A DNA stretch of 64,000 bases, taken from assembly GCA_964576795.1 (NCBI GenBank), contig CAZNWT010000001.1, forward strand, positions 56,697 through 120,696, given 5' to 3'. This document shows, piece after piece, positions 1-64,000 of this stretch. Origin of the DNA: an uncultured Victivallales bacterium. Its GTDB lineage: Bacteria; Verrucomicrobiota; Kiritimatiellia; UBA8416. The position numbers and the translations under genes were made by a program. The notes under the pieces are model-generated. The model made no database searches and was not told the origin of the DNA. It saw only the letters and a program-made list of their open reading frames with translations. Position 1 is the stretch's first letter. The number at the start of each line of letters is the position of its first letter.

Positions 1-93
1 ATTCGCGTCGCGCCGCCACTGGTCATCACCCGTGAGCAAGCCGACGAAAGCCTCGCCATCATGGACGACGTTCTGAGCAATCTCGAACTCTAA
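1..93 (+). CDS. C-terminal end of a class III PLP-dependent aminotransferase (partial, runs off the window start)
   Basis: Frame 1 reads IRVAPPLVITREQADESLAIMDDVL..*; the IRxAPPLxI motif is typical of the class III aminotransferase C-terminus. AAGGAG precedes the next gene. Confidence 0.8.
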   Translation: MRVAPPLVITREQADESLAIMDDVLSNLEL

Positions 94-104
94 GGAGCCA
101 CATC

Positions 105-1319
105 GTGAGTCACATGTCTTCCGCCCTCCAGCAGACAACGGACTTCCTTTCCAGTCTCGTGAGCATTCCTTCCACGTCTGGACAGGAAACGCAGGCGATC
201 GACTGGCTAGTCGAACAATTCAGCCGCTTCGATGTAGAAATTGAAAAGATCCCCTTGTCGGACGCTCTGAAATCGGATCCAGACTACAGCAGTCCGATTC
301 CGGATATTGCGTATGACGGGCGTTACAATCTGCGCATCGTCCGCAAAGGACGTGACCACAGCAAGGCGCTGGCCTTCAACGCGCACGTTGACGTTGTGCC
401 GCCGTCCGAAGGAATGGACGATCCGTACTCAGGACGTGTTGAAGACGGCATCCTTTATGGACGCGGGGCCTGCGACACCAAAGGCCCGCTCTCCACCATC
501 TTCTGCCTGCTGACGCTTCTTGAAGAACAGAAGACCGACCCCGACTGCGATCTGATTTTCCATTTTGTTGTAGAAGAGGAAAACGGCGGCAACGGCTCAC
601 TGGCCATGGTGCGGCACGGCGAAAAAGCCGACGGTTGCATCGTGCTTGAGCCGACAGAAGAAAAAATCCTCACATCGGTTCGCGGCGCGGTTTGGTTCAA
701 CATTGAATTCACCGGTATTGCTGGACATAGCGGGCAGGCGGGACGCACTCGCAGCGCACTGCTCATGGCACACGAAGCCATTACCTGCCTAACGAACTAT
801 CATTGCGATCTGCTGGCCGCTTCCAAAGGAATCGATTTATTTGACGCCTACGACAACCCCATGCCGATTACCTTCGGACGACTGACTGCGGGCAACTGGC
901 CGGCCGCTGCGCCAAACCGCGCTGTTCTCGAAGGTGTGCTGGGACTTCTACCAAACAAAACGAAAGAAGACATTTGTCGCGAAATGGAAGAGGCGCTCGT
1001 CAGTACTGGAATGAACCCAAACGATTTCAAGCTGACGTTTACCTATCGCCACGATTGCAGCGTCACCGATCCGAACGGCTCACTTCCGCAGGGACTGCGT
1101 GAATGTACTCAAGCCGTCGGCATTGACTCAAAAATTGATGCCATGACCGCCAGTTGCGACGCGTGGCTCTATAACAACCTGCTAGACATTCCCACCGTGG
1201 TTTTCGGGCCGGGGTCTTTGTCGGTTGCGCATTCGAAAAACGAACATATTCGACTTCAGGAAATTGAACAGGCCGCACAGGCGGTCTTCAAGCTGGTCGT
1301 AAACGGAAAAGGAATCTGA
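105..1319 (+). CDS. M20 family metallopeptidase / ArgE-DapE-like deacylase
   Basis: Motifs NAHVDVVP, GRGACDTKG, VEEENGG, GHSG, FGPG and AHSKNE. Confidence 0.9.
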   Translation: MSHMSSALQQTTDFLSSLVSIPSTSGQETQAIDWLVEQFSRFDVEIEKIPLSDALKSDPDYSSPIPDIAYDGRYNLRIVRKGRDHSKALAFNAHVDVVPPSEGMDDPYSGRVEDGILYGRGACDTKGPLSTIFCLLTLLEEQKTDPDCDLIFHFVVEEENGGNGSLAMVRHGEKADGCIVLEPTEEKILTSVRGAVWFNIEFTGIAGHSGQAGRTRSALLMAHEAITCLTNYHCDLLAASKGIDLFDAYDNPMPITFGRLTAGNWPAAAPNRAVLEGVLGLLPNKTKEDICREMEEALVSTGMNPNDFKLTFTYRHDCSVTDPNGSLPQGLRECTQAVGIDSKIDAMTASCDAWLYNNLLDIPTVVFGPGSLSVAHSKNEHIRLQEIEQAAQAVFKLVVNGKGI

Positions 1320-1320
1320 A

Positions 1321-2355
1321 ATGAAAGCTTTGGTCAAAACAAAAAAAGGCGTTGGAAATATTGAACTGCAGGATGTCAAAGCGCCGCGCCCGAAAGACAA
1401 CGAAGTGCTCATTCAGATTGCCGCCTGCGGCATTTGCGGCACCGACGTTCATGTAAAACACGACAACTTTCCCTACTGGCCGCCCGTCATTCTCGGACAC
1501 GAGTTTACCGGCACGATTATTGAAGCCGGGAAAGACTGCAAAATACTGAAAGAAGGCGACCGCATCGTCGCCGAACCGCACACCAAAGCCTGCGGACAGT
1601 GCTATCTCTGCCGCACGGGCAACATTCAGATCTGTCCCGAAAAACGCAGTCCCGGCTGGGGCATCGACGGTGGCATGGCCGAGTACATCTGCTATCCCGA
1701 AAAACTACTTCACCTCATTCCTGATCACATGACGTGGGACCAGGCCGTCATCGTAGAGCCGGTCGCCAACGTCGTCACCGACCTGCTTGAACGTACCAAA
1801 GTTGAAGCAGGGGACGTTGTTGTCATTCAAGGGCCGGGACCGATCGGCCTTATCGCCGCCATGGCGGCGCGCGCCGTCGGCGCACGCGAAGTCGTTATCA
1901 TCGGAACAAAGGGCGATGTAGCCGTTCGCTTCAAAAAAGCCACTGAGCTTGGATTCGGGAATCTGGTTTTGATCGGCGAAATCGATCCGGTTGAATATGT
2001 CATGAAGCTGACTAACAATCGCGGCGCGGATGTCGTCGTCGAATGCAGCGGTTCGCCGTATGCCATTCCGCTGATTCCCGAGCTGCTGCGCAAACAGGGC
2101 CGCGCCTGCATCATTGGCCTGACCGGCGGCAAAAAGGTTGAAGTCGAGTGGGATAAGTTTGCCTTTAAAGCGCTGACCATCATTTTCAACATGTCCACCT
2201 ATTATACCGCGTGGGACAAATCCATCGACCTGATTGCTTCCGGACGGCTTCCGGCTGAAAAACTGGTCACGCATAAACTGAAAATCGAAGAGTGGGAACA
2301 GACCTTCGAGGCGGTTGAAAACCTCGAGGCGCTCAAAGCGGTATTGATTCCTTAA
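1321..2355 (+). CDS. Zinc-dependent medium-chain alcohol/polyol dehydrogenase (sorbitol/threonine dehydrogenase-like)
   Basis: CGTDVH and GHEFTG catalytic Zn ligands, CGQCYLC..C structural Zn site, GPGPIG Rossmann motif. Confidence 0.92.
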   Translation: MKALVKTKKGVGNIELQDVKAPRPKDNEVLIQIAACGICGTDVHVKHDNFPYWPPVILGHEFTGTIIEAGKDCKILKEGDRIVAEPHTKACGQCYLCRTGNIQICPEKRSPGWGIDGGMAEYICYPEKLLHLIPDHMTWDQAVIVEPVANVVTDLLERTKVEAGDVVVIQGPGPIGLIAAMAARAVGAREVVIIGTKGDVAVRFKKATELGFGNLVLIGEIDPVEYVMKLTNNRGADVVVECSGSPYAIPLIPELLRKQGRACIIGLTGGKKVEVEWDKFAFKALTIIFNMSTYYTAWDKSIDLIASGRLPAEKLVTHKLKIEEWEQTFEAVENLEALKAVLIP

Positions 2356-2368
2356 AAGGAAAAAGATC

Positions 2369-3445
2369 ATGGAAAAATCAATCGGATTTGGTGTTGTCGG
2401 CGCGGGTTTGGTTGCTCCGTTTCATCTGAACGCAATCAAGGACTCCAAGGGCGGGAAAGCGATCGGAATCTTTGATGTCAACAGGGAACACGCACAGCAA
2501 ATGGCCGACACGTTTGCCCTCAAGGTGTACGGCACACTTGAAGAAATGCTGAGTGATGCAGAAGTACAGGTCGTCTGCGTGGCGACCCCAAACCATTTGC
2601 ATCACGACGTTGTCATCGCCGCTGCCGCGGCTGGAAAAAACGTGTTCACCGAAAAGCCGCCAGCCATGAGTCTTACCGAAACCGACGACATGATTGCCGC
2701 CTGCGAAAAGGCCGGTGTCAAATTTGGCTGCTTTGTCCAGTGCCGCATCCGCAAAGCCATTCAGGCCATGAAACAGGCTGTTGACAGTGGACGTTTCGGA
2801 ACACTTCTTTGCGCCGACGCCTATATGAAATGGTTTCGTCCGCAGGAATACTACACCTCCGACAGTTGGCGCGGACAGCGTCAGTCCGGCAGCGGCGTAA
2901 CCGTTGCACAGGGCTTTCACTATATTGACCTGCTTCAGTATCTTGTGGGTCCGGCGGTTCGGCTCGAAGCCAAAATGGAAAACCTGACTCATCCCGGTAT
3001 TGCACTGGAAGATAACTCGCTCGCGTTTGTCGAATACGCCAGCGGCGCCAAAGGCATCATCCAGCTCTCCACCGCTTTGTGGCCGGGAACCGACATCCGC
3101 ATTGAACTCAACGGAACCGATGGCACCGCCATCATGACCGGCGAAACAATGCAGACCTGGAAATTCAGAGATGATCGTCCGGAAGACGAAGACATCCGCA
3201 ACCTGGGCAGTGCGGCACAGGCTACCGCTGCAGGTGGGTCGGCTGACTTTGGTCACGTTGACCACACCGTCGTTGTGCAGGATATGATCGACTGTATCGG
3301 CACCGACAACGAAGTCGTCATTCCCGTCACAGACGTGCGGCCGACGCTCGAAATCGTCCTCGCCATGTACCAGTCTGCCAGCCGAGGCACAGCCGTCGAA
3401 TGGCCAATTTTAGATGATCCCTCTGTATGGCAGGGACAAGATTAA
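2369..3445 (+). CDS. Gfo/Idh/MocA family oxidoreductase
   Basis: GVVGAG, ATPNHLH, EKPPA and HYIDL motifs. Confidence 0.92.
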   Translation: MEKSIGFGVVGAGLVAPFHLNAIKDSKGGKAIGIFDVNREHAQQMADTFALKVYGTLEEMLSDAEVQVVCVATPNHLHHDVVIAAAAAGKNVFTEKPPAMSLTETDDMIAACEKAGVKFGCFVQCRIRKAIQAMKQAVDSGRFGTLLCADAYMKWFRPQEYYTSDSWRGQRQSGSGVTVAQGFHYIDLLQYLVGPAVRLEAKMENLTHPGIALEDNSLAFVEYASGAKGIIQLSTALWPGTDIRIELNGTDGTAIMTGETMQTWKFRDDRPEDEDIRNLGSAAQATAAGGSADFGHVDHTVVVQDMIDCIGTDNEVVIPVTDVRPTLEIVLAMYQSASRGTAVEWPILDDPSVWQGQD

Positions 3446-3480
3446 GGAATGAAGGAATAGATAGGGACAAGATTAAGAAA
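3432..3480. repeat. Short direct repeat AGGGACAAGATTAAG (two copies, 30 nt apart) within a purine-rich run
   Basis: Copies at about 3432 and 3462; the first supplies the TAA stop of the upstream gene. Confidence 0.6.
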
Positions 3481-3493
3481 TAAGGAGTAGAGC

Positions 3494-4522
3494 GTGATGA
3501 AAAAATATCCTGATACAATTAATACAGTTGATGAACTGAGCAAGGTTTTGAGCCAGCCTAGTGATGCGTTGGTAGAATTTATGCGAGGGCTGGAGGGCGA
3601 CATCATGATACTAGGTGCGGGCGGCAAGATTGGCCCCAGCATGGCTCGCCGGGCGAAACGGGCAATCGCAGAAGCCGGCGTCGAGAAGAATGTCATAGCT
3701 GTAGATCTCGCACCGTTGCCCGAACTTGAAGCACTGGGCATCAAAACTATTTCTTGTGATATGCTGAAACTTGATGAGGTTGAAAAGCTACCGAAGATCA
3801 AAAATATCATCTACATGGTTGGCCGGAAGTTCGGATCGACCGGCAGCGAGCACTTAACTTGGGGAATTAATGTAATCGTAGCCTATCATGTCGCCCGCAC
3901 GTTTGTGGACTCTCGCATTGTTGCGTTTTCAACTGGCTGTGTATATCCCGTAATGGACATCTACACTGGCGGAGCGACCGAGGAAACCCCCGCCGGACCC
4001 ATCGGCGAATACTCCATGTCCAGTCTGGGTCGTGAACGCATGTTCGATTTCTTCAGCAAGACAGTCGGCCAGAAGGTTTTACAGCTGCGCCTTAACTATG
4101 CGCTTGAATTGCGCTACGGCGTACTGGTGGATGTGGCGACCAAGGTGTTCAACGGCCGGCCTGTGGATGTAACGACGGGATTCGCCAACGGGATATGGCA
4201 GGGCGATGCCTGCGACCAGGTGTTGCGCTGCTTGGAGTATACATCCAGCCCGGCCGCCATCATGAACATCACTGGCCCCGAAATCTTTTCCATCCGACAG
4301 GTGGCGGTAGCGTTTGGGAAGCGGTTCGGCAAAGAGCCGGTCATCACGGGCGAAGAGAACGGCAAGGGCTATCTCAGTAACGCAACCAAGGCCAACGCCA
4401 TCTTCGGCAACCCAGATGTTCCGCTCGGCCAAGTCATTGACTGGATTGTTCACTGGATTATGATTGGCGGCGAGAACAGCGGCAAGGAAACTCACTTTGA
4501 AACCCAGAATGGAAAATACTGA
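3494..4522 (+). CDS. NAD-dependent epimerase/dehydratase (extended SDR)
   Basis: ILGAGGKIG Rossmann motif, YMVGRKFG, STGCVY and YSMSSLGRE; AAGGAG ribosome-binding site. Confidence 0.85.
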   Translation: MMKKYPDTINTVDELSKVLSQPSDALVEFMRGLEGDIMILGAGGKIGPSMARRAKRAIAEAGVEKNVIAVDLAPLPELEALGIKTISCDMLKLDEVEKLPKIKNIIYMVGRKFGSTGSEHLTWGINVIVAYHVARTFVDSRIVAFSTGCVYPVMDIYTGGATEETPAGPIGEYSMSSLGRERMFDFFSKTVGQKVLQLRLNYALELRYGVLVDVATKVFNGRPVDVTTGFANGIWQGDACDQVLRCLEYTSSPAAIMNITGPEIFSIRQVAVAFGKRFGKEPVITGEENGKGYLSNATKANAIFGNPDVPLGQVIDWIVHWIMIGGENSGKETHFETQNGKY

Positions 4523-4565
4523 GCCAGTCATTCTTAGCTGTTGGTTTCCGTGATGAGCCTTCTGA

Positions 4566-5228
4566 TCACCGGGCCAACAAACCGTAAAGCAGCACCTCCT
4601 GAGCTAGCTTAAGTCCATCGCGCAGAACGGCAGGACGGCTGACATCGAGGCCGACCGTGTGCGGCAGTGTGTAGCGGTTGGAGTGATACATGAAACACGC
4701 GCCATAAAGCAGAACGAGCAGATGACGGGCATCCACGGCTTGCTTCATCTCACCTCGCTCCACGGCACGTGCGACCACGGCCTGAAGCTCCTTCACCACA
4801 GGACTCTTGGTCAGCAGCATCGGATGCGCATCCAAAACCCGCCCGCTATGAAGGTTCTCCCACAGAAGCAGATTCACAAATTCCACATGGGATTCCAGAA
4901 AAGCCAAATATCGCTCGAGAATATTGCGAATTGCCTCCGCCGTCGGCACATCCTCGCCGAGCACCCCCATCTCCAGCTCCACCAACTCCGCAAAAACCAC
5001 CCGCAACACCTCCACGTAGAGTCCATCCTTGCTGCCAAAATAATGATACAGCATCCGCTTGTTGACTTGCGCGGAATTCACGATTTTCTCTACGGAAACC
5101 CCGTCATAGCCTCGGGAGGAGAATAGCTTGACGCCCGCAGCAAGTAACCGTGCCCGCGTGCGCACAGGGTTACGTTTGGTGTTTTTCTTGACTCGTTCCG
5201 CAGATGTTGTAACCGTTTGGTTATGCAT
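4566..5228 (-). CDS. TetR/AcrR family transcriptional regulator
   Basis: HTH segment RLLAAGVKLFSSRGYDGVSVEKIVNSAQVNKRMLYHYFGSKDGLY. Start moved to the ATG at 5228, just downstream of a predicted promoter. Confidence 0.9.
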   Translation of the reverse strand: MHNQTVTTSAERVKKNTKRNPVRTRARLLAAGVKLFSSRGYDGVSVEKIVNSAQVNKRMLYHYFGSKDGLYVEVLRVVFAELVELEMGVLGEDVPTAEAIRNILERYLAFLESHVEFVNLLLWENLHSGRVLDAHPMLLTKSPVVKELQAVVARAVERGEMKQAVDARHLLVLLYGACFMYHSNRYTLPHTVGLDVSRPAVLRDGLKLAQEVLLYGLLAR

Positions 5229-5241
5229 GTCTTGTGGCGCG

Positions 5242-5270
5242 ATGATGGCAATGCGGAAGGCTCGTGTCAA
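5242..5270 (-). promoter_or_regulatory. Sigma70-like promoter of the TetR gene
   Basis: TTGACA (5270-5265), 17-nt spacer, CATCAT (5247-5242). Confidence 0.55.
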
Positions 5271-5290
5271 GTTTTCCCAAAATGGAAATG

Positions 5291-5320
5291 GCAAACAATC
5301 TGAATACATCAGTTGTTTGC
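5291..5320. promoter_or_regulatory. Imperfect palindrome, candidate TetR operator
   Basis: GCAAACAA-T-CTGA-ATACA-TCAG-TTGTTTGC lies between the divergent tetR and sulfatase genes. Confidence 0.5.
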
Positions 5321-5498
5321 TCGTCAGCACTACGATTTCTTCCTGCTTCGATCGATAGCATGAAAACAATTCAAGAACGTCAAGGCGTTGCCGCTGGTCG
5401 AGCAGGCGGCAGGCAAAAGCGATCCGATAATGATTGAACATGGGCGCATCAATAGGGCACTTTTACAAACAGAAATAAACATAAGCAGGAGATTTTTC

Positions 5499-6953
5499 AT
5501 GCCAGATTCACGCCCGAATATCGTCTTTATCATGTCCGATGACCATGCGGCACATGCCATGAGCTGCTATGGCAGCCGAATCAATCAGACCCCCAACCTG
5601 GACCGAATTGCCAATGAAGGGATGCGCTTCGATAGTTGCTTCTGCACCAACTCCATCTGCACCCCCAGCCGCGCGGTTATTCTCTCGGGCACGTACAACC
5701 ATATCAATGGCGTCACGACGCTCTCGACGATGATGGACAACAGGCTACAGACATTCCCGAAACTCCTACAGGGCGCGGGATACCAAACGGCCATTTTCGG
5801 AAAGTGGCATCTTGGCCAAGGCGAAAAACACTGCCCCACCGGATTCGATGACTGGGCCGTCGTGCCCGGACAGGGCTTCTACCATAACCCAACCTTCATA
5901 TTCAAAGGCGAAGGCGGTGGCGAGAAGCGTACCGTCCCCGGATATGTTACTGACATCATCACCGACATGAGCCTGGATTGGCTAGAGAAGCGTGATCCCG
6001 AGAAACCATTCTGCCTGCTCTGCCATCACAAAGCGTCTCACCGCCCGTGGTACTCGGACGAAAAACATGCGGGCATGTTCCTCAATGAGGATGTTCCCGA
6101 ACCCGATACACTCCAAGACGATTACGCAAACCGGGCCAAAGCAGCCGAAGCCGCGGCCATGCGCGTCGGTGTACACATGAGTGCCACAGACTTGGACGCC
6201 GAGATCCCAGACGATATGCCCGAAGCAGAACTGCGTAGCTGGGCCTACCAACGTTACATCAAGAAGTACCTACGCGTCGTGCAGAGCGTGGATGACAACG
6301 TGGGGCGCGTTCTGGACTATCTCGACGAAAAGGGGCTGGCAGATAATACGCTAGTCATCTACACCTCGGACCAAGGCTTCTTCCTGGGCGATCACGGCTG
6401 GTATGACAAGAGGTTCATGTATGAAGAGTCACTCAAAATGCCATTCGTGCTGCGCTACCCCCCCGAAGTCAAACCCGAATCCACCAACGACGATCTCGTG
6501 CTCAACGTCGACTTTCCCGCCCTCTTCCTTGACTTGGCAGGCATTCCAGTGCCGCCAGAATTCCAGGGATGCAGTTTCCTCCCCCTGCTTCAGGGCAGCA
6601 CACCACCCAACTGGCGTGAAGGCATCTACTATCGCTACTGGATGAATGCCGCCCATCACAATGTCTCCGCCCACTACGGTATTCGCACGCAAAAACACAA
6701 ACTGATTTACTACTATTATGATGGTTGCGATCAGCTCGGTGCGATGGAAGGATGCTACGGCGGTCACGGCAACATCATGCCCCTTGATTTCGAACCCGAA
6801 TGGGAGCTATTTGACCTGGAAAAGGATCCTCGGGAACTCAATAACGTCGTCAACGACCCCGCCTACTCGGGCGTAGTCGAAGAGCTCAAAGACAAACTGC
6901 ACAGCCTTCAGAACGAACTCGGGGATACGCGCTATGAAAAGGACGTCGACTAG
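5499..6953 (+). CDS. Formylglycine-dependent (S1) sulfatase, resembling N-acetylglucosamine-6-sulfatases; no signal peptide
   Basis: PNIVFIMSDDH, CTPSRAVILSG, GKWHLG, YTSDQG and DKRFMYEES motifs. AGGAG RBS before the ATG at 5499. Confidence 0.93.
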   Translation: MPDSRPNIVFIMSDDHAAHAMSCYGSRINQTPNLDRIANEGMRFDSCFCTNSICTPSRAVILSGTYNHINGVTTLSTMMDNRLQTFPKLLQGAGYQTAIFGKWHLGQGEKHCPTGFDDWAVVPGQGFYHNPTFIFKGEGGGEKRTVPGYVTDIITDMSLDWLEKRDPEKPFCLLCHHKASHRPWYSDEKHAGMFLNEDVPEPDTLQDDYANRAKAAEAAAMRVGVHMSATDLDAEIPDDMPEAELRSWAYQRYIKKYLRVVQSVDDNVGRVLDYLDEKGLADNTLVIYTSDQGFFLGDHGWYDKRFMYEESLKMPFVLRYPPEVKPESTNDDLVLNVDFPALFLDLAGIPVPPEFQGCSFLPLLQGSTPPNWREGIYYRYWMNAAHHNVSAHYGIRTQKHKLIYYYYDGCDQLGAMEGCYGGHGNIMPLDFEPEWELFDLEKDPRELNNVVNDPAYSGVVEELKDKLHSLQNELGDTRYEKDVD

Positions 6954-7272
6954 CAAACGGAAGACACATTCCCCCACGGGAGTGCGGTTCTAATTCTCAA
7001 CACATTCATTGTCAACCCATTACGTGATGCGGCTGCACTGTCAACGCCCGTCGCGTTCACAGTTGGCACAATGCAAAAACACCAGAACCGGTGGACGATT
7101 ACAGCGATACGACTGTCGTGTTTTTGAGATGCGACAGGTGTTTGTTTCGCAACGCTTTACGAAAAACGCACACACCTGCACATTTCCCCTCCACCATATG
7201 CATCGCACTTGCATCAGCCAGACGCATCGACTACGCTCATACAATTCAATATTCAGCAAGGAATCCGTACTC

Positions 7273-8301
7273 ATGAAGACGCCCGCCATCTTTCGGCTTT
7301 CCAAAGCCCTTCTCGCATACAAACAAAAGCGCGAGGTCGTGAAGGCAATGCCCCTTCGCCTCTGGGTCGAGACATCCACTATGTGCAATCTTGAATGTAT
7401 CATGTGCCCCAACAAAGATCTTCCGGATGATCAAGTCTCCGTTATGGATTTAGAGCTTTTTGAGAAAATTGTCGATGAAGCCAGCGGCTTTGCTCAGGAC
7501 ATCTACCTCCATCACCGCGGCGAGCCGTTAATCAACCCTCAACTCTTCAGCATGATTCGCTACGCCGAAGAGGCCGGACTCAGAACCCGGTTTCACACAA
7601 ACGGAACCATGCTGACACCCGCGCGCGCCACCAAACTCCTTGAGGCAGCTCCCAGCATGATCTCATTCTCATTCGACGGTTTTTCAAAGGAACCGTACGA
7701 ACGCATCCGCCAAGGCGCTTCTTTTGAAAAAACCCTCGAAAACATTCTTTTTCTGGCAAAACAGAAGCGCCTGAAAAAGCTCAAACACCCCTACATCGTT
7801 GTCGAGCGGATTAAATTTAAAAATCCCAACCTCGCAGACGACCCCCAAGTCGTTGCGGACATGACGAAGTTGCTACGCGATGCCGGCGTTGACGAAGTAA
7901 TTGAAAAAGACGAATACGATTGGGCAGGCACCGAAGTCCAACTCGAAAAAAGCGAGAACACAACTCCCGCACAAAACACCTGCTGCACGTTTCCCTGGTA
8001 CGCCATGGTTATCTGCGCCGACGGCACCGTCACCCCCTGCCCTCAGGACTTCATGGGAGAAATGGTAATGGGGAACGTGCGCAACACCTCCCTGCGAGAA
8101 ATTTGGAACAATGATGCCTACTGCAAGCTACGGCGTGGGTTCAGCGAGGGGAACACCCTCCCCGCTACCTGTGCGCACTGCGATCGTCTAACCCGTGACA
8201 CCATAGCAGGAGTACCCCTTCAGTACGCAAAAACATTCCTGATTGACCAATTTGCCGGATACGGCAAACTCCGCAAATTTTTTGGAACGGCCGAACGGTA
8301 G
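7273..8301 (+). CDS. Radical SAM protein with a C-terminal SPASM/Twitch domain
   Basis: CNLECIMC (CxxxCxxC), HHRGEPL, TNG, FSFDG, then CTFPW..ADGTVTPCPQD..GNV..LREIWN..CAHC. AAGGAA RBS before the ATG at 7273. Confidence 0.9.
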   Translation: MKTPAIFRLSKALLAYKQKREVVKAMPLRLWVETSTMCNLECIMCPNKDLPDDQVSVMDLELFEKIVDEASGFAQDIYLHHRGEPLINPQLFSMIRYAEEAGLRTRFHTNGTMLTPARATKLLEAAPSMISFSFDGFSKEPYERIRQGASFEKTLENILFLAKQKRLKKLKHPYIVVERIKFKNPNLADDPQVVADMTKLLRDAGVDEVIEKDEYDWAGTEVQLEKSENTTPAQNTCCTFPWYAMVICADGTVTPCPQDFMGEMVMGNVRNTSLREIWNNDAYCKLRRGFSEGNTLPATCAHCDRLTRDTIAGVPLQYAKTFLIDQFAGYGKLRKFFGTAER

Positions 8302-8307
8302 TAAATT

Positions 8308-9474
8308 ATGCGTATTCTACTTCTGGCACCCCACCCCTTCTTTCAGGAGCGCGGCACACCCATTGCTGTGGGGATGCTGGCTACGGCTCTCGCCCAACGT
8401 GGCGATGTTGTCGACATCCTCACATATCACGAAGGTGAGGATCGTGCCTTCGCAGACAACGTCACCATTCACCGCATCCCCCCTCCACGATTTGTCCATG
8501 GCATTCGACCAGGATTCAGCATCAAGAAGCTCATCTGCGACGCAGCCATGTATCCCAAAGCCGCCGCTATGGTCGCCAGCAACACCTACGACTGTATCCA
8601 CGCCGTTGAAGAATCCGTTTTCATGGCTCAAGCCATAGGCAAACGCCATGCCATCCCTTACATCTTCGACATGGACTCATCCATGCCGCAACAGATTGTC
8701 GATAAAATTTCCCTCGCCAAACCGCTTTTACCCCTCATGCGCAAAATCGAAGCCGCTGCCATCCACCACGCTGCAGCGGTGGTACCCATGTGCGATGCAC
8801 TCGCCGACACAGCTCGCTCTCTAGGGGCACGTCACGTTGAAGTTCTGCATGACGTTTCACTTCTGCCCGAAAACTACCAGCCCAATCCCAAGCAAGGATT
8901 CCGCAAGGCTCTCAACCTCAATGGCCCCACTCTGCTCTACCTGGGGAATCTGGAATCCTACCAAGGCATTGACCTCCTGCTCAGCAGCTTTGCACTTGCC
9001 GCCAACAGTGCACCCGAGGCCCACCTGGTCATCGCAGGGGGGCGCATCGATGATATTCAAACCTACACCACAAAAGCAGCAACCCTCGGCATCCCCAAAA
9101 AAATTCACTTTCTCGGTCCACGACCCATAAGTCACATGGCAGACCTTTTCCATGATGCCGACATCCTTGTCTCGCCCCGAACGCAAGGCAACAACACCCC
9201 CATGAAGATATACTCCTATCTCGATGCCGAACGCGCCATACTTGCAACCAACCTTCCAACCCACACTCAGGTGTTGACGCCCCATGTGGCCGCACTTGCA
9301 TCTCCAACAAAAGAGGCTATGGCTGATGGTATGCTAAAACTCCTACAAGACGACACTCTACGCGCCACCCTCGGGCAGCAAGCCAAACAACTCGCCCGCG
9401 AATGCTATAGCATCCCAGCCTTCCAAAATACCGTTAACCGACTCTACACGTTCATGGCAACGTTGGGTGCTTGA
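8308..9474 (+). CDS. Glycosyltransferase family 4 (GT-B, retaining)
   Basis: MRILLLAP start, YLGNLESYQGIDLL, PMKIYSYL motif; begins 6 nt after the radical SAM stop. Confidence 0.9.
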   Translation: MRILLLAPHPFFQERGTPIAVGMLATALAQRGDVVDILTYHEGEDRAFADNVTIHRIPPPRFVHGIRPGFSIKKLICDAAMYPKAAAMVASNTYDCIHAVEESVFMAQAIGKRHAIPYIFDMDSSMPQQIVDKISLAKPLLPLMRKIEAAAIHHAAAVVPMCDALADTARSLGARHVEVLHDVSLLPENYQPNPKQGFRKALNLNGPTLLYLGNLESYQGIDLLLSSFALAANSAPEAHLVIAGGRIDDIQTYTTKAATLGIPKKIHFLGPRPISHMADLFHDADILVSPRTQGNNTPMKIYSYLDAERAILATNLPTHTQVLTPHVAALASPTKEAMADGMLKLLQDDTLRATLGQQAKQLARECYSIPAFQNTVNRLYTFMATLGA

Positions 9475-9499
9475 TTTTCAGCCCATTCCCGCAGATAAT
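9471..9499 (+). promoter_or_regulatory. Sigma70-like promoter of the hybrid kinase
   Basis: TTGATT, 17-nt spacer, GATAAT; GAGGTG RBS before the ATG at 9526. Confidence 0.55.
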
Positions 9500-9525
9500 C
9501 AACGTTCTAACTTGAGGTGTTTTGT

Positions 9526-11859
9526 ATGAGTACTCTTCAGTCAACAATCCTTTGCATAATGACCGTCACTCTAATTGTGACCGCATTCTGGTCGTGGAGA
9601 GAGGGAAAGAAGAGACGCGTTGAGTTAGCTGCGATCGCAGGCGAACGCGACAGACTCAAGCGAACCGTCGACAGACTCAAGCGCGCCGTCGTGGAAGTAA
9701 AAAACGATCGCGACGCCGCAAGAGAAAGAGCGTCTTGGTTCAGCAAACTCTTCGATAGCGCTCGTGATATGGCGCTTGTATACAGCATTGCCGAAGACGA
9801 AACTCCTTTGCAGATTCTCGCCGTCAACGACTCCACTTGCGAAACGCTTGAATACCGCCGCGAAAAATTGATCGAAATGACGCCTCTGGAAATTGAGACC
9901 GTGCAGGAACCCCTGGTGCATCAACATCAGCACACGAATGTCGAACTCCTCACGCTCTCAAATACAGAAATACTGGCGAGCGAAGGCGTCTTTGTGTCTC
10001 GTGATATACAGAATCTAATCAAACACGTTATGGCTGGGGAAACCGTTGTCCGTGACAGCAGTCTTGTAACCCAATCGGGGCGACGCATTCCAGTTGAGAT
10101 CACGGCACACCGTTTTGGCGAAGACACCGAGCGGATGATTCTATACACCATTCGCGACCTCTCCGAACGCAATAAAGCGGCCCTTGAACTGCGAGCAACC
10201 GAACAACGGTTTAAGGACTTCTTTGCATTCTCTCCCATCGGGACGGCCTCGTACACAGCACAGCGTACACTCATCGACGCCAATCTAGCCTGCCTTCGCA
10301 TCTTCGGAGCTCCAGATCGCAATGAGTTTGGAAAGCTGGACGTGTTTGAAAATCCGTTCCTACCCGCCTCTGTCAAAGATGGCATCAATCGCGGCCAAAC
10401 CGTTAGATGCGAAGTCGTTTTTGATTTTGACGAATTACTTGACTCACGCTCCCTCGTTAGCAGCAGACGTGGAAAAGCATTTTTCGATATCCTGTTTAAC
10501 AACTTAGGCCGCGACCACGAGCACAACCCCCTTGGCTACCTCATACAAGTTCAGGACATCACCGAGTGCCGGGAAGCAGAAGCAGCACTTCAACTCCGTG
10601 AAGCACAGCTTCGTCAGGCTCAGAAAATGGAAGTGATCGGCACAATGGCGTGTGGCATCGCCCACGATTTTAATAATATTCTGACGCCCATTCTGGGGTA
10701 TTCAGACATTGGCATGGAACTCACGCCCCCCGGCGAGCGTATGCATGAATTCATGAAAGAAATCCAAAACGCAACCATGCGGGCAAAAGAACTCGTCCAC
10801 CAAATCCTTGTTTTCAGTCGACAGACCGAGGATGTCCAGCCCCTCATTCACCTCAATTCCATTATCAAAGAGGTTGCAAAACAGCAAGCAGCTGGCCTTT
10901 CAGAGAATATATCCGTGAAACACACCACTAGTGTAAAAGAAGACCTAGTGCTCGCAAACCCAACCCAAATCCATCAAGTCCTGACAAACTTCTGTACCAA
11001 TGCCGCATACGCCATGAAAAAGACTGGCGGCGAGCTCGATATACGTCTGACGCAATTCAACATGGGCTGGAGACATCGCCAGGAGTTCCCGCGACTCAAA
11101 AAGGGGAGTTATCTACGGCTCTCTGTTAAAGATACTGGAGGCGGTATCCCAGACGAAGTACGCGAACGGATCTTCGACCCCTTCTTCTCTACCAAGCCCA
11201 GCGGCGAAGGCACCGGCATGGGGCTCTCGGTGGTACACGAAATTGTCAGTGGTCTCGGTGGCGACATTGCCCTCGACACAAAGGAAGGTGTAGGATCCAC
11301 CTTCCACGTTGCGCTTCCGTTGGCAGATGCACTCCCCGTTGAAGAAGCAACGGTGTGGGAGGCCCCACCCTCAGGAAATGAACGCATTCTATTTGTCGAC
11401 GATGAACAGGGAATCGTCAAGATGGCAACCCATATGCTCACCTCATTGGGCTATGACCCTGTTGTAACCTCAAGTAGCGCCAAGGCTGTTGAGATCTTTC
11501 AAGAAAATCCGAAAAGCTTCGACATTCTGGTAACCGATCAGGTAATGCCAAATCTGACAGGATCCGAACTTGCCATACGCCTCCGCGAAATTCGCCCAGA
11601 CCTACCCGTCGTCATCTGCTCCGGTTTCAGCGGCAAACTCACCACAGAGAAGGTTGAAGAACTCGGCATTAACGAATTTCTCATCAAACCCATCGCAAGA
11701 CAGGAGCTCGGCGAAGCCATTCGTCGGGCACTGGGTCATGATGTTGTAATTCCAAACATACCTCTGGCAGAAGGGTCGTCACTTGAGAATGCGGAATCAG
11801 ATATAGAAACACCCCCCTCAATACCAGAAATCACCGAAACAAAAGCTGAGACCGAATAA
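9526..11859 (+). CDS. Hybrid sensor histidine kinase (TM, coiled coil, PAS, PAS, HisKA, HATPase, receiver)
   Basis: H-box GIAHDFNNIL, N-box QVLTNFCTNA, G boxes DTGGGI / FDPFFSTK / GTGMGLS, receiver motifs FVDDE, VTDQVMP and FLIKP. Confidence 0.93.
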   Translation: MSTLQSTILCIMTVTLIVTAFWSWREGKKRRVELAAIAGERDRLKRTVDRLKRAVVEVKNDRDAARERASWFSKLFDSARDMALVYSIAEDETPLQILAVNDSTCETLEYRREKLIEMTPLEIETVQEPLVHQHQHTNVELLTLSNTEILASEGVFVSRDIQNLIKHVMAGETVVRDSSLVTQSGRRIPVEITAHRFGEDTERMILYTIRDLSERNKAALELRATEQRFKDFFAFSPIGTASYTAQRTLIDANLACLRIFGAPDRNEFGKLDVFENPFLPASVKDGINRGQTVRCEVVFDFDELLDSRSLVSSRRGKAFFDILFNNLGRDHEHNPLGYLIQVQDITECREAEAALQLREAQLRQAQKMEVIGTMACGIAHDFNNILTPILGYSDIGMELTPPGERMHEFMKEIQNATMRAKELVHQILVFSRQTEDVQPLIHLNSIIKEVAKQQAAGLSENISVKHTTSVKEDLVLANPTQIHQVLTNFCTNAAYAMKKTGGELDIRLTQFNMGWRHRQEFPRLKKGSYLRLSVKDTGGGIPDEVRERIFDPFFSTKPSGEGTGMGLSVVHEIVSGLGGDIALDTKEGVGSTFHVALPLADALPVEEATVWEAPPSGNERILFVDDEQGIVKMATHMLTSLGYDPVVTSSSAKAVEIFQENPKSFDILVTDQVMPNLTGSELAIRLREIRPDLPVVICSGFSGKLTTEKVEELGINEFLIKPIARQELGEAIRRALGHDVVIPNIPLAEGSSLENAESDIETPPSIPEITETKAETE

Positions 11860-11875
11860 TAGGCACCGTCAACGC

Positions 11876-11994
11876 TAGAGCGGTTTCAGTAAATCTATAG
11901 CCGCACACAAATTCCTCGTCTTATCTGCATCACGATTAAGACAAAGATTATGGCAAAGACAAAGGAGCAGAATGGCTACACCGACACTTAAAAC
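11876..11994 (+). mobile_element. MITE-like miniature element, copy 1
   Basis: Left end TAGAGCGGTTTCAGT. The body aligns by eye with 37134-37279 (TAAATCTATAGCCGCA..., AAAGACAAAGGAGCAGAA, CACTTAAAAC). Confidence 0.7.
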
Positions 11995-12021
11995 TGGCAC
12001 GCGGTCTGACAACGTACAGGC

Positions 12022-12330
12022 TTAGAGCACCATCAACAGGCGCCCGACAACCCACCAGGTGCAAACGGCAACAAACAGAAGCCTCAGGCGACGCCGGTTT
12101 CGCGCCACTCGCATCTCACGACGAACAGGCAATGCCGAAGCATAGTTTCTGCGCAACAGACACGTTGCAACCTGGTCACTTTGAGCAAAGCGGCCTCGAC
12201 GCTGTTTGGAGTCCGCGAGAATATTCGCCCGCGAAACATCTCGAATCGAGGAAAATCGAGAGATATCCCGTTGAATCAAGGGCATCGACTGACGACGATT
12301 GCGCCACCACATTCTAATATTTACAGCCAT
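12022..12330 (-). CDS. Small basic hypothetical protein with a C-terminal hydrophobic helix
   Basis: ATG 8 nt after the upstream stop with a GGGA RBS; Arg-rich, ends in LLFVAVCTWWVVGRLLMVL. Confidence 0.55.
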   Translation of the reverse strand: MAVNIRMWWRNRRQSMPLIQRDISRFSSIRDVSRANILADSKQRRGRFAQSDQVATCLLRRNYASALPVRREMRVARNRRRLRLLFVAVCTWWVVGRLLMVL

Positions 12331-12338
12331 ATCCCTTG

Positions 12339-13007
12339 CTATCCAAAGACACCCATACTCCACAAATAACCAGCAAGCAGTAGCATCAGAACCACGATGA
12401 CTGGAAGCGAAACGGCGATTCCTACCTTCAGCCAGAAGAAGAAACCCTTATTCACCAGAGCATTACGCCCCGCCTCTTCCAACGTGGAAAGTTGAGCCTG
12501 CCCCCCACCCCCCTTTTGCCAGCTTTCGGCATCCACCTTGGCAATCGCCTTGCTATACTCCATCCGAGCATTCTCGATGAGGGCCAAGGCTTTATCCAAC
12601 TCTTCCTCAAAATCACCGTTGCCCCAACGCTCCTCTTTAATATCTCGAATCTCGGCCAGCATATCTTTAAAACGGGCACGGGATGCAGAAAGCAACTCCA
12701 CCATCCGAGTGGCAAGCACTTCATCCTTTTCCATAAGAATGATATTACGAGAGAGATTCTCAATAATGTTCTTCTTGCTGCGCTCGTACTCATCCTGCTT
12801 GCGATTGAGCTCCTCAAGAGACGTCTTTTCATGCTCAAGCTCATCTTGTCGCATCCGCAGACGTTCAATCTCTTCAGCCGTATCAGCAACCTGATGCGTG
12901 AGCTGCTCCTTCTGTCGCGCCATGCGCGTCACAGAGGTCTCCGCCAGGGCCTGCTCACCAGATTCCACAGTACGGGACAAATCATCATCAAAAAAATCAG
13001 TACTCAT
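12339..13007 (-). CDS. Coiled-coil protein with a C-terminal transmembrane anchor
   Basis: Long E/K/R/L heptad-rich body, hydrophobic FWLKVGIAVSLPVIVVLMLLLAGYLW tail; GGGAG RBS. Confidence 0.8.
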   Translation of the reverse strand: MSTDFFDDDLSRTVESGEQALAETSVTRMARQKEQLTHQVADTAEEIERLRMRQDELEHEKTSLEELNRKQDEYERSKKNIIENLSRNIILMEKDEVLATRMVELLSASRARFKDMLAEIRDIKEERWGNGDFEEELDKALALIENARMEYSKAIAKVDAESWQKGGGGQAQLSTLEEAGRNALVNKGFFFWLKVGIAVSLPVIVVLMLLLAGYLWSMGVFG

Positions 13008-13093
13008 TACTCACTCCCCTCCCCCGCAAAAGGGCTATCGTTCTCATAGGACCAAACGTTTCATACCCACATCAGCATCCAACACGCAAACCA

Positions 13094-14029
13094 CTACGGA
13101 ATCACCAATAGCTGACCCACTTTTACATTCACAGAATCTCCCATCGTTTCACGATTGGCATTTTGGATTCTCCGCCATTGCGTGGCATCCCCATAAACCT
13201 TATAGGCAATTTTAGACAGAGAGTCACCAAGACGCACAGTATACGTTCGCACCAGACTCTCATCCTCGGCAGGGACCACCGCGTCTCTGGGGTTCGCAGC
13301 CCGAACGGGAGCGCTTTTTCGATTTGTTACAAGCGGTCTCTCAGACGGATCAGAAATGCTCCCCGAAAGCGGTTGACGCACTGTCGCGGGGGGACTGACA
13401 ACGGCTGCTCTCACGGGAGACCTAACATCATCTGGGACAACGTCCGGTTTTTGGGGAGACGGCAAGACGTCTGACGATACCGAAACGCCATCCGCACCGA
13501 CAACTTCTGCTTTATACCGTTGCCTTTCCAACTCACGAAGGTCATTCAAGTCTTTTTCTAATGCTTCAATACGGCTAACTAGAGATGCATTCTTCTCTTT
13601 GAGGGCGCTGTTCTCAGATGTCAGATCACTCACCGACACACCCGCAGCGGCTCCGGACACCGTATGTAGCCCCACAAATTCCCGTTCTGCCTGCCGGATA
13701 CGATCTTTAATCATCACGCCCTTTTCGGTGCCCGGTCGAAGCTCAAGATAGCGCGAATAATGATAAATCGCACGGACATAGTCCTGCTTTTGATCCTGCA
13801 ATAACAACGCCAGATCCAAATGAGGACGCGCCAAGTTGGGGTATGATTCTAACGCCTTTTCAAACAACGCAATGGCGGAATCATTGTCACCTTGATTCGA
13901 CATTTCATAGGCCTTGGTCACAATACGGTAATTCCGCTCACGCTCATCCATTCGTGCCGTGCGGTCGCAACCCACCATCACAACGGCAAAACTGAGAACC
14001 AACCAAAAACGGCAAGTTATAATTTTCAT
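13094..14029 (-). CDS. Lipoprotein with TPR, coiled-coil and C-terminal LysM domains
   Basis: Signal peptide ending VMVGC (lipobox-like), TPR-like helices, LysM YTVRLGDSLSKIAYKVYG..VGQLLVIP. Confidence 0.88.
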   Translation of the reverse strand: MKIITCRFWLVLSFAVVMVGCDRTARMDERERNYRIVTKAYEMSNQGDNDSAIALFEKALESYPNLARPHLDLALLLQDQKQDYVRAIYHYSRYLELRPGTEKGVMIKDRIRQAEREFVGLHTVSGAAAGVSVSDLTSENSALKEKNASLVSRIEALEKDLNDLRELERQRYKAEVVGADGVSVSSDVLPSPQKPDVVPDDVRSPVRAAVVSPPATVRQPLSGSISDPSERPLVTNRKSAPVRAANPRDAVVPAEDESLVRTYTVRLGDSLSKIAYKVYGDATQWRRIQNANRETMGDSVNVKVGQLLVIP

Positions 14030-14097
14030 AATCACAGATATATGTATACGCCGACAACTACAAGAAAGCAATTGGAGCTTTCTGCGATGTTAAGGAG

Positions 14098-14126
14098 TTG
14101 ACACTCCCTTCCTCGTTTCCTAGTGT
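14098..14126 (+). promoter_or_regulatory. Sigma70 promoter of rpsU
   Basis: TTGACA, 17-nt spacer, TAGTGT. Confidence 0.65.
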
Positions 14127-14201
14127 TCCGAACCACAACTAGACCGAAGGGTAACAGGTGCACGGCACTGCCCGGGTCTCGAAGGGATGGTGATAGTTAC
14201 A

Positions 14202-14384
14202 ATGATTCAAGTAAGACTGAAGAAGGGCGAACCCGTAGAGCGGGCGCTTCGCCGACTGAAGAAAATCCTGGATAAGGAAGGCATGATGAAGCAGCTTCGC
14301 GCCGACCGCTACTATGAGAAGCCAAGTGAGCAACGCCGCCGCAAAGCCGCTCGTGCACGATCCCGGGCTCTTTCCGATAAATAG
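14202..14384 (+). CDS. rpsU: 30S ribosomal protein S21
   Basis: GEPVERALRRLKK..EG..RYYEKPSEQRRRK. Confidence 0.95.
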   Translation: MIQVRLKKGEPVERALRRLKKILDKEGMMKQLRADRYYEKPSEQRRRKAARARSRALSDK

Positions 14385-14406
14385 TAACATCAATCCGACA
14401 TAACCG

Positions 14407-14440
14407 AAGCTCCCTCGCCATGCGCGGGAGCTTTGTCATT
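14407..14440 (+). terminator. Intrinsic terminator-like hairpin after rpsU
   Basis: Stem AAGCTCCC / GGGAGCTT followed by TGTCATTT. Confidence 0.6.
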
Positions 14441-14443
14441 TCT

Positions 14444-15370
14444 ATGGAATTTTCGCTATCAACGCGATGGAACACGTACCGCCACAAAAGTGGCGAGGCC
14501 CTTGTCGATGAAATTCTGGCACTAGGAATCTCTAGCATTGAACTTGGGTACGACCTGAGACAGGACCTCGTTACTGGAGTAAGATCATGTCTTAATACCA
14601 AACAGATTTCCTGTTCCAGTGTCCACAACTACTGCCCAATCCCAGTCGGAGCCCCTCAGGGACATCCGGAACTGTTTTCGCTGAGCAGCCTTGACGAACG
14701 GGAGCGGGAAAGTGCCGTTCGCCATACCAGCTACACCATTGCATTCGCCGCACAGGTCGGAGCTAAAGCCGTCGTCGCACACGTCGGAAATGTCCACACT
14801 CGTCACCGGACCCGCAAATTGATCGCGCTTGCCGAAGCGGGAAAACAACACGACGCCAAATACGAAAAAATCAAACTGAAGCTGCTTATGGAACGCAGCA
14901 AAAAAGCACCTCAGCATCTGGATCAACTTTACCGATCGCTTGAAGACCTCTTACCCTTTCTGGAAGATGCTGGAGTTCCATTGGCTATCGAAAATCTCCC
15001 CTCTTGGGAATCCATTCCTACAGAAAATGAGATGGAGGCCACTCTAACGAAGTTCGATTCACCATGGATCCGCTATTGGCATGATATGGGACACGGTCAG
15101 GTTCGCCAAAATTTAGGGCTCATCAGCCACCTCCGGTGGGTCAACAAACTCGCGCCCTATCTCGCAGGTATGCATATTCACGATGTACTGCCCCCGGCAA
15201 ATGACCACCTGATGCCACCCCGCGGTAATATAAACTTTTCGGACTTCAGAAATGTGGCAAAACATGCCAAACTTTGGGTCCTTGAGCCATGTCCCGGGAC
15301 CCCTAGGGAACATGTTATAGACGGACTCAAGCATCTGCAGTCGATATGGAGTGATTTATGCGAATCTTAG
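14444..15370 (+). CDS. Sugar phosphate isomerase/epimerase, xylose isomerase-like TIM barrel
   Basis: IELG, SVHN, LAIENLP, WHDMGH, MHIHD and LEP metal-ligand motifs. Confidence 0.85.
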   Translation: MEFSLSTRWNTYRHKSGEALVDEILALGISSIELGYDLRQDLVTGVRSCLNTKQISCSSVHNYCPIPVGAPQGHPELFSLSSLDERERESAVRHTSYTIAFAAQVGAKAVVAHVGNVHTRHRTRKLIALAEAGKQHDAKYEKIKLKLLMERSKKAPQHLDQLYRSLEDLLPFLEDAGVPLAIENLPSWESIPTENEMEATLTKFDSPWIRYWHDMGHGQVRQNLGLISHLRWVNKLAPYLAGMHIHDVLPPANDHLMPPRGNINFSDFRNVAKHAKLWVLEPCPGTPREHVIDGLKHLQSIWSDLCES

Positions 15371-16275
15371 TCACAGGCGTCGCTGGCTTTGTCGGACACT
15401 TTCTGGCAGACGAATTGAATGCAGCTGGCCATGATGTCATAGGCATTGATCTGGCCCTCAACAACTGCCCAAGTGTTCTCAAAGACGCGCTTTGCTCCGA
15501 CCTAACCAGCGCCCAAAGCGTCCACGATGCCGTCTCGTCACTTCAACCCGAAGCGTGCATTCACCTAGGTGGTATTGCATCCCCCCCCATCGGACGGACA
15601 AACCCGGAACTGATGCTCAACACAAACATTCTCGGAACGGCTCACATTCTTGAAGCGCTTCGAACCAATGCCCCGAAGACACGGATGCTCTTGGCATCAA
15701 CCTCATACGTATACGGGAATTCGGAGACTGAAAAGCCCATTACTGAAGATGCGCCCTTGAGCCCCATTGACATCTATGCGGTGTCTAAAGCAGCGGCGGA
15801 CATGATGACGCTAGCGTATGCTCGCGATTATCAGATGCACACCATGACGGCCCGTGTTGCCAACCACACCGGACCTGGACAGTCTACCGATTTTGTCGTT
15901 CCCGCATTTGCGCACCAGATCAAGGCCATCTCTCGGGGAGAACAACCCGCCTCCGTGCGCGTCGGCAATCTTGATAGCGAGCGAACCTTTATGGATGTCC
16001 GGGATGTCGTCCGCGCCTATCGACTATTGATTGAGCGGGGCGAACGGGGACTGGCCTATAATGTGGCAGCGACAAAACGCGTTTCCATCCGCTGGATCCT
16101 CAATGCGCTCTGCAAGGCGGCTGGCATATCTCCTACCATCGAAACAGATCCAGAACGCTATCGCCCCACTGACCGAACACCACTTCTCACCTCAATACGT
16201 ATGTTCGAAACTACCGGCTGGCAACCCGAAATTCAATTCGAAAAAACACTATCCGATATCCTAGAACAGGCCTAA
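15358..16275 (+). CDS. GDP-mannose 4,6-dehydratase / GDP-4-keto-6-deoxymannose reductase (Rmd)-like extended SDR
   Basis: TGVAGFVG, YAVSK, NHTGPGQ, VGNLDSERTFMDVRDVVRAY and DPERYRPTD. Confidence 0.85.
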   Translation: MRILVTGVAGFVGHFLADELNAAGHDVIGIDLALNNCPSVLKDALCSDLTSAQSVHDAVSSLQPEACIHLGGIASPPIGRTNPELMLNTNILGTAHILEALRTNAPKTRMLLASTSYVYGNSETEKPITEDAPLSPIDIYAVSKAAADMMTLAYARDYQMHTMTARVANHTGPGQSTDFVVPAFAHQIKAISRGEQPASVRVGNLDSERTFMDVRDVVRAYRLLIERGERGLAYNVAATKRVSIRWILNALCKAAGISPTIETDPERYRPTDRTPLLTSIRMFETTGWQPEIQFEKTLSDILEQA

Positions 16276-16279
16276 CCTT

Positions 16280-17350
16280 ATGAAAAATCGGCTGGTTTCT
16301 ATCCTGCAACTCGCCCTAGGAATCGGCTTGATTGTGTTTCTCTATCTTCGCATGGAGAATAAAGACGATCTATTCAGCGCATTACAGGCAATTGCAACAC
16401 ATTGGCCCTATTGGGTTGGTGCCATCCTACCCTTCCTCGGATGCATCCTCCTCTGTACATGGCGGTGGCGTATAATTCTAGCGGCTCACGACATGCACCT
16501 GCCATTCTGGCGAACCCTAGAACTCTACTTCATAGGACAATTCTTCAATGCCTTTATGTTCGGTTCAATCGGTGGAGACTTGGTAAAGGTGTTTTTTGTT
16601 GCAAAAGCGTTTCCGCACAAGCGCACGGAAGCCGTCACGACCGTCTTTATCGACCGCCTCATGGGATTGCTAGCACTCGTTACACTCATCGGAGTCATTC
16701 TCGCCATCCGCTTCCGCTTTTTTCTGCGCTATCCAGAAACGCGCGCAGTCATGGCTTTTATGATAGCCTGTCTACTCACAACAACAGTGGGGCTCATCGT
16801 CGTATTCCGACAGAATGTTTTCGAACATTGGGCTTTCTTTCGGCGACTGGAACAGAACACCGCTCTCGGAAAGACGATCCGGCGCGTCTACGATGCGTTT
16901 CACACCTGCCTCACGCATCGCGGTCTACTCATAAAGGTCCTTATTCTATCGATGGTAAGTCACATTGCAATCATCGTCGCCGCACTCCTGCTCGGGCTCG
17001 GTCTGAATATCCGCACCGTGCAATCACCTCCCTACCTCAGTCCCCTGACTACAGAACTCCGAACTCCAATCCATCTCGCCGCCGAATTTGGAAACTACCT
17101 GACCGTATTTCCAATCGTAAATGGAATTGCAGCCATTCCCGCCACCCCCGGAGGTCTTGGTACCCGCGAGTACGCCACTCAGTTTCTCCTCGGCGTTCCC
17201 GAGTTCAACGTCCCAGCCACCCGCGCCATCCCCCTCTCACTACTGCTCTACGCCACCACCCTTTTCTGGAGCCTGGTAGGAGGAGTTGTCTACGGAGTCC
17301 ACACGCTCAGGACAGGCAAACCCATTGCCTTGCCAAACATACAGGGCTAA
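16280..17350 (+). CDS. Lysylphosphatidylglycerol synthase TM-domain / flippase-like membrane protein (UPF0104)
   Basis: Multiple TM helices, RWRIIL, GQFFN..GSIGGDLVK, IPATPGGLGTRE. Confidence 0.85.
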   Translation: MKNRLVSILQLALGIGLIVFLYLRMENKDDLFSALQAIATHWPYWVGAILPFLGCILLCTWRWRIILAAHDMHLPFWRTLELYFIGQFFNAFMFGSIGGDLVKVFFVAKAFPHKRTEAVTTVFIDRLMGLLALVTLIGVILAIRFRFFLRYPETRAVMAFMIACLLTTTVGLIVVFRQNVFEHWAFFRRLEQNTALGKTIRRVYDAFHTCLTHRGLLIKVLILSMVSHIAIIVAALLLGLGLNIRTVQSPPYLSPLTTELRTPIHLAAEFGNYLTVFPIVNGIAAIPATPGGLGTREYATQFLLGVPEFNVPATRAIPLSLLLYATTLFWSLVGGVVYGVHTLRTGKPIALPNIQG

Positions 17351-17464
17351 TACTATTTTCAGTTTGGTTTTGGTGAACAGTTGCTCTCATATTCGTAGTA
17401 TTTTTCATCCTTACTTCCGAACACCAATAATTCTATATATCCATGTATATCGGAAACAGGAGTT

Positions 17465-18431
17465 TTGCATATGCATGGTTACATCGAAAGATCAGCAGAC
17501 AGTCTGGTAGCAAAGAACCTAGCCCAATCACCAGGGGTTGCCATACTGGGGCCACGACAGTGCGGAAAATCAACCCTAGCCAAACAACACCTACAGAGAA
17601 ATGAGTCAATTTATCTAGATCTTCAGGCAAGAGGTGATCTCGCAAAACTTTCAGAGCCTGAGCTGTTTTTCGATGAACATCACTTGCAACTTGTCTGTTT
17701 GGGTGAAATCCAACGCATTCCCGAATTCTTCAGTATATTGCGCTCCGAAGTAGATCGCGACCGTCGCCCTGGACGCTTTTTGATTCTGGGATCGGCATCA
17801 AGGGATCTCATCAGACAATCAAATGAAAGTCTCGCCGGCAGAATCTCCTTTATTGAACTGACTCCTTTTCAGTGGCCAGAGGTATCAGTGAAGTGCTCTT
17901 TAGCTCAGCTATGGAACCGCGGAGAGTTTCCCTAAAGTCTGCTCAGTACTGATGATGTGGACAGTTTGGATTGGCGGCGTGACTTCACGCAGATCTTCCT
18001 TGAGCGAGACATCCCAGCTATGGGATTTTTTATTCCAATGCCAGTGATGCATCGGCTCTGGCGACTGCTTGCACACTACCATGGCCAGACCGTGAATTAT
18101 AAAAAACTGGCGAGAGCCGCTGATCTTTCGGTGCAGACATTGAAGAAGTATCTGGCCCTTTTAGAGCAGATTTTCATGATACGCCTATTGCCTCCTTGTG
18201 AAGAGAACCTCAAATGGTGCGGAGATTGACCTTATTCTTGAGCGCGGTCGCTCACGCAAAGTTTTTGAATTCAAAGCCTCCAAGGCCCCAAAACATTCAC
18301 GCGGCTTTTTCGAACTGCTGGGAGACCTATCTCCAGAGTCAGCATCTGTGGTGGCTCCGGTGGATGAAAGCTATCAAGGTGACACGGAATGGAAGGTTCA
18401 GACACTGCTTGATGCCTGCACGTCCTCTTAA
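17465..18431 (+). pseudogene. AAA+ ATPase with DUF4143 domain, disrupted by a nonsense codon and an internal deletion/frameshift
   Basis: Walker A GPRQCGKST, degenerate Walker B LGEIQ, ILGSAS, LAGRI. In-frame TAA at 17933-17935 inside the RGEFP motif; frame switch at 18203-18215 from ENLK to RTSNGAEIDL. Confidence 0.88.
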
Positions 18432-18489
18432 TGCCGTATCTGTTCCCGCTAAATTCCGTGCGCCTCTCTGAGGCGAACACTACCCCCCC

Positions 18490-19803
18490 CTAAACAGATA
18501 AGCCAACCACAATCCGCCGCGCCAGCTCTGGAAGGTTTGGATCGCGCGCGCCCATAACAATGATGGCATCGCCTAGCTTGGCTTCAGCAGTCGCCACCGA
18601 AAGCGCTTCATCGTGCGAGGCCACACAGGAAGCATGAATGCCCTGCGCCACAAGGCGGTCCGCCAACACGTTTGCGTTGATACTACGATCCGCGGTACCA
18701 CCGGCATCAAATATAGGGAGCAGCAACAGCCGATCATCCGGGCCACAAAGCGCGGCGAAGGTGTCTGTCAACTCATCCAGCAAAACGCGCAGAGGGCCAA
18801 ACCCATGCGGACGCCAGATCACAATTCCGCGGCGAGCAAAGGGCACCACTGCATTCCAGGCGGCTGCGATCTTGGCTGGATTGTGACCGTAGTCATCCAA
18901 CACCGTAATGCCGCCAGTCTGCCCCACAACTTCGAGCCGACGATGAATACCCTTGAACGTGCGCAGCGCCTCGGCGCTGGTCTCAAGCGAGACTCCGAGA
19001 CAGCGACACAACATCGCCGCATGCAATGCATCCTCAACATTATGTCTCCCCGGCAAGGGCAGATCAAAGACGACACCTTCACAGACAAAATGGCTGGAGG
19101 ATGCCGTCACCGAGGGCTCAACGCTTTCCCAATAGTGCGCTGAATCAAGCGCACCAATGCACTGCCCCTGAACCTGATTCCGAAACTGCTCAAACAGCTC
19201 AATCGTTTCAGTCAGCTCGAAGTGATCCGCCGACATGTTGGTGATAACGGCAAACTCCGGTTGATAGTTCAGCAGCGAACGATCACTCTCGTCGGCCTCG
19301 ATCACCCACAGATCATCGCTCCCTTTCCGCGTATTCCCCACCCTGTCGTCAGCGCGCCAATTCGTGAGCGCGGCTCCATTCACAACCGAGGGGTTGTGAC
19401 CAGCTTGCTCAAGAATCCACCCGACCATTCCCGTCACGGTGCTCTTTCCTGACGTACCGGCAACCGCCACGCAGGTTTTTCCGTGCACAAGCTGCGCGAG
19501 CACTTCGGAACGATGAAGCACGGGCAAGCCTAACCTTTCCGCCGCAAGTACATCAGGATTATCAGCTTCAATCGCCGTACTGATAACGACGGCACCAGCC
19601 CCCGCCTCGACCCCTGAACCATCCTGCGGGAACAGATCAATGCCAGCGACCTCGAGCTGCTTCAGAATGGGCAGAGGATCACCTTGATCCTGAAAACGAT
19701 CCGATCCCGTCACACGCACGCCCTGAAAACAGACGGCTTGCGCAACGGCACTCATACCGACGCCCGCAACACCTACAAAATGATATTGAGAACACTCAAG
19801 CAC
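18490..19803 (-). CDS. MurC/Mpl-like ATP-dependent amino acid ligase
   Basis: HFVGVAGVGMSAVA, GSD, GTSGKSTVT, IEADESD, DDYGHNP. murC not asserted because of its atypical context. Confidence 0.8.
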   Translation of the reverse strand: MLECSQYHFVGVAGVGMSAVAQAVCFQGVRVTGSDRFQDQGDPLPILKQLEVAGIDLFPQDGSGVEAGAGAVVISTAIEADNPDVLAAERLGLPVLHRSEVLAQLVHGKTCVAVAGTSGKSTVTGMVGWILEQAGHNPSVVNGAALTNWRADDRVGNTRKGSDDLWVIEADESDRSLLNYQPEFAVITNMSADHFELTETIELFEQFRNQVQGQCIGALDSAHYWESVEPSVTASSSHFVCEGVVFDLPLPGRHNVEDALHAAMLCRCLGVSLETSAEALRTFKGIHRRLEVVGQTGGITVLDDYGHNPAKIAAAWNAVVPFARRGIVIWRPHGFGPLRVLLDELTDTFAALCGPDDRLLLLPIFDAGGTADRSINANVLADRLVAQGIHASCVASHDEALSVATAEAKLGDAIIVMGARDPNLPELARRIVVGLSV

Positions 19804-20152
19804 GGCTGCGCTCTATCTCGACCGCAACGCTACGCGCGCCAGTCAGTGCCCCCGGTTTATCCACACAGACCACAACATGCGATACACGATGATCACAGGC
19901 CAGACAACGCGATGCAATCTCTTCAGTAAGCTTCTCAATCAGAAAGAACTTACTTTCACGGACAAACGCAACCAGCTCATCCTTCAGCGTCTTATAATTC
20001 ACAGTATCTTCAATCTGATCGGAAAGGCATGCCACCGAATAATCACATCCCATCGTAATGTTGATGCAAACATCCTGCTCCTCAACCCGTTCATGCGGAT
20101 TGATCCCAACAATACACTGCACCATCAAATCCCGTATATAAATTCGATCCAT
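19796..20152 (-). CDS. folB: Dihydroneopterin aldolase
   Basis: IYIRDL..IVGINPHER..Q, DTVNY, LIEKL, VDKPGAL. Confidence 0.93.
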   Translation of the reverse strand: MDRIYIRDLMVQCIVGINPHERVEEQDVCINITMGCDYSVACLSDQIEDTVNYKTLKDELVAFVRESKFFLIEKLTEEIASRCLACDHRVSHVVVCVDKPGALTGARSVAVEIERSRA

Positions 20153-20240
20153 ATAGCTTTCGCGCCTTTTGTCTATTTTTTGATTCCATTATAGCAGAGC
20201 CTATCAACCAGCAGTCGACAAGCCCTTCAGCTTTCAGGTT

Positions 20241-20975
20241 TCATCCCTCAGTCTTTCCCAAACGCTGTCCCCCATCCACAAAGAGGGTTTGCCCTGTAAC
20301 AGCATCAGCCTCCAAAAGATAGACAACAGCCTGAGCCACAGCATCTGGCGTCAGACCCACGCCAAGCGGCGTAGCACCCGCAAGGTCCCGAGTGCGCGCC
20401 GGCCCCTCTCCGGGAGGCGGCAAGACGGGGCCCGGCGCAACGGCATTGACCGTAAACTCTGGGGCCAGTTCAAGTGCGGCCAGCTGCGTGAAATCCGCCA
20501 GCATCTTTTTGGAAAGCATATATGGCAATGCACCACACTCCAACCCCTCCACGCGACGATCCAATAAATTCACAATTTTTCCGCTCGATACGACACGGGC
20601 CAGGGCCTGCGTGAGAAACAGAGGGACAAACGCATTCACCTGCAATTCCAAGAGCAGTTTGGCCTCAGTGGTCTCCAAGAGTGAATCCCGATGAAACACC
20701 GACGCATTATTTACCAGAAAGTCAACTCCGCCAACCAATGCAACACACGCATCCATAAGCGCTGTGCAGCTTGCGGCATCGCCCAATGCAGCCTGTACGG
20801 CAAATGCCTCTACCCCAGACACACGAAAGGAATCAACCAGAGCAAAAGCCTCATGCTCCGATGTGCGATAGTGAACAACAACTGTGCAGCCCCGGGCAGC
20901 CAATGCCTCGCATATTGCACGGCCAATTCTCACCGCCCCCCCCGTTACCAATACGCATTTGCCATTCAGTTCCAT
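20241..20975 (-). CDS. Short-chain dehydrogenase, pteridine reductase (FolM/PTR1)-like
   Basis: VTGGAVRIG, LVNNASVF, NLLD, YMLSK, VNAVAPG, VDGG; directly upstream of folB. Confidence 0.85.
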   Translation of the reverse strand: MELNGKCVLVTGGAVRIGRAICEALAARGCTVVVHYRTSEHEAFALVDSFRVSGVEAFAVQAALGDAASCTALMDACVALVGGVDFLVNNASVFHRDSLLETTEAKLLLELQVNAFVPLFLTQALARVVSSGKIVNLLDRRVEGLECGALPYMLSKKMLADFTQLAALELAPEFTVNAVAPGPVLPPPGEGPARTRDLAGATPLGVGLTPDAVAQAVVYLLEADAVTGQTLFVDGGQRLGKTEG

Positions 20976-21010
20976 CTCTTGATCCCTTGCATTAGCAGCA
21001 TAGCCGCTTT

Positions 21011-21044
21011 GTAGGACGTGCTTCCCGGTATTCCGGGAGCGCGT
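21011..21044 (+). repeat. GTAG-type REP, family A, single copy
   Basis: GTAGGACGTGCTTCCCGGTATTCCGGGAGCGCGT: GTAG foot plus hairpin; near-identical to copies at 46546-46626. Confidence 0.75.
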
Positions 21045-21121
21045 TGTCCCTCTGCCGCATCGTGCGGCAGGAACGAAGATCAGGCTAGCATTCTCAATCT
21101 AAATTATGCAATCTTCAACCC

Positions 21122-22579
21122 ATGAAGCGATATCTATATACTTTACTAATCGTGTTTGGCTTTCTCTGGAGCCCCTCACCCACGCTAGCCATCGAAACCA
21201 ACACCGCCACAACAATCGTGATTCCCATCCAAGGCATGATCGGGCGCGGTCTGCTTTACGTAATTCGACGCGGGGTGAACGAAGCGCTTGACACTAACGC
21301 GAAAGCCATCATCTTCGATATGGATACCCCCGGCGGCCGCGTCGATGTCACCGAAGAGATCATCCGCACCATGATCGACCTGCCCGACACTATCGATACC
21401 TATACCTTTATTAACAAGGATGCACTCTCCGCAGGTTCCATGATAGCAATCGCAACCAAACATATTTACATGGCTCCCGGTAGCCGCATCGGAGCCAGCG
21501 CCATCGTCACTGCAACAGGTGATATGGAGGAGGGGGACCTTAAAGAAAAACATGTATCTTCTCTTGTGGCTCTTGTCCGCTCCGCATCGGAGCGAAACGG
21601 ACACGATCCAAAGCTTATCGAATCCATGATTCGCCGCGACATGGAGTACACTCTTGATGGCGACATGATCTGCAAAGAAGGGCAACTTCTGACGCTGACC
21701 GACCAGGATGCCGCTCGCATTGTCAACCGGGAGTCTGGAGCATCCCCTTTACTTTCAGAAGGAACCGCAGATACGCTCGCCTCACTCTTACACCAGGTCG
21801 GGCTTGATAACACAACCATACGGCGCATCGAGATCACGACACCGGAGCGTATCGCCCGCTTCATTGAAGTCTTTTCCTTCCTCTTTCTGGCAGGAGGCTT
21901 GCTCGGCATCTACATTGAATTCAAAACGCCCGGATTTGGTGTCCCCGGAATCACAGGAATCGTTCTGCTCGCCATCTTCTTTTGGGGCCATAATATTGCC
22001 GGGCTAGCCGGTGGCATAGAGGTGATTCTCTTCATCATCGGCACGGTTCTATTGGCACTTGAAATTCTTGTCATCCCCGGATTTGGCATTGCCGGGCTCT
22101 CGGGACTCTCCTTCATGCTGCTGGCCATTTTCATGGCCATGGTCGAGCACTACCCCGGAACGGATTGGTTCAAGCCACCCGTTATTCAGCTGGATGGAGC
22201 CGCAACCACCCTTGGTCTCGCAATCGCCGTTTCCCTCGCACTTGGACTCATTGTCGCACATATTCTATCCAAGACTGCTGCCTACCATCAGCTTATACTC
22301 ACTACAGCATTGGATCATGAACACGGGGTCTTTGCCTCCGCACCCACCGACAGCTTACTCGGCACCAAAGGCATTGCTGCAACGCCTCTGCACCCCTCTG
22401 GTTTCGGCACCTTTAATGGCAAACGTCTCAATGTCGTTGCGCATGGTGCATTTATCGACACAGGAGTTCCTATTGTAGTTGCTGAAACGCACGGAAACCG
22501 TATAGTGGTAGATGTAGATCGTACGTCGCAGTCAACAGACAAAACAGAAAACACAGAAAACACAGGCACATCTGCATGA
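21122..22579 (+). CDS. Long NfeD protein (ClpP-like serine protease domain, TM domain, OB-fold)
   Basis: Signal peptide, DTPGG, ALSAGS, IYMAPGSRIGAS, EFKTPGFG, C-terminal LHPSG..LNVVA. Confidence 0.9.
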   Translation: MKRYLYTLLIVFGFLWSPSPTLAIETNTATTIVIPIQGMIGRGLLYVIRRGVNEALDTNAKAIIFDMDTPGGRVDVTEEIIRTMIDLPDTIDTYTFINKDALSAGSMIAIATKHIYMAPGSRIGASAIVTATGDMEEGDLKEKHVSSLVALVRSASERNGHDPKLIESMIRRDMEYTLDGDMICKEGQLLTLTDQDAARIVNRESGASPLLSEGTADTLASLLHQVGLDNTTIRRIEITTPERIARFIEVFSFLFLAGGLLGIYIEFKTPGFGVPGITGIVLLAIFFWGHNIAGLAGGIEVILFIIGTVLLALEILVIPGFGIAGLSGLSFMLLAIFMAMVEHYPGTDWFKPPVIQLDGAATTLGLAIAVSLALGLIVAHILSKTAAYHQLILTTALDHEHGVFASAPTDSLLGTKGIAATPLHPSGFGTFNGKRLNVVAHGAFIDTGVPIVVAETHGNRIVVDVDRTSQSTDKTENTENTGTSA

Positions 22580-23070
22580 CAGAGCTCTTCTTTATTCTTG
22601 TTGTTGGCGGCCTCATGCTTATTGGAGCAGAAATCTTTATTCCCGGCGGTATTCTTGGCGTCATTGGAGGGCTTGCCCTATTCGCCTCCAGCATTGTAGC
22701 ATTTAAAATATTCTCAGAAGCTGTGGCCATCTACATTTCCATTGGCATCATCATCATGATCGGGGTTGTCATCGCACTGTGGATCAAGTTCTTTCCAAAA
22801 ACATGGGTTGGCAAGCAGATGATGATTGCCAGTGACCTGCACCGTGCAAAGGGGACCGAAGATGGCCTCAAAGCGCTACTCGGCACGGAAGGCATCACCA
22901 CATCCAGTCTGCACCCCGGAGGATTTGCCGAAATCAATGGACACCGCTATGATGTCATAACGCAAGGAGAAATGATTGATGTCGGAAGCCCCATTCGTGT
23001 AATTGAAATTGAAGGCAATCGAATTGTCGTCGAACAAAGCAACAAACAAAGCAACATAAAACAACAGTAA
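22576..23070 (+). CDS. Short NfeD-family membrane protein (TM helices plus OB-fold)
   Basis: [33 protein letters not shown]; ATGA overlap with the upstream gene. Confidence 0.88.
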
Positions 23071-23083
23071 AGAGGATACCGTT

Positions 23084-24100
23084 ATGCCAGCAACCGCCAT
23101 TATCGCTATTTTTGTAATCGTCGTCGCCTTCGCACTTCTTGCGGTCATCGCACGTTTTATTGGCGTGTGGGTGAGAGCATGGGTATCCGGAGCCCATGTT
23201 AATCTCCTATCGCTCATCGGAATGAGCATTCGTAAAGTTTCGCCAACCCTGATTGTGGATGCCCGCATCAGCCTCGTAAAAGCAGGGATAGCACTCTCCA
23301 CCAATGACCTCGAATCACACTATCTGGCTGGTGGCGACGTCATCAACGTTGTCAAAGCGTTAATTGCCGCAGACAAAGCCAACATCAATCTCACCTTTGA
23401 ACGTGCCGCCGCCATCGACCTTGCAGGCCGCGATGTCCAAGACGCCGTGCGCACTAGTGTTCAGCCCAAGGTCATTGACTGCCCCGACGCCAGCATCACC
23501 CCTAACGGGCTTGATGCCGTTGCCAAAGACGGTATTCGTCTCCTCGTCAAAGCCCGCGTCACCGTACGCGCCAACATTGAGCGCCTCGTCGGTGGTGCCG
23601 GAGAAGAGACCATCGTCGCCCGTGTCGGACAGGGAATCGTCAGCGCAATCGGCTCATCCGCAACCTACAAAGATGTGCTCGAGAACCCAGATCGCATCAG
23701 CCGCAAAGTGCTCGAAAGCGGGCTTGATGCACAAACCGGATTCGAAATTGTTTCGATTGATATCGCAGACATCAGCGTCGCCGGCATGATGAATGTTGCC
23801 AACGTCGGTGCCAATCTCGAAACCGAGCGGGCGGAAGCCGACAAGAAGATGCGCCAAGCCGAGGCCGAAGGTCGCAAAGCTATGGCCATTGCCCAAGAAC
23901 AGGAAATGCGCGCTCGTGTTCAAGAAATGAACGCCAAGGTGATTGAAGCCAAAGCCGAGGTTCCCAAAGCCCTCGCGCACGCCCTACGCGAAGGCACCAT
24001 GGGCGTGATGGACTACTATCGCCTCCAGAACATCGACTCTGACACCTCCATGCGCCGCACGATCGCAGGAGATGAAAACCAAGACGAAACGGGCGCATAG
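23084..24100 (+). CDS. floA: Flotillin-like protein FloA (YqfA, UPF0365)
   Basis: [40 protein letters not shown]. Confidence 0.93.
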
Positions 24101-24178
24101 ACACACCGTTTCACTGACCGCAATCATGAAGTGCGGCGCGCACACGGGCGCCGCACTTAAGGAGCATAAAACACCATC

Positions 24179-24709
24179 ATGCTGGTATCGGCAAACATAG
24201 GGGTCATCTGGGGGGTATTCATTATCATCTCGATAGTGGCCCAGGTCATCAAAAGTCGTAGAAAGGTTGCCGATCAAGCTCCGGGGGGCCACGCCTCCAT
24301 GCGGGAAGAAGGCAATCAACCTGCAACAAAGGATGACGAACTGCGCCAATTCCTTGAATCCCTCTCTGGCGGAAAACCACGCCCCGAGGAAATCCCACCC
24401 CCTGTTATACAACGCCAGGAACTTCAACCTATGCTCCAGCAAGCACCGCAACCACAACCCCAACAAAAGCCCAAGAAACAGAGGCGACCAGAACAGCCTC
24501 CTGCACCCATCATCACACAACCCGTCCCGTCCCCAACGGTCAGAATAATGCCAGCAGTCGAGCTTGAGACTGTAGTCACACCCAATACCAGCCTTCAACG
24601 CCTGATTCGCACAGAATTACAGCAGACAAACGCCACAAGAAAAGCCATCGTCCTGCGAGAGATCCTAGGCCCACCCATCGCACTCAGACCACGCGAAAAA
24701 CGCTTATAA
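24179..24709 (+). CDS. Hypothetical membrane-anchored protein, YqfB-like position and tail
   Basis: N-terminal TM, Q/P-rich linker, C-terminal RKAIVLREILGPPIALR. Confidence 0.75.
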   Translation: MLVSANIGVIWGVFIIISIVAQVIKSRRKVADQAPGGHASMREEGNQPATKDDELRQFLESLSGGKPRPEEIPPPVIQRQELQPMLQQAPQPQPQQKPKKQRRPEQPPAPIITQPVPSPTVRIMPAVELETVVTPNTSLQRLIRTELQQTNATRKAIVLREILGPPIALRPREKRL

Positions 24710-24771
24710 GAATCATCCCGCTTTTCCAAGGTTGATGCCCTTGACGAGCCCATAGTAGATCGATTCTCCGA

Positions 24772-24860
24772 TGTAGTGCGTAACTGTGTCGCGCGTTGTA
24801 GTGCGTCATTGCATGACGTACCCCCCCCCATCAGGCGGGCCCAGATCAATCTGGGGCTAC
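24772..24860. repeat. GTAG-type REP cluster, family C
   Basis: GTAGTGCG at 24773 and 24798, hairpin GCGTCAT-TGC-ATGACGT, and an inverted GTAGCCCCAGATTGATCTGGG unit ending at 24860; related copy at 63747-63805. Confidence 0.65.
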
Positions 24861-24950
24861 ACCTCGGAGTTGGGAATCCCGATTAGGGACTGTCGGGAAG
24901 GAGTGCCCACTTCCCCTGTATAATCTGCGCTCTCTTGAGCCGGACTGCGC

Positions 24951-25577
24951 TCACTCCGCTGAGTGAAGCGCCGGCAGCTCCAAATCCTCGGGGCGATCAA
25001 CATCGCTTAGGACAGGAAGCTTTGCCACACACAATCCCTCTGCAGCCGCAGCCACTTCGGTGTCGTGGCAGACTCTGCTTTCACCCCATGCGATGCCAGT
25101 GAATAGAGCCGCACACGGCTGTTTGAGGCCAATGAGATAATAGCCGCCATCGGCCGCTGGACCCAACACCACATCGTGCGATGCAAGAGCGGCATTCGCT
25201 TGAGCAAGAATTGCCGGGCTAAGCTCAGGACAATCGGTTCCGATGATAAGAAAAGAAACGCCGGATTCACAATGCTGCTCGCAGGCGTGATGCAAGCGCT
25301 CCCCAAGATTGCCCTCGCATTGCAGTTCGAATGCGATGCCCCGCCCCAACCATGATTGCATGGATTTCGTCGTTGCACCTGTAAAGCAGACAGAGAGGTG
25401 AACATCTTGTTTCTGACAGAACTCACGCGCAACGGCAACCGTATGCTCCGCCATCTGTTTGTGTAATGCCGCCGCACCCTCGGCCCCCAAGGCGGGGATC
25501 AACCGCGTTTTAGATCTACCCGCTTCTGGCCAGCGCATAAACACCACAAGATGTACCTGTTGCGAAACGTTCATCAT
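24951..25577 (-). CDS. TIGR04282/DUF2064-type transferase (CofC-like nucleotidyltransferase fold; rSAM/selenodomain-associated transferase 1)
   Basis: PEAGRSKTRL, QCEGNLGERL, IGTDCP, LGPAADGGYYLIGL, DVDRPED. Confidence 0.88.
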   Translation of the reverse strand: MMNVSQQVHLVVFMRWPEAGRSKTRLIPALGAEGAAALHKQMAEHTVAVAREFCQKQDVHLSVCFTGATTKSMQSWLGRGIAFELQCEGNLGERLHHACEQHCESGVSFLIIGTDCPELSPAILAQANAALASHDVVLGPAADGGYYLIGLKQPCAALFTGIAWGESRVCHDTEVAAAAEGLCVAKLPVLSDVDRPEDLELPALHSAE

Positions 25578-25647
25578 CCTACTTTCGCGTGTTTCGTAGT
25601 TGAACTACGCTTTTCAGGATCCTGCGCAGAACCTCTTGCAAAACACC

Positions 25648-25714
25648 TGCGGGGCAAGGGCGCCCCACCTTCCATTTCTGTTTGTTTTTGGAGGTGGGAC
25701 GCCCTCGTCCTGCA
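25648..25714. repeat. Inverted REP-like dimer, family B
   Basis: TGCGGGGCAAGGGCGCCCCACCT..CC paired with GGAGGTGGGACGCCCTCGTCCTGCA; same family as 39017-39092. Confidence 0.7.
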
Positions 25715-25728
25715 CATCTGCCAGAGTT

Positions 25729-27759
25729 TTACAGCGACTTTCCATAGTAGCGTTCATACATCGCGTGCGTATCGACCTCGCCCCACAATCTCCTAAAAAG
25801 ATAGGTTCCGACAAGTCTAATGATAAAAACCGCACGAACAACCTTGTGCTTCTGCCACCCTCGCAAAGATACACGAGCCAAACCAAACAGATGCACCGTA
25901 CGCCCCACCATGAGCAACCGCAGACTAAGTTCAACATCTTCCATCAATGGAATAGCAGGAAAGAGATTGTGCTCCATGACGACCTGTCGTCGGAAAAACT
26001 GCACCTGATCCCCAAAAGATACCGACAAGCAGGTTGCCCTAATATCGTTCAGGACTTCAACAATGCGAATGCCACCATCACCCCCATCAAAGGAGCAACC
26101 CAGGCTGCCACCAACCACGCCGGGATTCGCTTGCAACATGGCCAGCATTCGGTCCCATGACTCTGGTGGAACAACGGTATCGGCATGGACAATCGCAACC
26201 ACATCCCCCGATGCTCGCTGTAAAGCCGCATAGATCTGCCCGCCGCGTCCAACATGCTCAAGTCCGGCAACCACCACCATTGCCCCCGCCTTTTCGGCCA
26301 ATGCCAGCGTATCATCACGGGAGCCTCCATCAGAAACGAGAACCTCAGTGACAAGAGGATTGGACAGTAAAATTTCGCAGCACGCTGAGATGCGCTGCGC
26401 TTCGTTGATGACGGGAACAAGCACCGAAAGGGTTTTTGCAGGTGTATTGGCAGATGCGTTTCTGAGTCGCCGAATGCCAACCGCCCCCTCCCACGCCAAC
26501 AGGCCCAAGACGGGTATCCACTCAATGGCAAAGGCCAATGACGAAATCTCCCAAGCGCCTGTGAGCGCAAACGTCCGACACACAGTGAAATAGGCCCCGA
26601 TAGTGAGTGTTGCCACCAACCAGCCCCATACGGGCAAAACAACGGCAAACGGCAAAATCCAGCTTAGGTACCAGTAGTGCACCGTGGGCGACAACAGCAG
26701 CAATGCGCCAAAAGCCAAGAGTATTCCCGGCAAGGGATCTTTGTTGCGACAGCGCATCCACAGCGGCATAAGGCGGATATAGGCAAAACTCAAAACCCCA
26801 AAAAACGCCACTTTTACGATGACAGTCGCCGCCGTCATGGATCCCAACACACCGCGCAGCACACCGTGAATGGGACCGTTGAATGCAAACTCCGAGCCAA
26901 ATGCCAATAGACAGTGAAAAAGTTGACGGGGATCCAGCAAAACAATCGGAAGATAGGGCACAACCGCTGCAGCAACAGAGATCCAAGCGTAGCGCCAATT
27001 CTCGCGATTGATAAGAAACGGAAGCGCGAACACGGCAACATACTTCACTTGAACCGCAAGGCCTGCCATCAGGAATGCCCATACCCACCGCTTTCGGGTA
27101 TGACAGAGAACCGCACCGGTGAGCAAGGCCGCCTGGATAGCATCAAAATGCCCTTCCCCCGCAAAACTAAAAAGGACTAGCGGATTAAATGCATAGAGGA
27201 AAGCCCAACGCAAGGGCAGATGCCGCGCCCGCAAGAGCTCAAACAGGAACAAAATGGCGACAAGATCAAAGAGGATGACAACCCACTTTATTGCCAAAGG
27301 ATGGTACCATATGCGAGAGATGCCACTGAACAGCCCAAGCATGAGCGGGGGATATGCCGCCGGCATATTGGGATGATTGACATAAGCATGAAAGGGATCA
27401 TCCTTCGCAAGGCCGGACAACAGCGGTGCATCCGGGGCATAGGCATAGGGGCTATAACCTGCTGCCAAAACACGCCCCTCCCACAAATAGCGGTTGATAT
27501 CATCCGAAGGTGGATACGGCAGCATTGCGAGCCGTGTCAATACCGAGACAACGAGGATGAAAAGGATTGTCTTTCGAGAAGACAGCGCGCGCGGAAACAG
27601 AAACAGCAACGCCACCGCAGCAACCCACAGGAAAGCGTACAACACTACAATACCAACAAGGTTGCTGACAGGGGTCATTCGCGAAACAATCGCACACGCC
27701 ACCAGCATGCCTATGGACAGCACGAGCAAGATCAGAATGCGCAGTCTATCAGCTCTCAT
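25729..27759 (-). CDS. Fusion of a GT-C fold (GT87/DUF2029-like) polytopic glycosyltransferase and a C-terminal TIGR04283-type GT2 domain
   Basis: N-part: SDDINRYLWEG, YSPY, YPP, FNPL, GHFD, many TMs. C-part: VLVPVINE, SDGGSRDDT, VHADT, FGDQ, PLMEDVE. Confidence 0.85.
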   Translation of the reverse strand: MRADRLRILILLVLSIGMLVACAIVSRMTPVSNLVGIVVLYAFLWVAAVALLFLFPRALSSRKTILFILVVSVLTRLAMLPYPPSDDINRYLWEGRVLAAGYSPYAYAPDAPLLSGLAKDDPFHAYVNHPNMPAAYPPLMLGLFSGISRIWYHPLAIKWVVILFDLVAILFLFELLRARHLPLRWAFLYAFNPLVLFSFAGEGHFDAIQAALLTGAVLCHTRKRWVWAFLMAGLAVQVKYVAVFALPFLINRENWRYAWISVAAAVVPYLPIVLLDPRQLFHCLLAFGSEFAFNGPIHGVLRGVLGSMTAATVIVKVAFFGVLSFAYIRLMPLWMRCRNKDPLPGILLAFGALLLLSPTVHYWYLSWILPFAVVLPVWGWLVATLTIGAYFTVCRTFALTGAWEISSLAFAIEWIPVLGLLAWEGAVGIRRLRNASANTPAKTLSVLVPVINEAQRISACCEILLSNPLVTEVLVSDGGSRDDTLALAEKAGAMVVVAGLEHVGRGGQIYAALQRASGDVVAIVHADTVVPPESWDRMLAMLQANPGVVGGSLGCSFDGGDGGIRIVEVLNDIRATCLSVSFGDQVQFFRRQVVMEHNLFPAIPLMEDVELSLRLLMVGRTVHLFGLARVSLRGWQKHKVVRAVFIIRLVGTYLFRRLWGEVDTHAMYERYYGKSL

Positions 27760-29258
27760 CTTCTTGCAGGAATAAATGTTTGGCAGACTGTGAGCATACC
27801 AATGAAAAGAAAACCGGCGGCATAGATCGCCAAGAAAGGACTTACGATCAGTTTTCCCGCTAGGAGATATTGAACCAAAGTCCAGCAGCTGTAGAGGCCA
27901 AGTGCAATTTCAACCACAGAGACCCACGGCAATCGAATCGCATATTGCTTAACGATACGATCCCCCCGCTTTGGCGTCCTTACAAACTCGCTCTCTTTTC
28001 TGAATATGGCTTCGATAATCGCACGAGTGTTAGAAACTGCCATTCCGATACCGACGACCATCAAGAACGGAAGCAGAAGCACGCGCCGTTTCCACTTTGT
28101 ATGGATGGCACGTTGACTCACCATATAGAGTGTGCTGGGTGCCACCACCGAAAAGCACAGCGGCAGCGAAAGCAGACAGAAGAGAACACTGGCAGAACGA
28201 AATTCGGGCATCATATGCAGAACAGGAAGGGCCAAGAGCACAAGGGTTAGCATCATCGGATGCACCAGGTACCCCCCCATATGAAATAGCGCCTGCAGCT
28301 TCTTAAAAGGGGATACCTTGGCTGCCATCAGTCTGGGAAATAGTTTGAGCAACGTCTGCACAGATCCCTTAGCCCAGCGGAACTGTTGCCCACGAAAAGC
28401 ATTGATATCTTCAGGGAGTTCAGCGGGCACAACGACATGGGGCAGGTAGAGCGTCTTCCAACCCGCAAATTGAACACGGTAAGAGAGATCCAGATCCTCC
28501 GTAAGCGTTTCCCACTGCCACCCCCCCCCCTCAACAATAGCAGACTTTCGCCAGAGGCCAGCTGTACCATTGAAGTTCATAAAAAGGTCATTCCAAGATC
28601 TGGCGATCTGCTCGATAATAAAGTGCCCATCAATCCCCACCGCCTGCGCACGTGTCAAAAGGGAGGCTCTACGGTTTAAATGACCCCAGCGTGTCTGGAC
28701 AAATCCAAGTGTCGCGTCAGATGCAAAATAATGGGCGGTATCCAATAGATAGTTCTCCTCGGGCACAAAATCAGCGTCAAAGACCGCAATCACATCACCC
28801 CTACACGCCTCCAAGCCCTTTTGAAGGGCTCCAGCCTTGAACCCAATCCGATCCACCCGATGCAGCACCTTGATGTCATGCCCCTGCTCCAGCAACTCTG
28901 CAGCAACCCGCTCGACCTCCTTCAGGGTTTCATCCGTTGAATCGTCCAACACCTGAATTTCATGCCGCCCTTTAGGATAGCGCATGTTGCAAGCCGCCCG
29001 CATAACGCGCTCCGACACGTTCCGTTCGTTGAAAATGGCGATCTGCGTGGTGACAACAGGAAGCGCATCTCCCATTACCAGCACATCATCAGCGGTGATC
29101 CTACCGTCATGGTGAGCCTGAACCTCCCGACGACGACGCATAAAGAGGATCAGCATGACATAACAATTCAAGCCGTATAACAGCAATCCCACGGTGGCAA
29201 TGCCGTAAAACGTGAGAACCATAGGCTTCAGTGCCATTTCCATCATATTGAGTTCCAT
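27756..29258 (-). CDS. Processive GT2, cellulose synthase-like (CslA-type) membrane glycosyltransferase
   Basis: VLDDS, GFKAGAL, FDADF, TEDLDLS and QFRWAKG (D,D,D,QxxRW), flanked by TM helices. Confidence 0.92.
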   Translation of the reverse strand: MELNMMEMALKPMVLTFYGIATVGLLLYGLNCYVMLILFMRRRREVQAHHDGRITADDVLVMGDALPVVTTQIAIFNERNVSERVMRAACNMRYPKGRHEIQVLDDSTDETLKEVERVAAELLEQGHDIKVLHRVDRIGFKAGALQKGLEACRGDVIAVFDADFVPEENYLLDTAHYFASDATLGFVQTRWGHLNRRASLLTRAQAVGIDGHFIIEQIARSWNDLFMNFNGTAGLWRKSAIVEGGGWQWETLTEDLDLSYRVQFAGWKTLYLPHVVVPAELPEDINAFRGQQFRWAKGSVQTLLKLFPRLMAAKVSPFKKLQALFHMGGYLVHPMMLTLVLLALPVLHMMPEFRSASVLFCLLSLPLCFSVVAPSTLYMVSQRAIHTKWKRRVLLLPFLMVVGIGMAVSNTRAIIEAIFRKESEFVRTPKRGDRIVKQYAIRLPWVSVVEIALGLYSCWTLVQYLLAGKLIVSPFLAIYAAGFLFIGMLTVCQTFIPARR

Positions 29259-29302
29259 ATCATGAATTGGAGTGCTTAAAGAATCAGAGGGCGGAAACTT
29301 TA

Positions 29303-30088
29303 TCAGTTCTGGGCATTCAAGAGCCAGTCATAACCCAGTGTTTTAATCGTAGGCGATGCGTTCGCTTCTGACAGAAACGAGACTGTCTCATCGGATGCGT
29401 AGAGCCGAATCAAGTCAACCACGGAGCGCTTTCCCCCATCAGTGAAGTCATCACCGAACCATTTGAAGATCTTGCTAACGCGCAAGATATACCTTTTGCG
29501 CCCCAGCAAGCCACTTGAGACTTCCGTCTGAATGTGCTTAGGCGACGCCATGAATAGCCGCGTGGCACGATCAAGTTGAGACCCAGCACTCTCCCCACAA
29601 TAGGCCCAGGGCTGCAAATCGGGGCACCCAATGCTGGCACACACAATCGCAAAGTGGATGCGTGGCTCACGAAACACCTTTCGTAGAATCTCATGCTCGA
29701 TGGCATCCAAATTGTAAAGCGTATCCCCAACGCGCCAGCGCTTCTGCTTCCACGGCGCATCAATATCCCGAATGCTCTTAAGCGGCATATTGTCCACAAT
29801 CAACTTCACCGTGAAGGCATTATACGCATTGATCCAGAATGCGAGCTGGTGGTCACGCGACATCCCCGCAGGAGCGGCTTCAGACAGTTTCTCCAAATAG
29901 TCATCAAGAGCCGCTGGCGCATTTTTGATCGCTTCATAGTCCACAAGCCCCTTGCTTACATGTGCTTTCAGAAGCGCATCCCAACCATCGTGGAAACCAC
30001 CCGATCCGGATTCACCCTCTTCGCCGATCGCAGTGCCGACAAATGACAATAGGCCCGCAGCAACCATCATGCTCCAAATCTGTTTCAT
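29303..30088 (-). CDS. Exported DUF547 family protein
   Basis: Signal peptide, LAFWINAYNA, IEHEILR, EPRIHFAIVCASIGCP, YDWLLN; GAGGA RBS before the ATG at 30088. Confidence 0.88.
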   Translation of the reverse strand: MKQIWSMMVAAGLLSFVGTAIGEEGESGSGGFHDGWDALLKAHVSKGLVDYEAIKNAPAALDDYLEKLSEAAPAGMSRDHQLAFWINAYNAFTVKLIVDNMPLKSIRDIDAPWKQKRWRVGDTLYNLDAIEHEILRKVFREPRIHFAIVCASIGCPDLQPWAYCGESAGSQLDRATRLFMASPKHIQTEVSSGLLGRKRYILRVSKIFKWFGDDFTDGGKRSVVDLIRLYASDETVSFLSEANASPTIKTLGYDWLLNAQN

Positions 30089-30160
30089 ACCTGATCCTCT
30101 TCTTCGTAGATCGGACATCTTGTCCAATCGAACCCTTGGCAGACGGACAAAATGTCCGTC

Positions 30161-32632
30161 CTACTTCAAGTCTTGCGATATTTCTGGATGCCGTTTGACT
30201 TCATCATCAAGGCGTTCGCGAAGCTTTTGTTTTGGAAGACCCGCCGACCAGCCGCGAGCCAACGGAATATACGCCTTCTTGTAAACCACGTTATCAGGAT
30301 CCGATTGCCCCACAGAACCAAACGTCAAAACCTGCATAGGGCAATTCACGACGCAAGCACTGCAACGCACACATTCAACATCGTTCATAGGAACCCCACG
30401 ACTGGCATACCCCATAACATCAATACCCATATGGCACACTTTCGTGCAGATATTGCACGAAATGCACCGCTTTTTGTTTGCCATGATGCGATAGCGCGAG
30501 AATCGAGAATAGATGTGCATTAACGCCGCAAGCGGGCAGCCATACCGACACCAGATGCGGCCACCATAAAAGAAATAGACGCCAAGCCCGAGGACTCCAG
30601 CAAACACAACATCAATCACCAACTTGTAACTATACCATAGCGAACTGGCCACGACCGGTATCGCACAATGGGGATCCACCTTGTGACATAGCTTGTAAGG
30701 CATATATAGCAAGCCGCAGCCAATGGCAGCCCATAAAACCACTTGTCCAATATTTTCCATTCGTTTGGCAAGCGGTCCGTGTGGCGATAGCGTACGATAC
30801 TCATCACCCAGCGTCTCAGCCATCGCCCCACAGGAACAGATCCAGCCGCAATACGCGCCCTTGCCCCAGAAATAGACCAGCAAAAACAGAATACCAAAGG
30901 TCTGCACGAAGGGAAACCACGTCCAAAAGGCACTATTGCCGAACTCGTTGATGTTTAGCGGCCAAAACAGAATGAATGCAAATGAGCTCCATTTACCCGA
31001 TGGAAAGAGCTGCTCACGCAATCCGTCAGACAGCGCTCCAGCAATGAAACGGTCATACAGGAAAAACGGGATCACAAAAAGAAAGAGCGCTTGTATAACA
31101 ATCAGCGTCATCGTCTGTGTAATGATGTACGGTGTTGGTGTACGCTGCATACGGTAAATACCAAAAATCAAGATCGTAAGCGTATAGAACAGGGAGTAAT
31201 AATACGTGGGTGCCTCAACCCAAGCTGCATCCTGCATGAGTTGGCTCTGCATGTAGACCTTGAAGAACGTAATCCCGACGCCAATGAAGTAGCCATACTT
31301 GATCGTCTTCCAGATGGAGCCAAAATAACGTTCTCGCTCCCTAGCCATATCCCCCAGCATCGCGCCACCCGAAACGAGGAACACTACCGATCCTAGCCAA
31401 CCCAACAGAAAATTCAGAGAACCATACCAGGTTTGCCCCGCAAGCGACCAAGTCAAGCCCGCCCGCCAAGGCGCGGTGAGATAAGCCCATATCGCTGAAA
31501 TGGGATTCTCGGCACCAGCAAAGACATTCACGGCTCGTCCGGACTTCCCAAAGTAGAGCATCGTAAAGAAACTCAGTAGCGCGATCAGGCCAACCCACCA
31601 GATGCGACTCCGTTCACCCTCCATTGCAATGCGGGAACGCTTGAAAAATGCCACCGGAATCTCGGAGCCAATCAAAGCATACACCACATCATTAGGGAGG
31701 GTCTGTTCGCCTTCGGTGGTGGCAAGCACGATCTCCGTTTCCCGAATCTCCTTTACCGTACTTTTAAAGAACGGGTGAATCCGACCCTTCCTCACCGCTT
31801 CGGTAAATGCTGCGAAATTTTGTTCTTTCGGGCGAGAAAACGCAGGCTTGCGATAGGAGAGCGTCACTTGATTGCCGGCATCCGCCAGTGCCACTGCAGC
31901 CTCAAGCGCACTATCCCCACCGCCCACAACCAAAATATTCTGATCCTGATGTTCCCCCGGATCAACCAATCGCGTGAAGACTTTTGGGAAGTCCTCCCCC
32001 GGCACATTCAATCGCCGCGCATTGCCACTCTTTCCAATCGCAACAATCACTCGTAGCGCAATCGTTTCCCCATCCGCAGTCGTCTTCACGGCAAAAGCCC
32101 CACTGCGACCCGATATGTGCTTAACCGTCTCCCCTTCGAGCATTGGGATGTCATGCCCCTGAATATCCTGCTTCAACTCCTCGAGAAGTGTCTCTTTTGA
32201 GCCGTCATTAAAGACAAGAGCAGACTGCATAGGAGGATCTACCGGCGTCACATAGATGGGCTTTCCCTTTGGAAAATTCTGGATGGTGTTAAACGGCTGT
32301 GCAGCCTCAATCAGGAGCACGTGATACCCCAACGCTTGCGCACACAACGCTGCGGCCATTCCTGCCGGGCCCGCACCGATAATCACAAGATCATAGACAC
32401 CCTCCTGGCGACGCTTGCTCTCATCACGAAATTTCGCATCGGCATGTATCGCCTCTATCACGCCATAACCCGACTCGGCTGCGAGCTTGATCAACGGCAC
32501 CCCGGTTAGGTCACCCACACAGTAGATGCCCGGCACAGACGAGGCGTACCCCGATAGCTCCGGATACCGATCCACAGTACCCGTAGGATTTCCCTTCTGA
32601 AGCCACGGAAAATAGAAAGAAGGAATTTTCAT
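30161..32632 (-). CDS. FAD/NAD(P)-dependent oxidoreductase (TrxR-like, permuted) fused to a NapH/RdxA-like membrane polyferredoxin
   Basis: N-terminal VPGIYCVGD, GAGPAG, GGGDSA, then about 9-10 TM segments, CGWICSCG, CRYGCP, and two CxxCxxCxxxC 4Fe-4S motifs. Confidence 0.85.
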   Translation of the reverse strand: MKIPSFYFPWLQKGNPTGTVDRYPELSGYASSVPGIYCVGDLTGVPLIKLAAESGYGVIEAIHADAKFRDESKRRQEGVYDLVIIGAGPAGMAAALCAQALGYHVLLIEAAQPFNTIQNFPKGKPIYVTPVDPPMQSALVFNDGSKETLLEELKQDIQGHDIPMLEGETVKHISGRSGAFAVKTTADGETIALRVIVAIGKSGNARRLNVPGEDFPKVFTRLVDPGEHQDQNILVVGGGDSALEAAVALADAGNQVTLSYRKPAFSRPKEQNFAAFTEAVRKGRIHPFFKSTVKEIRETEIVLATTEGEQTLPNDVVYALIGSEIPVAFFKRSRIAMEGERSRIWWVGLIALLSFFTMLYFGKSGRAVNVFAGAENPISAIWAYLTAPWRAGLTWSLAGQTWYGSLNFLLGWLGSVVFLVSGGAMLGDMARERERYFGSIWKTIKYGYFIGVGITFFKVYMQSQLMQDAAWVEAPTYYYSLFYTLTILIFGIYRMQRTPTPYIITQTMTLIVIQALFLFVIPFFLYDRFIAGALSDGLREQLFPSGKWSSFAFILFWPLNINEFGNSAFWTWFPFVQTFGILFLLVYFWGKGAYCGWICSCGAMAETLGDEYRTLSPHGPLAKRMENIGQVVLWAAIGCGLLYMPYKLCHKVDPHCAIPVVASSLWYSYKLVIDVVFAGVLGLGVYFFYGGRIWCRYGCPLAALMHIYSRFSRYRIMANKKRCISCNICTKVCHMGIDVMGYASRGVPMNDVECVRCSACVVNCPMQVLTFGSVGQSDPDNVVYKKAYIPLARGWSAGLPKQKLRERLDDEVKRHPEISQDLK

Positions 32633-32756
32633 GATAACAACCTAACCAAAGAAGATGTAGTATCACCCTATGGGATAACGATACAGTGTTCGCACGATCA
32701 ACGCAAATGCCATTCGTTTGAGCTTCTTACAAAAAGCCACTCACCTGCCATGTGTC

Positions 32757-32785
32757 TCGACAACAGAAGGACACACTGCTATAAG
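32757..32785 (+). promoter_or_regulatory. Sigma70-like promoter of the ACP-lpxL pair
   Basis: TCGACA, 17-nt spacer, TATAAG. Confidence 0.55.
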
Positions 32786-32831
32786 GATTCTAAATCTTAG
32801 GAGACGCTCTTAACACAAAGGATTATGAATC

Positions 32832-33080
32832 ATGACAAGACAAGATATCGTAAATCAACTACGCGAAACCATGCGGACATCCTCACCAGACCCCATCGAT
32901 TGGGACATCGTCACAGAAGAAACTACCATTGGAACTCTGGGGTTTGATTCACTCTCGATTCTGGACTTGATTTATGACGTACAGCAGGCTTTCGGTATTG
33001 ATTTCGAAGCCGAGGAACTGGTCAACATCAATACTGTAGGTGAACTTGCCGACTTCCTTGAGGAAACGCTCAAGGCATGA
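32832..33080 (+). CDS. Acyl carrier protein
   Basis: LGFDSLSILDL phosphopantetheine motif, acidic 82-aa protein. Confidence 0.9.
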   Translation: MTRQDIVNQLRETMRTSSPDPIDWDIVTEETTIGTLGFDSLSILDLIYDVQQAFGIDFEAEELVNINTVGELADFLEETLKA

Positions 33081-33952
33081 AGAAACTGCGGCATCTCGTT
33101 GAGTACGCTGCCGTCCGCACGTTTCTAATGCTTGTCGATGCGCTCTCCCTTCGGGCTGCCGAACTGTTGGCCTCCGGAATTGCGGATATCTGGTTTTCAG
33201 CAGCGTCTCGACGGCGCGGTATCACCTGCGACAACGTCAGACGCAGCGGCATCGCAACTGATGAGATGAAGGTGCGGCGTATTGCCAAGGCGTCCTTTAG
33301 ACACTTCGCTTGCCTGATCATCGACTCTCTCAAATCCGACCGCTACTTGACGCCAGAAACGTGGCAAGAGCACATAAGTCTGGATGTGCCGCCAGAGACC
33401 CTGGCGCTCCTTAAACAACCCGATCAGGGGCTGATTCTCATTTCCGGACACCTTGGGAACTGGGAAATAGCAGCCCAGGCTCTCTCTTTTATCAAACCCG
33501 TCGTTGGTATCACACGGGACATGAACAACCCCTACACGAATGCCCTCATGAAGAAACGCAAACCCCGCAATGCGTTCACGCTTACGCCCAAACACAGTGC
33601 CAATATGGGGCGGCTCCTCAAGACGCTGAGGTCCGGAAATATTCTAGCGCTTCTGACCGACCAGCACGCACAACACGGCATGATGGTTGATTTCTTTGGC
33701 ATCTCCGCCAGCACACACACTTCACATGCCATGTTGCATTTGATTACAAAAACGCCCATGTGTTTTGGGTACTGCGTGAAGACAGGCCCAATGCAATTCA
33801 TGCTAAAGGCATCCCTCCCCATCACCGTCCCCCGAACAGGCAAACGCGACGAAGACGTAAGAGGCATTCTTGAACAACTCTCTCGCGAACTCGAAACAGC
33901 CATCCGGGCCTACCCCGAACAATACCTCTGGGCTCACCGACGCTGGCGGTAA
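33077..33952 (+). CDS. Lipid A late acyltransferase, LpxL/HtrB family
   Basis: GHLGNWE, LTDQH, VDFFG, YPEQYLWAHRRWR; ATGA overlap with the ACP gene. Confidence 0.9.
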   Translation: MKKLRHLVEYAAVRTFLMLVDALSLRAAELLASGIADIWFSAASRRRGITCDNVRRSGIATDEMKVRRIAKASFRHFACLIIDSLKSDRYLTPETWQEHISLDVPPETLALLKQPDQGLILISGHLGNWEIAAQALSFIKPVVGITRDMNNPYTNALMKKRKPRNAFTLTPKHSANMGRLLKTLRSGNILALLTDQHAQHGMMVDFFGISASTHTSHAMLHLITKTPMCFGYCVKTGPMQFMLKASLPITVPRTGKRDEDVRGILEQLSRELETAIRAYPEQYLWAHRRWR

Positions 33953-33958
33953 AGGGTG

Positions 33959-34098
33959 CGTTTAAGTGCCCGAGGAAGTTTAGAGATCGCACGACTTGTC
34001 CGCCGCAACTCACAGAGCGAAAGAGGAAGCACACACTTAAGCGTACACTTCGTCGCACTCTTAACCGCAATACTTACTTACTCGGATACGCTTAAACG
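33959..34098. repeat. About 140-bp element with 10-bp terminal inverted repeats and degenerate 12-mer internal repeats
   Basis: CGTTTAAGTG at the left end, CGCTTAAACG at the right (9/10 match); internal CACTTAAGCGTA / CACTTCGTCGCA / CTCTTAACCGCA. Confidence 0.5.
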
Positions 34099-34188
34099 AA
34101 CGACTTTCCACCACAAGCGGACAAGAATCGGTCCACCAGAGCGCGGAATAGTTAATGATGGATTGCGAATACATGCATAATGCTGCGA

Positions 34189-34545
34189 TCACTCATCATC
34201 AATAACATATGAGCCCGTGGATCCGTCGCGTGCGGAGCATGATAAGGGTTTCTTGCCTTCTTTTCCGCTTTTTCCGCCTACTTGTTGCCACGTGCCGCTG
34301 GCGAATGTCCAGTTTTCCAGTGCTGGTGTGATAAATTTTGCTCTTGTCGCGCGTTTAATTTCGCTAAATATGTTGCTCACAACTGTGGGTGTCAGTGCTT
34401 CCCGATGGCCGAAGACTCTTTGGAGATTTCCGCGCACTGTGATGCGGCCGTTGACGCTGCGAATGGAGATGTATCCCAAGTCGATCCAGTGACGAACGAA
34501 TACGCTCCTAGTCTTGCGATTGAATTCCAGATCTGCCACTCCCAC
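34189..34545 (-). CDS. Hypothetical protein, possibly BON-like
   Basis: Starts 6 nt after the receiver gene stop; RSVFVRHWIDLGYISIRSVNGRITVRG resembles the BON beta-hairpin pattern. Confidence 0.7.
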   Translation of the reverse strand: MGVADLEFNRKTRSVFVRHWIDLGYISIRSVNGRITVRGNLQRVFGHREALTPTVVSNIFSEIKRATRAKFITPALENWTFASGTWQQVGGKSGKEGKKPLSCSARDGSTGSYVIDDE

Positions 34546-34551
34546 TTTGAA

Positions 34552-34965
34552 TTACTCCTCAGTTTTTTCAGTATCTTCGGCTGGCCCGATAAGACTTTCA
34601 ACTTTTTCGTACAGGGATTCGAGGTGGAACGGTTTGTATACGATATCCGTGGTTCCATCGGCGAACTCATGTTCCCACATTTCCATGATGGTCTCAGAGT
34701 CGACATCGAAAGACTTAGGATAGGCGGTCACGAATAGGACAGGGATCTTTCGTGTGTTCCGGAGTTCTCTGTAGATTTCAAAGCCGTTTTTTTTCGGCAT
34801 CTTGACGTCGAGAAGGGCCAAAATAATGGTATCGTCGTTTATAAGTATTTTCGTGCCTTCCTCGGGGTCATTTGATGTGATGACCTCATAACCCCGTGCT
34901 TGGAGTACTTTCTGGAGGCACGTCAGAATCGTAGCTTCATCGTCTATGGCCATGATTTTCTTCAT
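34552..34965 (-). CDS. Single-domain response regulator (receiver only)
   Basis: IMAIDDE, LLDVKMP, FVTA and YKPF motifs. Confidence 0.92.
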   Translation of the reverse strand: MKKIMAIDDEATILTCLQKVLQARGYEVITSNDPEEGTKILINDDTIILALLDVKMPKKNGFEIYRELRNTRKIPVLFVTAYPKSFDVDSETIMEMWEHEFADGTTDIVYKPFHLESLYEKVESLIGPAEDTEKTEE

Positions 34966-35015
34966 AGAAGTTATTAGCTACCTTGAGAAGAGGTTTGTAA
35001 AGGGCTTATCTTCGT

Positions 35016-36011
35016 CTACCGCGAGAAATGGCAACAAGAGAGGTGCCCCTCCCCTAAGTCAGCTACATCTGGCTTTTCGGATTGGCACCGGTCAACTGCA
35101 GCGGGACAGCGCGGATGAAACGGACAACCTGAAACGGGATTCAAGCGGGAAGGCACCTCGCCCCGAAGAATGATGCGATTGCTTGCTTTGCCGCGTGCTG
35201 CCAGCCCCTTGTCAACATCCGGAACAGCAGAAAGCAGTGCCTGGGTGTAGGGATGCGAGGGGGATCGAAACAAAATATCACTGCACGCCTCCTCAACGAC
35301 TTCGCCGAGGTACATCACAAGCGTTCGATCACACATGTAGCGCACAACAGCAAGATCGTGCGCAATGAACAAACAGGCAAACGACAACTCCTGACTCAAA
35401 TCTTTTAACAAGTTCAAGATCTGGACTTGAACGGAGACATCCAGCGCCGAGACCGGTTCATCCGCAATCAAGAGTCGTGGACGAACTGCCAATGCCCGCG
35501 CAATGCCAACACGTTGCCGCTGCCCCCCACTCAGCTCATGCGGGTAGCGTGGAATAAAGTCCGCACCCAGCCCCACCATATCAAAAATCTCAGTGACACG
35601 GGACTGCCTTGCCTCCCGCGTGGTCAGCCCCAACCGATTCCGATGCACCGTGAGCGTCTCGAACACAGCATCACCGACAGGAAGGCGAGGATTCAACGAA
35701 CCCATCGGATCCTGAAACACCATCTGAACATCGCAACACAACTGACGCTTCTCCGCAGCCGTACCACGCTCCATCTCTCGTCCATCAAATCGAATCGTGC
35801 CCGAAGTCGCAGGAACCAAGCCAACAATGGCATTTCCCGTGGTCGTCTTTCCACAACCACTCTCCCCCACCAACCCAACGATTTCATTGGCACCGACAGT
35901 GAGGCTTACACCGTCAACCGCTCGCAGCCGACGGTGACCTTCCACAGGAAACTCAACCACGAGGTCGGAGACCCCTAGAAGTGCTGGCTCTCTAGACGAA
36001 ATCTGGCTCAC
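35016..36011 (-). CDS. Oligopeptide/dipeptide ABC transporter ATP-binding protein (OppF/DppF-like)
   Basis: GESGCGKT, LSGGQRQR, ADEPVSALD, HPYTQALL, GCPFHPRC; GTG start overlaps the upstream TGA. Confidence 0.93.
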   Translation of the reverse strand: MSQISSREPALLGVSDLVVEFPVEGHRRLRAVDGVSLTVGANEIVGLVGESGCGKTTTGNAIVGLVPATSGTIRFDGREMERGTAAEKRQLCCDVQMVFQDPMGSLNPRLPVGDAVFETLTVHRNRLGLTTREARQSRVTEIFDMVGLGADFIPRYPHELSGGQRQRVGIARALAVRPRLLIADEPVSALDVSVQVQILNLLKDLSQELSFACLFIAHDLAVVRYMCDRTLVMYLGEVVEEACSDILFRSPSHPYTQALLSAVPDVDKGLAARGKASNRIILRGEVPSRLNPVSGCPFHPRCPAAVDRCQSEKPDVADLGEGHLSCCHFSR

Positions 36012-37048
36012 GATTTTTCCTTCAATGGGTGACAGCAACGAACCTGATGATCAACACCGCCCGCCGTTTGGGTGGACGGCATGGTGCGGCGACACGCATC
36101 ATCGACCCGTGGACATCGTGGTGCAAACGGACATCCCGCTGGACGATTGCTCGGCGAAGGCACCATCCCCTTTATGCCCTGCATGCGCTCCGATGTAGAT
36201 CCCAAACGCGGAACTACTCCCAGCAACGCCTTCGTGTAGGGATGCGCCGGAGCAGTCAGCACATCCTCAACCGCACCAGACTCGACTACACTTCCGGCGT
36301 ACATCACGTTTAGGCGATGTGCAACATCGGCAACCAGTCCAAGGTTGTGCGTAATCAGCAACACGGCCATTCCCAGCTCATTCTGGAGGCGTTTTAATAG
36401 ATCCAGAATCTGCGCTTGGATCGTGACATCAAGTGCGGTCGTCGGCTCATCCGCAATAAGCAGCTTGGGGCGACAGGCCAAGGCTACGGCAATCACAATA
36501 CGCTGCTGCATCCCGCCACTCAACTCATGAGGGTACGCACGCAAACATGCTTCAGCGTCAGACAGCCCGACCAGAGCCAGCAAGCGAAGGGCCTCCTGAC
36601 GTGAATCCACATGGTGGCGATGCGCACGGACCGCCTCTTCAATTTGAAACCCAATCCGAAACACCGGGTTTAAAGCCGTTGCAGGATCTTGAAACACATA
36701 GGCAATTTGACCGCCTCGGATGGCTCTGAGTTCAGCACTCGACATCTGAAGCACTTCGCGTCCCCGAAAGAAAATAACCCCTGTAGGATGAAACGCCGGA
36801 GGTTCCGGAAGAAGGCGGGCAAGCGTCAATGCCGTAACACTCTTGCCACAGCCACTCTCTCCCACAAGCGCCACAGTCTCCCCTTCGCGAATGCGGAAAC
36901 TCACATCCCGCACGACCACGACCTCATCACGCCCATTGCGGAACCCGACCGAAAGCCCCTGGACATCGATCAGGGGGGGGCGGTTCCGAGTTCCAAGTTC
37001 CGGGTTCCGAGTTTGGGGTTTTTCATTCAAGATCTTACCATGCTCCAC
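36008..37048 (-). CDS. Oligopeptide/dipeptide ABC transporter ATP-binding protein (OppD/DppD-like); start uncertain
   Basis: GESGCGKS, LSGGMQQR, ADEPTTALD, HPYTKALL, GCPFAPRC. Confidence 0.93.
   Translation of the reverse strand: MEHGKILNEKPQTRNPELGTRNRPPLIDVQGLSVGFRNGRDEVVVVRDVSFRIREGETVALVGESGCGKSVTALTLARLLPEPPAFHPTGVIFFRGREVLQMSSAELRAIRGGQIAYVFQDPATALNPVFRIGFQIEEAVRAHRHHVDSRQEALRLLALVGLSDAEACLRAYPHELSGGMQQRIVIAVALACRPKLLIADEPTTALDVTIQAQILDLLKRLQNELGMAVLLITHNLGLVADVAHRLNVMYAGSVVESGAVEDVLTAPAHPYTKALLGVVPRLGSTSERMQGIKGMVPSPSNRPAGCPFAPRCPRVDDACRRTMPSTQTAGGVDHQVRCCHPLKEKS
36984..37024. repeat. Heptamer tandem repeat (GTTCCRR)n at the oppD 5' end
   Basis: GTTCCGA GTTCCAA GTTCCGG GTTCCGA GTTTGGG GTTTTTC. 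Confidence 0.7.
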
Positions 37049-37049
37049 T

Positions 37050-37116
37050 GGGCACGTCTCGGAGATACGTACCTACTAAAAGCAGCGTCTGTACCTGCAC
37101 ATCTCCGAGGTGCAGG
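37050..37116. repeat. REP-like inverted dimer, family D
   Basis: Minus-strand GTAGGTACGT-ATCTCCGAG-ACGTGCC and plus-strand GTACCTGCAC-ATCTCCGAG-GTGCAGG share an identical 9-nt loop. Confidence 0.65.
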
Positions 37117-37133
37117 ACTTTATACGTATTTAA

Positions 37134-37279
37134 GTGGTTTCATTAAATCTATAGCCGCATACAAGGCCTTTGTCTTTACCTTAATCTTTACCCTCATCCC
37201 AACGACCATCAGGATTAAGGCAAAGATTATAGTAAAGACAAAGGAGCAGAACAACTACGCCGGCACTTAAAACGCTCTA
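37134..37279 (+). mobile_element. MITE-like miniature element, copy 2
   Basis: Right end ACTTAAAACGCTCTA, whose reverse complement matches the left end of copy 1 at 13/15. Internal hairpin CCTTTGTCTTTAC...GTAAAGACAAAGG. The terminal TA is the TA of the xseB TAG stop. Confidence 0.72.
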
Positions 37280-37576
37280 AAACAACAACTCACCGCTCTC
37301 ACGGGTCTCATCAGAAAGATCAACAGAGGGGGCATCATCCTCACCAAATGGCTCTGTCACGACCGCACCATCCTTAGTCAGAAGCTTCTCAATCTTTCGT
37401 TCCACCTCATCAAGCTTACCCGCGCAAGATTTAATCAGCGTTTGTCCCTCTTCAAACCGTTGGATCATAACATCCAGGCTCAGTTCGCCACCTTCCATGT
37501 CACCCACGATGGCTTCCAATCGCTCCATTGACTTTTCAAAACTTTGTGCCTTATCGTCTTTCTTTGCCGCCGTCAT
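37277..37576 (-). CDS. xseB: Exodeoxyribonuclease VII small subunit
   Basis: SFEKSMERLEAIVGDMEGGELSLD..FEEG..LDEVERKI. Confidence 0.93.
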   Translation of the reverse strand: MTAAKKDDKAQSFEKSMERLEAIVGDMEGGELSLDVMIQRFEEGQTLIKSCAGKLDEVERKIEKLLTKDGAVVTEPFGEDDAPSVDLSDETRESGELLF

Positions 37577-37578
37577 TA

Positions 37579-38997
37579 TTACCTTCCTTCCTCATCAACA
37601 CACACACGCAATACTTCCGATTCAAAACGTCCATCCGAGATCTGCGTCACCAAGATCTCGCCCTCTCGCACATCCGTCGTCTTTACAATAATACGACCAT
37701 CCTCTCCCCGCGTGACTGAATACCCACGCTGCAATACCGCCAGAGGATTGAGGGCCCGCAGTTGCATGGTATAGCGTCTAACATCTTGAGCCCCCATTTG
37801 ATGACAAAACCGGATACGATGCACCATTCTAACCTGGATATCCTCAAGCGTCTGACGGTTCTTCTGCACAGCAGATCGAAGCTGCTGTTGCATACGAATT
37901 CCCAGCACATCCACAGTCTGCTGCATATTCTGAACCGCCCCACTCAGCCGATGCTCCATTTGCAATTTGAGTGTCGACAATCTCTGACAGTGACGCGCTA
38001 CCACATTGGCTGGTTCTCGAAACACATAACTTCCCGATGTCTGAATGAGCCGATTTCGTGCAGCAAGAGTACTTTCTCGCAAGGATCGAATCAGGCGATT
38101 TTGAAGTTCATCCAAGCTCGATTGAAACGCCTCCTTACACCCCACAACCAGCTCTGCAGCCGCCGAAGGTGTGGGAGCCCGCAAATCTGCTACAAAATCG
38201 CTGATCGTAAAATCCACTTCATGCCCAACGGCTGAGATCACAGGAATCACAGACCGCACAATTGCACGGGCCACTACCTCTTCATTAAAACACCACAGAT
38301 CCTCAAGGCTTCCGCCACCTCGCCCGACAATCAGAACATCCAGTCCACCAATAGCATTCAGGCGGTCAATTGCAGCCGCAATCTCTTCCGCCGCACCATC
38401 CCCCTGCACGTTGACAGGCGCAAGGAGAATATGAAGGTTCGGAAAGCGTCTCGACACAACATTCAGAATATCTTGAATAGCTGCACCGGTTGCAGAGGTG
38501 ACGATCCCAACATGCTGTGGAAGCTTTGGAAGGCGGCGTTTATGCTCGGCGGAAAAGAGGCCCTCTTTTTGGAGTCTCTCCTTGAGCGCCTCAAACTGCG
38601 CCTGAAGACTCCCCTTCCCCCCCTCCTCCATACGTCGGATCAGAATCTGATAATTGCCTCGGCGTTCATATACACTGATTTCGCCAAATGCCCGAACAAC
38701 CTGTCCATCTGTGGGTCGAAAAGCAAGAGCTCGCTGGTTACCCCGAAACATCACTGCGCTGATCTGCGCGTTAGCATCTTTGATGGTGAAATAGAGATGC
38801 CCGGATGCGGGCTGACTCACATTGGAAAGTTCGCCTTCAACCAACACCGATCCAAACTGCCCCTCAAGCGTTCCCTTGATCCTTCGGGTGAGCTCGGTAA
38901 CAGACAGTGCTTTTGGGCGTCGATCGGGAGGTGCCTCAGCTGTCCGTTCCTCCCCTAGCACCCGCAATGCATCTCTTCTGCTTCCTGTAGTCAACAT
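37579..38997 (-). CDS. xseA: Exodeoxyribonuclease VII large subunit
   Basis: VEGELSN, SGHLYFTIKD, GRGGGSLEDLWCFNEE, SAVGHEVD, TPSAAAE. Confidence 0.96.
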   Translation of the reverse strand: MLTTGSRRDALRVLGEERTAEAPPDRRPKALSVTELTRRIKGTLEGQFGSVLVEGELSNVSQPASGHLYFTIKDANAQISAVMFRGNQRALAFRPTDGQVVRAFGEISVYERRGNYQILIRRMEEGGKGSLQAQFEALKERLQKEGLFSAEHKRRLPKLPQHVGIVTSATGAAIQDILNVVSRRFPNLHILLAPVNVQGDGAAEEIAAAIDRLNAIGGLDVLIVGRGGGSLEDLWCFNEEVVARAIVRSVIPVISAVGHEVDFTISDFVADLRAPTPSAAAELVVGCKEAFQSSLDELQNRLIRSLRESTLAARNRLIQTSGSYVFREPANVVARHCQRLSTLKLQMEHRLSGAVQNMQQTVDVLGIRMQQQLRSAVQKNRQTLEDIQVRMVHRIRFCHQMGAQDVRRYTMQLRALNPLAVLQRGYSVTRGEDGRIIVKTTDVREGEILVTQISDGRFESEVLRVCVDEEGR

Positions 38998-39016
38998 AAC
39001 CTCTTGTAATCATCAA

Positions 39017-39092
39017 CGGGGTGAGGGCACCCCAGCTCCATTGTTCATAACACGGATTGATAGAAAAATGGAGGTGGGGTACCCTCACCCCG
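39017..39092. repeat. Inverted REP-like dimer, family B
   Basis: 26-bp arms CGGGGTGAGGGCACCCCAGCTCCATT / AATGGAGGTGGGGTACCCTCACCCCG with two mismatches. Confidence 0.8.
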
Positions 39093-39144
39093 CATATATA
39101 ATCTCCGCAGCGTACGTTCCAATTTTAAATTTTTAAATTTACTC

Positions 39145-39945
39145 TCAACCCCATGCCGTTTTTGCCGTACCAGACATGCTCTCACGCACACGCTCAATAT
39201 TTTGAGCACGCCCGGTATTGGAATCAATATCGATCAGAACGCCCTCTAACACAGGGGGCCCTTCGGCCATCTTGAATTTTGAAGGCATACCATTCAGAAA
39301 CATCGACATCACGGAGTCTACATCCCGACCAATCGCAGAATCCTTAACTCCCGTCATTCCAAGATCTGTCAGGTAAGCCGTCCCCCCCGGTAATACAATC
39401 TCATCGGATGTCTGCACATGCGTATGCGTTCCAACCACAGCACTCACACGACCATCCAAGTAGCGCCCCATCATGATTTTTTCCGAGGTAGCCTCCGCAT
39501 GCAGATCCACAAGCTTGATTTTGCTGGAAGCATGGGCGCCGAGCAGTTCATCTGCCTTCCGAAACGGGCAGTCGTACGGTTTCATAAACACCCGACCAAT
39601 CAGGTTCATTACAGTCACGTCGCCAAACGGAGTATCGACAGTCACCACGCCGCGCCCCGGGCAACCCGGAGCAAAGTTGGCAGGGCGCACCACGCGCGAT
39701 TCGACATCTAGAAACGGAGCCAACTCCTTCTGATCCCAAGTGTGGTCCCCCAACGTGATCACATCGGCACCTGCTGCAAAGAACTCCTCTGCCAACTTCG
39801 CAGTCAGGCCCCTCCCCCCGGCAGCATTTTCAGCATTCACGACCACAAAATCCAGCGCGTTGCTTTGCTTCATGCGTGTGACCACCTGAGCAAATATCAT
39901 TCGCCCAGGAGCTCCCACAATATCCCCAACCATCAGTATCTTCAT
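39145..39945 (-). CDS. ymdB: YmdB-like metallophosphoesterase (TIGR00282)
   Basis: MKILMVGDIVG, NAENAAGG, GDHTWD, RPANF, DLHAEATSEK, GTHTHV, TDLGMTG. Confidence 0.94.
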   Translation of the reverse strand: MKILMVGDIVGAPGRMIFAQVVTRMKQSNALDFVVVNAENAAGGRGLTAKLAEEFFAAGADVITLGDHTWDQKELAPFLDVESRVVRPANFAPGCPGRGVVTVDTPFGDVTVMNLIGRVFMKPYDCPFRKADELLGAHASSKIKLVDLHAEATSEKIMMGRYLDGRVSAVVGTHTHVQTSDEIVLPGGTAYLTDLGMTGVKDSAIGRDVDSVMSMFLNGMPSKFKMAEGPPVLEGVLIDIDSNTGRAQNIERVRESMSGTAKTAWG

Positions 39946-40052
39946 AATTCCACACCCCACGTCACTAGATTCTTCCCCTACAGAGCCTACCACGCGCCAC
40001 GCGTGATCCATCAGCATCCGCGCAAATCTGCGTAATCTGTGGTTCCTTTTCT

Positions 40053-41612
40053 CTACTTCGCGTACTCGACGCAACGAGTTTCCCGAATCACGGTAATCCG
40101 GATCTGTCCAGGATACTGGAGATCCGTCTCTATCTGCTTGCTGATGTTGCGCGCCAGAACCATTGCGGCGGCGTCATCAATTTTGTCGGGTTCCACGATA
40201 ACACGCACCTCGCGACCCGCTTGAATAGCATAGCTCTTTTCGACTCCCTCGAAGTCATTCGCAATAGCTTCAAGCTTCTCCAAGCGTTTGATATAGCGAC
40301 CACTCGATTCCGAGCGGGCACCCACACGCGAACTGGACATGGCATCCGCCGCCGAACAGAGAACGGCATAAAGACTCTGCGCCTCAACATCCTCATGATG
40401 GGCCGCAACCGCATTGACAATCTCTTGCGACTCGCCAAGGCGCTTCAGGAAGTCGGCACCAATAATGGCGTGCCCGCCCTCCACTTCATGATCCAGAGCT
40501 TTGCCAATATCATGAAACAAACCCACGCGCTTCGCGATCTGTGGATCGAGGCCAAGTTCCCCCGCCATGAGGCTCATTAACTGAGCCACTTCAACGGAGT
40601 GTTGTAAGACGTTCTGGGTGTAACTTGTGCGGAACTTCAGACGCCCCAGTGTCCGAACCAATTCAGGATCAACACCTTGAATACCGACCTCAAACAGCGT
40701 TTCTTCCCCCGCAACGCGAATGGTTTCCTTCATGTCCTCGCGGGCTTTTTCAACAACTTCCTCAATGCGGGCGGGATGAATCCGTCCATCCGCAAGCAAC
40801 CGCTCAAGCGCCTGTTTGGCAATCTCACGACGCACGGGATCAAATCCGGAAACAACCACAGCCTCAGGAGTATCATCAATCAAGAAGTTGACTCCTGTAG
40901 CGGCTTCGAGCGCTCGGATATTACGGCCATCACGTCCGATGATACGCCCCTTCATGTCATCACTTGGCAGCGCCACCGCACTGGTAACAATGTCACTGGT
41001 GTGGGATGAGGCATAGCGTTGAATCGCCTGCGTGATAATTTTCTTGGACTCACGCTCTGCCGTATCTTTTGCCTGTTCCTGCATGCGGCGGATCAATCCG
41101 CCAATCTCACCATGCACCTCTTTCTCCATGCGAGTCAGCAAGGTTTTCCGCGCCTCATCCTGCGTCATACCCGCAACTCGCTGCAGGTTCTGCTTTTCCT
41201 GCTCTATCAGTTCAGAAATCTTTACGCGCTCAACATTCAGCTCAGCATCCCGCTTCTCAATCTCGGCCAACTTGGTATCAACCGTGTGCTCTTTCCGGTC
41301 GATCAGCGCCACCTTACGATCCAGATTGGTCTCTCGGAGACTCACGCGTTCTTCAATCGCCGCAAGCTCCTTACGTCTGGACGCCGTCGACTTTTCAAAA
41401 CCTTCACGCGCCTTAAGCACTTCCGCCTTGGCCGTAATGGTGGCTTCCTTGCGAACGGTCTCTGCATCACGCTTAGCATCTACAAGCAAACGCTTTGCCT
41501 GATCTTCATCCGTATTCGCCTTCACTCGCCCCATCGTTTGTCGAATCAGGTATCCCGCAGCCAAGCCCACAATACACGCCACAACACCTGCTATTATTTC
41601 TGTCATGTTCAC
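40053..41612 (-). CDS. rny: Ribonuclease Y
   Basis: N-terminal TM, coiled coil, KH domain (KGRIIGRDGRNIR), HD domain (HSVEV..HDIGK). Confidence 0.97.
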   Translation of the reverse strand: MNMTEIIAGVVACIVGLAAGYLIRQTMGRVKANTDEDQAKRLLVDAKRDAETVRKEATITAKAEVLKAREGFEKSTASRRKELAAIEERVSLRETNLDRKVALIDRKEHTVDTKLAEIEKRDAELNVERVKISELIEQEKQNLQRVAGMTQDEARKTLLTRMEKEVHGEIGGLIRRMQEQAKDTAERESKKIITQAIQRYASSHTSDIVTSAVALPSDDMKGRIIGRDGRNIRALEAATGVNFLIDDTPEAVVVSGFDPVRREIAKQALERLLADGRIHPARIEEVVEKAREDMKETIRVAGEETLFEVGIQGVDPELVRTLGRLKFRTSYTQNVLQHSVEVAQLMSLMAGELGLDPQIAKRVGLFHDIGKALDHEVEGGHAIIGADFLKRLGESQEIVNAVAAHHEDVEAQSLYAVLCSAADAMSSSRVGARSESSGRYIKRLEKLEAIANDFEGVEKSYAIQAGREVRVIVEPDKIDDAAAMVLARNISKQIETDLQYPGQIRITVIRETRCVEYAK

Positions 41613-41661
41613 CCTCCTGTCATTTTATCTGACAGCCACACCCCGCAAAGGCCGTAACCGT

Positions 41662-42258
41662 TCAGTTGTTGTTTTCATTTAAATGGTTCACACCCGTCTC
41701 AGACACAATCACATCCATCCCAATATCCCACGCCTCACCCGGCACGACCAGAAAGCGTTGAAAGTCAAAACACACACCCACTTTTGCAACCCCACGGTCG
41801 TCATCGGCAAACGCCAGCATCCGGTCATAGTAACCTTTTCCATGCCCCACGCGGCCGCCAGAATCACTAAAGGCAACCCCGGGCACCGCGATACACGATG
41901 GGGCCGAAAGTTGAGCCCAATCGGCCACATCTGGCTCAAGCACACCCCATAACCCGGAACGCATACCCGTATTGAGCGTCACAGCCTTAAATCCATAGGT
42001 CCGACGGGGTTTGCAATACGCCGGCACGAGCACACGTTTGCCCTCCGCCCAGCAGTAATCCATCACACCATCGAGTGAGACTTCGCCCGGAAGTGCCATA
42101 TAAAGACAAACGGTCTCCGCGGCTTGAAAAACATCCAAAGCCATCAGGCGTTTCGAGATGCTCTCACTCCGGGATGCAATCCAATCCGCCGTCAGGGATG
42201 CACGCTTACGCCGAACGCTATCACGCAGATCCGCTTTCGTATTCGCCACCTCACTCAT
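41662..42258 (-). CDS. 5-formyltetrahydrofolate cyclo-ligase
   Basis: KADLR, GLWGVLEP, VPGVAFS..GGRVGHGKGYYDR, DIGMDVIVSE. Confidence 0.92.
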   Translation of the reverse strand: MSEVANTKADLRDSVRRKRASLTADWIASRSESISKRLMALDVFQAAETVCLYMALPGEVSLDGVMDYCWAEGKRVLVPAYCKPRRTYGFKAVTLNTGMRSGLWGVLEPDVADWAQLSAPSCIAVPGVAFSDSGGRVGHGKGYYDRMLAFADDDRGVAKVGVCFDFQRFLVVPGEAWDIGMDVIVSETGVNHLNENNN

Positions 42259-43570
42259 TGCCGGATGCTCCCGCCCACTGCTCCATGCGTTTAGAAATCG
42301 TCTGCTCGTATCCCGCTTCCGTCGGCTCATAGTAAACAGCGGATGTCGGAATATACTCTTGATCCACATGGTGCCCCTTGAAGTCATGCGGATAGACATA
42401 CCCTTTGGCCTCATCCTTGCCTTCAGCCGTCTTTAGATGTTTGTTCTTTAGATGATCGGGTACCGGCAGCACACGGCCCGACTCAACATCCTTCAACGCT
42501 TTTCCAATAGCCTTATAAGCCGCATTGCTTTTGGGGGCTGTTGCAAGATACGTCGTGGCCTGCGCAAGCGTAATACGCGCCTCTGGCATCCCGACAAACT
42601 CGACGGCTTGCATTGCAGCCGTAGCAATTGACAACCCCCGCGGGTCGGCATTTCCAATATCTTCAGAAGCAAGAATCACAAGCCGCCGCGCAACAAACCG
42701 AGGATCCTCTCCCGCATAAAGCATTTTTGCGAGCCAGTAGACTGCGGCGTGAGGATCAGAACCCCTCACACTTTTAATAAAAGCCGAAACCGTGTCGTAA
42801 TGACCATCCTCATCATGGTCGTAGACAATCGCCTTCTTCTGCACAGAGTCCTCCGCGACGCGACGGTCAATGTGGATGGCACCCGCTTCATCCGGCTCGG
42901 TCGTCAGAACCGCAATCTCAAGGGCATTGAGCGCGCGGCGGGCATCGCCCTCACAGGAACACGCCATATGCTCAAGGGCGTTATCATCCGCAACCACGTG
43001 ATGGTCCGACAATCCTCGAGGATCGGTGAGGGCACGACGCAAAAGAGCCACAACGGCACCCTCAGAAAGGGAATTGAGCTGAAACACCAGAGAGCGTGAT
43101 GTCAACGGCGTGTTAATAAAAAACATAGGATTGTGGGTTGTCGCCCCAATCAGCGTGATGCCACCGTCCTCAACATGCGGGAGAAGCACATCCTGCTGCG
43201 CTTTATTGAAGCGGTGAATTTCATCTACAAACAGGATGGTTTCCGTGCCGTTCTGCTTGAGGCGATGGCGGGCATCTTTGATTAAGGCTCGCAACTCGGC
43301 CACATTGGAAAGAACGCCACTGGTGCGTACGAATCGGCGCTGGGTCGCGGCGGCAATCACCTCGGCCAACGAGGTTTTTCCACATCCGGGAGGACCATAT
43401 AAAATAATACTCCCAAGGCGGTCGGCATCAACTGCGCGACGCAGAAGTTTTCCCGGACCCAGAATATGCTCCTGTCCGGAAATTTCCTCCACAGAAGCAG
43501 GGCGCATACGTGCCGCAAGCGGCTGATTCTCAGCCGATGACACCTCACCTGGTTTCTCGAACAGATCCAT
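42251..43570 (-). CDS. rarA: Replication-associated recombination protein A
   Basis: PLAARMRP, GPPGCGKT, VDEIHRFNKAQQD, GATTHNP, SAFIKSVRGSD, ASEDIGNAD. Confidence 0.96.
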   Translation of the reverse strand: MDLFEKPGEVSSAENQPLAARMRPASVEEISGQEHILGPGKLLRRAVDADRLGSIILYGPPGCGKTSLAEVIAAATQRRFVRTSGVLSNVAELRALIKDARHRLKQNGTETILFVDEIHRFNKAQQDVLLPHVEDGGITLIGATTHNPMFFINTPLTSRSLVFQLNSLSEGAVVALLRRALTDPRGLSDHHVVADDNALEHMACSCEGDARRALNALEIAVLTTEPDEAGAIHIDRRVAEDSVQKKAIVYDHDEDGHYDTVSAFIKSVRGSDPHAAVYWLAKMLYAGEDPRFVARRLVILASEDIGNADPRGLSIATAAMQAVEFVGMPEARITLAQATTYLATAPKSNAAYKAIGKALKDVESGRVLPVPDHLKNKHLKTAEGKDEAKGYVYPHDFKGHHVDQEYIPTSAVYYEPTEAGYEQTISKRMEQWAGASGNE

Positions 43571-43595
43571 GCGGCTCCCCGGAAATAAAAAAAAT

Positions 43596-43772
43596 ACCCC
43601 ACCATGCCGAACAGACGTAATCTCTGGACCTCGTAAACGAGGTGGGTGCTCTAGTCAGCGCATCAGGTCTCCCCTCCGAAGAGGGTTACACCGTCGTCGC
43701 TGCATTCAAGCTCCCTGATCATATAACCTGGGTCAGAGATATTTGCCTGCAAACCGAACAAGGCAGGGTACT
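43596..43772 (-). ncRNA. ssrS: 6S RNA (boundaries approximate)
   Basis: Minus strand forms a rod with paired ends (CCCTGCC..TTCGG with TTCGGCATGGTGGG; CTCTG with CAGAG), with GGGAGCTTGAA and CACCCACC motifs and a U-rich 3' end. Lies between pheT and the 5-FCL/rny block, a typical 6S location. Confidence 0.82.
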
Positions 43773-43780
43773 TCAATTCC

Positions 43781-44017
43781 CTATTGAGAGCATAAATTCT
43801 GTTTTGTTTTAATCCGCTTCCGCACACGCGACCGACCACCGTCGTCGCAAAACTGCGAGACAGAACAACAGGGTCTCCTTGACCCTGTATATCCGCAAGA
43901 AAACCGCCTATTATCAACATGAACAGCAAGTCTCTTGCGCTTATATAATCCACCACCTGCAACAATCAATAACCATCCGCAGGTCAGCAGAATCAGATTT
44001 AATAACGTACTCATCAT
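43781..44017 (-). CDS. Small membrane protein with a Cys-rich C-terminus
   Basis: TM segment LLNLILLTCGWLLIVAGGGLY followed by SCGYTGSRRPCCSVSQFC; GGTGGGG upstream. Confidence 0.45.
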   Translation of the reverse strand: MMSTLLNLILLTCGWLLIVAGGGLYKRKRLAVHVDNRRFSCGYTGSRRPCCSVSQFCDDGGRSRVRKRIKTKQNLCSQ

Positions 44018-44083
44018 CGGGTTTAAACCCCACCTTGGTCACTAAACAAGCCGCCTTGGAATGCCATCATATAACACTCCACA

Positions 44084-46492
44084 TCAGCCTTCTCGAATAT
44101 CAACACTTAACTTTCGCTTCAAAGCATCCTTGATGGCCTCATGATACCCATTAGCATCTTCATCCGTCAAGGTACGCTCAAAAGAACGATATGTAAGGGA
44201 GTACGCAAGGCTCTTAGCACCTTGTTTCACCCCTTCACCAGTGAATATATCAAAGAGATCTATACCTGTCAACTCAGGGGGGGCAGCTTCGCGGATCACC
44301 TTCAAAATATCACAATGGGAGACAGTTTGATCAACCGCAATTGCCACATCACGACTAATCGCTGGATATTGTGGAATCAATTGGCAAACAGGCGTCGTGA
44401 ATACCGAGTCAAGAAGCGGGTCAACAGAGATCTCCACGAACGCGACAGGCTCAGCCATTCGATGCCGATGCCGTAGATCCTTACGCAAGAGACCCAAAAT
44501 ACCAATGGGGTTTCCATCTACATGAATCGTGACGGCTTCCCCTGGCTCGCAATAGGGGTGATCAACCCCTGTAAAGGTTGGCACGCCCCGTAGGCGCTGT
44601 GCAGAGAACAGGCCCTCCACAATGCCTTTTGCCCGGAGAAATACATCATCGGGCTTAACGCTACGGCGCTTATCCAAAGCACCGCAGCCAATCTTTCCCA
44701 TAACGCCAAGACAGACGCGATCCTCTTCACACACACTGCCAGTGTCATCCTTCCAAAAGACTTTTCCAATTTCAAAGAGGGCTGCATCCGTGATCTGCCG
44801 TGAGTGATTCCGCCCCAGACACTCCACCATCTGAGGCGCCAATGAATTCCGCATCACGCCATGATCAGCACTCACGGGGTTCGGCAACACGACCCGACTT
44901 GCCCGATCTTGATCCGTAAACGCATCCAGAAGCGATTCGGCAACAAAGCTATAACTCATGATTTCAGAAAGCCCCAAGCCAATCAGGTTATTACGACACA
45001 CAAAAAGGGCACGCGCACGAGAATCGTTAGCCTCTGGAACCACTTTAGCCTGCGGAACAATATCGGGAACATGAGCAAAAGCATACATCCGCGCAATTTC
45101 CTCGACGAGATCCGCCTCAATATCAAGATCCAAGCGAAACGCGGGAACCTCAACGCTGACGTGTGTCGAGGTCTGCTCAACAACGGGGATCATGAGCGAC
45201 TCAAAGATGGAAACCACCCTCTCCTGCTCGACGGATACCCCAAGAAGCTTATTCATGCGGGCCAAATCAAGTTTGATTTGACGGGGTTGACGTTTGGTGG
45301 GGTAGACATCGACCATGCCAGCGGCCACAGTGGCTCCCGCCAACATCTGCATTAACTGGGCGGCTCGATTGCTGGCCCAATCCACAGTCTCAACATTTAC
45401 ACCACGCTCAAAACGATGCGAGGACTCTGTCGAAAGCGAAAGTGACGATGCTGTGCGATGAATCTGTCGCGGATCAAAACACGCGCTTTCCAGTACAACC
45501 GTCTTCGTATCGCTGTGGATCTCGCTGCCAGCACCGCCCATAATCCCGGCCACTGCTACAGGCTTCTCTGCATCCGCAATAACCAACATCTCGGAAGCCA
45601 ACACACGATCAACCCCGTCAAGAGTAGCCATGACCTCACCCGCGCTGGCGCCTCGCACCACAATGCTTTTTTCAGTCAACAGGGAGTGATCAAAGGCATG
45701 AAGCGGATGCCCGCATTCAAGCATGACATAGTTAGTGACATCGACCACATTGCTAATCGGGCGCACGCCACACATTGTCAGTCGCCGCTGCATCCAAAGC
45801 GGACTTGGCCCAATATCAATATTCGTCAGGGCACGCGCCGTATAGCGCGGGCAGCCAACAGCATCCTCAACAGAAACGGAGACAAAATCGGAAACGGATG
45901 TGGAACTCTCAGAAACGGCGACCTCAGGAAGTTTCAGCGTCTTTCCGTAGAGCGCCGCAAATTCGCGGGCAACACCAATGATGCTAAGACAATCGGGACG
46001 ATTCCATGTGATTTCGAGCTCAAGCACCGTGTCAGGGGGGCCTAAAATTTCAGCCAACGGCGTGCCGGCAGCCGTATCACGGGGCAGAATCATAATTCCG
46101 TCATGCTCATCCGAAATTCCGAGCTCGTCCTCCGCACAAAGCATACCGAAAGACAGCTCTCCACGAATTTTTGCTTTCTTGATCTTAAAATCACCGGGAA
46201 GCACAACCCCCACGCCAGCAAAAGGGGCTTTATCTCCCACTTTAAAATTAGTGGCACCGCAAACCACTTGAAGCTCTTCGCTCCCATTAAAGACACGACA
46301 CAGACGCAAACGATCAGCGCCGGGATGGGCTTCAACATGGCGCACTTCACCAACAACAACGCCCGCGTAATCACTACCAACTGCAGCAATGCCCTCGACC
46401 TCAATACCCGAGAACGTCAGCTTGTCCGCAAGCTCCTCTGGAGTTGCATCAAGATCCACATACTCGCGTAACCAGCTAATGGGCACTTTCAT
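44084..46492 (-). CDS. pheT: Phenylalanine--tRNA ligase beta subunit
   Basis: MKVPISWLREYV, HPGADRL, VVCGA, TWNRPDCLS, NVVDVTNY, ESSHRFERG, C-terminal FDX-ACB domain. Confidence 0.98.
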   Translation of the reverse strand: MKVPISWLREYVDLDATPEELADKLTFSGIEVEGIAAVGSDYAGVVVGEVRHVEAHPGADRLRLCRVFNGSEELQVVCGATNFKVGDKAPFAGVGVVLPGDFKIKKAKIRGELSFGMLCAEDELGISDEHDGIMILPRDTAAGTPLAEILGPPDTVLELEITWNRPDCLSIIGVAREFAALYGKTLKLPEVAVSESSTSVSDFVSVSVEDAVGCPRYTARALTNIDIGPSPLWMQRRLTMCGVRPISNVVDVTNYVMLECGHPLHAFDHSLLTEKSIVVRGASAGEVMATLDGVDRVLASEMLVIADAEKPVAVAGIMGGAGSEIHSDTKTVVLESACFDPRQIHRTASSLSLSTESSHRFERGVNVETVDWASNRAAQLMQMLAGATVAAGMVDVYPTKRQPRQIKLDLARMNKLLGVSVEQERVVSIFESLMIPVVEQTSTHVSVEVPAFRLDLDIEADLVEEIARMYAFAHVPDIVPQAKVVPEANDSRARALFVCRNNLIGLGLSEIMSYSFVAESLLDAFTDQDRASRVVLPNPVSADHGVMRNSLAPQMVECLGRNHSRQITDAALFEIGKVFWKDDTGSVCEEDRVCLGVMGKIGCGALDKRRSVKPDDVFLRAKGIVEGLFSAQRLRGVPTFTGVDHPYCEPGEAVTIHVDGNPIGILGLLRKDLRHRHRMAEPVAFVEISVDPLLDSVFTTPVCQLIPQYPAISRDVAIAVDQTVSHCDILKVIREAAPPELTGIDLFDIFTGEGVKQGAKSLAYSLTYRSFERTLTDEDANGYHEAIKDALKRKLSVDIREG

Positions 46493-46545
46493 GGTACCAT
46501 CTCCTAATTCAAAAAATCGTTTCTTTCAAAAGCATTGGCCGCGTC

Positions 46546-46626
46546 ACGCGCTCCCGAATACGGGAAGCACGTCCTACAAGATTGTTGTTGTGTAGGACGG
46601 GCTTCCTCGTATTCGGGGAGCCCGTG
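46546..46626. repeat. GTAG-type REP doublet, family A, between pheS and pheT
   Basis: Inverted ACGCGCTCCCGAATACGGGAAGCACGTCCTAC then direct GTAGGACGGGCTTCCTCGTATTCGGGGAGCCCGT. Confidence 0.8.
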
Positions 46627-46655
46627 TTGACGGCTACACCATTGTTTAAACCTCT

Positions 46656-47678
46656 TTACCGAAACTGCGTCAAGAATCTGACATCATTATCATACAACAT
46701 CCGAATATCAGAAATACCGTACTTGATCATGGCAATGCGTTCGATCCCCATACCAAAAGCATATCCCGTTACCGCTTCGGCATCATAACCCACACGCTCA
46801 AAAACACGCGGATCCACCATGCCAGCACCCGCAATTTCAATCCACCCACTCTGCTTACAAACGCGACACCCCTTACCCAAACAGACATGACAGGTGAAAT
46901 CACATTCAACACTGGGTTCAGTGAAAGGGAAAAAATGAGGACGAAAACGAATATTGATATCCGGGCCCATCATCTGCTTTGCAAAATAGGCCAGTGTGCC
47001 TTTTAAATCCGCAAGCGAAACATCAGTATCGACATACAGGCCCTCAATCTGGTGAAAATTCGCACTATGCGTGGCATCCGTCGTATCGCGACGATAACAG
47101 CGGCCAGGCGTCACAATCCGAACCGGCGGCTTCTGCTTCTCCATAACACGAATCTGCACAGGGGAAGTCTGCGTGCGAAGCAATTCACCCGAATCCAGCC
47201 AGAAGGTATCCTGATTATCTAATGACGGGTGATAGTCGGGAGTGTTAAGCGCTTCAAAATTCCGGTATCCAGTCTCCACATCAGGACCTTCGGCAACCGT
47301 GAACCCAAGCCGACTAAAAATCCGAACCGCCTCCTCAATCACCAAAGAAATAGGGTGTGCGGTTCCACGAGTTTGCCAGCGCCCCGGCAACGTCACATCA
47401 AATGATGCCGCCGGCACTCCCGTCGGCGCACTCGACGTCAATGCCAATAGGCGATCGTCAAGCGCCGCATTCAGTGTATTCTTTAAAGCGTTGGCGCCCT
47501 GCCCCACTGCGGCACGATCCGACGGCGCGACATCCTTTAAGCTCTTCATAATCTGTGGCAACAGCCCTTTTCGCCCCAGATACTTGATGCGAACCGCCTC
47601 AACATCCTGAGCCGAAACCGCATCCCCTGCCGCCGCAATCGCTTCGCTCTTGATTGCCTCAATTTCTGCTACATTCAT
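46656..47678 (-). CDS. pheS: Phenylalanine--tRNA ligase alpha subunit
   Basis: YLGRKG, NFEALN, LLRTQTSPVQ, GRCYR, FHQIEG, FPFTEPS, GMGIERIAM. Confidence 0.98.
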   Translation of the reverse strand: MNVAEIEAIKSEAIAAAGDAVSAQDVEAVRIKYLGRKGLLPQIMKSLKDVAPSDRAAVGQGANALKNTLNAALDDRLLALTSSAPTGVPAASFDVTLPGRWQTRGTAHPISLVIEEAVRIFSRLGFTVAEGPDVETGYRNFEALNTPDYHPSLDNQDTFWLDSGELLRTQTSPVQIRVMEKQKPPVRIVTPGRCYRRDTTDATHSANFHQIEGLYVDTDVSLADLKGTLAYFAKQMMGPDINIRFRPHFFPFTEPSVECDFTCHVCLGKGCRVCKQSGWIEIAGAGMVDPRVFERVGYDAEAVTGYAFGMGIERIAMIKYGISDIRMLYDNDVRFLTQFR

Positions 47679-47694
47679 GACTCCCTCTCGACAC

Positions 47695-47725
47695 AAAAAA
47701 AGGCCATCTCAAAAGATGGCCTTTT
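47695..47725 (-). terminator. Intrinsic terminator after rplT
   Basis: Stem GGCCATCT / AGATGGCC followed by a T7 run on the minus strand. Confidence 0.8.
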
Positions 47726-47742
47726 GGCTTGCACAGATTGCG

Positions 47743-48099
47743 CTATGCCAAGCCGGCCTTAGCCTGCTCGACAATCTTCGTAAAGCCTTCGGGATCGTGA
47801 ATGGCAATTTCAGAAAGCATCTTGCGATTCAATCCAACATTCGCCTTCGTCAAACCCTCTGTGAAACGACTGTACGTAATATCATTCAAACGACAGGCGG
47901 CAGAAAGACGGCTAATCCAAAGCCGACGATAGCTACGCTTCTTGTTTTTACGATGCGTGGTTGCCATACACATGGCGCGATCCACAGCTTCGGTTGCAGT
48001 GCGGAACAGTTTGCTACGCGCTCCGCGAAATCCCTTGGCGCGTTCAAGCACTCGCTTGCGACGCTGACGTGATGCAGGTGCATTGGTTGATCTTGGCAT
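47743..48099 (-). CDS. rplT: 50S ribosomal protein L20
   Basis: MPRS..AKGFRGARS, RRLWISRL, YSRF, LNRKMLSEIA. Confidence 0.98.
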   Translation of the reverse strand: MPRSTNAPASRQRRKRVLERAKGFRGARSKLFRTATEAVDRAMCMATTHRKNKKRSYRRLWISRLSAACRLNDITYSRFTEGLTKANVGLNRKMLSEIAIHDPEGFTKIVEQAKAGLA

Positions 48100-48123
48100 G
48101 ATTCTTCTCCAAAAAACAGTGTT

Positions 48124-48318
48124 CTACGAGGCAAGCAGCTTCTTGACGCGCTTGTTCTCCGAAGTGCTCAATATTCCGGCACTCCGCAAATTCCGTTTAC
48201 GCTTGCGAGACTTGCTGGACAGCAGATGTCCAGATCCCGCCTTCGAGTACTTCAGCTTCCCATTCGCCGTTACCTTGAACCGCTTGGCCGCTGCTTTATT
48301 TGTCTTGGTTTTAGGCAT
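48124..48318 (-). CDS. rpmI: 50S ribosomal protein L35
   Basis: [31 protein letters not shown]. Confidence 0.97.
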
Positions 48319-48433
48319 ATCCAACCCGTCTTGATTTAAGTGATCGCCCACGAACTGAACGCGGCAAACCCCTGCGTTCTGCATGGAAAGGTTCGTACGC
48401 TATCGCAATCGCACGGGATCGTCCAGTGTTTTT

Positions 48434-48952
48434 TTAGCTCTTTCCTGAACGCACACCCAACATTGCCACAATCATACGCCCCACCCGCTTCGGCGCCATA
48501 TCCACAACACTGCAATCGGCACAGTCTTTTATGACCCGCTCAACAACCGCAAACCCAAGCTCACGATGGGCATTCTCACGACCACGGAAAGTCAAACTGA
48601 TCTTTACCTTATGCCCCTTTTTGAGAAATTTCTTCACATGACTTAGCTTCGTCTCGTAGTCGTGATCCCCGACATTTGGACGAAATTTAATTTCCTTAAC
48701 CGCATTTTGATGCTGGCTCTTACGCTGCTCACGCTGCTTTCGCCCCTGCTCGTAACGGAATTTCCCGTAGTCCATAAGACGGCACACCGGGGGCTTCGCA
48801 TCTGGGGATATTTCAACAAGATCCAAATTCTGATCCTGAGCAATTTTCATGGCCTCTCGTGTCTGCATGACACCAATCGGCTTACCATCGAGCCCATTCA
48901 AACGGACCTCTGGCACCCGGATCTTATGATTCAATCTGATGAACGAACGAAT
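48434..48952 (-). CDS. infC: Translation initiation factor IF-3, with a predicted AUU start
   Basis: NHKIRVPEVRL, LDLVEISP..PPVCRLMDYGK, KEIKFRP, FRGRE. GGGAGG (48964-48959), then 6 nt, then in-frame ATT at 48952. Confidence 0.96.
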   Translation of the reverse strand: MRSFIRLNHKIRVPEVRLNGLDGKPIGVMQTREAMKIAQDQNLDLVEISPDAKPPVCRLMDYGKFRYEQGRKQREQRKSQHQNAVKEIKFRPNVGDHDYETKLSHVKKFLKKGHKVKISLTFRGRENAHRELGFAVVERVIKDCADCSVVDMAPKRVGRMIVAMLGVRSGKS

Positions 48953-48963
48953 AATCGACCTCC

Positions 48964-50679
48964 CTATCCTTGCTGTTCTACTTCTTCCCGCAGACGCTCA
49001 ATAGCGGCATCCAACGTCATAACCGTTTGCTCGCCATCGCGACCGCGAAGGGCCACCGTATGGCTTTCCTGCTCATTCCCGCCCACAATCATCATGTACG
49101 GAACACGCTCATTGCGTGCCAATCGAATCTTAGCGCCAATCCGCTCAGAGCGACGATCCACAGCAACCCTAAAATCGAGTTCCCGTAGCTGTGTCGTAAT
49201 CTGATCGGCATAATCAAGCTGATCATCTGTGATGGGTAGCACCTTGATCTGCTCCGGAGCCAACCACATCGGAAATTTCCCACCGTAATGCTCCACGAGA
49301 ACAGCAAAGAAACGCTCAATGCTACCGAGCAAAGCGCGGTGTACCATATAGGGGCGATGATCACAACCATCCTCCCCCGTGTATTTTAGATCAAAACGCT
49401 CGGGTAAATTGAAATCAAATTGAATCGTGCCCATCTGCCACTCACGGCCAATTGCATCCTTAATCTTGAGGTCGATCTTGGGACCATAAAAAGCCCCCCC
49501 CCCTGCATCAACCTCATAGGCAATAGACTCCGACGTCAGCGCCTCCTTCAGAGATGCCGTGGCTTGATCCCAACGGGAGGCCTCACCAACGGCCTTTTCC
49601 GGACGGGTCGAAAGATAGGCCGTGACATCATCAAACCCAAAGGCCTTCAGCATGTTCAGCGCAAAGGTGACCGTTGTCTTGATCTCATCCTGAATCTTTT
49701 CCGGGGTACAGAAAATATGGGCATCATCCTGAGTAAATCCTCGTACGCGCAACAATCCGTGCAAAACACCGCTCTTCTCATAGCGATACACCGTGCCAAG
49801 TTCGGCCCACCTTAGCGGAAGCTCACGATAAGAGCGTTTGTGGCTCTTATAAACCTGAATATGAAACGGGCAATTCATCGGCTTGACGAAATAATCGTGA
49901 CCGTCCACATCCATCGGCGCGTACATATTTTCTTTGTAGAAATCCAAATGCCCAGACGTCTCCCACAACTCAGCGCGGCCAATATGCGGAGAATAAAGCA
50001 ACTCATAGCCCGAGCGAAAGTGCTCACGCCGCCAAAAATCTTCAATGATCGAACGGATCCGTGCACCGCGAGGATGCCAATGCACAAGCCCTGGACCCAC
50101 ATCCTCCTGAATGCTGAACAGGTCCATCTCCTTGCCAATCTTCCGATGATCGCGCTTCTTCGCCTCCTCAAGCCGCTTAAGAAGCACCTTCACCTGCTTT
50201 GGAGACTCTGCTGCAATTCCGTAAATGCGTTGCAACATCGGATTGGTCTCTTTACCGCGAAAATAGGACCCCGCTACTGAAGTCAGCTTGAACCCTCTAA
50301 TGTCCCGGGTGCTTTCCACATGGGGCCCACGGCACAAATCCAGAAAATCCGCGCAACGGTAAAAGGTAATGGTTTCCCCTTCGGGAATATCGGAGAGCCG
50401 TTCCAGCTTAAACTTCTGGCCGACGGCCTGAAGCATCTCAACCGCCTCTTCACGAGACACCTCGATACGTTCAAAAGGACTATTCTCCACCACGATTTCA
50501 GCCATTTTCGCTTCAATGGCCACAAAATCATCGGGAGTGAGGCGCTTCGGGAGGTCTACATCATAGTAGAAGCCACTATCGGTCGCCGGACCAATGTCCA
50601 ACTGGACATCGTCGTAAAGCCGACAAATTGCGGCTGCCATCACATGCGCCGTACTATGGCGCAGTCGTTCAAGATCCAA
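48964..50679 (-). CDS. thrS: Threonine--tRNA ligase, lacking the TGS domain
   Basis: LRHSTAHVMAAA, DLCRGPH, RDHRKIG, KPMNCP, RGFTQDDAHIFC, AFYGPKID. TTG start at 50679 with a GGGGAG RBS. Confidence 0.97.
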   Translation of the reverse strand: MDLERLRHSTAHVMAAAICRLYDDVQLDIGPATDSGFYYDVDLPKRLTPDDFVAIEAKMAEIVVENSPFERIEVSREEAVEMLQAVGQKFKLERLSDIPEGETITFYRCADFLDLCRGPHVESTRDIRGFKLTSVAGSYFRGKETNPMLQRIYGIAAESPKQVKVLLKRLEEAKKRDHRKIGKEMDLFSIQEDVGPGLVHWHPRGARIRSIIEDFWRREHFRSGYELLYSPHIGRAELWETSGHLDFYKENMYAPMDVDGHDYFVKPMNCPFHIQVYKSHKRSYRELPLRWAELGTVYRYEKSGVLHGLLRVRGFTQDDAHIFCTPEKIQDEIKTTVTFALNMLKAFGFDDVTAYLSTRPEKAVGEASRWDQATASLKEALTSESIAYEVDAGGGAFYGPKIDLKIKDAIGREWQMGTIQFDFNLPERFDLKYTGEDGCDHRPYMVHRALLGSIERFFAVLVEHYGGKFPMWLAPEQIKVLPITDDQLDYADQITTQLRELDFRVAVDRRSERIGAKIRLARNERVPYMMIVGGNEQESHTVALRGRDGEQTVMTLDAAIERLREEVEQQG

Positions 50680-50730
50680 TGCTAAGTCTCCCCAGTCCTG
50701 TATTTGCTCTAACGCACGAAAACATCGGGA

Positions 50731-50759
50731 AAAATAAGCGTTTTCGGCATAGGTGTCAA
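50731..50759 (-). promoter_or_regulatory. Sigma70 promoter of the thrS-infC-rpmI-rplT operon
   Basis: TTGACA (50759-50754), 17-nt spacer, TATTTT (50736-50731). Confidence 0.6.
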
Positions 50760-50892
50760 TGCTTGCGTTAGGCAATCGCATCTTAACTTTGAAACAGATT
50801 CAACTTTTTCCGGACAGGCTCACTTACTCAGTTACCCTTAAACGATAAACTTAACCGGATCCGTGGAGAGCAAATGTGCATAAGGGCCAATG

Positions 50893-50911
50893 AAAAAACC
50901 GGACGTTCCGG
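50893..50911 (-). terminator. Weak terminator candidate after the VWA gene
   Basis: 5-bp stem CCGGA / TCCGG followed by T6 on the minus strand. Confidence 0.35.
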
Positions 50912-50918
50912 AAAGGAT

Positions 50919-52679
50919 CTAAAAAAGGCTGCGCTTGTAGGGAATGGGCTCTTTGTAGCGCTTGGACATGCGGCGCAATTCATCCAACACCACCGCATCG
51001 CGACTTCGGGCATACTCACCTATTAGATGATAGATTTTCTGCTGTGCCCACTGCTCCCGGATGGTTTTATCCGAACTCTGATTCGATGGCGTTGACAAAG
51101 GAAGATCAAAAATGAGGTCACACGGGGTGTCGCCCGCTTGCCCCATTGCCTGAAAGACAAGCTTCGGCTCCCCGCGTCGATAGCGTCCGTAAAGTACCAA
51201 AGGTCGATCAAGGTAGAGGTTGCTCACCTGCCGGGGATATACCTCGCAGGAGAATCCTGAGGAGAATTGCAATCGCAAGTCTGCCAATACAGGGCGGCTA
51301 ATGCCCTGCATCACCGCCTCCGCACTTTCCGGAATATCCCAACGGCCCTTGGAAACAATGTCAACGTAGCCTTTGTTGCAATAGCTCAACAGATCGATTA
51401 GATAGCGGTTTGCCAGTTGCGAGGCCCCCATCGTAAACACAGAAATCTCACCTGCATTACGCCGGCTAAACTCGCCGATAATCTCCGAGCTGTCTGTCAG
51501 CCCCTTATTTGCAAGACCATCAGTAATCACAAATGCAATTACCGGACGCTCTGGGTTGTTTTCCAACATCAACAGATCCTGCATTGATGCAAAGAGATCG
51601 GTATAGCCCTCAGCCCGCATGCTTTTGATGTAAGCCTCGGCACGGGCCAGCGTCTCTGGTGTTTTCGTCACCCAGCTATCAAAACAGGTCTCTGTATGAT
51701 CCGCAAATTTGGCAATATTAAAACGATCCGATGGGCCAATGTGCGCGAGACAACGCAACAATCCGTCCCGGCAGAAATGGAGGCGCTGCTCAGACATGCT
51801 CGCCGAACAATCTTGCACCAGAATAATGTCCTTGGGTCTCACCGGCAGCAGCTCTTCTCCAGCGCGCTCAACTTCGAGTCTAAAATAGCCATACTCACGA
51901 TCACGCGAATACAGATAGGTTTCCACCCTCGCAGTCAACACCCGTTCGATCGGTTCCACATCAGTGACATCTTCCACCGTTTCCTGAAATAGCTCACGCG
52001 TTCCGCCAGGTGCCAAAGTCTCATCCACAGACTGCGGAACCTCTGATGCAACGCCACCATCCATGCCCCCCACAACCGCATCAACAATATCGGCAACGGA
52101 GGGGGGTGCCATGGGAAGTCCCCCAGACGTTTGCTCCAACGCGTCCGGCATTGCCGGCAATACAATATCGGGGGCATTTGGAACACGCTCAATAGCCAGA
52201 ATAACGCGCCGTTCAAGGCCAGGACGCACATCTCCCACCGCAATGTTCTCAATGGCCAGGATCGCTTGTCGCGGCTGCCATACACTTTGGACAGGAGAAG
52301 GAGTGGGCTCGGAAAGATTCTCCATTTCCCCAACCGAACTATCTTCTTCAAGCGCCGGAGGTACGGTTACCCCCTCTTCTGGAGCAACACGCATTTCATC
52401 CACAGCTTCAAGAAAGTTGGGAGCACCGACAGCACGCAGCGCAGTGAGAACTTGTTCCTCAACCTGTGGGGTCACCTCAACCGCCCCCAGCCGTACCGCT
52501 TCATACCGGCGAGGCGGATGCTCGACTGGCCCCCCGGAAATTTTCCCAAAGTTGACATATGAGGCAAGAATGACCAATCCCATGTGCACTAGAAAAGACA
52601 CCACTGCCGCCGCAACGGCCGCTGAAAAGTGTCCGTTACCAAAGGCAAACGGGGCGTCACGATCTGTTAGTTCTGCCAT
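50919..52679 (-). CDS. Membrane-anchored VWA-domain protein with a TonB-like N-terminal helix and Pro/Glu-rich linker
   Basis: TM AAVVSFLVHMGLVILA (S-x3-H), P/E-rich linker, MIDAS QDCSASM..GYTD..VITDG, C-terminal WAQQKI helix. Confidence 0.85.
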   Translation of the reverse strand: MAELTDRDAPFAFGNGHFSAAVAAAVVSFLVHMGLVILASYVNFGKISGGPVEHPPRRYEAVRLGAVEVTPQVEEQVLTALRAVGAPNFLEAVDEMRVAPEEGVTVPPALEEDSSVGEMENLSEPTPSPVQSVWQPRQAILAIENIAVGDVRPGLERRVILAIERVPNAPDIVLPAMPDALEQTSGGLPMAPPSVADIVDAVVGGMDGGVASEVPQSVDETLAPGGTRELFQETVEDVTDVEPIERVLTARVETYLYSRDREYGYFRLEVERAGEELLPVRPKDIILVQDCSASMSEQRLHFCRDGLLRCLAHIGPSDRFNIAKFADHTETCFDSWVTKTPETLARAEAYIKSMRAEGYTDLFASMQDLLMLENNPERPVIAFVITDGLANKGLTDSSEIIGEFSRRNAGEISVFTMGASQLANRYLIDLLSYCNKGYVDIVSKGRWDIPESAEAVMQGISRPVLADLRLQFSSGFSCEVYPRQVSNLYLDRPLVLYGRYRRGEPKLVFQAMGQAGDTPCDLIFDLPLSTPSNQSSDKTIREQWAQQKIYHLIGEYARSRDAVVLDELRRMSKRYKEPIPYKRSLF

Positions 52680-55039
52680 GTCGCATCCACCTTTCCGACC
52701 CATTCGCTCTGCGGATAACGCTCCGTAAGCTCCAGCACCGCCTTATTTCGATCCTCAAATTGCTTTAGACGATCAAATGCGAGAGCCGCACGATATAGAC
52801 TCTCTGGAACCAATTCAAGATGATCATAGAGAATAGCCACACTCATGTAATAGCGCGAGGCATCATCATCGCGATTGCCAATTTCTGCTGCACGTCCAAG
52901 CCCGAAGAAAGCGCGTGCCCGAACCGCCAAACCACTATCATCTTCGGTCGTCTTCTTCGATGCCATTCTGAAATATTCATCTGCCGCAGGGGCATCCCCT
53001 TTTGTAAGCGACAAATCACCCAAACGCAAAGCAGCCTCAGCAGCATAGCGGGTATTCACCTTAAGCTCCAGCGCATGCTTGAAAGCCGCTTCCGCCTCCT
53101 GATCTTTCCCGCGTGCGATTTCAGCTCTCGCCAAAAGCACCCACCCCGCCTGCTCCCAGGCAGGCTCTTCTGTCGTTTCCACAAGAAGCTTTGCTGCTGC
53201 TGCGGCCTTGTCGTACGCCTTCTGCTCACCATAATGTGTAGAGATCCACTCTAATAATGTCGGGGGGAACTTACCGATCAGCGGCGAAGCCAGCAACTGC
53301 TGCAACAGATCGGCGGCTTCGTCATTGCGGCCTAGCTTCTGAAGGACAAGCCCAAGCTGAAAGGTGGACTCACGACGCAATTCATCACGCGATGCATGTT
53401 GCATCGCAAGACGAAACTCCCGCTCGGCTGCTGCCAGTTGATCCTGCTCTCGCAACAGCATTCCCTTCCAATAGTAGGCATCCGGGACAAAGCGACCTTT
53501 AGGAAACTGGCGAAGCAGTTCAGAGAGCGAGGCGATGGCATTCTCCCGACGCATAAGTTGAATCTCGCTCATCGCCTTCTGATACAACGCATCCTGAACA
53601 AGCTCGTGCTTTGGATATTCGTAAACTAGTCGTCGCCAATCGCGCGCGGCCGCTTCATGCGCGTTCGCGTTCGCCAGACAGAATGCCGATGCATAGAGCG
53701 CTTTCGGAGCAAGAGGATCCTTCGGGAAATCGGCTACGAGCGCATTGTAGATCGTCGAGGCTTCGAGATATGACTTCTGCTTCTGGAGCTGGTGGGCGAG
53801 ACGGTACGTGGCATCCCTCGCCCGGTCCGTTCCCGGAACATCCCGCATCACCATCCGATAGTACTGCGTTGCCTGTGATCCATGATCCAGAGCGGCATTC
53901 GCTTCGGCCAGCAGCCAACAAACCTCCGTGCGCAACTCTGGCGTCAGACGCACGCGTTCAGCATGCCTGATCGCATCGGCATATTTCCCCATCTTGAAAT
54001 AGGCCACGGCAATTTCGTAACGGGCCGACTCAACAAAACGGCTCTTTGGAAAACGAGTTAACAGTTCCAGATAGGATTTTACCGACGTTCGATTCTGTAG
54101 CAATTGTCGCTCACTATTGGCCCGAATGTAAAGCCACTCATCCTGACCGTTAACCGTCTTGGAATCTAAAAGCGCAGCCTCAGCCAAAGCGCTTGACTCG
54201 GCATATAACCCCGCATTACAAGCAGACCATGCCGCCTGCATACGGGCCGCAGCGGAGCGCTCATCGGCAGGAAAACGCGTCAACAGCTGTCGATAATACG
54301 CTGCACTTTGTTCAAATTCATGCTGGTGAAAATAAATCTCTGCCATCTGAAAAAGCGCCTCGGCGGCAATCCGATCAGATCCTGGCCGCTCCAGAGCTTT
54401 CTTAAAGAATCCAAGAGCTTGATCAGCCAGCCGCTTGGCTTCGCCGTTTTTCGCATTCAAGGCGGTAGTCCAGCGATCCCGATAAATATCGCCACGTTTT
54501 ATCAAAGCATATACATAGAACATCGTGTTCGCATGCTCGGTAATCACGCGCGCAAAAGTCGCGTCCGCTTGATCCCCATCACCCATTTCCAGCAAGGCTT
54601 CGCCAAGATAGTAAAGCGATGCAGACGCAAGATCAGCGGGAGGATTCACGATCAAGATAACATTGAAATGGGCCGCAGCAGAGGCAAAGTCACCATCAGT
54701 CATATAGAGTCGCGCCCGACGATAGGCCGCACGTAGACGAAAAGGACTTTGCTTGTAGTCAACGACAACGCGCGAATAGATCCGCCCCGCTTCGGAAGTC
54801 TTCCCCTGCAACCGCAAGCACTCAGCCATACGAAAGGTTGCCGCATCGGATTGCTCACCCTTTGAAAAATCAATAAGGATGGAGGCATATTCCTTTACTG
54901 CGAGCTCATACATTTCACGCGTGTAAAGCCCATCGGCAAATTGTATACGGTCCGTATACGCATCCGCAAATACGGAAGGCGTCACAGCCAAACCTATCGC
55001 GAGGAGGGCCAACCCCAATCGGGTGTAGCGCGGGTTCAT
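52667..55039 (-). CDS. Exported multi-TPR protein (CpoB/BamD-like repeats)
   Basis: Signal peptide followed by repeated A..Y..LL..FP.S..A.Y..A helical units along the whole length. Confidence 0.88.
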   Translation of the reverse strand: MNPRYTRLGLALLAIGLAVTPSVFADAYTDRIQFADGLYTREMYELAVKEYASILIDFSKGEQSDAATFRMAECLRLQGKTSEAGRIYSRVVVDYKQSPFRLRAAYRRARLYMTDGDFASAAAHFNVILIVNPPADLASASLYYLGEALLEMGDGDQADATFARVITEHANTMFYVYALIKRGDIYRDRWTTALNAKNGEAKRLADQALGFFKKALERPGSDRIAAEALFQMAEIYFHQHEFEQSAAYYRQLLTRFPADERSAAARMQAAWSACNAGLYAESSALAEAALLDSKTVNGQDEWLYIRANSERQLLQNRTSVKSYLELLTRFPKSRFVESARYEIAVAYFKMGKYADAIRHAERVRLTPELRTEVCWLLAEANAALDHGSQATQYYRMVMRDVPGTDRARDATYRLAHQLQKQKSYLEASTIYNALVADFPKDPLAPKALYASAFCLANANAHEAAARDWRRLVYEYPKHELVQDALYQKAMSEIQLMRRENAIASLSELLRQFPKGRFVPDAYYWKGMLLREQDQLAAAEREFRLAMQHASRDELRRESTFQLGLVLQKLGRNDEAADLLQQLLASPLIGKFPPTLLEWISTHYGEQKAYDKAAAAAKLLVETTEEPAWEQAGWVLLARAEIARGKDQEAEAAFKHALELKVNTRYAAEAALRLGDLSLTKGDAPAADEYFRMASKKTTEDDSGLAVRARAFFGLGRAAEIGNRDDDASRYYMSVAILYDHLELVPESLYRAALAFDRLKQFEDRNKAVLELTERYPQSEWVGKVDATWQN

Positions 55040-55044
55040 GTCGA

Positions 55045-55461
55045 CTACTCCTCAGCAGCGGATGTGGCAAACGAGATGTTCCAGATGTCAACTTGGCGAC
55101 AGAGATCCAGAACGCCAATCACGTGCTCATATGCGGTACGCTTGTCAGCCCGAATCAGAACAGGCAGACCGGGATGAATCTCAACAATACGCGTCAAAAG
55201 ATCCGAGAGCCCATCCTGTTGGAGCTGCCGTTGATTCACAATCGCCACCCCGTCTTCACGAATGTTGATGATTATCTCCAGCGGCAACCGATCCGGCACC
55301 TCACCAGTTTCAGCCGTGGGCAGCTTGATATCAATTTCACTCTCCCACTGCGCATAGATCTGTGCCGCAATGAAGAAGCACAATAGCAGGAACATGATAT
55401 CAATCATGGGGGCGAGCTGGAATCCCGCGCTAGGCGGTTGTGTCTTTCCCCGAAAATTCAC
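55045..55461 (-). CDS. exbD: Biopolymer transport protein, ExbD/TolR family
   Basis: APMIDIMFLLLCFF with the conserved TM Asp; VLIRADK. Confidence 0.93.
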   Translation of the reverse strand: MNFRGKTQPPSAGFQLAPMIDIMFLLLCFFIAAQIYAQWESEIDIKLPTAETGEVPDRLPLEIIINIREDGVAIVNQRQLQQDGLSDLLTRIVEIHPGLPVLIRADKRTAYEHVIGVLDLCRQVDIWNISFATSAAEE

Positions 55462-56216
55462 TTCGCCGATCTCCTACTCAACAGGGCCATGAAAATACCA
55501 GCCGAGGCCGACTCTAACAGCGATACCAATTTTGACGAACACCGCCGGAAATAGGCGTAGAACATCATTGCAGGAATACCCACAACCAAACCAAATGCCG
55601 TTGTCAGCATGGCCTTATTAACACCCGCAACCAATGCAGTCGGGCGCACAACGGCAATCTGATCGGAAACAGCATTGAATGCGATCATCATACCAAACAC
55701 GGTACCCAGCAGCCCAATCATGGGAGCCACAGCAGCAATATCCATCAGATACTGCGTCTGCCCCTGAATCGACTCGGATTGGCGTGCGCCCTCTGCCTCA
55801 ACCACATCCCGCATCAACATGGGATCGGCATCAGGAATACTCTTCATATGGTCAAGGGCCGTCAAAACAACGGCTGTCAATGGCCCCCGCTTAAAGCTGC
55901 ACAACCGCCGCACATCATCAAGCGCTCCAGCCTGTATCTTCGCCATCAGTTCACTGCGAAACGGCTCAGGCACAATCTGCTGCTTACGCAGCACAACAAA
56001 GAAATAGAGAATCAACGCAAGCGTACCTACAGAGAGCGCTCCCAAGACACCATACACACCCTTCACTGCAAGATCCATAGCAGCAGGAAACGATACACCA
56101 CTCTCACTCAGTGCAACGCCATCGCCAGCAACCTCCTGTGCATACCCCGGCATCACGACCACACTCCCCAGAATCACCCCCACAATCAGAAACGCACTCA
56201 CACACCATCTCTTCAT
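55458..56216 (-). CDS. exbB: MotA/TolQ/ExbB proton channel protein
   Basis: APMIGLLGTVFGM, AMLTTAFGLVVGIPA; N-terminal signal-like extension. Confidence 0.93.
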   Translation of the reverse strand: MKRWCVSAFLIVGVILGSVVVMPGYAQEVAGDGVALSESGVSFPAAMDLAVKGVYGVLGALSVGTLALILYFFVVLRKQQIVPEPFRSELMAKIQAGALDDVRRLCSFKRGPLTAVVLTALDHMKSIPDADPMLMRDVVEAEGARQSESIQGQTQYLMDIAAVAPMIGLLGTVFGMMIAFNAVSDQIAVVRPTALVAGVNKAMLTTAFGLVVGIPAMMFYAYFRRCSSKLVSLLESASAGIFMALLSRRSAK

Positions 56217-56255
56217 ATCAATATCCCCATTTCAACTTTCATCCCTCAGCCCTTC

Positions 56256-57638
56256 TTAATCCCCAAGATCCGGGTACGAAACCCCTAACAGATCTGAGAG
56301 AACAGCATAGTAACGCTTTCGGTTCGTCTTAACAAACAACAATCCGTCCGTCGCTCGCTTCTTCAACACCTTGAAGTCAAGTCCAGCCGAAGCGCCCTCG
56401 TGTACCTTTGCAGCGATAGCGACCTGGGGGTCCACATCACCCAGTTCGCCCAAGGTTGCCTTCACCGTATCGTACGCATCCCGGAAAGGCACCCCTGCCG
56501 CCACCAACTCCAAAGCACGATCCGTAGCAAAAACGCCCGGACTAAAACCACGCAACAGTGCAGCAGCATCAACCTCTACATGCCCCATTACCAACGCCAC
56601 AGCTCGCAGGGCATCACGCGTTACGCCAACCCCCTCAAGGAAAGGTTCTTTTGTCTCCTGAAGATCACGTTGATATCCCCCGGGAAGTCCCTTTAGAATA
56701 CCGGTAACACTGTTTGTGCAAGCCAGGACCTTAGCCGTACGCGCGCGGACCAATTCAAAAACATCCGGATTCTGCTTCTGCGGCATAATGCTGCTGCCAG
56801 TACAATACTCCGATGACAAGCGGAAATAGGCAAACTCCGGCATCATAAACAAAATCATATCTTCAGCGAGCCGAGAGAGCGACAGCATCACCTGCGAGGT
56901 CGCGGCCAACACCACACTCTCGCATTTCCCTCGCGCCATGCTCGCGTACATCACATTGTGAATAGGCCGCTCAAACCCCAACAACCGGGCTGTAAGGGGG
57001 CGATCAATCGCTAGTGGAACACCATACCCTGCTGCCGACCCCAGCGGACAACGATCATTCTGGGCATAGGCTGCAATCAGCCCTTCAATATCATCCAAAA
57101 GACTCTCGGCATGCGCAGAGGCCCACACACCAACGGAACTTGGCATAGCAGGTTGAAGATGCGTCCGACCCACCATCGGCACCATGGCGTGCCGCTGCCC
57201 CAGCGCCAATAGGACACGGGCAAGTTCAGCAGCATCCTCAATCATCCCAAAAAGTTGTTCTTTGCCATACAACCGGAGATCAACCGCAACCTGATCATTG
57301 CGGCTACGAGCGGTATGCACCCGTTTTCCAACATCACCGAGTTTTGTGCTGAGCGAACGCTCTACTGCCAGGTGTACATCCTGATCCTTTGTGCGAATGG
57401 GGAAACGCCCCGCACGAGCGCGGCGCATAATCGCTACTAATTCGCGAATCACCCCAGCACGTTCTGCCTCTGAAAACAGGGGTTCCTTTAGCTTCAGCTT
57501 GGACAGCATCTGCACATGCGCAGCAGAACCAATACAGTCTGCTTCAACCAAAGCCCCATCTAAAATCACATCTTTGCCAGCAGTGAATGCCAGTACCTCG
57601 GGGTGGATCTGTCCAACCAATGTTTTCCGAGCCGTCAT
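56256..57638 (-). CDS. argH: Argininosuccinate lyase
   Basis: HTARSRNDQV, GRTHLQPA, PLGSAAGYG, GSSIMPQKQNPD, GYQRDLQETK. Confidence 0.95.
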   Translation of the reverse strand: MTARKTLVGQIHPEVLAFTAGKDVILDGALVEADCIGSAAHVQMLSKLKLKEPLFSEAERAGVIRELVAIMRRARAGRFPIRTKDQDVHLAVERSLSTKLGDVGKRVHTARSRNDQVAVDLRLYGKEQLFGMIEDAAELARVLLALGQRHAMVPMVGRTHLQPAMPSSVGVWASAHAESLLDDIEGLIAAYAQNDRCPLGSAAGYGVPLAIDRPLTARLLGFERPIHNVMYASMARGKCESVVLAATSQVMLSLSRLAEDMILFMMPEFAYFRLSSEYCTGSSIMPQKQNPDVFELVRARTAKVLACTNSVTGILKGLPGGYQRDLQETKEPFLEGVGVTRDALRAVALVMGHVEVDAAALLRGFSPGVFATDRALELVAAGVPFRDAYDTVKATLGELGDVDPQVAIAAKVHEGASAGLDFKVLKKRATDGLLFVKTNRKRYYAVLSDLLGVSYPDLGD

Positions 57639-57684
57639 GGTTTATGCTCCGATTTCAATCCTATGTCGTAACATTCACGCCCCA

Positions 57685-58923
57685 TCATTCGGTGAGAATG
57701 CCGCCAGCGGCTTCGACCTTTTCACTCAATTGTGTCAAGGCGGCATTCACCGCCTCCAAACGTCTCAACAACACGGCGCCTGATGCACCCTTTTCAAGAT
57801 TCGAAAGAAATTGGCCCAATCGCACAATAATAGATCGAAAACTTTCAGAGCGTCCCGCCGCCAGCAAATCCAGTCGACTGCGCTTCTGTCGCACAAACGA
57901 AGCGATCCAATCCTCTTTCCGCAACGGCACCAATTGGGCCAGCAAGGATCCCTTCGGAAGCTCAACAGAAAGGGGGATACCACACACACCGGGATAAATC
58001 AACAGTTCGGATCGTAGTTGATCAATCAGCCGAGTCGACACCATTCCCAATGCATACACCACATGCTCCTGCTGGATGAGCCAGCGCTCCCAGGCTTCAT
58101 CAGCCCGCAGCTCTCCCCCCTCCGACACAAGCAGAGTAAGTTTCTCCATCGTGAGAGGTTGCCCAGCAGACAACTGCTTAAACAACGCCTGAAATCGCTT
58201 CTGTCGCGTGGGTAGGTCCGTCAACCAGTGCACAAAAACCCCATAAGCCGCTAGGCGTTGAGGATCGTCTAATCTATCAGGAGGCACAGGTGAGCCATCC
58301 CCAAGAATATCCCAGAATGAAATCAAGCCGCCAGAGCGCCAGAGCGCCAAAACCTTCTCAATATTCTCGGCGCGCACCTTAGGCCACAGATTCTGCTCAA
58401 CGCCCTTCACCAACCACGGAGGAAATGCCGGCTCCGTCGCATTGAGAGAGACACCCACATAAGCCGCCAGCAGGGACGCACAAAGCCGCTGTAGACCCTC
58501 AGATGAATAGGCAACGTCGTAATCTTCCAGATAAACTAGGTGAAACCACTGGTTCCCTCGCCGCACTACCTGCACATAAAGCACCTCCGGAAGCGCCGCG
58601 TTCTCAGCGCTGACATTCAGATGCACGGTCCGATTATTGAAAGGCAACGAAAAACCCGTAACAGATTCGACCCGATCAGTAACCTCTTCGCACCAAGAGG
58701 CCAAAGCCACATTCTCCAAGCGATTCGTCCCCGTAACGATGAAATGGCCGGAAATACTACGGGAGCTCATCTCTGAAATAGCAGCAATACGGGATCGGAT
58801 GGATTCAAGCGTGTCATCCGTTGCAGCACAAAACGACGGCATCAAGACGAAGGCCCAAAACGCTAAGAAAAAGATATATATAGGCATGATCGGCATCGTA
58901 CCGCCCGGATACGGGCAGCACAA
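57685..58923 (-). CDS. Exported hypothetical protein with a degenerate peptidase-MA-like motif; start uncertain
   Basis: Hydrophobic N-terminus; PPWLVKGVEQ resembles PxWxxEG but no HExxH is present. Confidence 0.7.
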   Translation of the reverse strand: MCCPYPGGTMPIMPIYIFFLAFWAFVLMPSFCAATDDTLESIRSRIAAISEMSSRSISGHFIVTGTNRLENVALASWCEEVTDRVESVTGFSLPFNNRTVHLNVSAENAALPEVLYVQVVRRGNQWFHLVYLEDYDVAYSSEGLQRLCASLLAAYVGVSLNATEPAFPPWLVKGVEQNLWPKVRAENIEKVLALWRSGGLISFWDILGDGSPVPPDRLDDPQRLAAYGVFVHWLTDLPTRQKRFQALFKQLSAGQPLTMEKLTLLVSEGGELRADEAWERWLIQQEHVVYALGMVSTRLIDQLRSELLIYPGVCGIPLSVELPKGSLLAQLVPLRKEDWIASFVRQKRSRLDLLAAGRSESFRSIIVRLGQFLSNLEKGASGAVLLRRLEAVNAALTQLSEKVEAAGGILTE

Positions 58924-58928
58924 ACTTC

Positions 58929-59225
58929 TTATTCGGAAGCTTTTTTAGAGTCAGGCTTCGAGGACGATGACGGCTTCTCGCTGCTGCTTGAGCTCGACGC
59001 AGATGCAGCAGCACTCTCCTTGCTGGCAGCATCGCGATAGCTCTTGCTCCTATAGTCAGTCTGATAGAACCCACTGCCCTTGAAAATAATGCCAGCACCC
59101 GAACCGATAAGTTTGCGAACCTTGCATCTACACTTTGGACACCGCTTAACCGGCTCATCCAACATGCTCTGAAACCGCTCAAAGACGTGACCACATTTCG
59201 TGCACTCATATTCATACGTGGGCAT
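58929..59225 (-). CDS. FmdB family zinc-ribbon protein
   Basis: MPTYEYECTKCGHVFE..CPKC..IFKGSGFYQTDY. Confidence 0.93.
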   Translation of the reverse strand: MPTYEYECTKCGHVFERFQSMLDEPVKRCPKCRCKVRKLIGSGAGIIFKGSGFYQTDYRSKSYRDAASKESAAASASSSSSSEKPSSSSKPDSKKASE

Positions 59226-59266
59226 AACTAACATCTCTCCAAATCGGGATCATCAAAACGGAGTAT

Positions 59267-59295
59267 ACGCTATAGCGCAACGCCACCAATGTCAA
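59267..59295 (-). promoter_or_regulatory. Sigma70-like promoter of fmdB and downstream genes
   Basis: TTGACA (59295-59290), 17-nt spacer, TAGCGT. Confidence 0.5.
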
Positions 59296-59329
59296 CGACC
59301 GGTTAGGTTATTCGAAGGACATTAATGGT

Positions 59330-60088
59330 TTACCGCCGAAACCGGCGATAGTGTCCCGGTGTGTTTTTGAATAGCTTGCGGAACATTCGGGACAGGGAAT
59401 ATTCATCGCCAAGTCCGGCCTTAGGCGCTATCTCCTTGAGGGGCAGGCTGGTGCTGAGGATCAACTCACGTGCATATTCCGCGCGCATGGCCCGAACATC
59501 CTCCATGGGGGTACGTCCGGTGGCCACCCGGTATTTACGCAAGAAATGGAATTTGCTCAATCCGCAAACCTTGGCCAGGTGATCCAGCGAAAGCGGTTCA
59601 GCGATGTGCTTCCGGATATGCTGCCGTGTCAAGGTTACCATAGGATCGTCTTCCGTTCCCATATTTCTGAGGCATTGGGCCAATATCACCTGCAGCAAAG
59701 CATCCCGCTGTGTTATTGCTGCGGGACTGGATGCACTCCGGTCGGTGTGCAGCCATGCCCCCATCTCTCGAATGTTGTCACGGATATCTGTGATTTTCGT
59801 GACTGGCATTCCGGTCATGCCAGGACAGGTGAAGCATAGAAAAATGCTTTGCAGGGGGTACACGCGATCTGACCATTCCTCATGTACCACAGAGGCTGGA
59901 TAAATCAGGACATCGCCCATCACGGCCTTGATCCTCCCTGCCGGACTCTGCACCGTTATGCCCCCGACGATGACCATGATCAGTTCATGATGGGGGTGCT
60001 GGCTTGCAGGTACATGCCACTGCGGGTCCGAAACCACCATTCCACAGGTAAGAAAAGAGGCTCTTCTGATGTCATTCTCATGGAACAT
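59330..60088 (-). CDS. AraC family transcriptional regulator
   Basis: Cupin (HQHPHHELI), dual HTH (LSLDHLAKVCGLSKFHFLR; LKEIAPKAGL..YSLSRMFRK..TPGHYR). Confidence 0.93.
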   Translation of the reverse strand: MFHENDIRRASFLTCGMVVSDPQWHVPASQHPHHELIMVIVGGITVQSPAGRIKAVMGDVLIYPASVVHEEWSDRVYPLQSIFLCFTCPGMTGMPVTKITDIRDNIREMGAWLHTDRSASSPAAITQRDALLQVILAQCLRNMGTEDDPMVTLTRQHIRKHIAEPLSLDHLAKVCGLSKFHFLRKYRVATGRTPMEDVRAMRAEYARELILSTSLPLKEIAPKAGLGDEYSLSRMFRKLFKNTPGHYRRFRR

Positions 60089-60236
60089 GCCGCATTAAGC
60101 AATATCTGACAAAAAATAGCAATCCTTGTTATTGCCGTATTCCAGTCAATAGTGCTTAACTACTAGCTCGTTAAACGTATTGATTCTTTTGTTAGGATAT
60201 TTCAATACAGCAATTACCACGGTTAAAAGGGAGGCC

Positions 60237-61189
60237 ATGATGGCGAAAATAGCGATGATCGGAGCGGGGAGTCTGGTGTTCTGCAAAACTCTGATGTCTG
60301 ATTTCCTGGCCACGCCGGCGTGAAGAAGGAGAAAATTGATTTCCTGGCCGCCGGCATCAATCACATGGCCTGGTTTCTGAAACTGGAGAAAGATGGCAAC
60401 GATTTCTATCCGGTTTTAAAGAAGAATTTTGAAAAGCCAGGCTATTACGTCAATGAAAAGGTGCGTGGCGAAGTCATGCGTCATTTCGGGTATTTCATGA
60501 CTGAGAGCACGGGCCATCTCTCGGAGTATATGCCGTATTTCCGCAAGAACAAAAAGGCGTTGGACCTGTACTGCGACGAGCCTTCCTTCGGTGGTGAAAG
60601 TGGTGCCTATTACAAGTATTGCGTCATGTTGGTAGAAAAGTTCAACACCATGGACCCGCTTTCAATTGAGTCAACCAAGCTGGGTCCGCGCAGCGCCGAG
60701 TATTGCTCGCATATCATTGAGGCGAAGGAGACAGGCAAAATCTTCCGGCTCAACGGTAATATCCGTAACGACGATTACATCAAGAACTTGCCAGATGGCT
60801 GTTGTGTTGAGGTGCCGATCTATGTCAACCGGATTGGGCTGCATCCATCGGTTGTCGGCAACCTGCCGCCCCAGTGCGCGGCGCTGAACATGACCAACGT
60901 GCTAGTTCAGGGCCTGACTGTCGAAGCCAGTTTTACCGGCGGCCCTGAGTTGGTGATGCAGGCCGTGGCACGGGACCCTCTGACATTCTCTGTTCTGACA
61001 TTAGACCAAATTCGGAAGATGGTGGCAGAAATGCTAGAGGCGGAGGCGGGGCATCTACCCCAGTTTGACGGTAAGACCCTGCGGCCGGTTCCGGCGATCC
61101 GGGTGCCGAAAAATGTCAAATGTCAGGATGTTCCAGTAGATCCTGCGTTGGCGATTGCCAACCGCTTCGGGAAACTGGCGAAGGCTTAG
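60237..61189 (+). pseudogene. GH4 alpha-galactosidase/alpha-glucosidase (MelA-like) with a large internal deletion and frameshift
   Basis: MMAKIAMIGAGSLVFCKTLMSDFLATPA* (60237-60323) joined out of frame to GVKKEKIDFLAAGINHMAWFL..TESTGHLSEY. The GH4 CHx metal-binding motif is absent. Confidence 0.88.
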
Positions 61190-61232
61190 ATCCAATTTGG
61201 AACCATAAACAAAATAGTGGGAGAATCGAAGC

Positions 61233-62291
61233 ATGAGCGACAAGAAAGTTAAAGTTGGGTTTGTGGGCGTGGGTGCTATGGGGCAGTGCGCCCACTTGAG
61301 AAATTATGTCACCATTCCAGAATGCAAAGTGGTGGCGCTGGCAGAAATCCGGGCGGATCTTCGCGCAAAGGTGGCGGCACGATATGGCATCCCGCGCACC
61401 TACGCCTCGCATGAGGAAATGCTAAAGGTCGAAAAGCCTGACGGCATCGTGGCGTCACAACCGTTTAATCGGCATGGCACGCTCGTCCCCGAGATTCTGC
61501 AAGCAAGCATCCCCGTGTTTACTGAGAAACCGATCGCCGCCTCGATCGAAATGGGCGAGAAAGTTCTGAAGGCGGTCAAGGCATCCGGAACCTGGCACAT
61601 GGTCGGTTATCACAAACGGAGTGATCCGGCCACCATGGCGGCCAAGGCGGAAATTGACCGGCTTAAGGCGTCAGGCGAGCTCGGCAAGCTGAAATACGTG
61701 CGCCTCCTGATGCCGTCGGGCGATTATATCGCAGGCGGATTTAACGACCTGATCACGTCGAATGTGCAACCAGAAAACCTGACATATGATCCCCCGGCCT
61801 CAGACATGGATGCGCCCACCCGGCAGGCTTACGAAGCCTTCGTCAACTACTACATCCACCAAGTCAACCTCATGCGTCATCTGCTGGGCGAAGCTTATCA
61901 CGTCACGTATGCCGAACCTTCAGGTGTTATGCTGGCTGGCCAGAGCGACAGCGGGATTGCCTGCATAATCGAAATGACCCCCTATGAAACCACCATCGAC
62001 TGGCAGGAGTCCGCGCTTGTTTGTTTTGAGCGCGGTTGGGTAAAGTTGGAACTGCCTGCGCCGGTGACGTTGAACCGCGCCGGCCGTGTCGAGTTTTTCA
62101 GAGATCCCGGAGCAGGAGCCACGCCCCAGACCGTAACCCCGCAGATGCCTTGGGCACACGCCATGAGGCAGCAAGCGATCAACTTCGTCAAGGCCATCAA
62201 GGGTGAGATGAAACCGCTTTGCGAGGCTGCCGAGGCGCTTGAGGATCTCAAGGTTGCCCGCAAGTACATTCAGCTGAAAACGGGGAGATGA
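61233..62291 (+). CDS. Gfo/Idh/MocA family oxidoreductase
   Basis: VGFVGVGAMG, FTEKPIA, MVGYHKR, YYIHQVN. Confidence 0.9.
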   Translation: MSDKKVKVGFVGVGAMGQCAHLRNYVTIPECKVVALAEIRADLRAKVAARYGIPRTYASHEEMLKVEKPDGIVASQPFNRHGTLVPEILQASIPVFTEKPIAASIEMGEKVLKAVKASGTWHMVGYHKRSDPATMAAKAEIDRLKASGELGKLKYVRLLMPSGDYIAGGFNDLITSNVQPENLTYDPPASDMDAPTRQAYEAFVNYYIHQVNLMRHLLGEAYHVTYAEPSGVMLAGQSDSGIACIIEMTPYETTIDWQESALVCFERGWVKLELPAPVTLNRAGRVEFFRDPGAGATPQTVTPQMPWAHAMRQQAINFVKAIKGEMKPLCEAAEALEDLKVARKYIQLKTGR

Positions 62292-62330
62292 ACGGATTGT
62301 GAAAGCGCTAAAAACGAGGGGGGTCCAGTT

Positions 62331-62526
62331 TTTGAGAGCAAGGTGATTGAAGAGACGCCAGAGTATATCGTGGTGCGTCATGGACAGGACATCCCCCCTG
62401 AAAAATATTTGCACCGGGGCAATTCCGGAACTTCTGGACTATCCTGTCAAAACGTCGGAGGACTGGGAGCAGTTCAAGGCGGAATGGCTTCGAATCGATC
62501 ACTTGATCCCGCCAGATGCGAAATGA
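62331..62526 (+). pseudogene. Relic fragment of a uroporphyrinogen decarboxylase (URO-D/MtaA-CmuA) family gene
   Basis: FESKVIEETPEYIVVRH in one frame, then GAIPELLDYPVKTSEDWEQFKAEW in the next frame. Confidence 0.6.
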
Positions 62527-62597
62527 GAGAATTTCAAATATGCGGTGGAGCAACTGCGTCAAGCGTGTCACAAAGAAAAACAGGAAGGGATTTAATT

Positions 62598-63701
62598 ATG
62601 CCTTTGAAATGGAAACAACAGTGGATTGCAGATGAGTGTTATGAGTCGGCAGGTGTTTTTGATGTCGACGGGGACGGGGTGCTCGACATTGTCAACGGCG
62701 GCTTCTGGTACCAGGGACCGGATTTCCGCAAAAAACACTTCATCGGTCCAGTTCGAGCCGAGGGTGAGTACTACGACGATTTTTCGACCATCGCTCTTGA
62801 CGTCAACGGGGATGGCCGCATGGATTTCATCACCGGCGGCTACTGGGGCAATACCCTCCGTTGGCGGGAAAACCCAGGCGAGGCCGGAAAGCCCTGGCCG
62901 GAGCATATTATTGCCGAAGTCGGCAATGTCGAAACCACCCGCGCCTGGGATATCGATGGTGATGGGATTATCGAAATCATCCCCAACACCCCTCCAAATC
63001 CGGAAGTGGCGTACTATAAGCTGATCACCGACAAGGCAGGCAAGGGGACGGGCAAGTTCAAGAAGGTCGTGGTCTATAAGTTCCCTGAAGGCGGACAGGG
63101 ACACGGGCTCGGGTGTGGCGATATCGCAGGCAATGGGCGCATGGATATTGTTCTGGCCAAAGGCTGGCTCGAGGCACCAGCAGATCCGGAAAAGGGGCCT
63201 TGGAGCTGGCATCCAGATTTTCCCAATCCGCCGTGGGGCTGGGCGGCTAGCATACCCATGCTGGTGGTGGACATCAATGGCGACGGCCGCAACGAGATCA
63301 TCACCGGGAATGCACATGGCTATGGACTCTGGTGGAGTGAACAGACTATCGTCGATGGACAGCGCACCTGGACGCATCATCCTATTGATCCTTACAACGC
63401 CCAGTATCACGACCTGATATGGGTAGATATCGATGGCGATGGTCAATGCGAGCTGGTTACCGGTAAGCGACACCGTGCGCATTGTGGCAACGAGGCTGGC
63501 GAATGGGACGACATCGGCATGTACTACTTCAAGTGGACGGGTGAGGGATTTGCCAAGCAGGTCATTGACTATGGGGCGATCGGGACAGGCAAAGGTTGCG
63601 GTATCCATTTTGCCGTTGCCGACCTGCGAAAGTCAGGCCACCAGGATATTATTGCTCCCGGCAAAGACGGTCTGTCTGTGTTTTTCAATGAAGGATTCTG
63701 A
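62598..63701 (+). CDS. FG-GAP/VCBS repeat protein without a signal peptide
   Basis: Repeated DVDGDG, DVNGDG, DIDGDG, DINGDG and DLRKSG motifs; GGAAGGGA RBS before the ATG at 62598. Confidence 0.88.
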   Translation: MPLKWKQQWIADECYESAGVFDVDGDGVLDIVNGGFWYQGPDFRKKHFIGPVRAEGEYYDDFSTIALDVNGDGRMDFITGGYWGNTLRWRENPGEAGKPWPEHIIAEVGNVETTRAWDIDGDGIIEIIPNTPPNPEVAYYKLITDKAGKGTGKFKKVVVYKFPEGGQGHGLGCGDIAGNGRMDIVLAKGWLEAPADPEKGPWSWHPDFPNPPWGWAASIPMLVVDINGDGRNEIITGNAHGYGLWWSEQTIVDGQRTWTHHPIDPYNAQYHDLIWVDIDGDGQCELVTGKRHRAHCGNEAGEWDDIGMYYFKWTGEGFAKQVIDYGAIGTGKGCGIHFAVADLRKSGHQDIIAPGKDGLSVFFNEGF

Positions 63702-63746
63702 GCGTTCCGAGGAGAGAGAGGGACACACCGTCTGTGCATGTTGCCG

Positions 63747-63805
63747 TGCGTGACTGTATCGCGCGTTGTAGTCGTCATTGCATAACGTATTCCCGCCGTC
63801 AGGCG
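63747..63805 (+). repeat. Second copy of REP family C
   Basis: GTGCGTGACTGTATCGCGCGTTGTAGTCGTCATTGCATAACGTA..TCAGGCG aligns with 24777-24837. Confidence 0.7.
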
Positions 63806-63881
63806 ACGGGTCGAGCTGACGGCCCAGAAAACCGGACATAATCTGGAGCTACAACGGCAATATAACAGGTAGAATGAGACC

Positions 63882-63910
63882 TTGATGCCCCGACATCTGG
63901 TATTTACTAT
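63882..63910 (+). promoter_or_regulatory. Sigma70-like promoter positioned for a leaderless transcript
   Basis: TTGATG, 17-nt spacer, TACTAT, with the ATG 7 nt downstream. Confidence 0.55.
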
Positions 63911-63916
63911 GTAGTT

Positions 63917-64000
63917 ATGAAGGAGCTGAGATTCGAATGGGATGAACGGAAGGCTGCCTGCCAACTCCGTACTCGCCACTGCCGTCCTACTGGCCTTGCA
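63917..64000 (+). pseudogene. BrnT-toxin-like N-terminus that diverges after 14 codons (runs off the window end)
   Basis: MKELRFEWDERKAA matches the BrnT FEWDxxK motif; the expected N..KHG continuation is missing. Confidence 0.55.

What the first reader, a model, noticed from the sequence alone, without database searches (positions are those of the whole stretch)
50919..56216. ExbB-ExbD motor coupled to a TonB-like protein whose effector is a MIDAS VWA domain, plus a giant TPR scaffold
Seen: four tightly coupled genes (4-nt overlap, 5-nt gap, 13-nt overlap). ExbB and ExbD keep the proton-channel residues. The last gene has a single N-terminal TM with S-x3-H (SFLVH), matching the Ser/His of the TonB/TolA energy-coupling helix, though the rest of the SHLS motif is not evident. 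A Pro/Glu-rich spacer follows, then a VWA domain with full MIDAS (DxSxS..T..D) instead of a TonB_C domain. No TonB-dependent receptor, TolB or Pal is nearby. Established: related motors power TonB uptake, Tol-Pal and myxobacterial Agl-Glt gliding, which also uses TPR proteins and a VWA adhesin. Inference: an undescribed PMF-driven periplasmic machine that pulls on substrates through an integrin-like metal-dependent grip, possibly for envelope remodelling, protein extraction or assembly, or surface motility.
Basis: partly seen in the sequence, partly recalled or inferred. Interest (0 to 1): 0.8.

Follow-up and report, generated by a model that had tools for sequence, protein, structure and literature searches.

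The report
Proton motor with VWA-headed TonB-like transducer
An uncultured PVC bacterium couples a Ton/Tol-type proton motor to a membrane-anchored protein that has the TonB/TolA anchor motif but an integrin-like metal-binding (VWA) head; this kind of machine was first proposed from sequence and structure prediction in 2025, this family looks like a distinct and better conserved variant, and its function is untested.

Summary
Four translationally coupled minus-strand genes encode an ExbB/TolQ-like protein, an ExbD/TolR-like protein, a 790-aa exported TPR protein and a 586-aa VWA protein. The VWA protein has a TM helix, an acidic Pro/Glu spacer and a VWA head with a complete MIDAS. It has no TonB_C domain, and the window holds no TBDT, TolB or Pal.

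The TM Ser-x3-His is essentially invariant: 113/114 hits and 123/123 cluster representatives. The MIDAS is equally conserved. The four-gene order holds in 37 of 45 informative related loci.

Williams-Jones et al. 2025 (MBE, PMC12204202) proposed motor-driven vWA force transducers next to tolQ/tolR-like and TPR genes in PVC bacteria, from predictions alone.

Their printed Tichowtungia exemplars differ from this family. They show no detectable homology to it, lack DxSxS, come as pairs and sit with two tolR-like genes.

Best reading: this is a TolA/TonB-analogous transducer (about 0.7), probably with a housekeeping, Tol-like envelope role (about 0.35-0.4). The same paper lists a MAG that carries this locus as having tolB-pal but "No TolA found".

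Verdict: new variant of a known, still unproven kind. Interest is moderate to high.

The parts
55458..56216 (-). ExbB/TolQ-like stator subunit, 252 aa. It has a signal-peptide-like N-terminal extension, as in the 'long' ExbB type.
   Evidence: PF01618, E 3.2e-27. NCBIfam scores: tolQ 76 bits, exbB 66 bits, both below the equivalog cut-offs. Best PDB match is Serratia ExbB 7ajq, E 3e-12; TolQ follows at 1e-9. Channel residues: Thr172 in 35/38 (plus 3 Ser) and Thr206 in 38/38.
55045..55461 (-). ExbD/TolR-like stator subunit, 138 aa, single copy.
   Evidence: PF02472, E 9.2e-25. NCBIfam scores: tolR 60 bits, ExbD 38 bits. PDB match is ExbD 7ajq_F. Asp21 is conserved 39/39.
52667..55039 (-). Exported 790-aa all-helical TPR protein with about 20 helical hairpins and CpoB/YbgF-type repeats.
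   Evidence: TPR_6, E 1e-31, plus 17 other TPR families. TIGR02795 (tol_pal_ybgF) scores 207 bits over 7 stretches, and BamD-like matches also occur. It has a Sec signal peptide and no conserved lipobox. A single-sequence AF2 model gives about 40 helices at low confidence. The gene sits directly upstream of the VWA gene in 38/45 informative loci.
50919..52679 (-). Inner-membrane-anchored VWA protein of 586 aa, the proposed force transducer.
   Evidence: VWA_3, E 1.3e-10; no TonB_C. Residues 290-569 match TIGR03788 at E 1.6e-32, below the cut-off. AF2 mean pLDDT is 70.6, and 80-97 in the head. The top Foldseek hit is ITIH1 6fpy, E 3.5e-23. There are 242 homologues, and more than 150 clusters at 50% identity score below E 1e-112.
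52557..52634 (-). TM helix, residues 16-41, with Ser28-x3-His32. The His32 codon is 52584-52586 and the Ser28 codon is 52596-52598.
   Evidence: AF2 models a helix at 16-41 with pLDDT about 87. Ser28 is present in 112/114 hits and His32 in 113/114. [ST]xxxH is present in 123/123 representatives. It is also kept in the most divergent clades.
52473..52511 (-). Candidate D-box / motor-box strand, residues 57-69 (YEAVRLGAVEVTP), about 13 residues after the TM helix.
   Evidence: Its position and its alternating hydrophobic pattern ending in Thr-Pro resemble the E. coli TonB D-box QPISVTMVTPAD (PMC10907165). The pattern is moderately conserved. The AF2 monomer does not model it as a strand. This part is inference only.
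51945..52547 (-). Acidic Pro/Glu-rich spacer, residues 45-245, with conserved islands at E106-P-P, W134-x-P-R-Q and R157...I-P-x-x-E-R-x-x-x-A-P-D171.
   Evidence: Composition and charge are. Family-wide spacer length is 199-220 aa. The region is mostly below pLDDT 50.
50922..51944 (-). ITIH-like head, residues 246-586. A beta-hairpin (248-272) is followed by the VWA domain (284-460), a beta-sandwich (463-527) and C-terminal helices. The MIDAS motif D290-C-S-A-S294 is encoded at 51798-51812, with T360 and D387 completing it.
   Evidence: Secondary structure and pLDDT are. Foldseek hits are ITIH1, ArnB, 4fx5, Sec23/24, pilus adhesins and integrin beta3. D290, S292, T360 and D387 are present in 114/114 hits; position 294 is Ser in 105 and Thr in 9. 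The nearest non-family relatives are VIT (PF08487) + VWA proteins.
50899..50911 (-). Terminator-like hairpin followed by a T-run, 8 nt after the VWA stop codon; a possible operon end.
   Evidence: Found. The overall number of such sites in the region is not above the shuffled expectation, so this is weak evidence.

Best explanation
**What it is.** The locus encodes a Ton/Tol-type proton-driven stator (ExbB pentamer, ExbD dimer), an exported TPR accessory protein built of CpoB-like modules, and an inner-membrane-anchored force transducer.

**The transducer.** It has the topology of TonB/TolA:
- an N-terminal TM helix with an invariant Ser-x3-His face;
- a short D-box-like strand;
- an acidic Pro/Glu spacer of about 200 residues whose length is conserved.

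Its head is different. It is an ITIH-like VWA domain with a complete MIDAS instead of the TonB/TolA C-terminal domain.

**Proposed mechanism.**
1. Proton flow through ExbB/ExbD (Asp21 and the Thr ring) is converted into movement of the transducer helix, which is bound at the ExbB periphery through His32.
2. The spacer carries the head to the peptidoglycan/outer-membrane layer.
3. There a MIDAS-bound divalent cation coordinates an acidic side chain of a partner.
4. Motor force then displaces or remodels that partner.
5. The TPR protein probably scaffolds or regulates this step, as CpoB does for TolA.

**Likely role.** A constitutive cell-envelope function equivalent to TolA in Tol-Pal (outer-membrane tethering or constriction) is more likely than nutrient import or gliding.

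**Shown.** Domain identities, motif conservation and synteny.

**Inferred.** Motor docking, the partner, the direction of force and the cellular role.

**Sub-probabilities.** Motor-coupled transducer, about 0.7. Tol-like envelope role, about 0.35-0.4.
For: **Coupling to the motor.**
- Translational coupling links all four genes.
- The order exbB-exbD-TPR-VWA is kept in 37/45 informative loci down to about 33% identity and in independent metagenome contigs.
- TM Ser28 and His32 are invariant. This is the pair that TonB and TolA use to bind their motors (PMC12204202 introduction).
- Stator catalytic residues are conserved.
- For an analogous vWA family, published AF3 models dock the TM His on the motor.

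**Head as a ligand-binding module.**
- The five MIDAS residues are invariant.
- The fold resembles ITIH1 and the integrin beta I-like domain.

**Tol-like role.**
- TolQ and TolR are the best NCBIfam models.
- The TPR protein has seven CpoB/YbgF-type modules.
- The locus sits in a constant housekeeping neighbourhood (argH upstream; thrS-infC-rpmI-rplT-pheST downstream in the window and several relatives), and the family is large.
- The window has no TBDT.
- No TBDT genes were detected in Kiritimatiella glycovorans (PMC5148204).
- The MAG Lentisphaerae bacterium RIFOXYA12_FULL_48_11 carries this four-gene locus (L025). The 2025 paper's supplement lists it as 'tolQ-tolR-???- No TolA found', with tolB-pal elsewhere.
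Against: - There is no experiment on any member, and no complex prediction could be run here.
- The N-terminal module has no detectable sequence homology to TonB or TolA. Only a two-residue motif and the topology match.
- The L and second S of SHLS are not in register.
- PDB sequence search ranks ExbB above TolQ, so the Tol-versus-Ton assignment of the motor is ambiguous.
- TolB and Pal are not linked to the locus.
- TolA binds TolB by beta-strand addition, which a VWA head would not reproduce.
- In 7/45 informative loci the VWA gene is unlinked from exbBD and the TPR gene.
- One MAG has two paralogous copies (L052 and L054). That is more typical of TonB systems than of Tol.
- Whether this genome also has a canonical TonB or TolA is unknown.
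Confidence: 0.6

Rival explanations
1. TonB-like import energiser. The VWA head engages one or more outer-membrane transporters, or surface lipoproteins, that lack a classical TonB box. Motor force then opens them for uptake of large substrates such as sulfated glycans.
For: - PDB sequence search puts ExbB/ExbD first.
- The spacer is rich in Pro and acidic residues, which is TonB-like rather than like the helical TolA of gammaproteobacteria.
- One MAG has two paralogous copies, as is common for TonB.
- In some clades the transducer gene is unlinked from the motor genes, as tonB often is.
- The host lineage is polysaccharide-degrading; the window has a sulfatase next to a radical-SAM/SPASM gene.
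Against: - No TBDT or other outer-membrane transporter is in the window or in the conserved neighbourhood.
- No TBDT genes were detected in K. glycovorans.
- The locus sits among translation and amino-acid housekeeping genes, not in a substrate-utilisation locus.
- There is no TonB_C domain to perform the known beta-strand pairing.
Confidence: 0.15
2. Surface motility or adhesion machine related in principle to Agl-Glt. The motor drives a periplasmic VWA/TPR assembly that transmits force to a surface adhesin. This is the speculation offered by the 2025 paper for its own vWA family.
For: - Agl-Glt combines TolQR-type motors, TonB-like proteins, TPR proteins and the VWA adhesin CglB (PMC9946355 and PMC11761067, listed).
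- The paper suggests gliding as a possible role.
Against: - In Agl-Glt the VWA protein is an outer-membrane lipoprotein, not the inner-membrane-anchored transducer, and the TonB-like proteins keep TonB_C domains.
- None of the other roughly 15 Glt components is near the locus.
- The locus is compact, with a constant housekeeping context, across marine, freshwater and sediment MAGs.
- I know of no report of gliding in cultured Kiritimatiellota (own knowledge).
Confidence: 0.08
3. Co-located but mechanically uncoupled. The TM-VWA and TPR proteins form a passive periplasmic or inner-membrane scaffold, like the BatA/BatB/BatC aerotolerance proteins or a chaperone-type VWA. The adjacent ExbBD serves a canonical TonB or TolA encoded elsewhere.
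For: - TM-anchored VWA proteins with TPR partners exist without motors (Bat operon; own knowledge).
- The TPR protein gives a weak match to TPR_BatC_Lepto.
- The VWA gene is unlinked from exbBD in 7/45 loci.
- The N-terminal module has no sequence homology to TonB or TolA.
Against: - A signal anchor would not need an invariant Ser-x3-His on one helix face across more than 230 diverged sequences.
- Spacer length is conserved at 199-220 aa.
- Start and stop codons overlap within the operon.
- There is no BatA_N domain and no MoxR or DUF58 neighbour.
- The published supplement records that no TolA could be found in a MAG that carries the locus.
Confidence: 0.15

Closest known systems
Motor-driven vWA force transducers proposed by Williams-Jones et al. 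2025 (Mol Biol Evol 42:msaf138, PMC12204202); exemplars are Tichowtungia aerotolerans transducers 1 and 2
   Same: - A TM helix with the TonB/TolA Ser/His motif, a disordered Pro-rich linker and a vWA-fold C-terminal domain.
- Adjacent tolQ/tolR-like motor genes and an uncharacterised TPR gene.
- Found in PVC bacteria.
- Function unknown and known only from prediction.
   Different: - The printed exemplars (476 and 474 aa) show no significant similarity to this family. hhalign gives probability 5%, and only over the first VWA strand.
- They hit no Pfam VWA model.
- They carry D-A-D/N-K in place of DxSxS.
- They occur as a tandem pair with two heterologous tolR-like genes.
- Here there is one transducer, one exbD, the gene order tolQ-tolR-TPR-VWA, a complete MIDAS and an ITIH-like beta-sandwich.
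- Whether the paper's Fig. 4a set includes members of this family could not be checked, because figures are not held.
Tol-Pal system (TolQ-TolR-TolA with CpoB/YbgF, TolB, Pal)
   Same: - A 5:2 stator with conserved Asp and Thr residues.
- A transducer with an N-terminal Ser-x3-His helix and a long spacer.
- A TPR protein of the CpoB/YbgF repeat type encoded in the operon.
- A housekeeping genomic context.
   Different: - There is no TolA domain III.
- TolB and Pal are not in the locus or the window.
- The TPR protein is about three times the length of the E. coli CpoB model (NF008068, 263 positions) and holds seven YbgF-type repeat modules where TIGR02795 describes one.
- NCBIfam scores for tolQ and tolR are far below the equivalog cut-offs.
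Ton system (ExbB-ExbD-TonB)
   Same: - The stator is most similar in sequence to solved ExbB and ExbD, including the 'long' ExbB type.
- The spacer is Pro-rich.
- A D-box-like strand sits after the TM helix.
   Different: - There is no TonB_C domain.
- There is no TonB-dependent transporter nearby.
- The spacer is acidic and about 200 aa long.
VIT-VWA proteins: inter-alpha-trypsin-inhibitor heavy chains (PDB 6fpy), marine sortase-target proteins (TIGR03788), E. coli YfbK-like proteins
   Same: The head fold and its MIDAS. Foldseek E 3.5e-23 to ITIH1. TIGR03788 E 1.6e-32 over residues 290-569. VIT+VWA proteins are the nearest non-family sequences.
   Different: Those proteins are secreted or sortase-anchored, carry a full VIT domain, and have neither a TonB-like anchor nor a motor partner.
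Myxococcus Agl-Glt gliding machinery with the CglB VWA adhesin
   Same: It combines a TolQR-type motor, TPR proteins and a MIDAS VWA protein in one trans-envelope machine (PMC9946355, PMC11761067).
   Different: In Agl-Glt the VWA protein is an outer-membrane lipoprotein and the transducers (GltG/GltJ) keep TonB_C domains. The machine has at least 17 components, none of which is found here.

Membership tests
vWA-type motor-driven force transducers (Williams-Jones et al. 2025) | N-terminal TM helix carrying the conserved Ser/His of the SHLS motor-binding motif | tested here: met
   Ser28 is present in 112/114 hits and His32 in 113/114. [ST]xxxH is present in 123/123 representatives. The Leu and second Ser of the motif are not in register.
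vWA-type motor-driven force transducers (Williams-Jones et al. 2025) | Disordered, proline-rich linker containing a predicted motor box | tested here: inconclusive
   The linker is confirmed. A D-box-like motif lies at residues 57-69, but it is only moderately conserved and the AF2 monomer does not model it as a strand.
vWA-type motor-driven force transducers (Williams-Jones et al. 2025) | C-terminal domain with a vWA fold instead of the TonB/TolA CTD | tested here: met
   Pfam VWA_3, VWA_2 and VWA match, and TonB_C does not. The AF2 model and Foldseek agree.
vWA-type motor-driven force transducers (Williams-Jones et al. 2025) | Synteny with tolQ/tolR-like motor genes and a TPR gene | tested here: met
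   37/45 informative loci have the full set. The gene order differs from the paper's description, and there is one tolR-like gene, not two.
vWA-type motor-driven force transducers (Williams-Jones et al. 2025) | Sequence homology to the Tichowtungia exemplars used to define the family | tested here: not met
   hhalign gives probability 5.4% and aligns only 72 columns at the first VWA strand. The exemplar hits no Pfam VWA model.
vWA-type motor-driven force transducers (Williams-Jones et al. 2025) | TM His predicted to dock on the ExbB/TolQ pentamer | not testable with these tools
   No multimer prediction tool was available.
Ton system | Transducer with a TonB C-terminal domain (PF03544) | tested here: not met
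   No hit at E <= 0.01.
Ton system | ExbB/ExbD stator with conserved Asp and Thr residues | tested here: met
Ton system | TonB-dependent transporter partner | tested here: not met
   None is present in the 64-kb window or in related loci. The whole genome was not available.
Tol-Pal system | TolA with C-terminal domain III | tested here: not met
   No TolA model matched in Pfam or NCBIfam.
Tol-Pal system | TolB and Pal encoded with the motor or elsewhere in the genome | tested here: inconclusive
   Both are absent from the window. The 2025 paper's supplement reports them elsewhere in one MAG that carries this locus.
Tol-Pal system | CpoB/YbgF-type TPR protein | tested here: inconclusive
   TIGR02795 scores 207 bits, above its 90-bit cut-off, but the score is summed over 7 repeated stretches of a 790-aa protein. 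The CpoB equivalog NF008068 scores 90 bits against a 383-bit cut-off.
Bat aerotolerance proteins (BatA/BatB VWA, BatC TPR) | BatA N-terminal domain, MoxR ATPase and DUF58 neighbours | tested here: not met
   There is no BatA_N hit. BatC scores 36 bits against a 175-bit cut-off. No MoxR or DUF58 gene is in the neighbourhood.
Zorya or other anti-phage systems with MotA-like proteins | ZorA/ZorB plus effector proteins | tested here: not met
   Only a generic ZorA/MotA-domain hit for ExbB, E 7.7e-5. Nothing matched the other three proteins.

The most novel reading that the evidence does not exclude
This VWA protein is the long-missing functional TolA of a whole PVC lineage (Kiritimatiellia-like bacteria). 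These bacteria keep TolB-Pal but have no recognisable TolA. The protein would transmit motor force through a metal-ion (MIDAS) bond to an acidic residue of TolB, Pal or another outer-membrane partner. The beta-sandwich into which the VWA domain is inserted would couple tension to MIDAS affinity, as the hybrid domain does in integrins. That would make it an integrin-like catch bond in a bacterial trans-envelope motor.
Probability: 0.25. Interest if true: 0.8.

Novelty: new variant of a known kind. Interest (0 to 1): 0.55.

Why it matters
TonB and TolA were the only known ways for 5:2 proton motors to deliver force across the periplasm. Both grip their partners by beta-strand addition.

A third head that grips through a metal ion would widen the known mechanics of envelope energisation. 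It would also give Ton/Tol biologists an orthogonal system for asking how rotation becomes pulling.

This family has four practical advantages for such work:
- a complete, invariant MIDAS;
- a single transducer and a single ExbD;
- a spacer of conserved length;
- a core-gene-like distribution across more than 150 clusters at 50% identity.

These make it a cleaner experimental target than the published exemplars.

If it proves to be the TolA substitute of Kiritimatiellia-like bacteria, it would also close a gap that the 2025 Tol-Pal catalogue explicitly left open, with entries such as "No TolA found" and "unable to annotate TolA".

Tried and rejected
1. **N-terminal profile against the PDB (A3, residues 1-75).** Only chance matches to small TM proteins (PsbI, LH1 alpha) appeared. 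Homology of the anchor to TonB or TolA cannot be shown by sequence.
2. **hhalign of the family against Tichowtungia transducer 1, plus Pfam on that exemplar.** There is no real similarity, so I did not file the window protein as a member of that sequence family.
3. **Second homologue search with a profile of the most divergent clade (A2).** I hoped to find cultured isolates. It returned only 6 family members and VIT-VWA proteins, and no named organism.
4. **The single genome-collection scan.** It found only uncultured MAGs and SAGs. Kiritimatiella, Pontiella and Tichowtungia were not recovered. The exact-peptide patterns used may have missed them, so absence there is not shown.
5. **Single-sequence AF2 of the TPR protein.** Mean pLDDT was 54.5. 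The model supports only "all-helical, about 40 helices". I did not run a fold search on it.
6. **The look-up of encoding contigs on ORF 9517-11859.** No record was found, probably because the gene was called with a different start. ORF 8308-9474 replaced it.
7. **Defence-system reading.** Rejected on the PADLOC result and on the conserved housekeeping context.
8. **Bat-operon reading.** Rejected.
9. **Literature searches on Kiritimatiellota and TonB.** They gave only the statement that K. glycovorans has no detected TBDT genes.
10. **Terminator and promoter scan.** Site counts are at the chance level. Only the hairpin directly after the VWA stop codon is worth noting.
11. **TolB-Pal in the window's own genome.** This could not be tested, because only the 135-kb contig neighbourhood is reachable.


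Full report
**1. What is in the sequence**

Four minus-strand ORFs lie between argH (56256-57638) and thrS (48964-50781):
- an ExbB-like gene, 55458-56216, 252 aa;
- an ExbD-like gene, 55045-55461, 138 aa, with a GTG start;
- a TPR gene, 52667-55039, 790 aa;
- a VWA gene, 50919-52679, 586 aa.

An upstream ATG at 52703 would add eight residues to the VWA protein. Homologues begin at the MAELT position, and the public gene call is 586 aa.

Pfam gives MotA_ExbB (E 3e-27), ExbD (E 9e-25), a long list of TPR families, and VWA_3, VWA_2 and VWA. There is no TonB_C or TolA hit.

NCBIfam ranks tolQ above exbB (76 against 66 bits) and tolR above ExbD (60 against 38 bits). All four scores are far below the equivalog cut-offs. 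NCBIfam also finds seven stretches of the YbgF/CpoB model in the TPR protein, 207 bits in total.

**2. Stator residues**

Against solved structures, the ExbB-like protein is closest to the "long" Serratia ExbB (7ajq, E 3e-12). E. coli ExbB and TolQ follow.

The two channel threonines of ExbB align with Thr172 and Thr206. By my own knowledge these are Thr148 and Thr181 in E. coli numbering. ExbD Asp21 aligns with the Asp of the TPFIDVM motif, which is Asp25 in E. coli.

Across related loci, Asp21 is conserved 39/39. Thr206 is conserved 38/38. Thr172 is Thr in 35 and Ser in 3 of 38.

**3. The VWA protein**

An AF2 model built with a 20-sequence alignment has a mean pLDDT of 70.6. It shows:
- a confident TM helix at residues 16-41;
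- a mostly disordered stretch at 42-240 with short helices;
- a beta-hairpin at 248-272;
- a VWA domain at 284-460;
- a beta-sandwich at 463-527;
- C-terminal helices at 539-585, with pLDDT of 80-97 across the head.

Foldseek against the PDB puts inter-alpha-inhibitor heavy chain 1 first (6fpy, E 3.5e-23, about 340 aligned columns). Next come archaeal ArnB, a bacterial VWA protein (4fx5), Sec23/24, Gram-positive pilus adhesins and integrin beta3.

NCBIfam matches residues 290-569 to the VIT-VWA "marine sortase target" model, below its cut-off. The nearest sequences outside the family are VIT+VWA proteins of 730-1060 aa. The head therefore derives from the VIT-VWA/ITIH lineage.

The spacer, residues 45-245, is 11.4% Pro and 12.4% Glu, with 36 acidic and 12 basic residues. 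Its length is held to 199-220 aa across the family.

**4. Conservation of the diagnostic residues**

The first homologue search found 242 proteins. The best 120 run nearly full length at 39-74% identity. The few that carry a source name come from Verrucomicrobia, Lentisphaerae or Kiritimatiellia MAGs and are called "VWA domain-containing protein", "Mg-chelatase subunit ChlD", "Ca-activated chloride channel family protein" or "hypothetical protein".

In 114 full-length hits:
- Ser28 is present in 112 and His32 in 113; the exception at His32 is an alignment gap;
- D290, S292, T360 and D387 are present in all 114;
- position 294 is Ser in 105 and Thr in 9;
- His+7 is Leu, Ala or Val, and His+11 is polar rather than Ser, so only the S and H of SHLS are kept.

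An exhaustive profile search of 1.84 billion cluster representatives returned more than 150 clusters at 50% identity with E below 1e-112. Of 123 new full-length representatives, all have [ST]xxxH within the first 80 residues, and 122 have DxSx[ST]. The most divergent clades, at 30-35% identity, keep both motifs.

Residues 57-69 (YEAVRLGAVEVTP) sit about 13 residues after the helix. They resemble the E. coli TonB D-box QPISVTMVTPAD in position and pattern (PMC10907165). This is a lead, not a test.

**5. Synteny**

One scan of species-representative genomes returned 60 loci, all from uncultured MAGs or SAGs of the PVC group.

I ran tblastn with the window's proteins and counted only loci with at least 4 kb upstream of the VWA gene. 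Of these 45 loci:
- 37 have exbB, a single exbD, the TPR gene and the VWA gene in this order;
- one has only the TPR gene, with DNA-methylase and restriction-like genes inserted upstream (L023);
- seven have none of the three partner genes.

The seven fall into two or three clades on a neighbour-joining tree of the VWA proteins, so a few rearrangements account for them. In the two of these loci I inspected, L022 and L014 (= L065), the VWA gene stays next to thrS behind a DUF1015 gene; L022 keeps the Ser-x3-His helix.

The wider block argH-exbB-exbD-TPR-VWA recurs at about 41% identity and in a JGI contig. There is never room for a second exbD.

**6. Surroundings**

Gene calls with precomputed Pfam hits cover window positions about 1-62.7 kb. 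They contain no TonB_C, TolA, TolB/PD40, OmpA/Pal or TonB-dependent receptor family. A terminator-like hairpin lies 8 nt after the VWA stop codon.

**7. What is already known**

Williams-Jones et al. [quoted passage not shown] It describes proteins with a TM helix bearing the SHLS motif, a disordered linker with a motor box, and a vWA-fold C-terminal domain.

[quoted passage not shown] AF3 models place the TM His on the motor. The paper states that the function is unknown and that no deletion phenotype has been reported.

The supplement prints the two Tichowtungia aerotolerans exemplars, 476 and 474 aa. Compared with the window family:
- profile comparison gives probability 5% and aligns only 72 columns at the first VWA strand;
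- the exemplar hits no Pfam VWA model;
- in place of DxSxS it reads D-A-D-K-R or D-A-N-K-L.

The window family is thus a different sequence family with the same architecture, and it alone has a canonical MIDAS. I could not see the paper's Fig. 4a, so I cannot exclude that some loci of this family were among its WebFlaGs hits.

**8. A clue to function**

[quoted passage not shown] For Kiritimatiella glycovorans it lists "tolB - pal ... unable to annotate TolA specifically".

My locus L025 comes from that very MAG and has argH-exbB-exbD-TPR-VWA-thrS. At least one genome with this system therefore has TolB and Pal, and the authors found no TolA in it.

Four further observations point towards a Tol-like envelope role:
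- the stator's top NCBIfam models are TolQ and TolR;
- the TPR protein carries CpoB-type repeats;
- the genomic context is constant and housekeeping;
- no TBDT is nearby, and none was detected in K. glycovorans (PMC5148204).

Several points argue against it:
- PDB sequence similarity prefers ExbB and ExbD;
- one MAG has two paralogous copies (L052 and L054);
- a VWA head cannot reproduce TolA's beta-strand addition to TolB;
- the link rests on one MAG and on another group's negative search.

**9. Mechanism and rivals**

I rate the motor-coupled-transducer reading at about 0.7. I rate a Tol-like envelope role, within that reading, at about 0.35-0.4.

The rivals are:
- a TonB-like import energiser (0.15);
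- a co-located but uncoupled VWA/TPR scaffold, with ExbBD serving a TonB or TolA encoded elsewhere (0.15);
- a gliding or adhesion machine (0.08).

Defence-system and Bat-operon readings were tested and rejected.

**10. Limits**

- No complex could be modelled.
- The N-terminal module has no detectable homology to TonB or TolA.
- The TPR model is poor.
- No cultured carrier was identified.
- The window's genome beyond the contig neighbourhood is out of reach.

**11. Verdict**

This is a new variant of a known, so far purely predicted, kind. Interest is 0.55.

Noticed in passing
window 57685-58923 (-) and 58929-59234 (-): A 412-aa exported protein with no Pfam match lies just upstream of argH, on the same strand as the operon. 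A Zn_ribbon_8 (FmdB-like) gene precedes it by 5 nt. The 412-aa protein is syntenic in at least 22 related loci at 24-54% identity, so it could belong functionally to the block.
   Followed up: partly
L052 (5841-7229) and L054 (2359-4095), both from MAG 'PVC group bacterium T3Sed10_310R1': One genome carries two paralogous TPR-VWA copies, 65% identical to each other. One has exbB-exbD upstream; the other contig starts inside the TPR gene.
   Followed up: partly
L023 1-4500: Upstream of the TPR gene, exbB-exbD are replaced by DNA-methylase and restriction-like genes. This looks like an insertion of a restriction-modification island into the operon.
   Followed up: partly
L066 11800-21800: In this JGI contig the VWA gene is followed by small unannotated genes, two phage-type integrases and a Fic/AlbA-type gene instead of thrS. 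The conserved block is broken here by a mobile element.
   Followed up: no
L065 11915-13635: In this MAG, thrS is called as two pieces of 381 and 209 aa. This is probably a frameshift or an assembly error.
   Followed up: no
window 55458-56216 (-), residues 1-45: The ExbB-like protein has a signal-peptide-like N-terminal extension. Its best match is the 'long' ExbB of Serratia (7ajq), not E. coli ExbB.
   Followed up: partly
window 5499-6953 (+) and 7273-8301 (+): A sulfatase gene sits next to a radical-SAM/SPASM gene, which looks like an anaerobic sulfatase-maturase pair. This is typical of sulfated-glycan degraders of the Kiritimatiellota type.
   Followed up: no
window 13094-14071 (-): A LysM + TPR protein, a putative peptidoglycan-binding protein, lies beside a 222-aa protein with no family match (12339-13007).
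   Followed up: no
window 21122-24100 (+): An NfeD-NfeD-FloA (flotillin-like) membrane microdomain gene cluster.
   Followed up: no
window 50899-50911 (-): A GC-rich hairpin followed by a T-run lies 8 nt after the VWA stop codon, which would end the operon before thrS. Terminator-like sites in the region are not more frequent than in shuffled sequence.
   Followed up: partly
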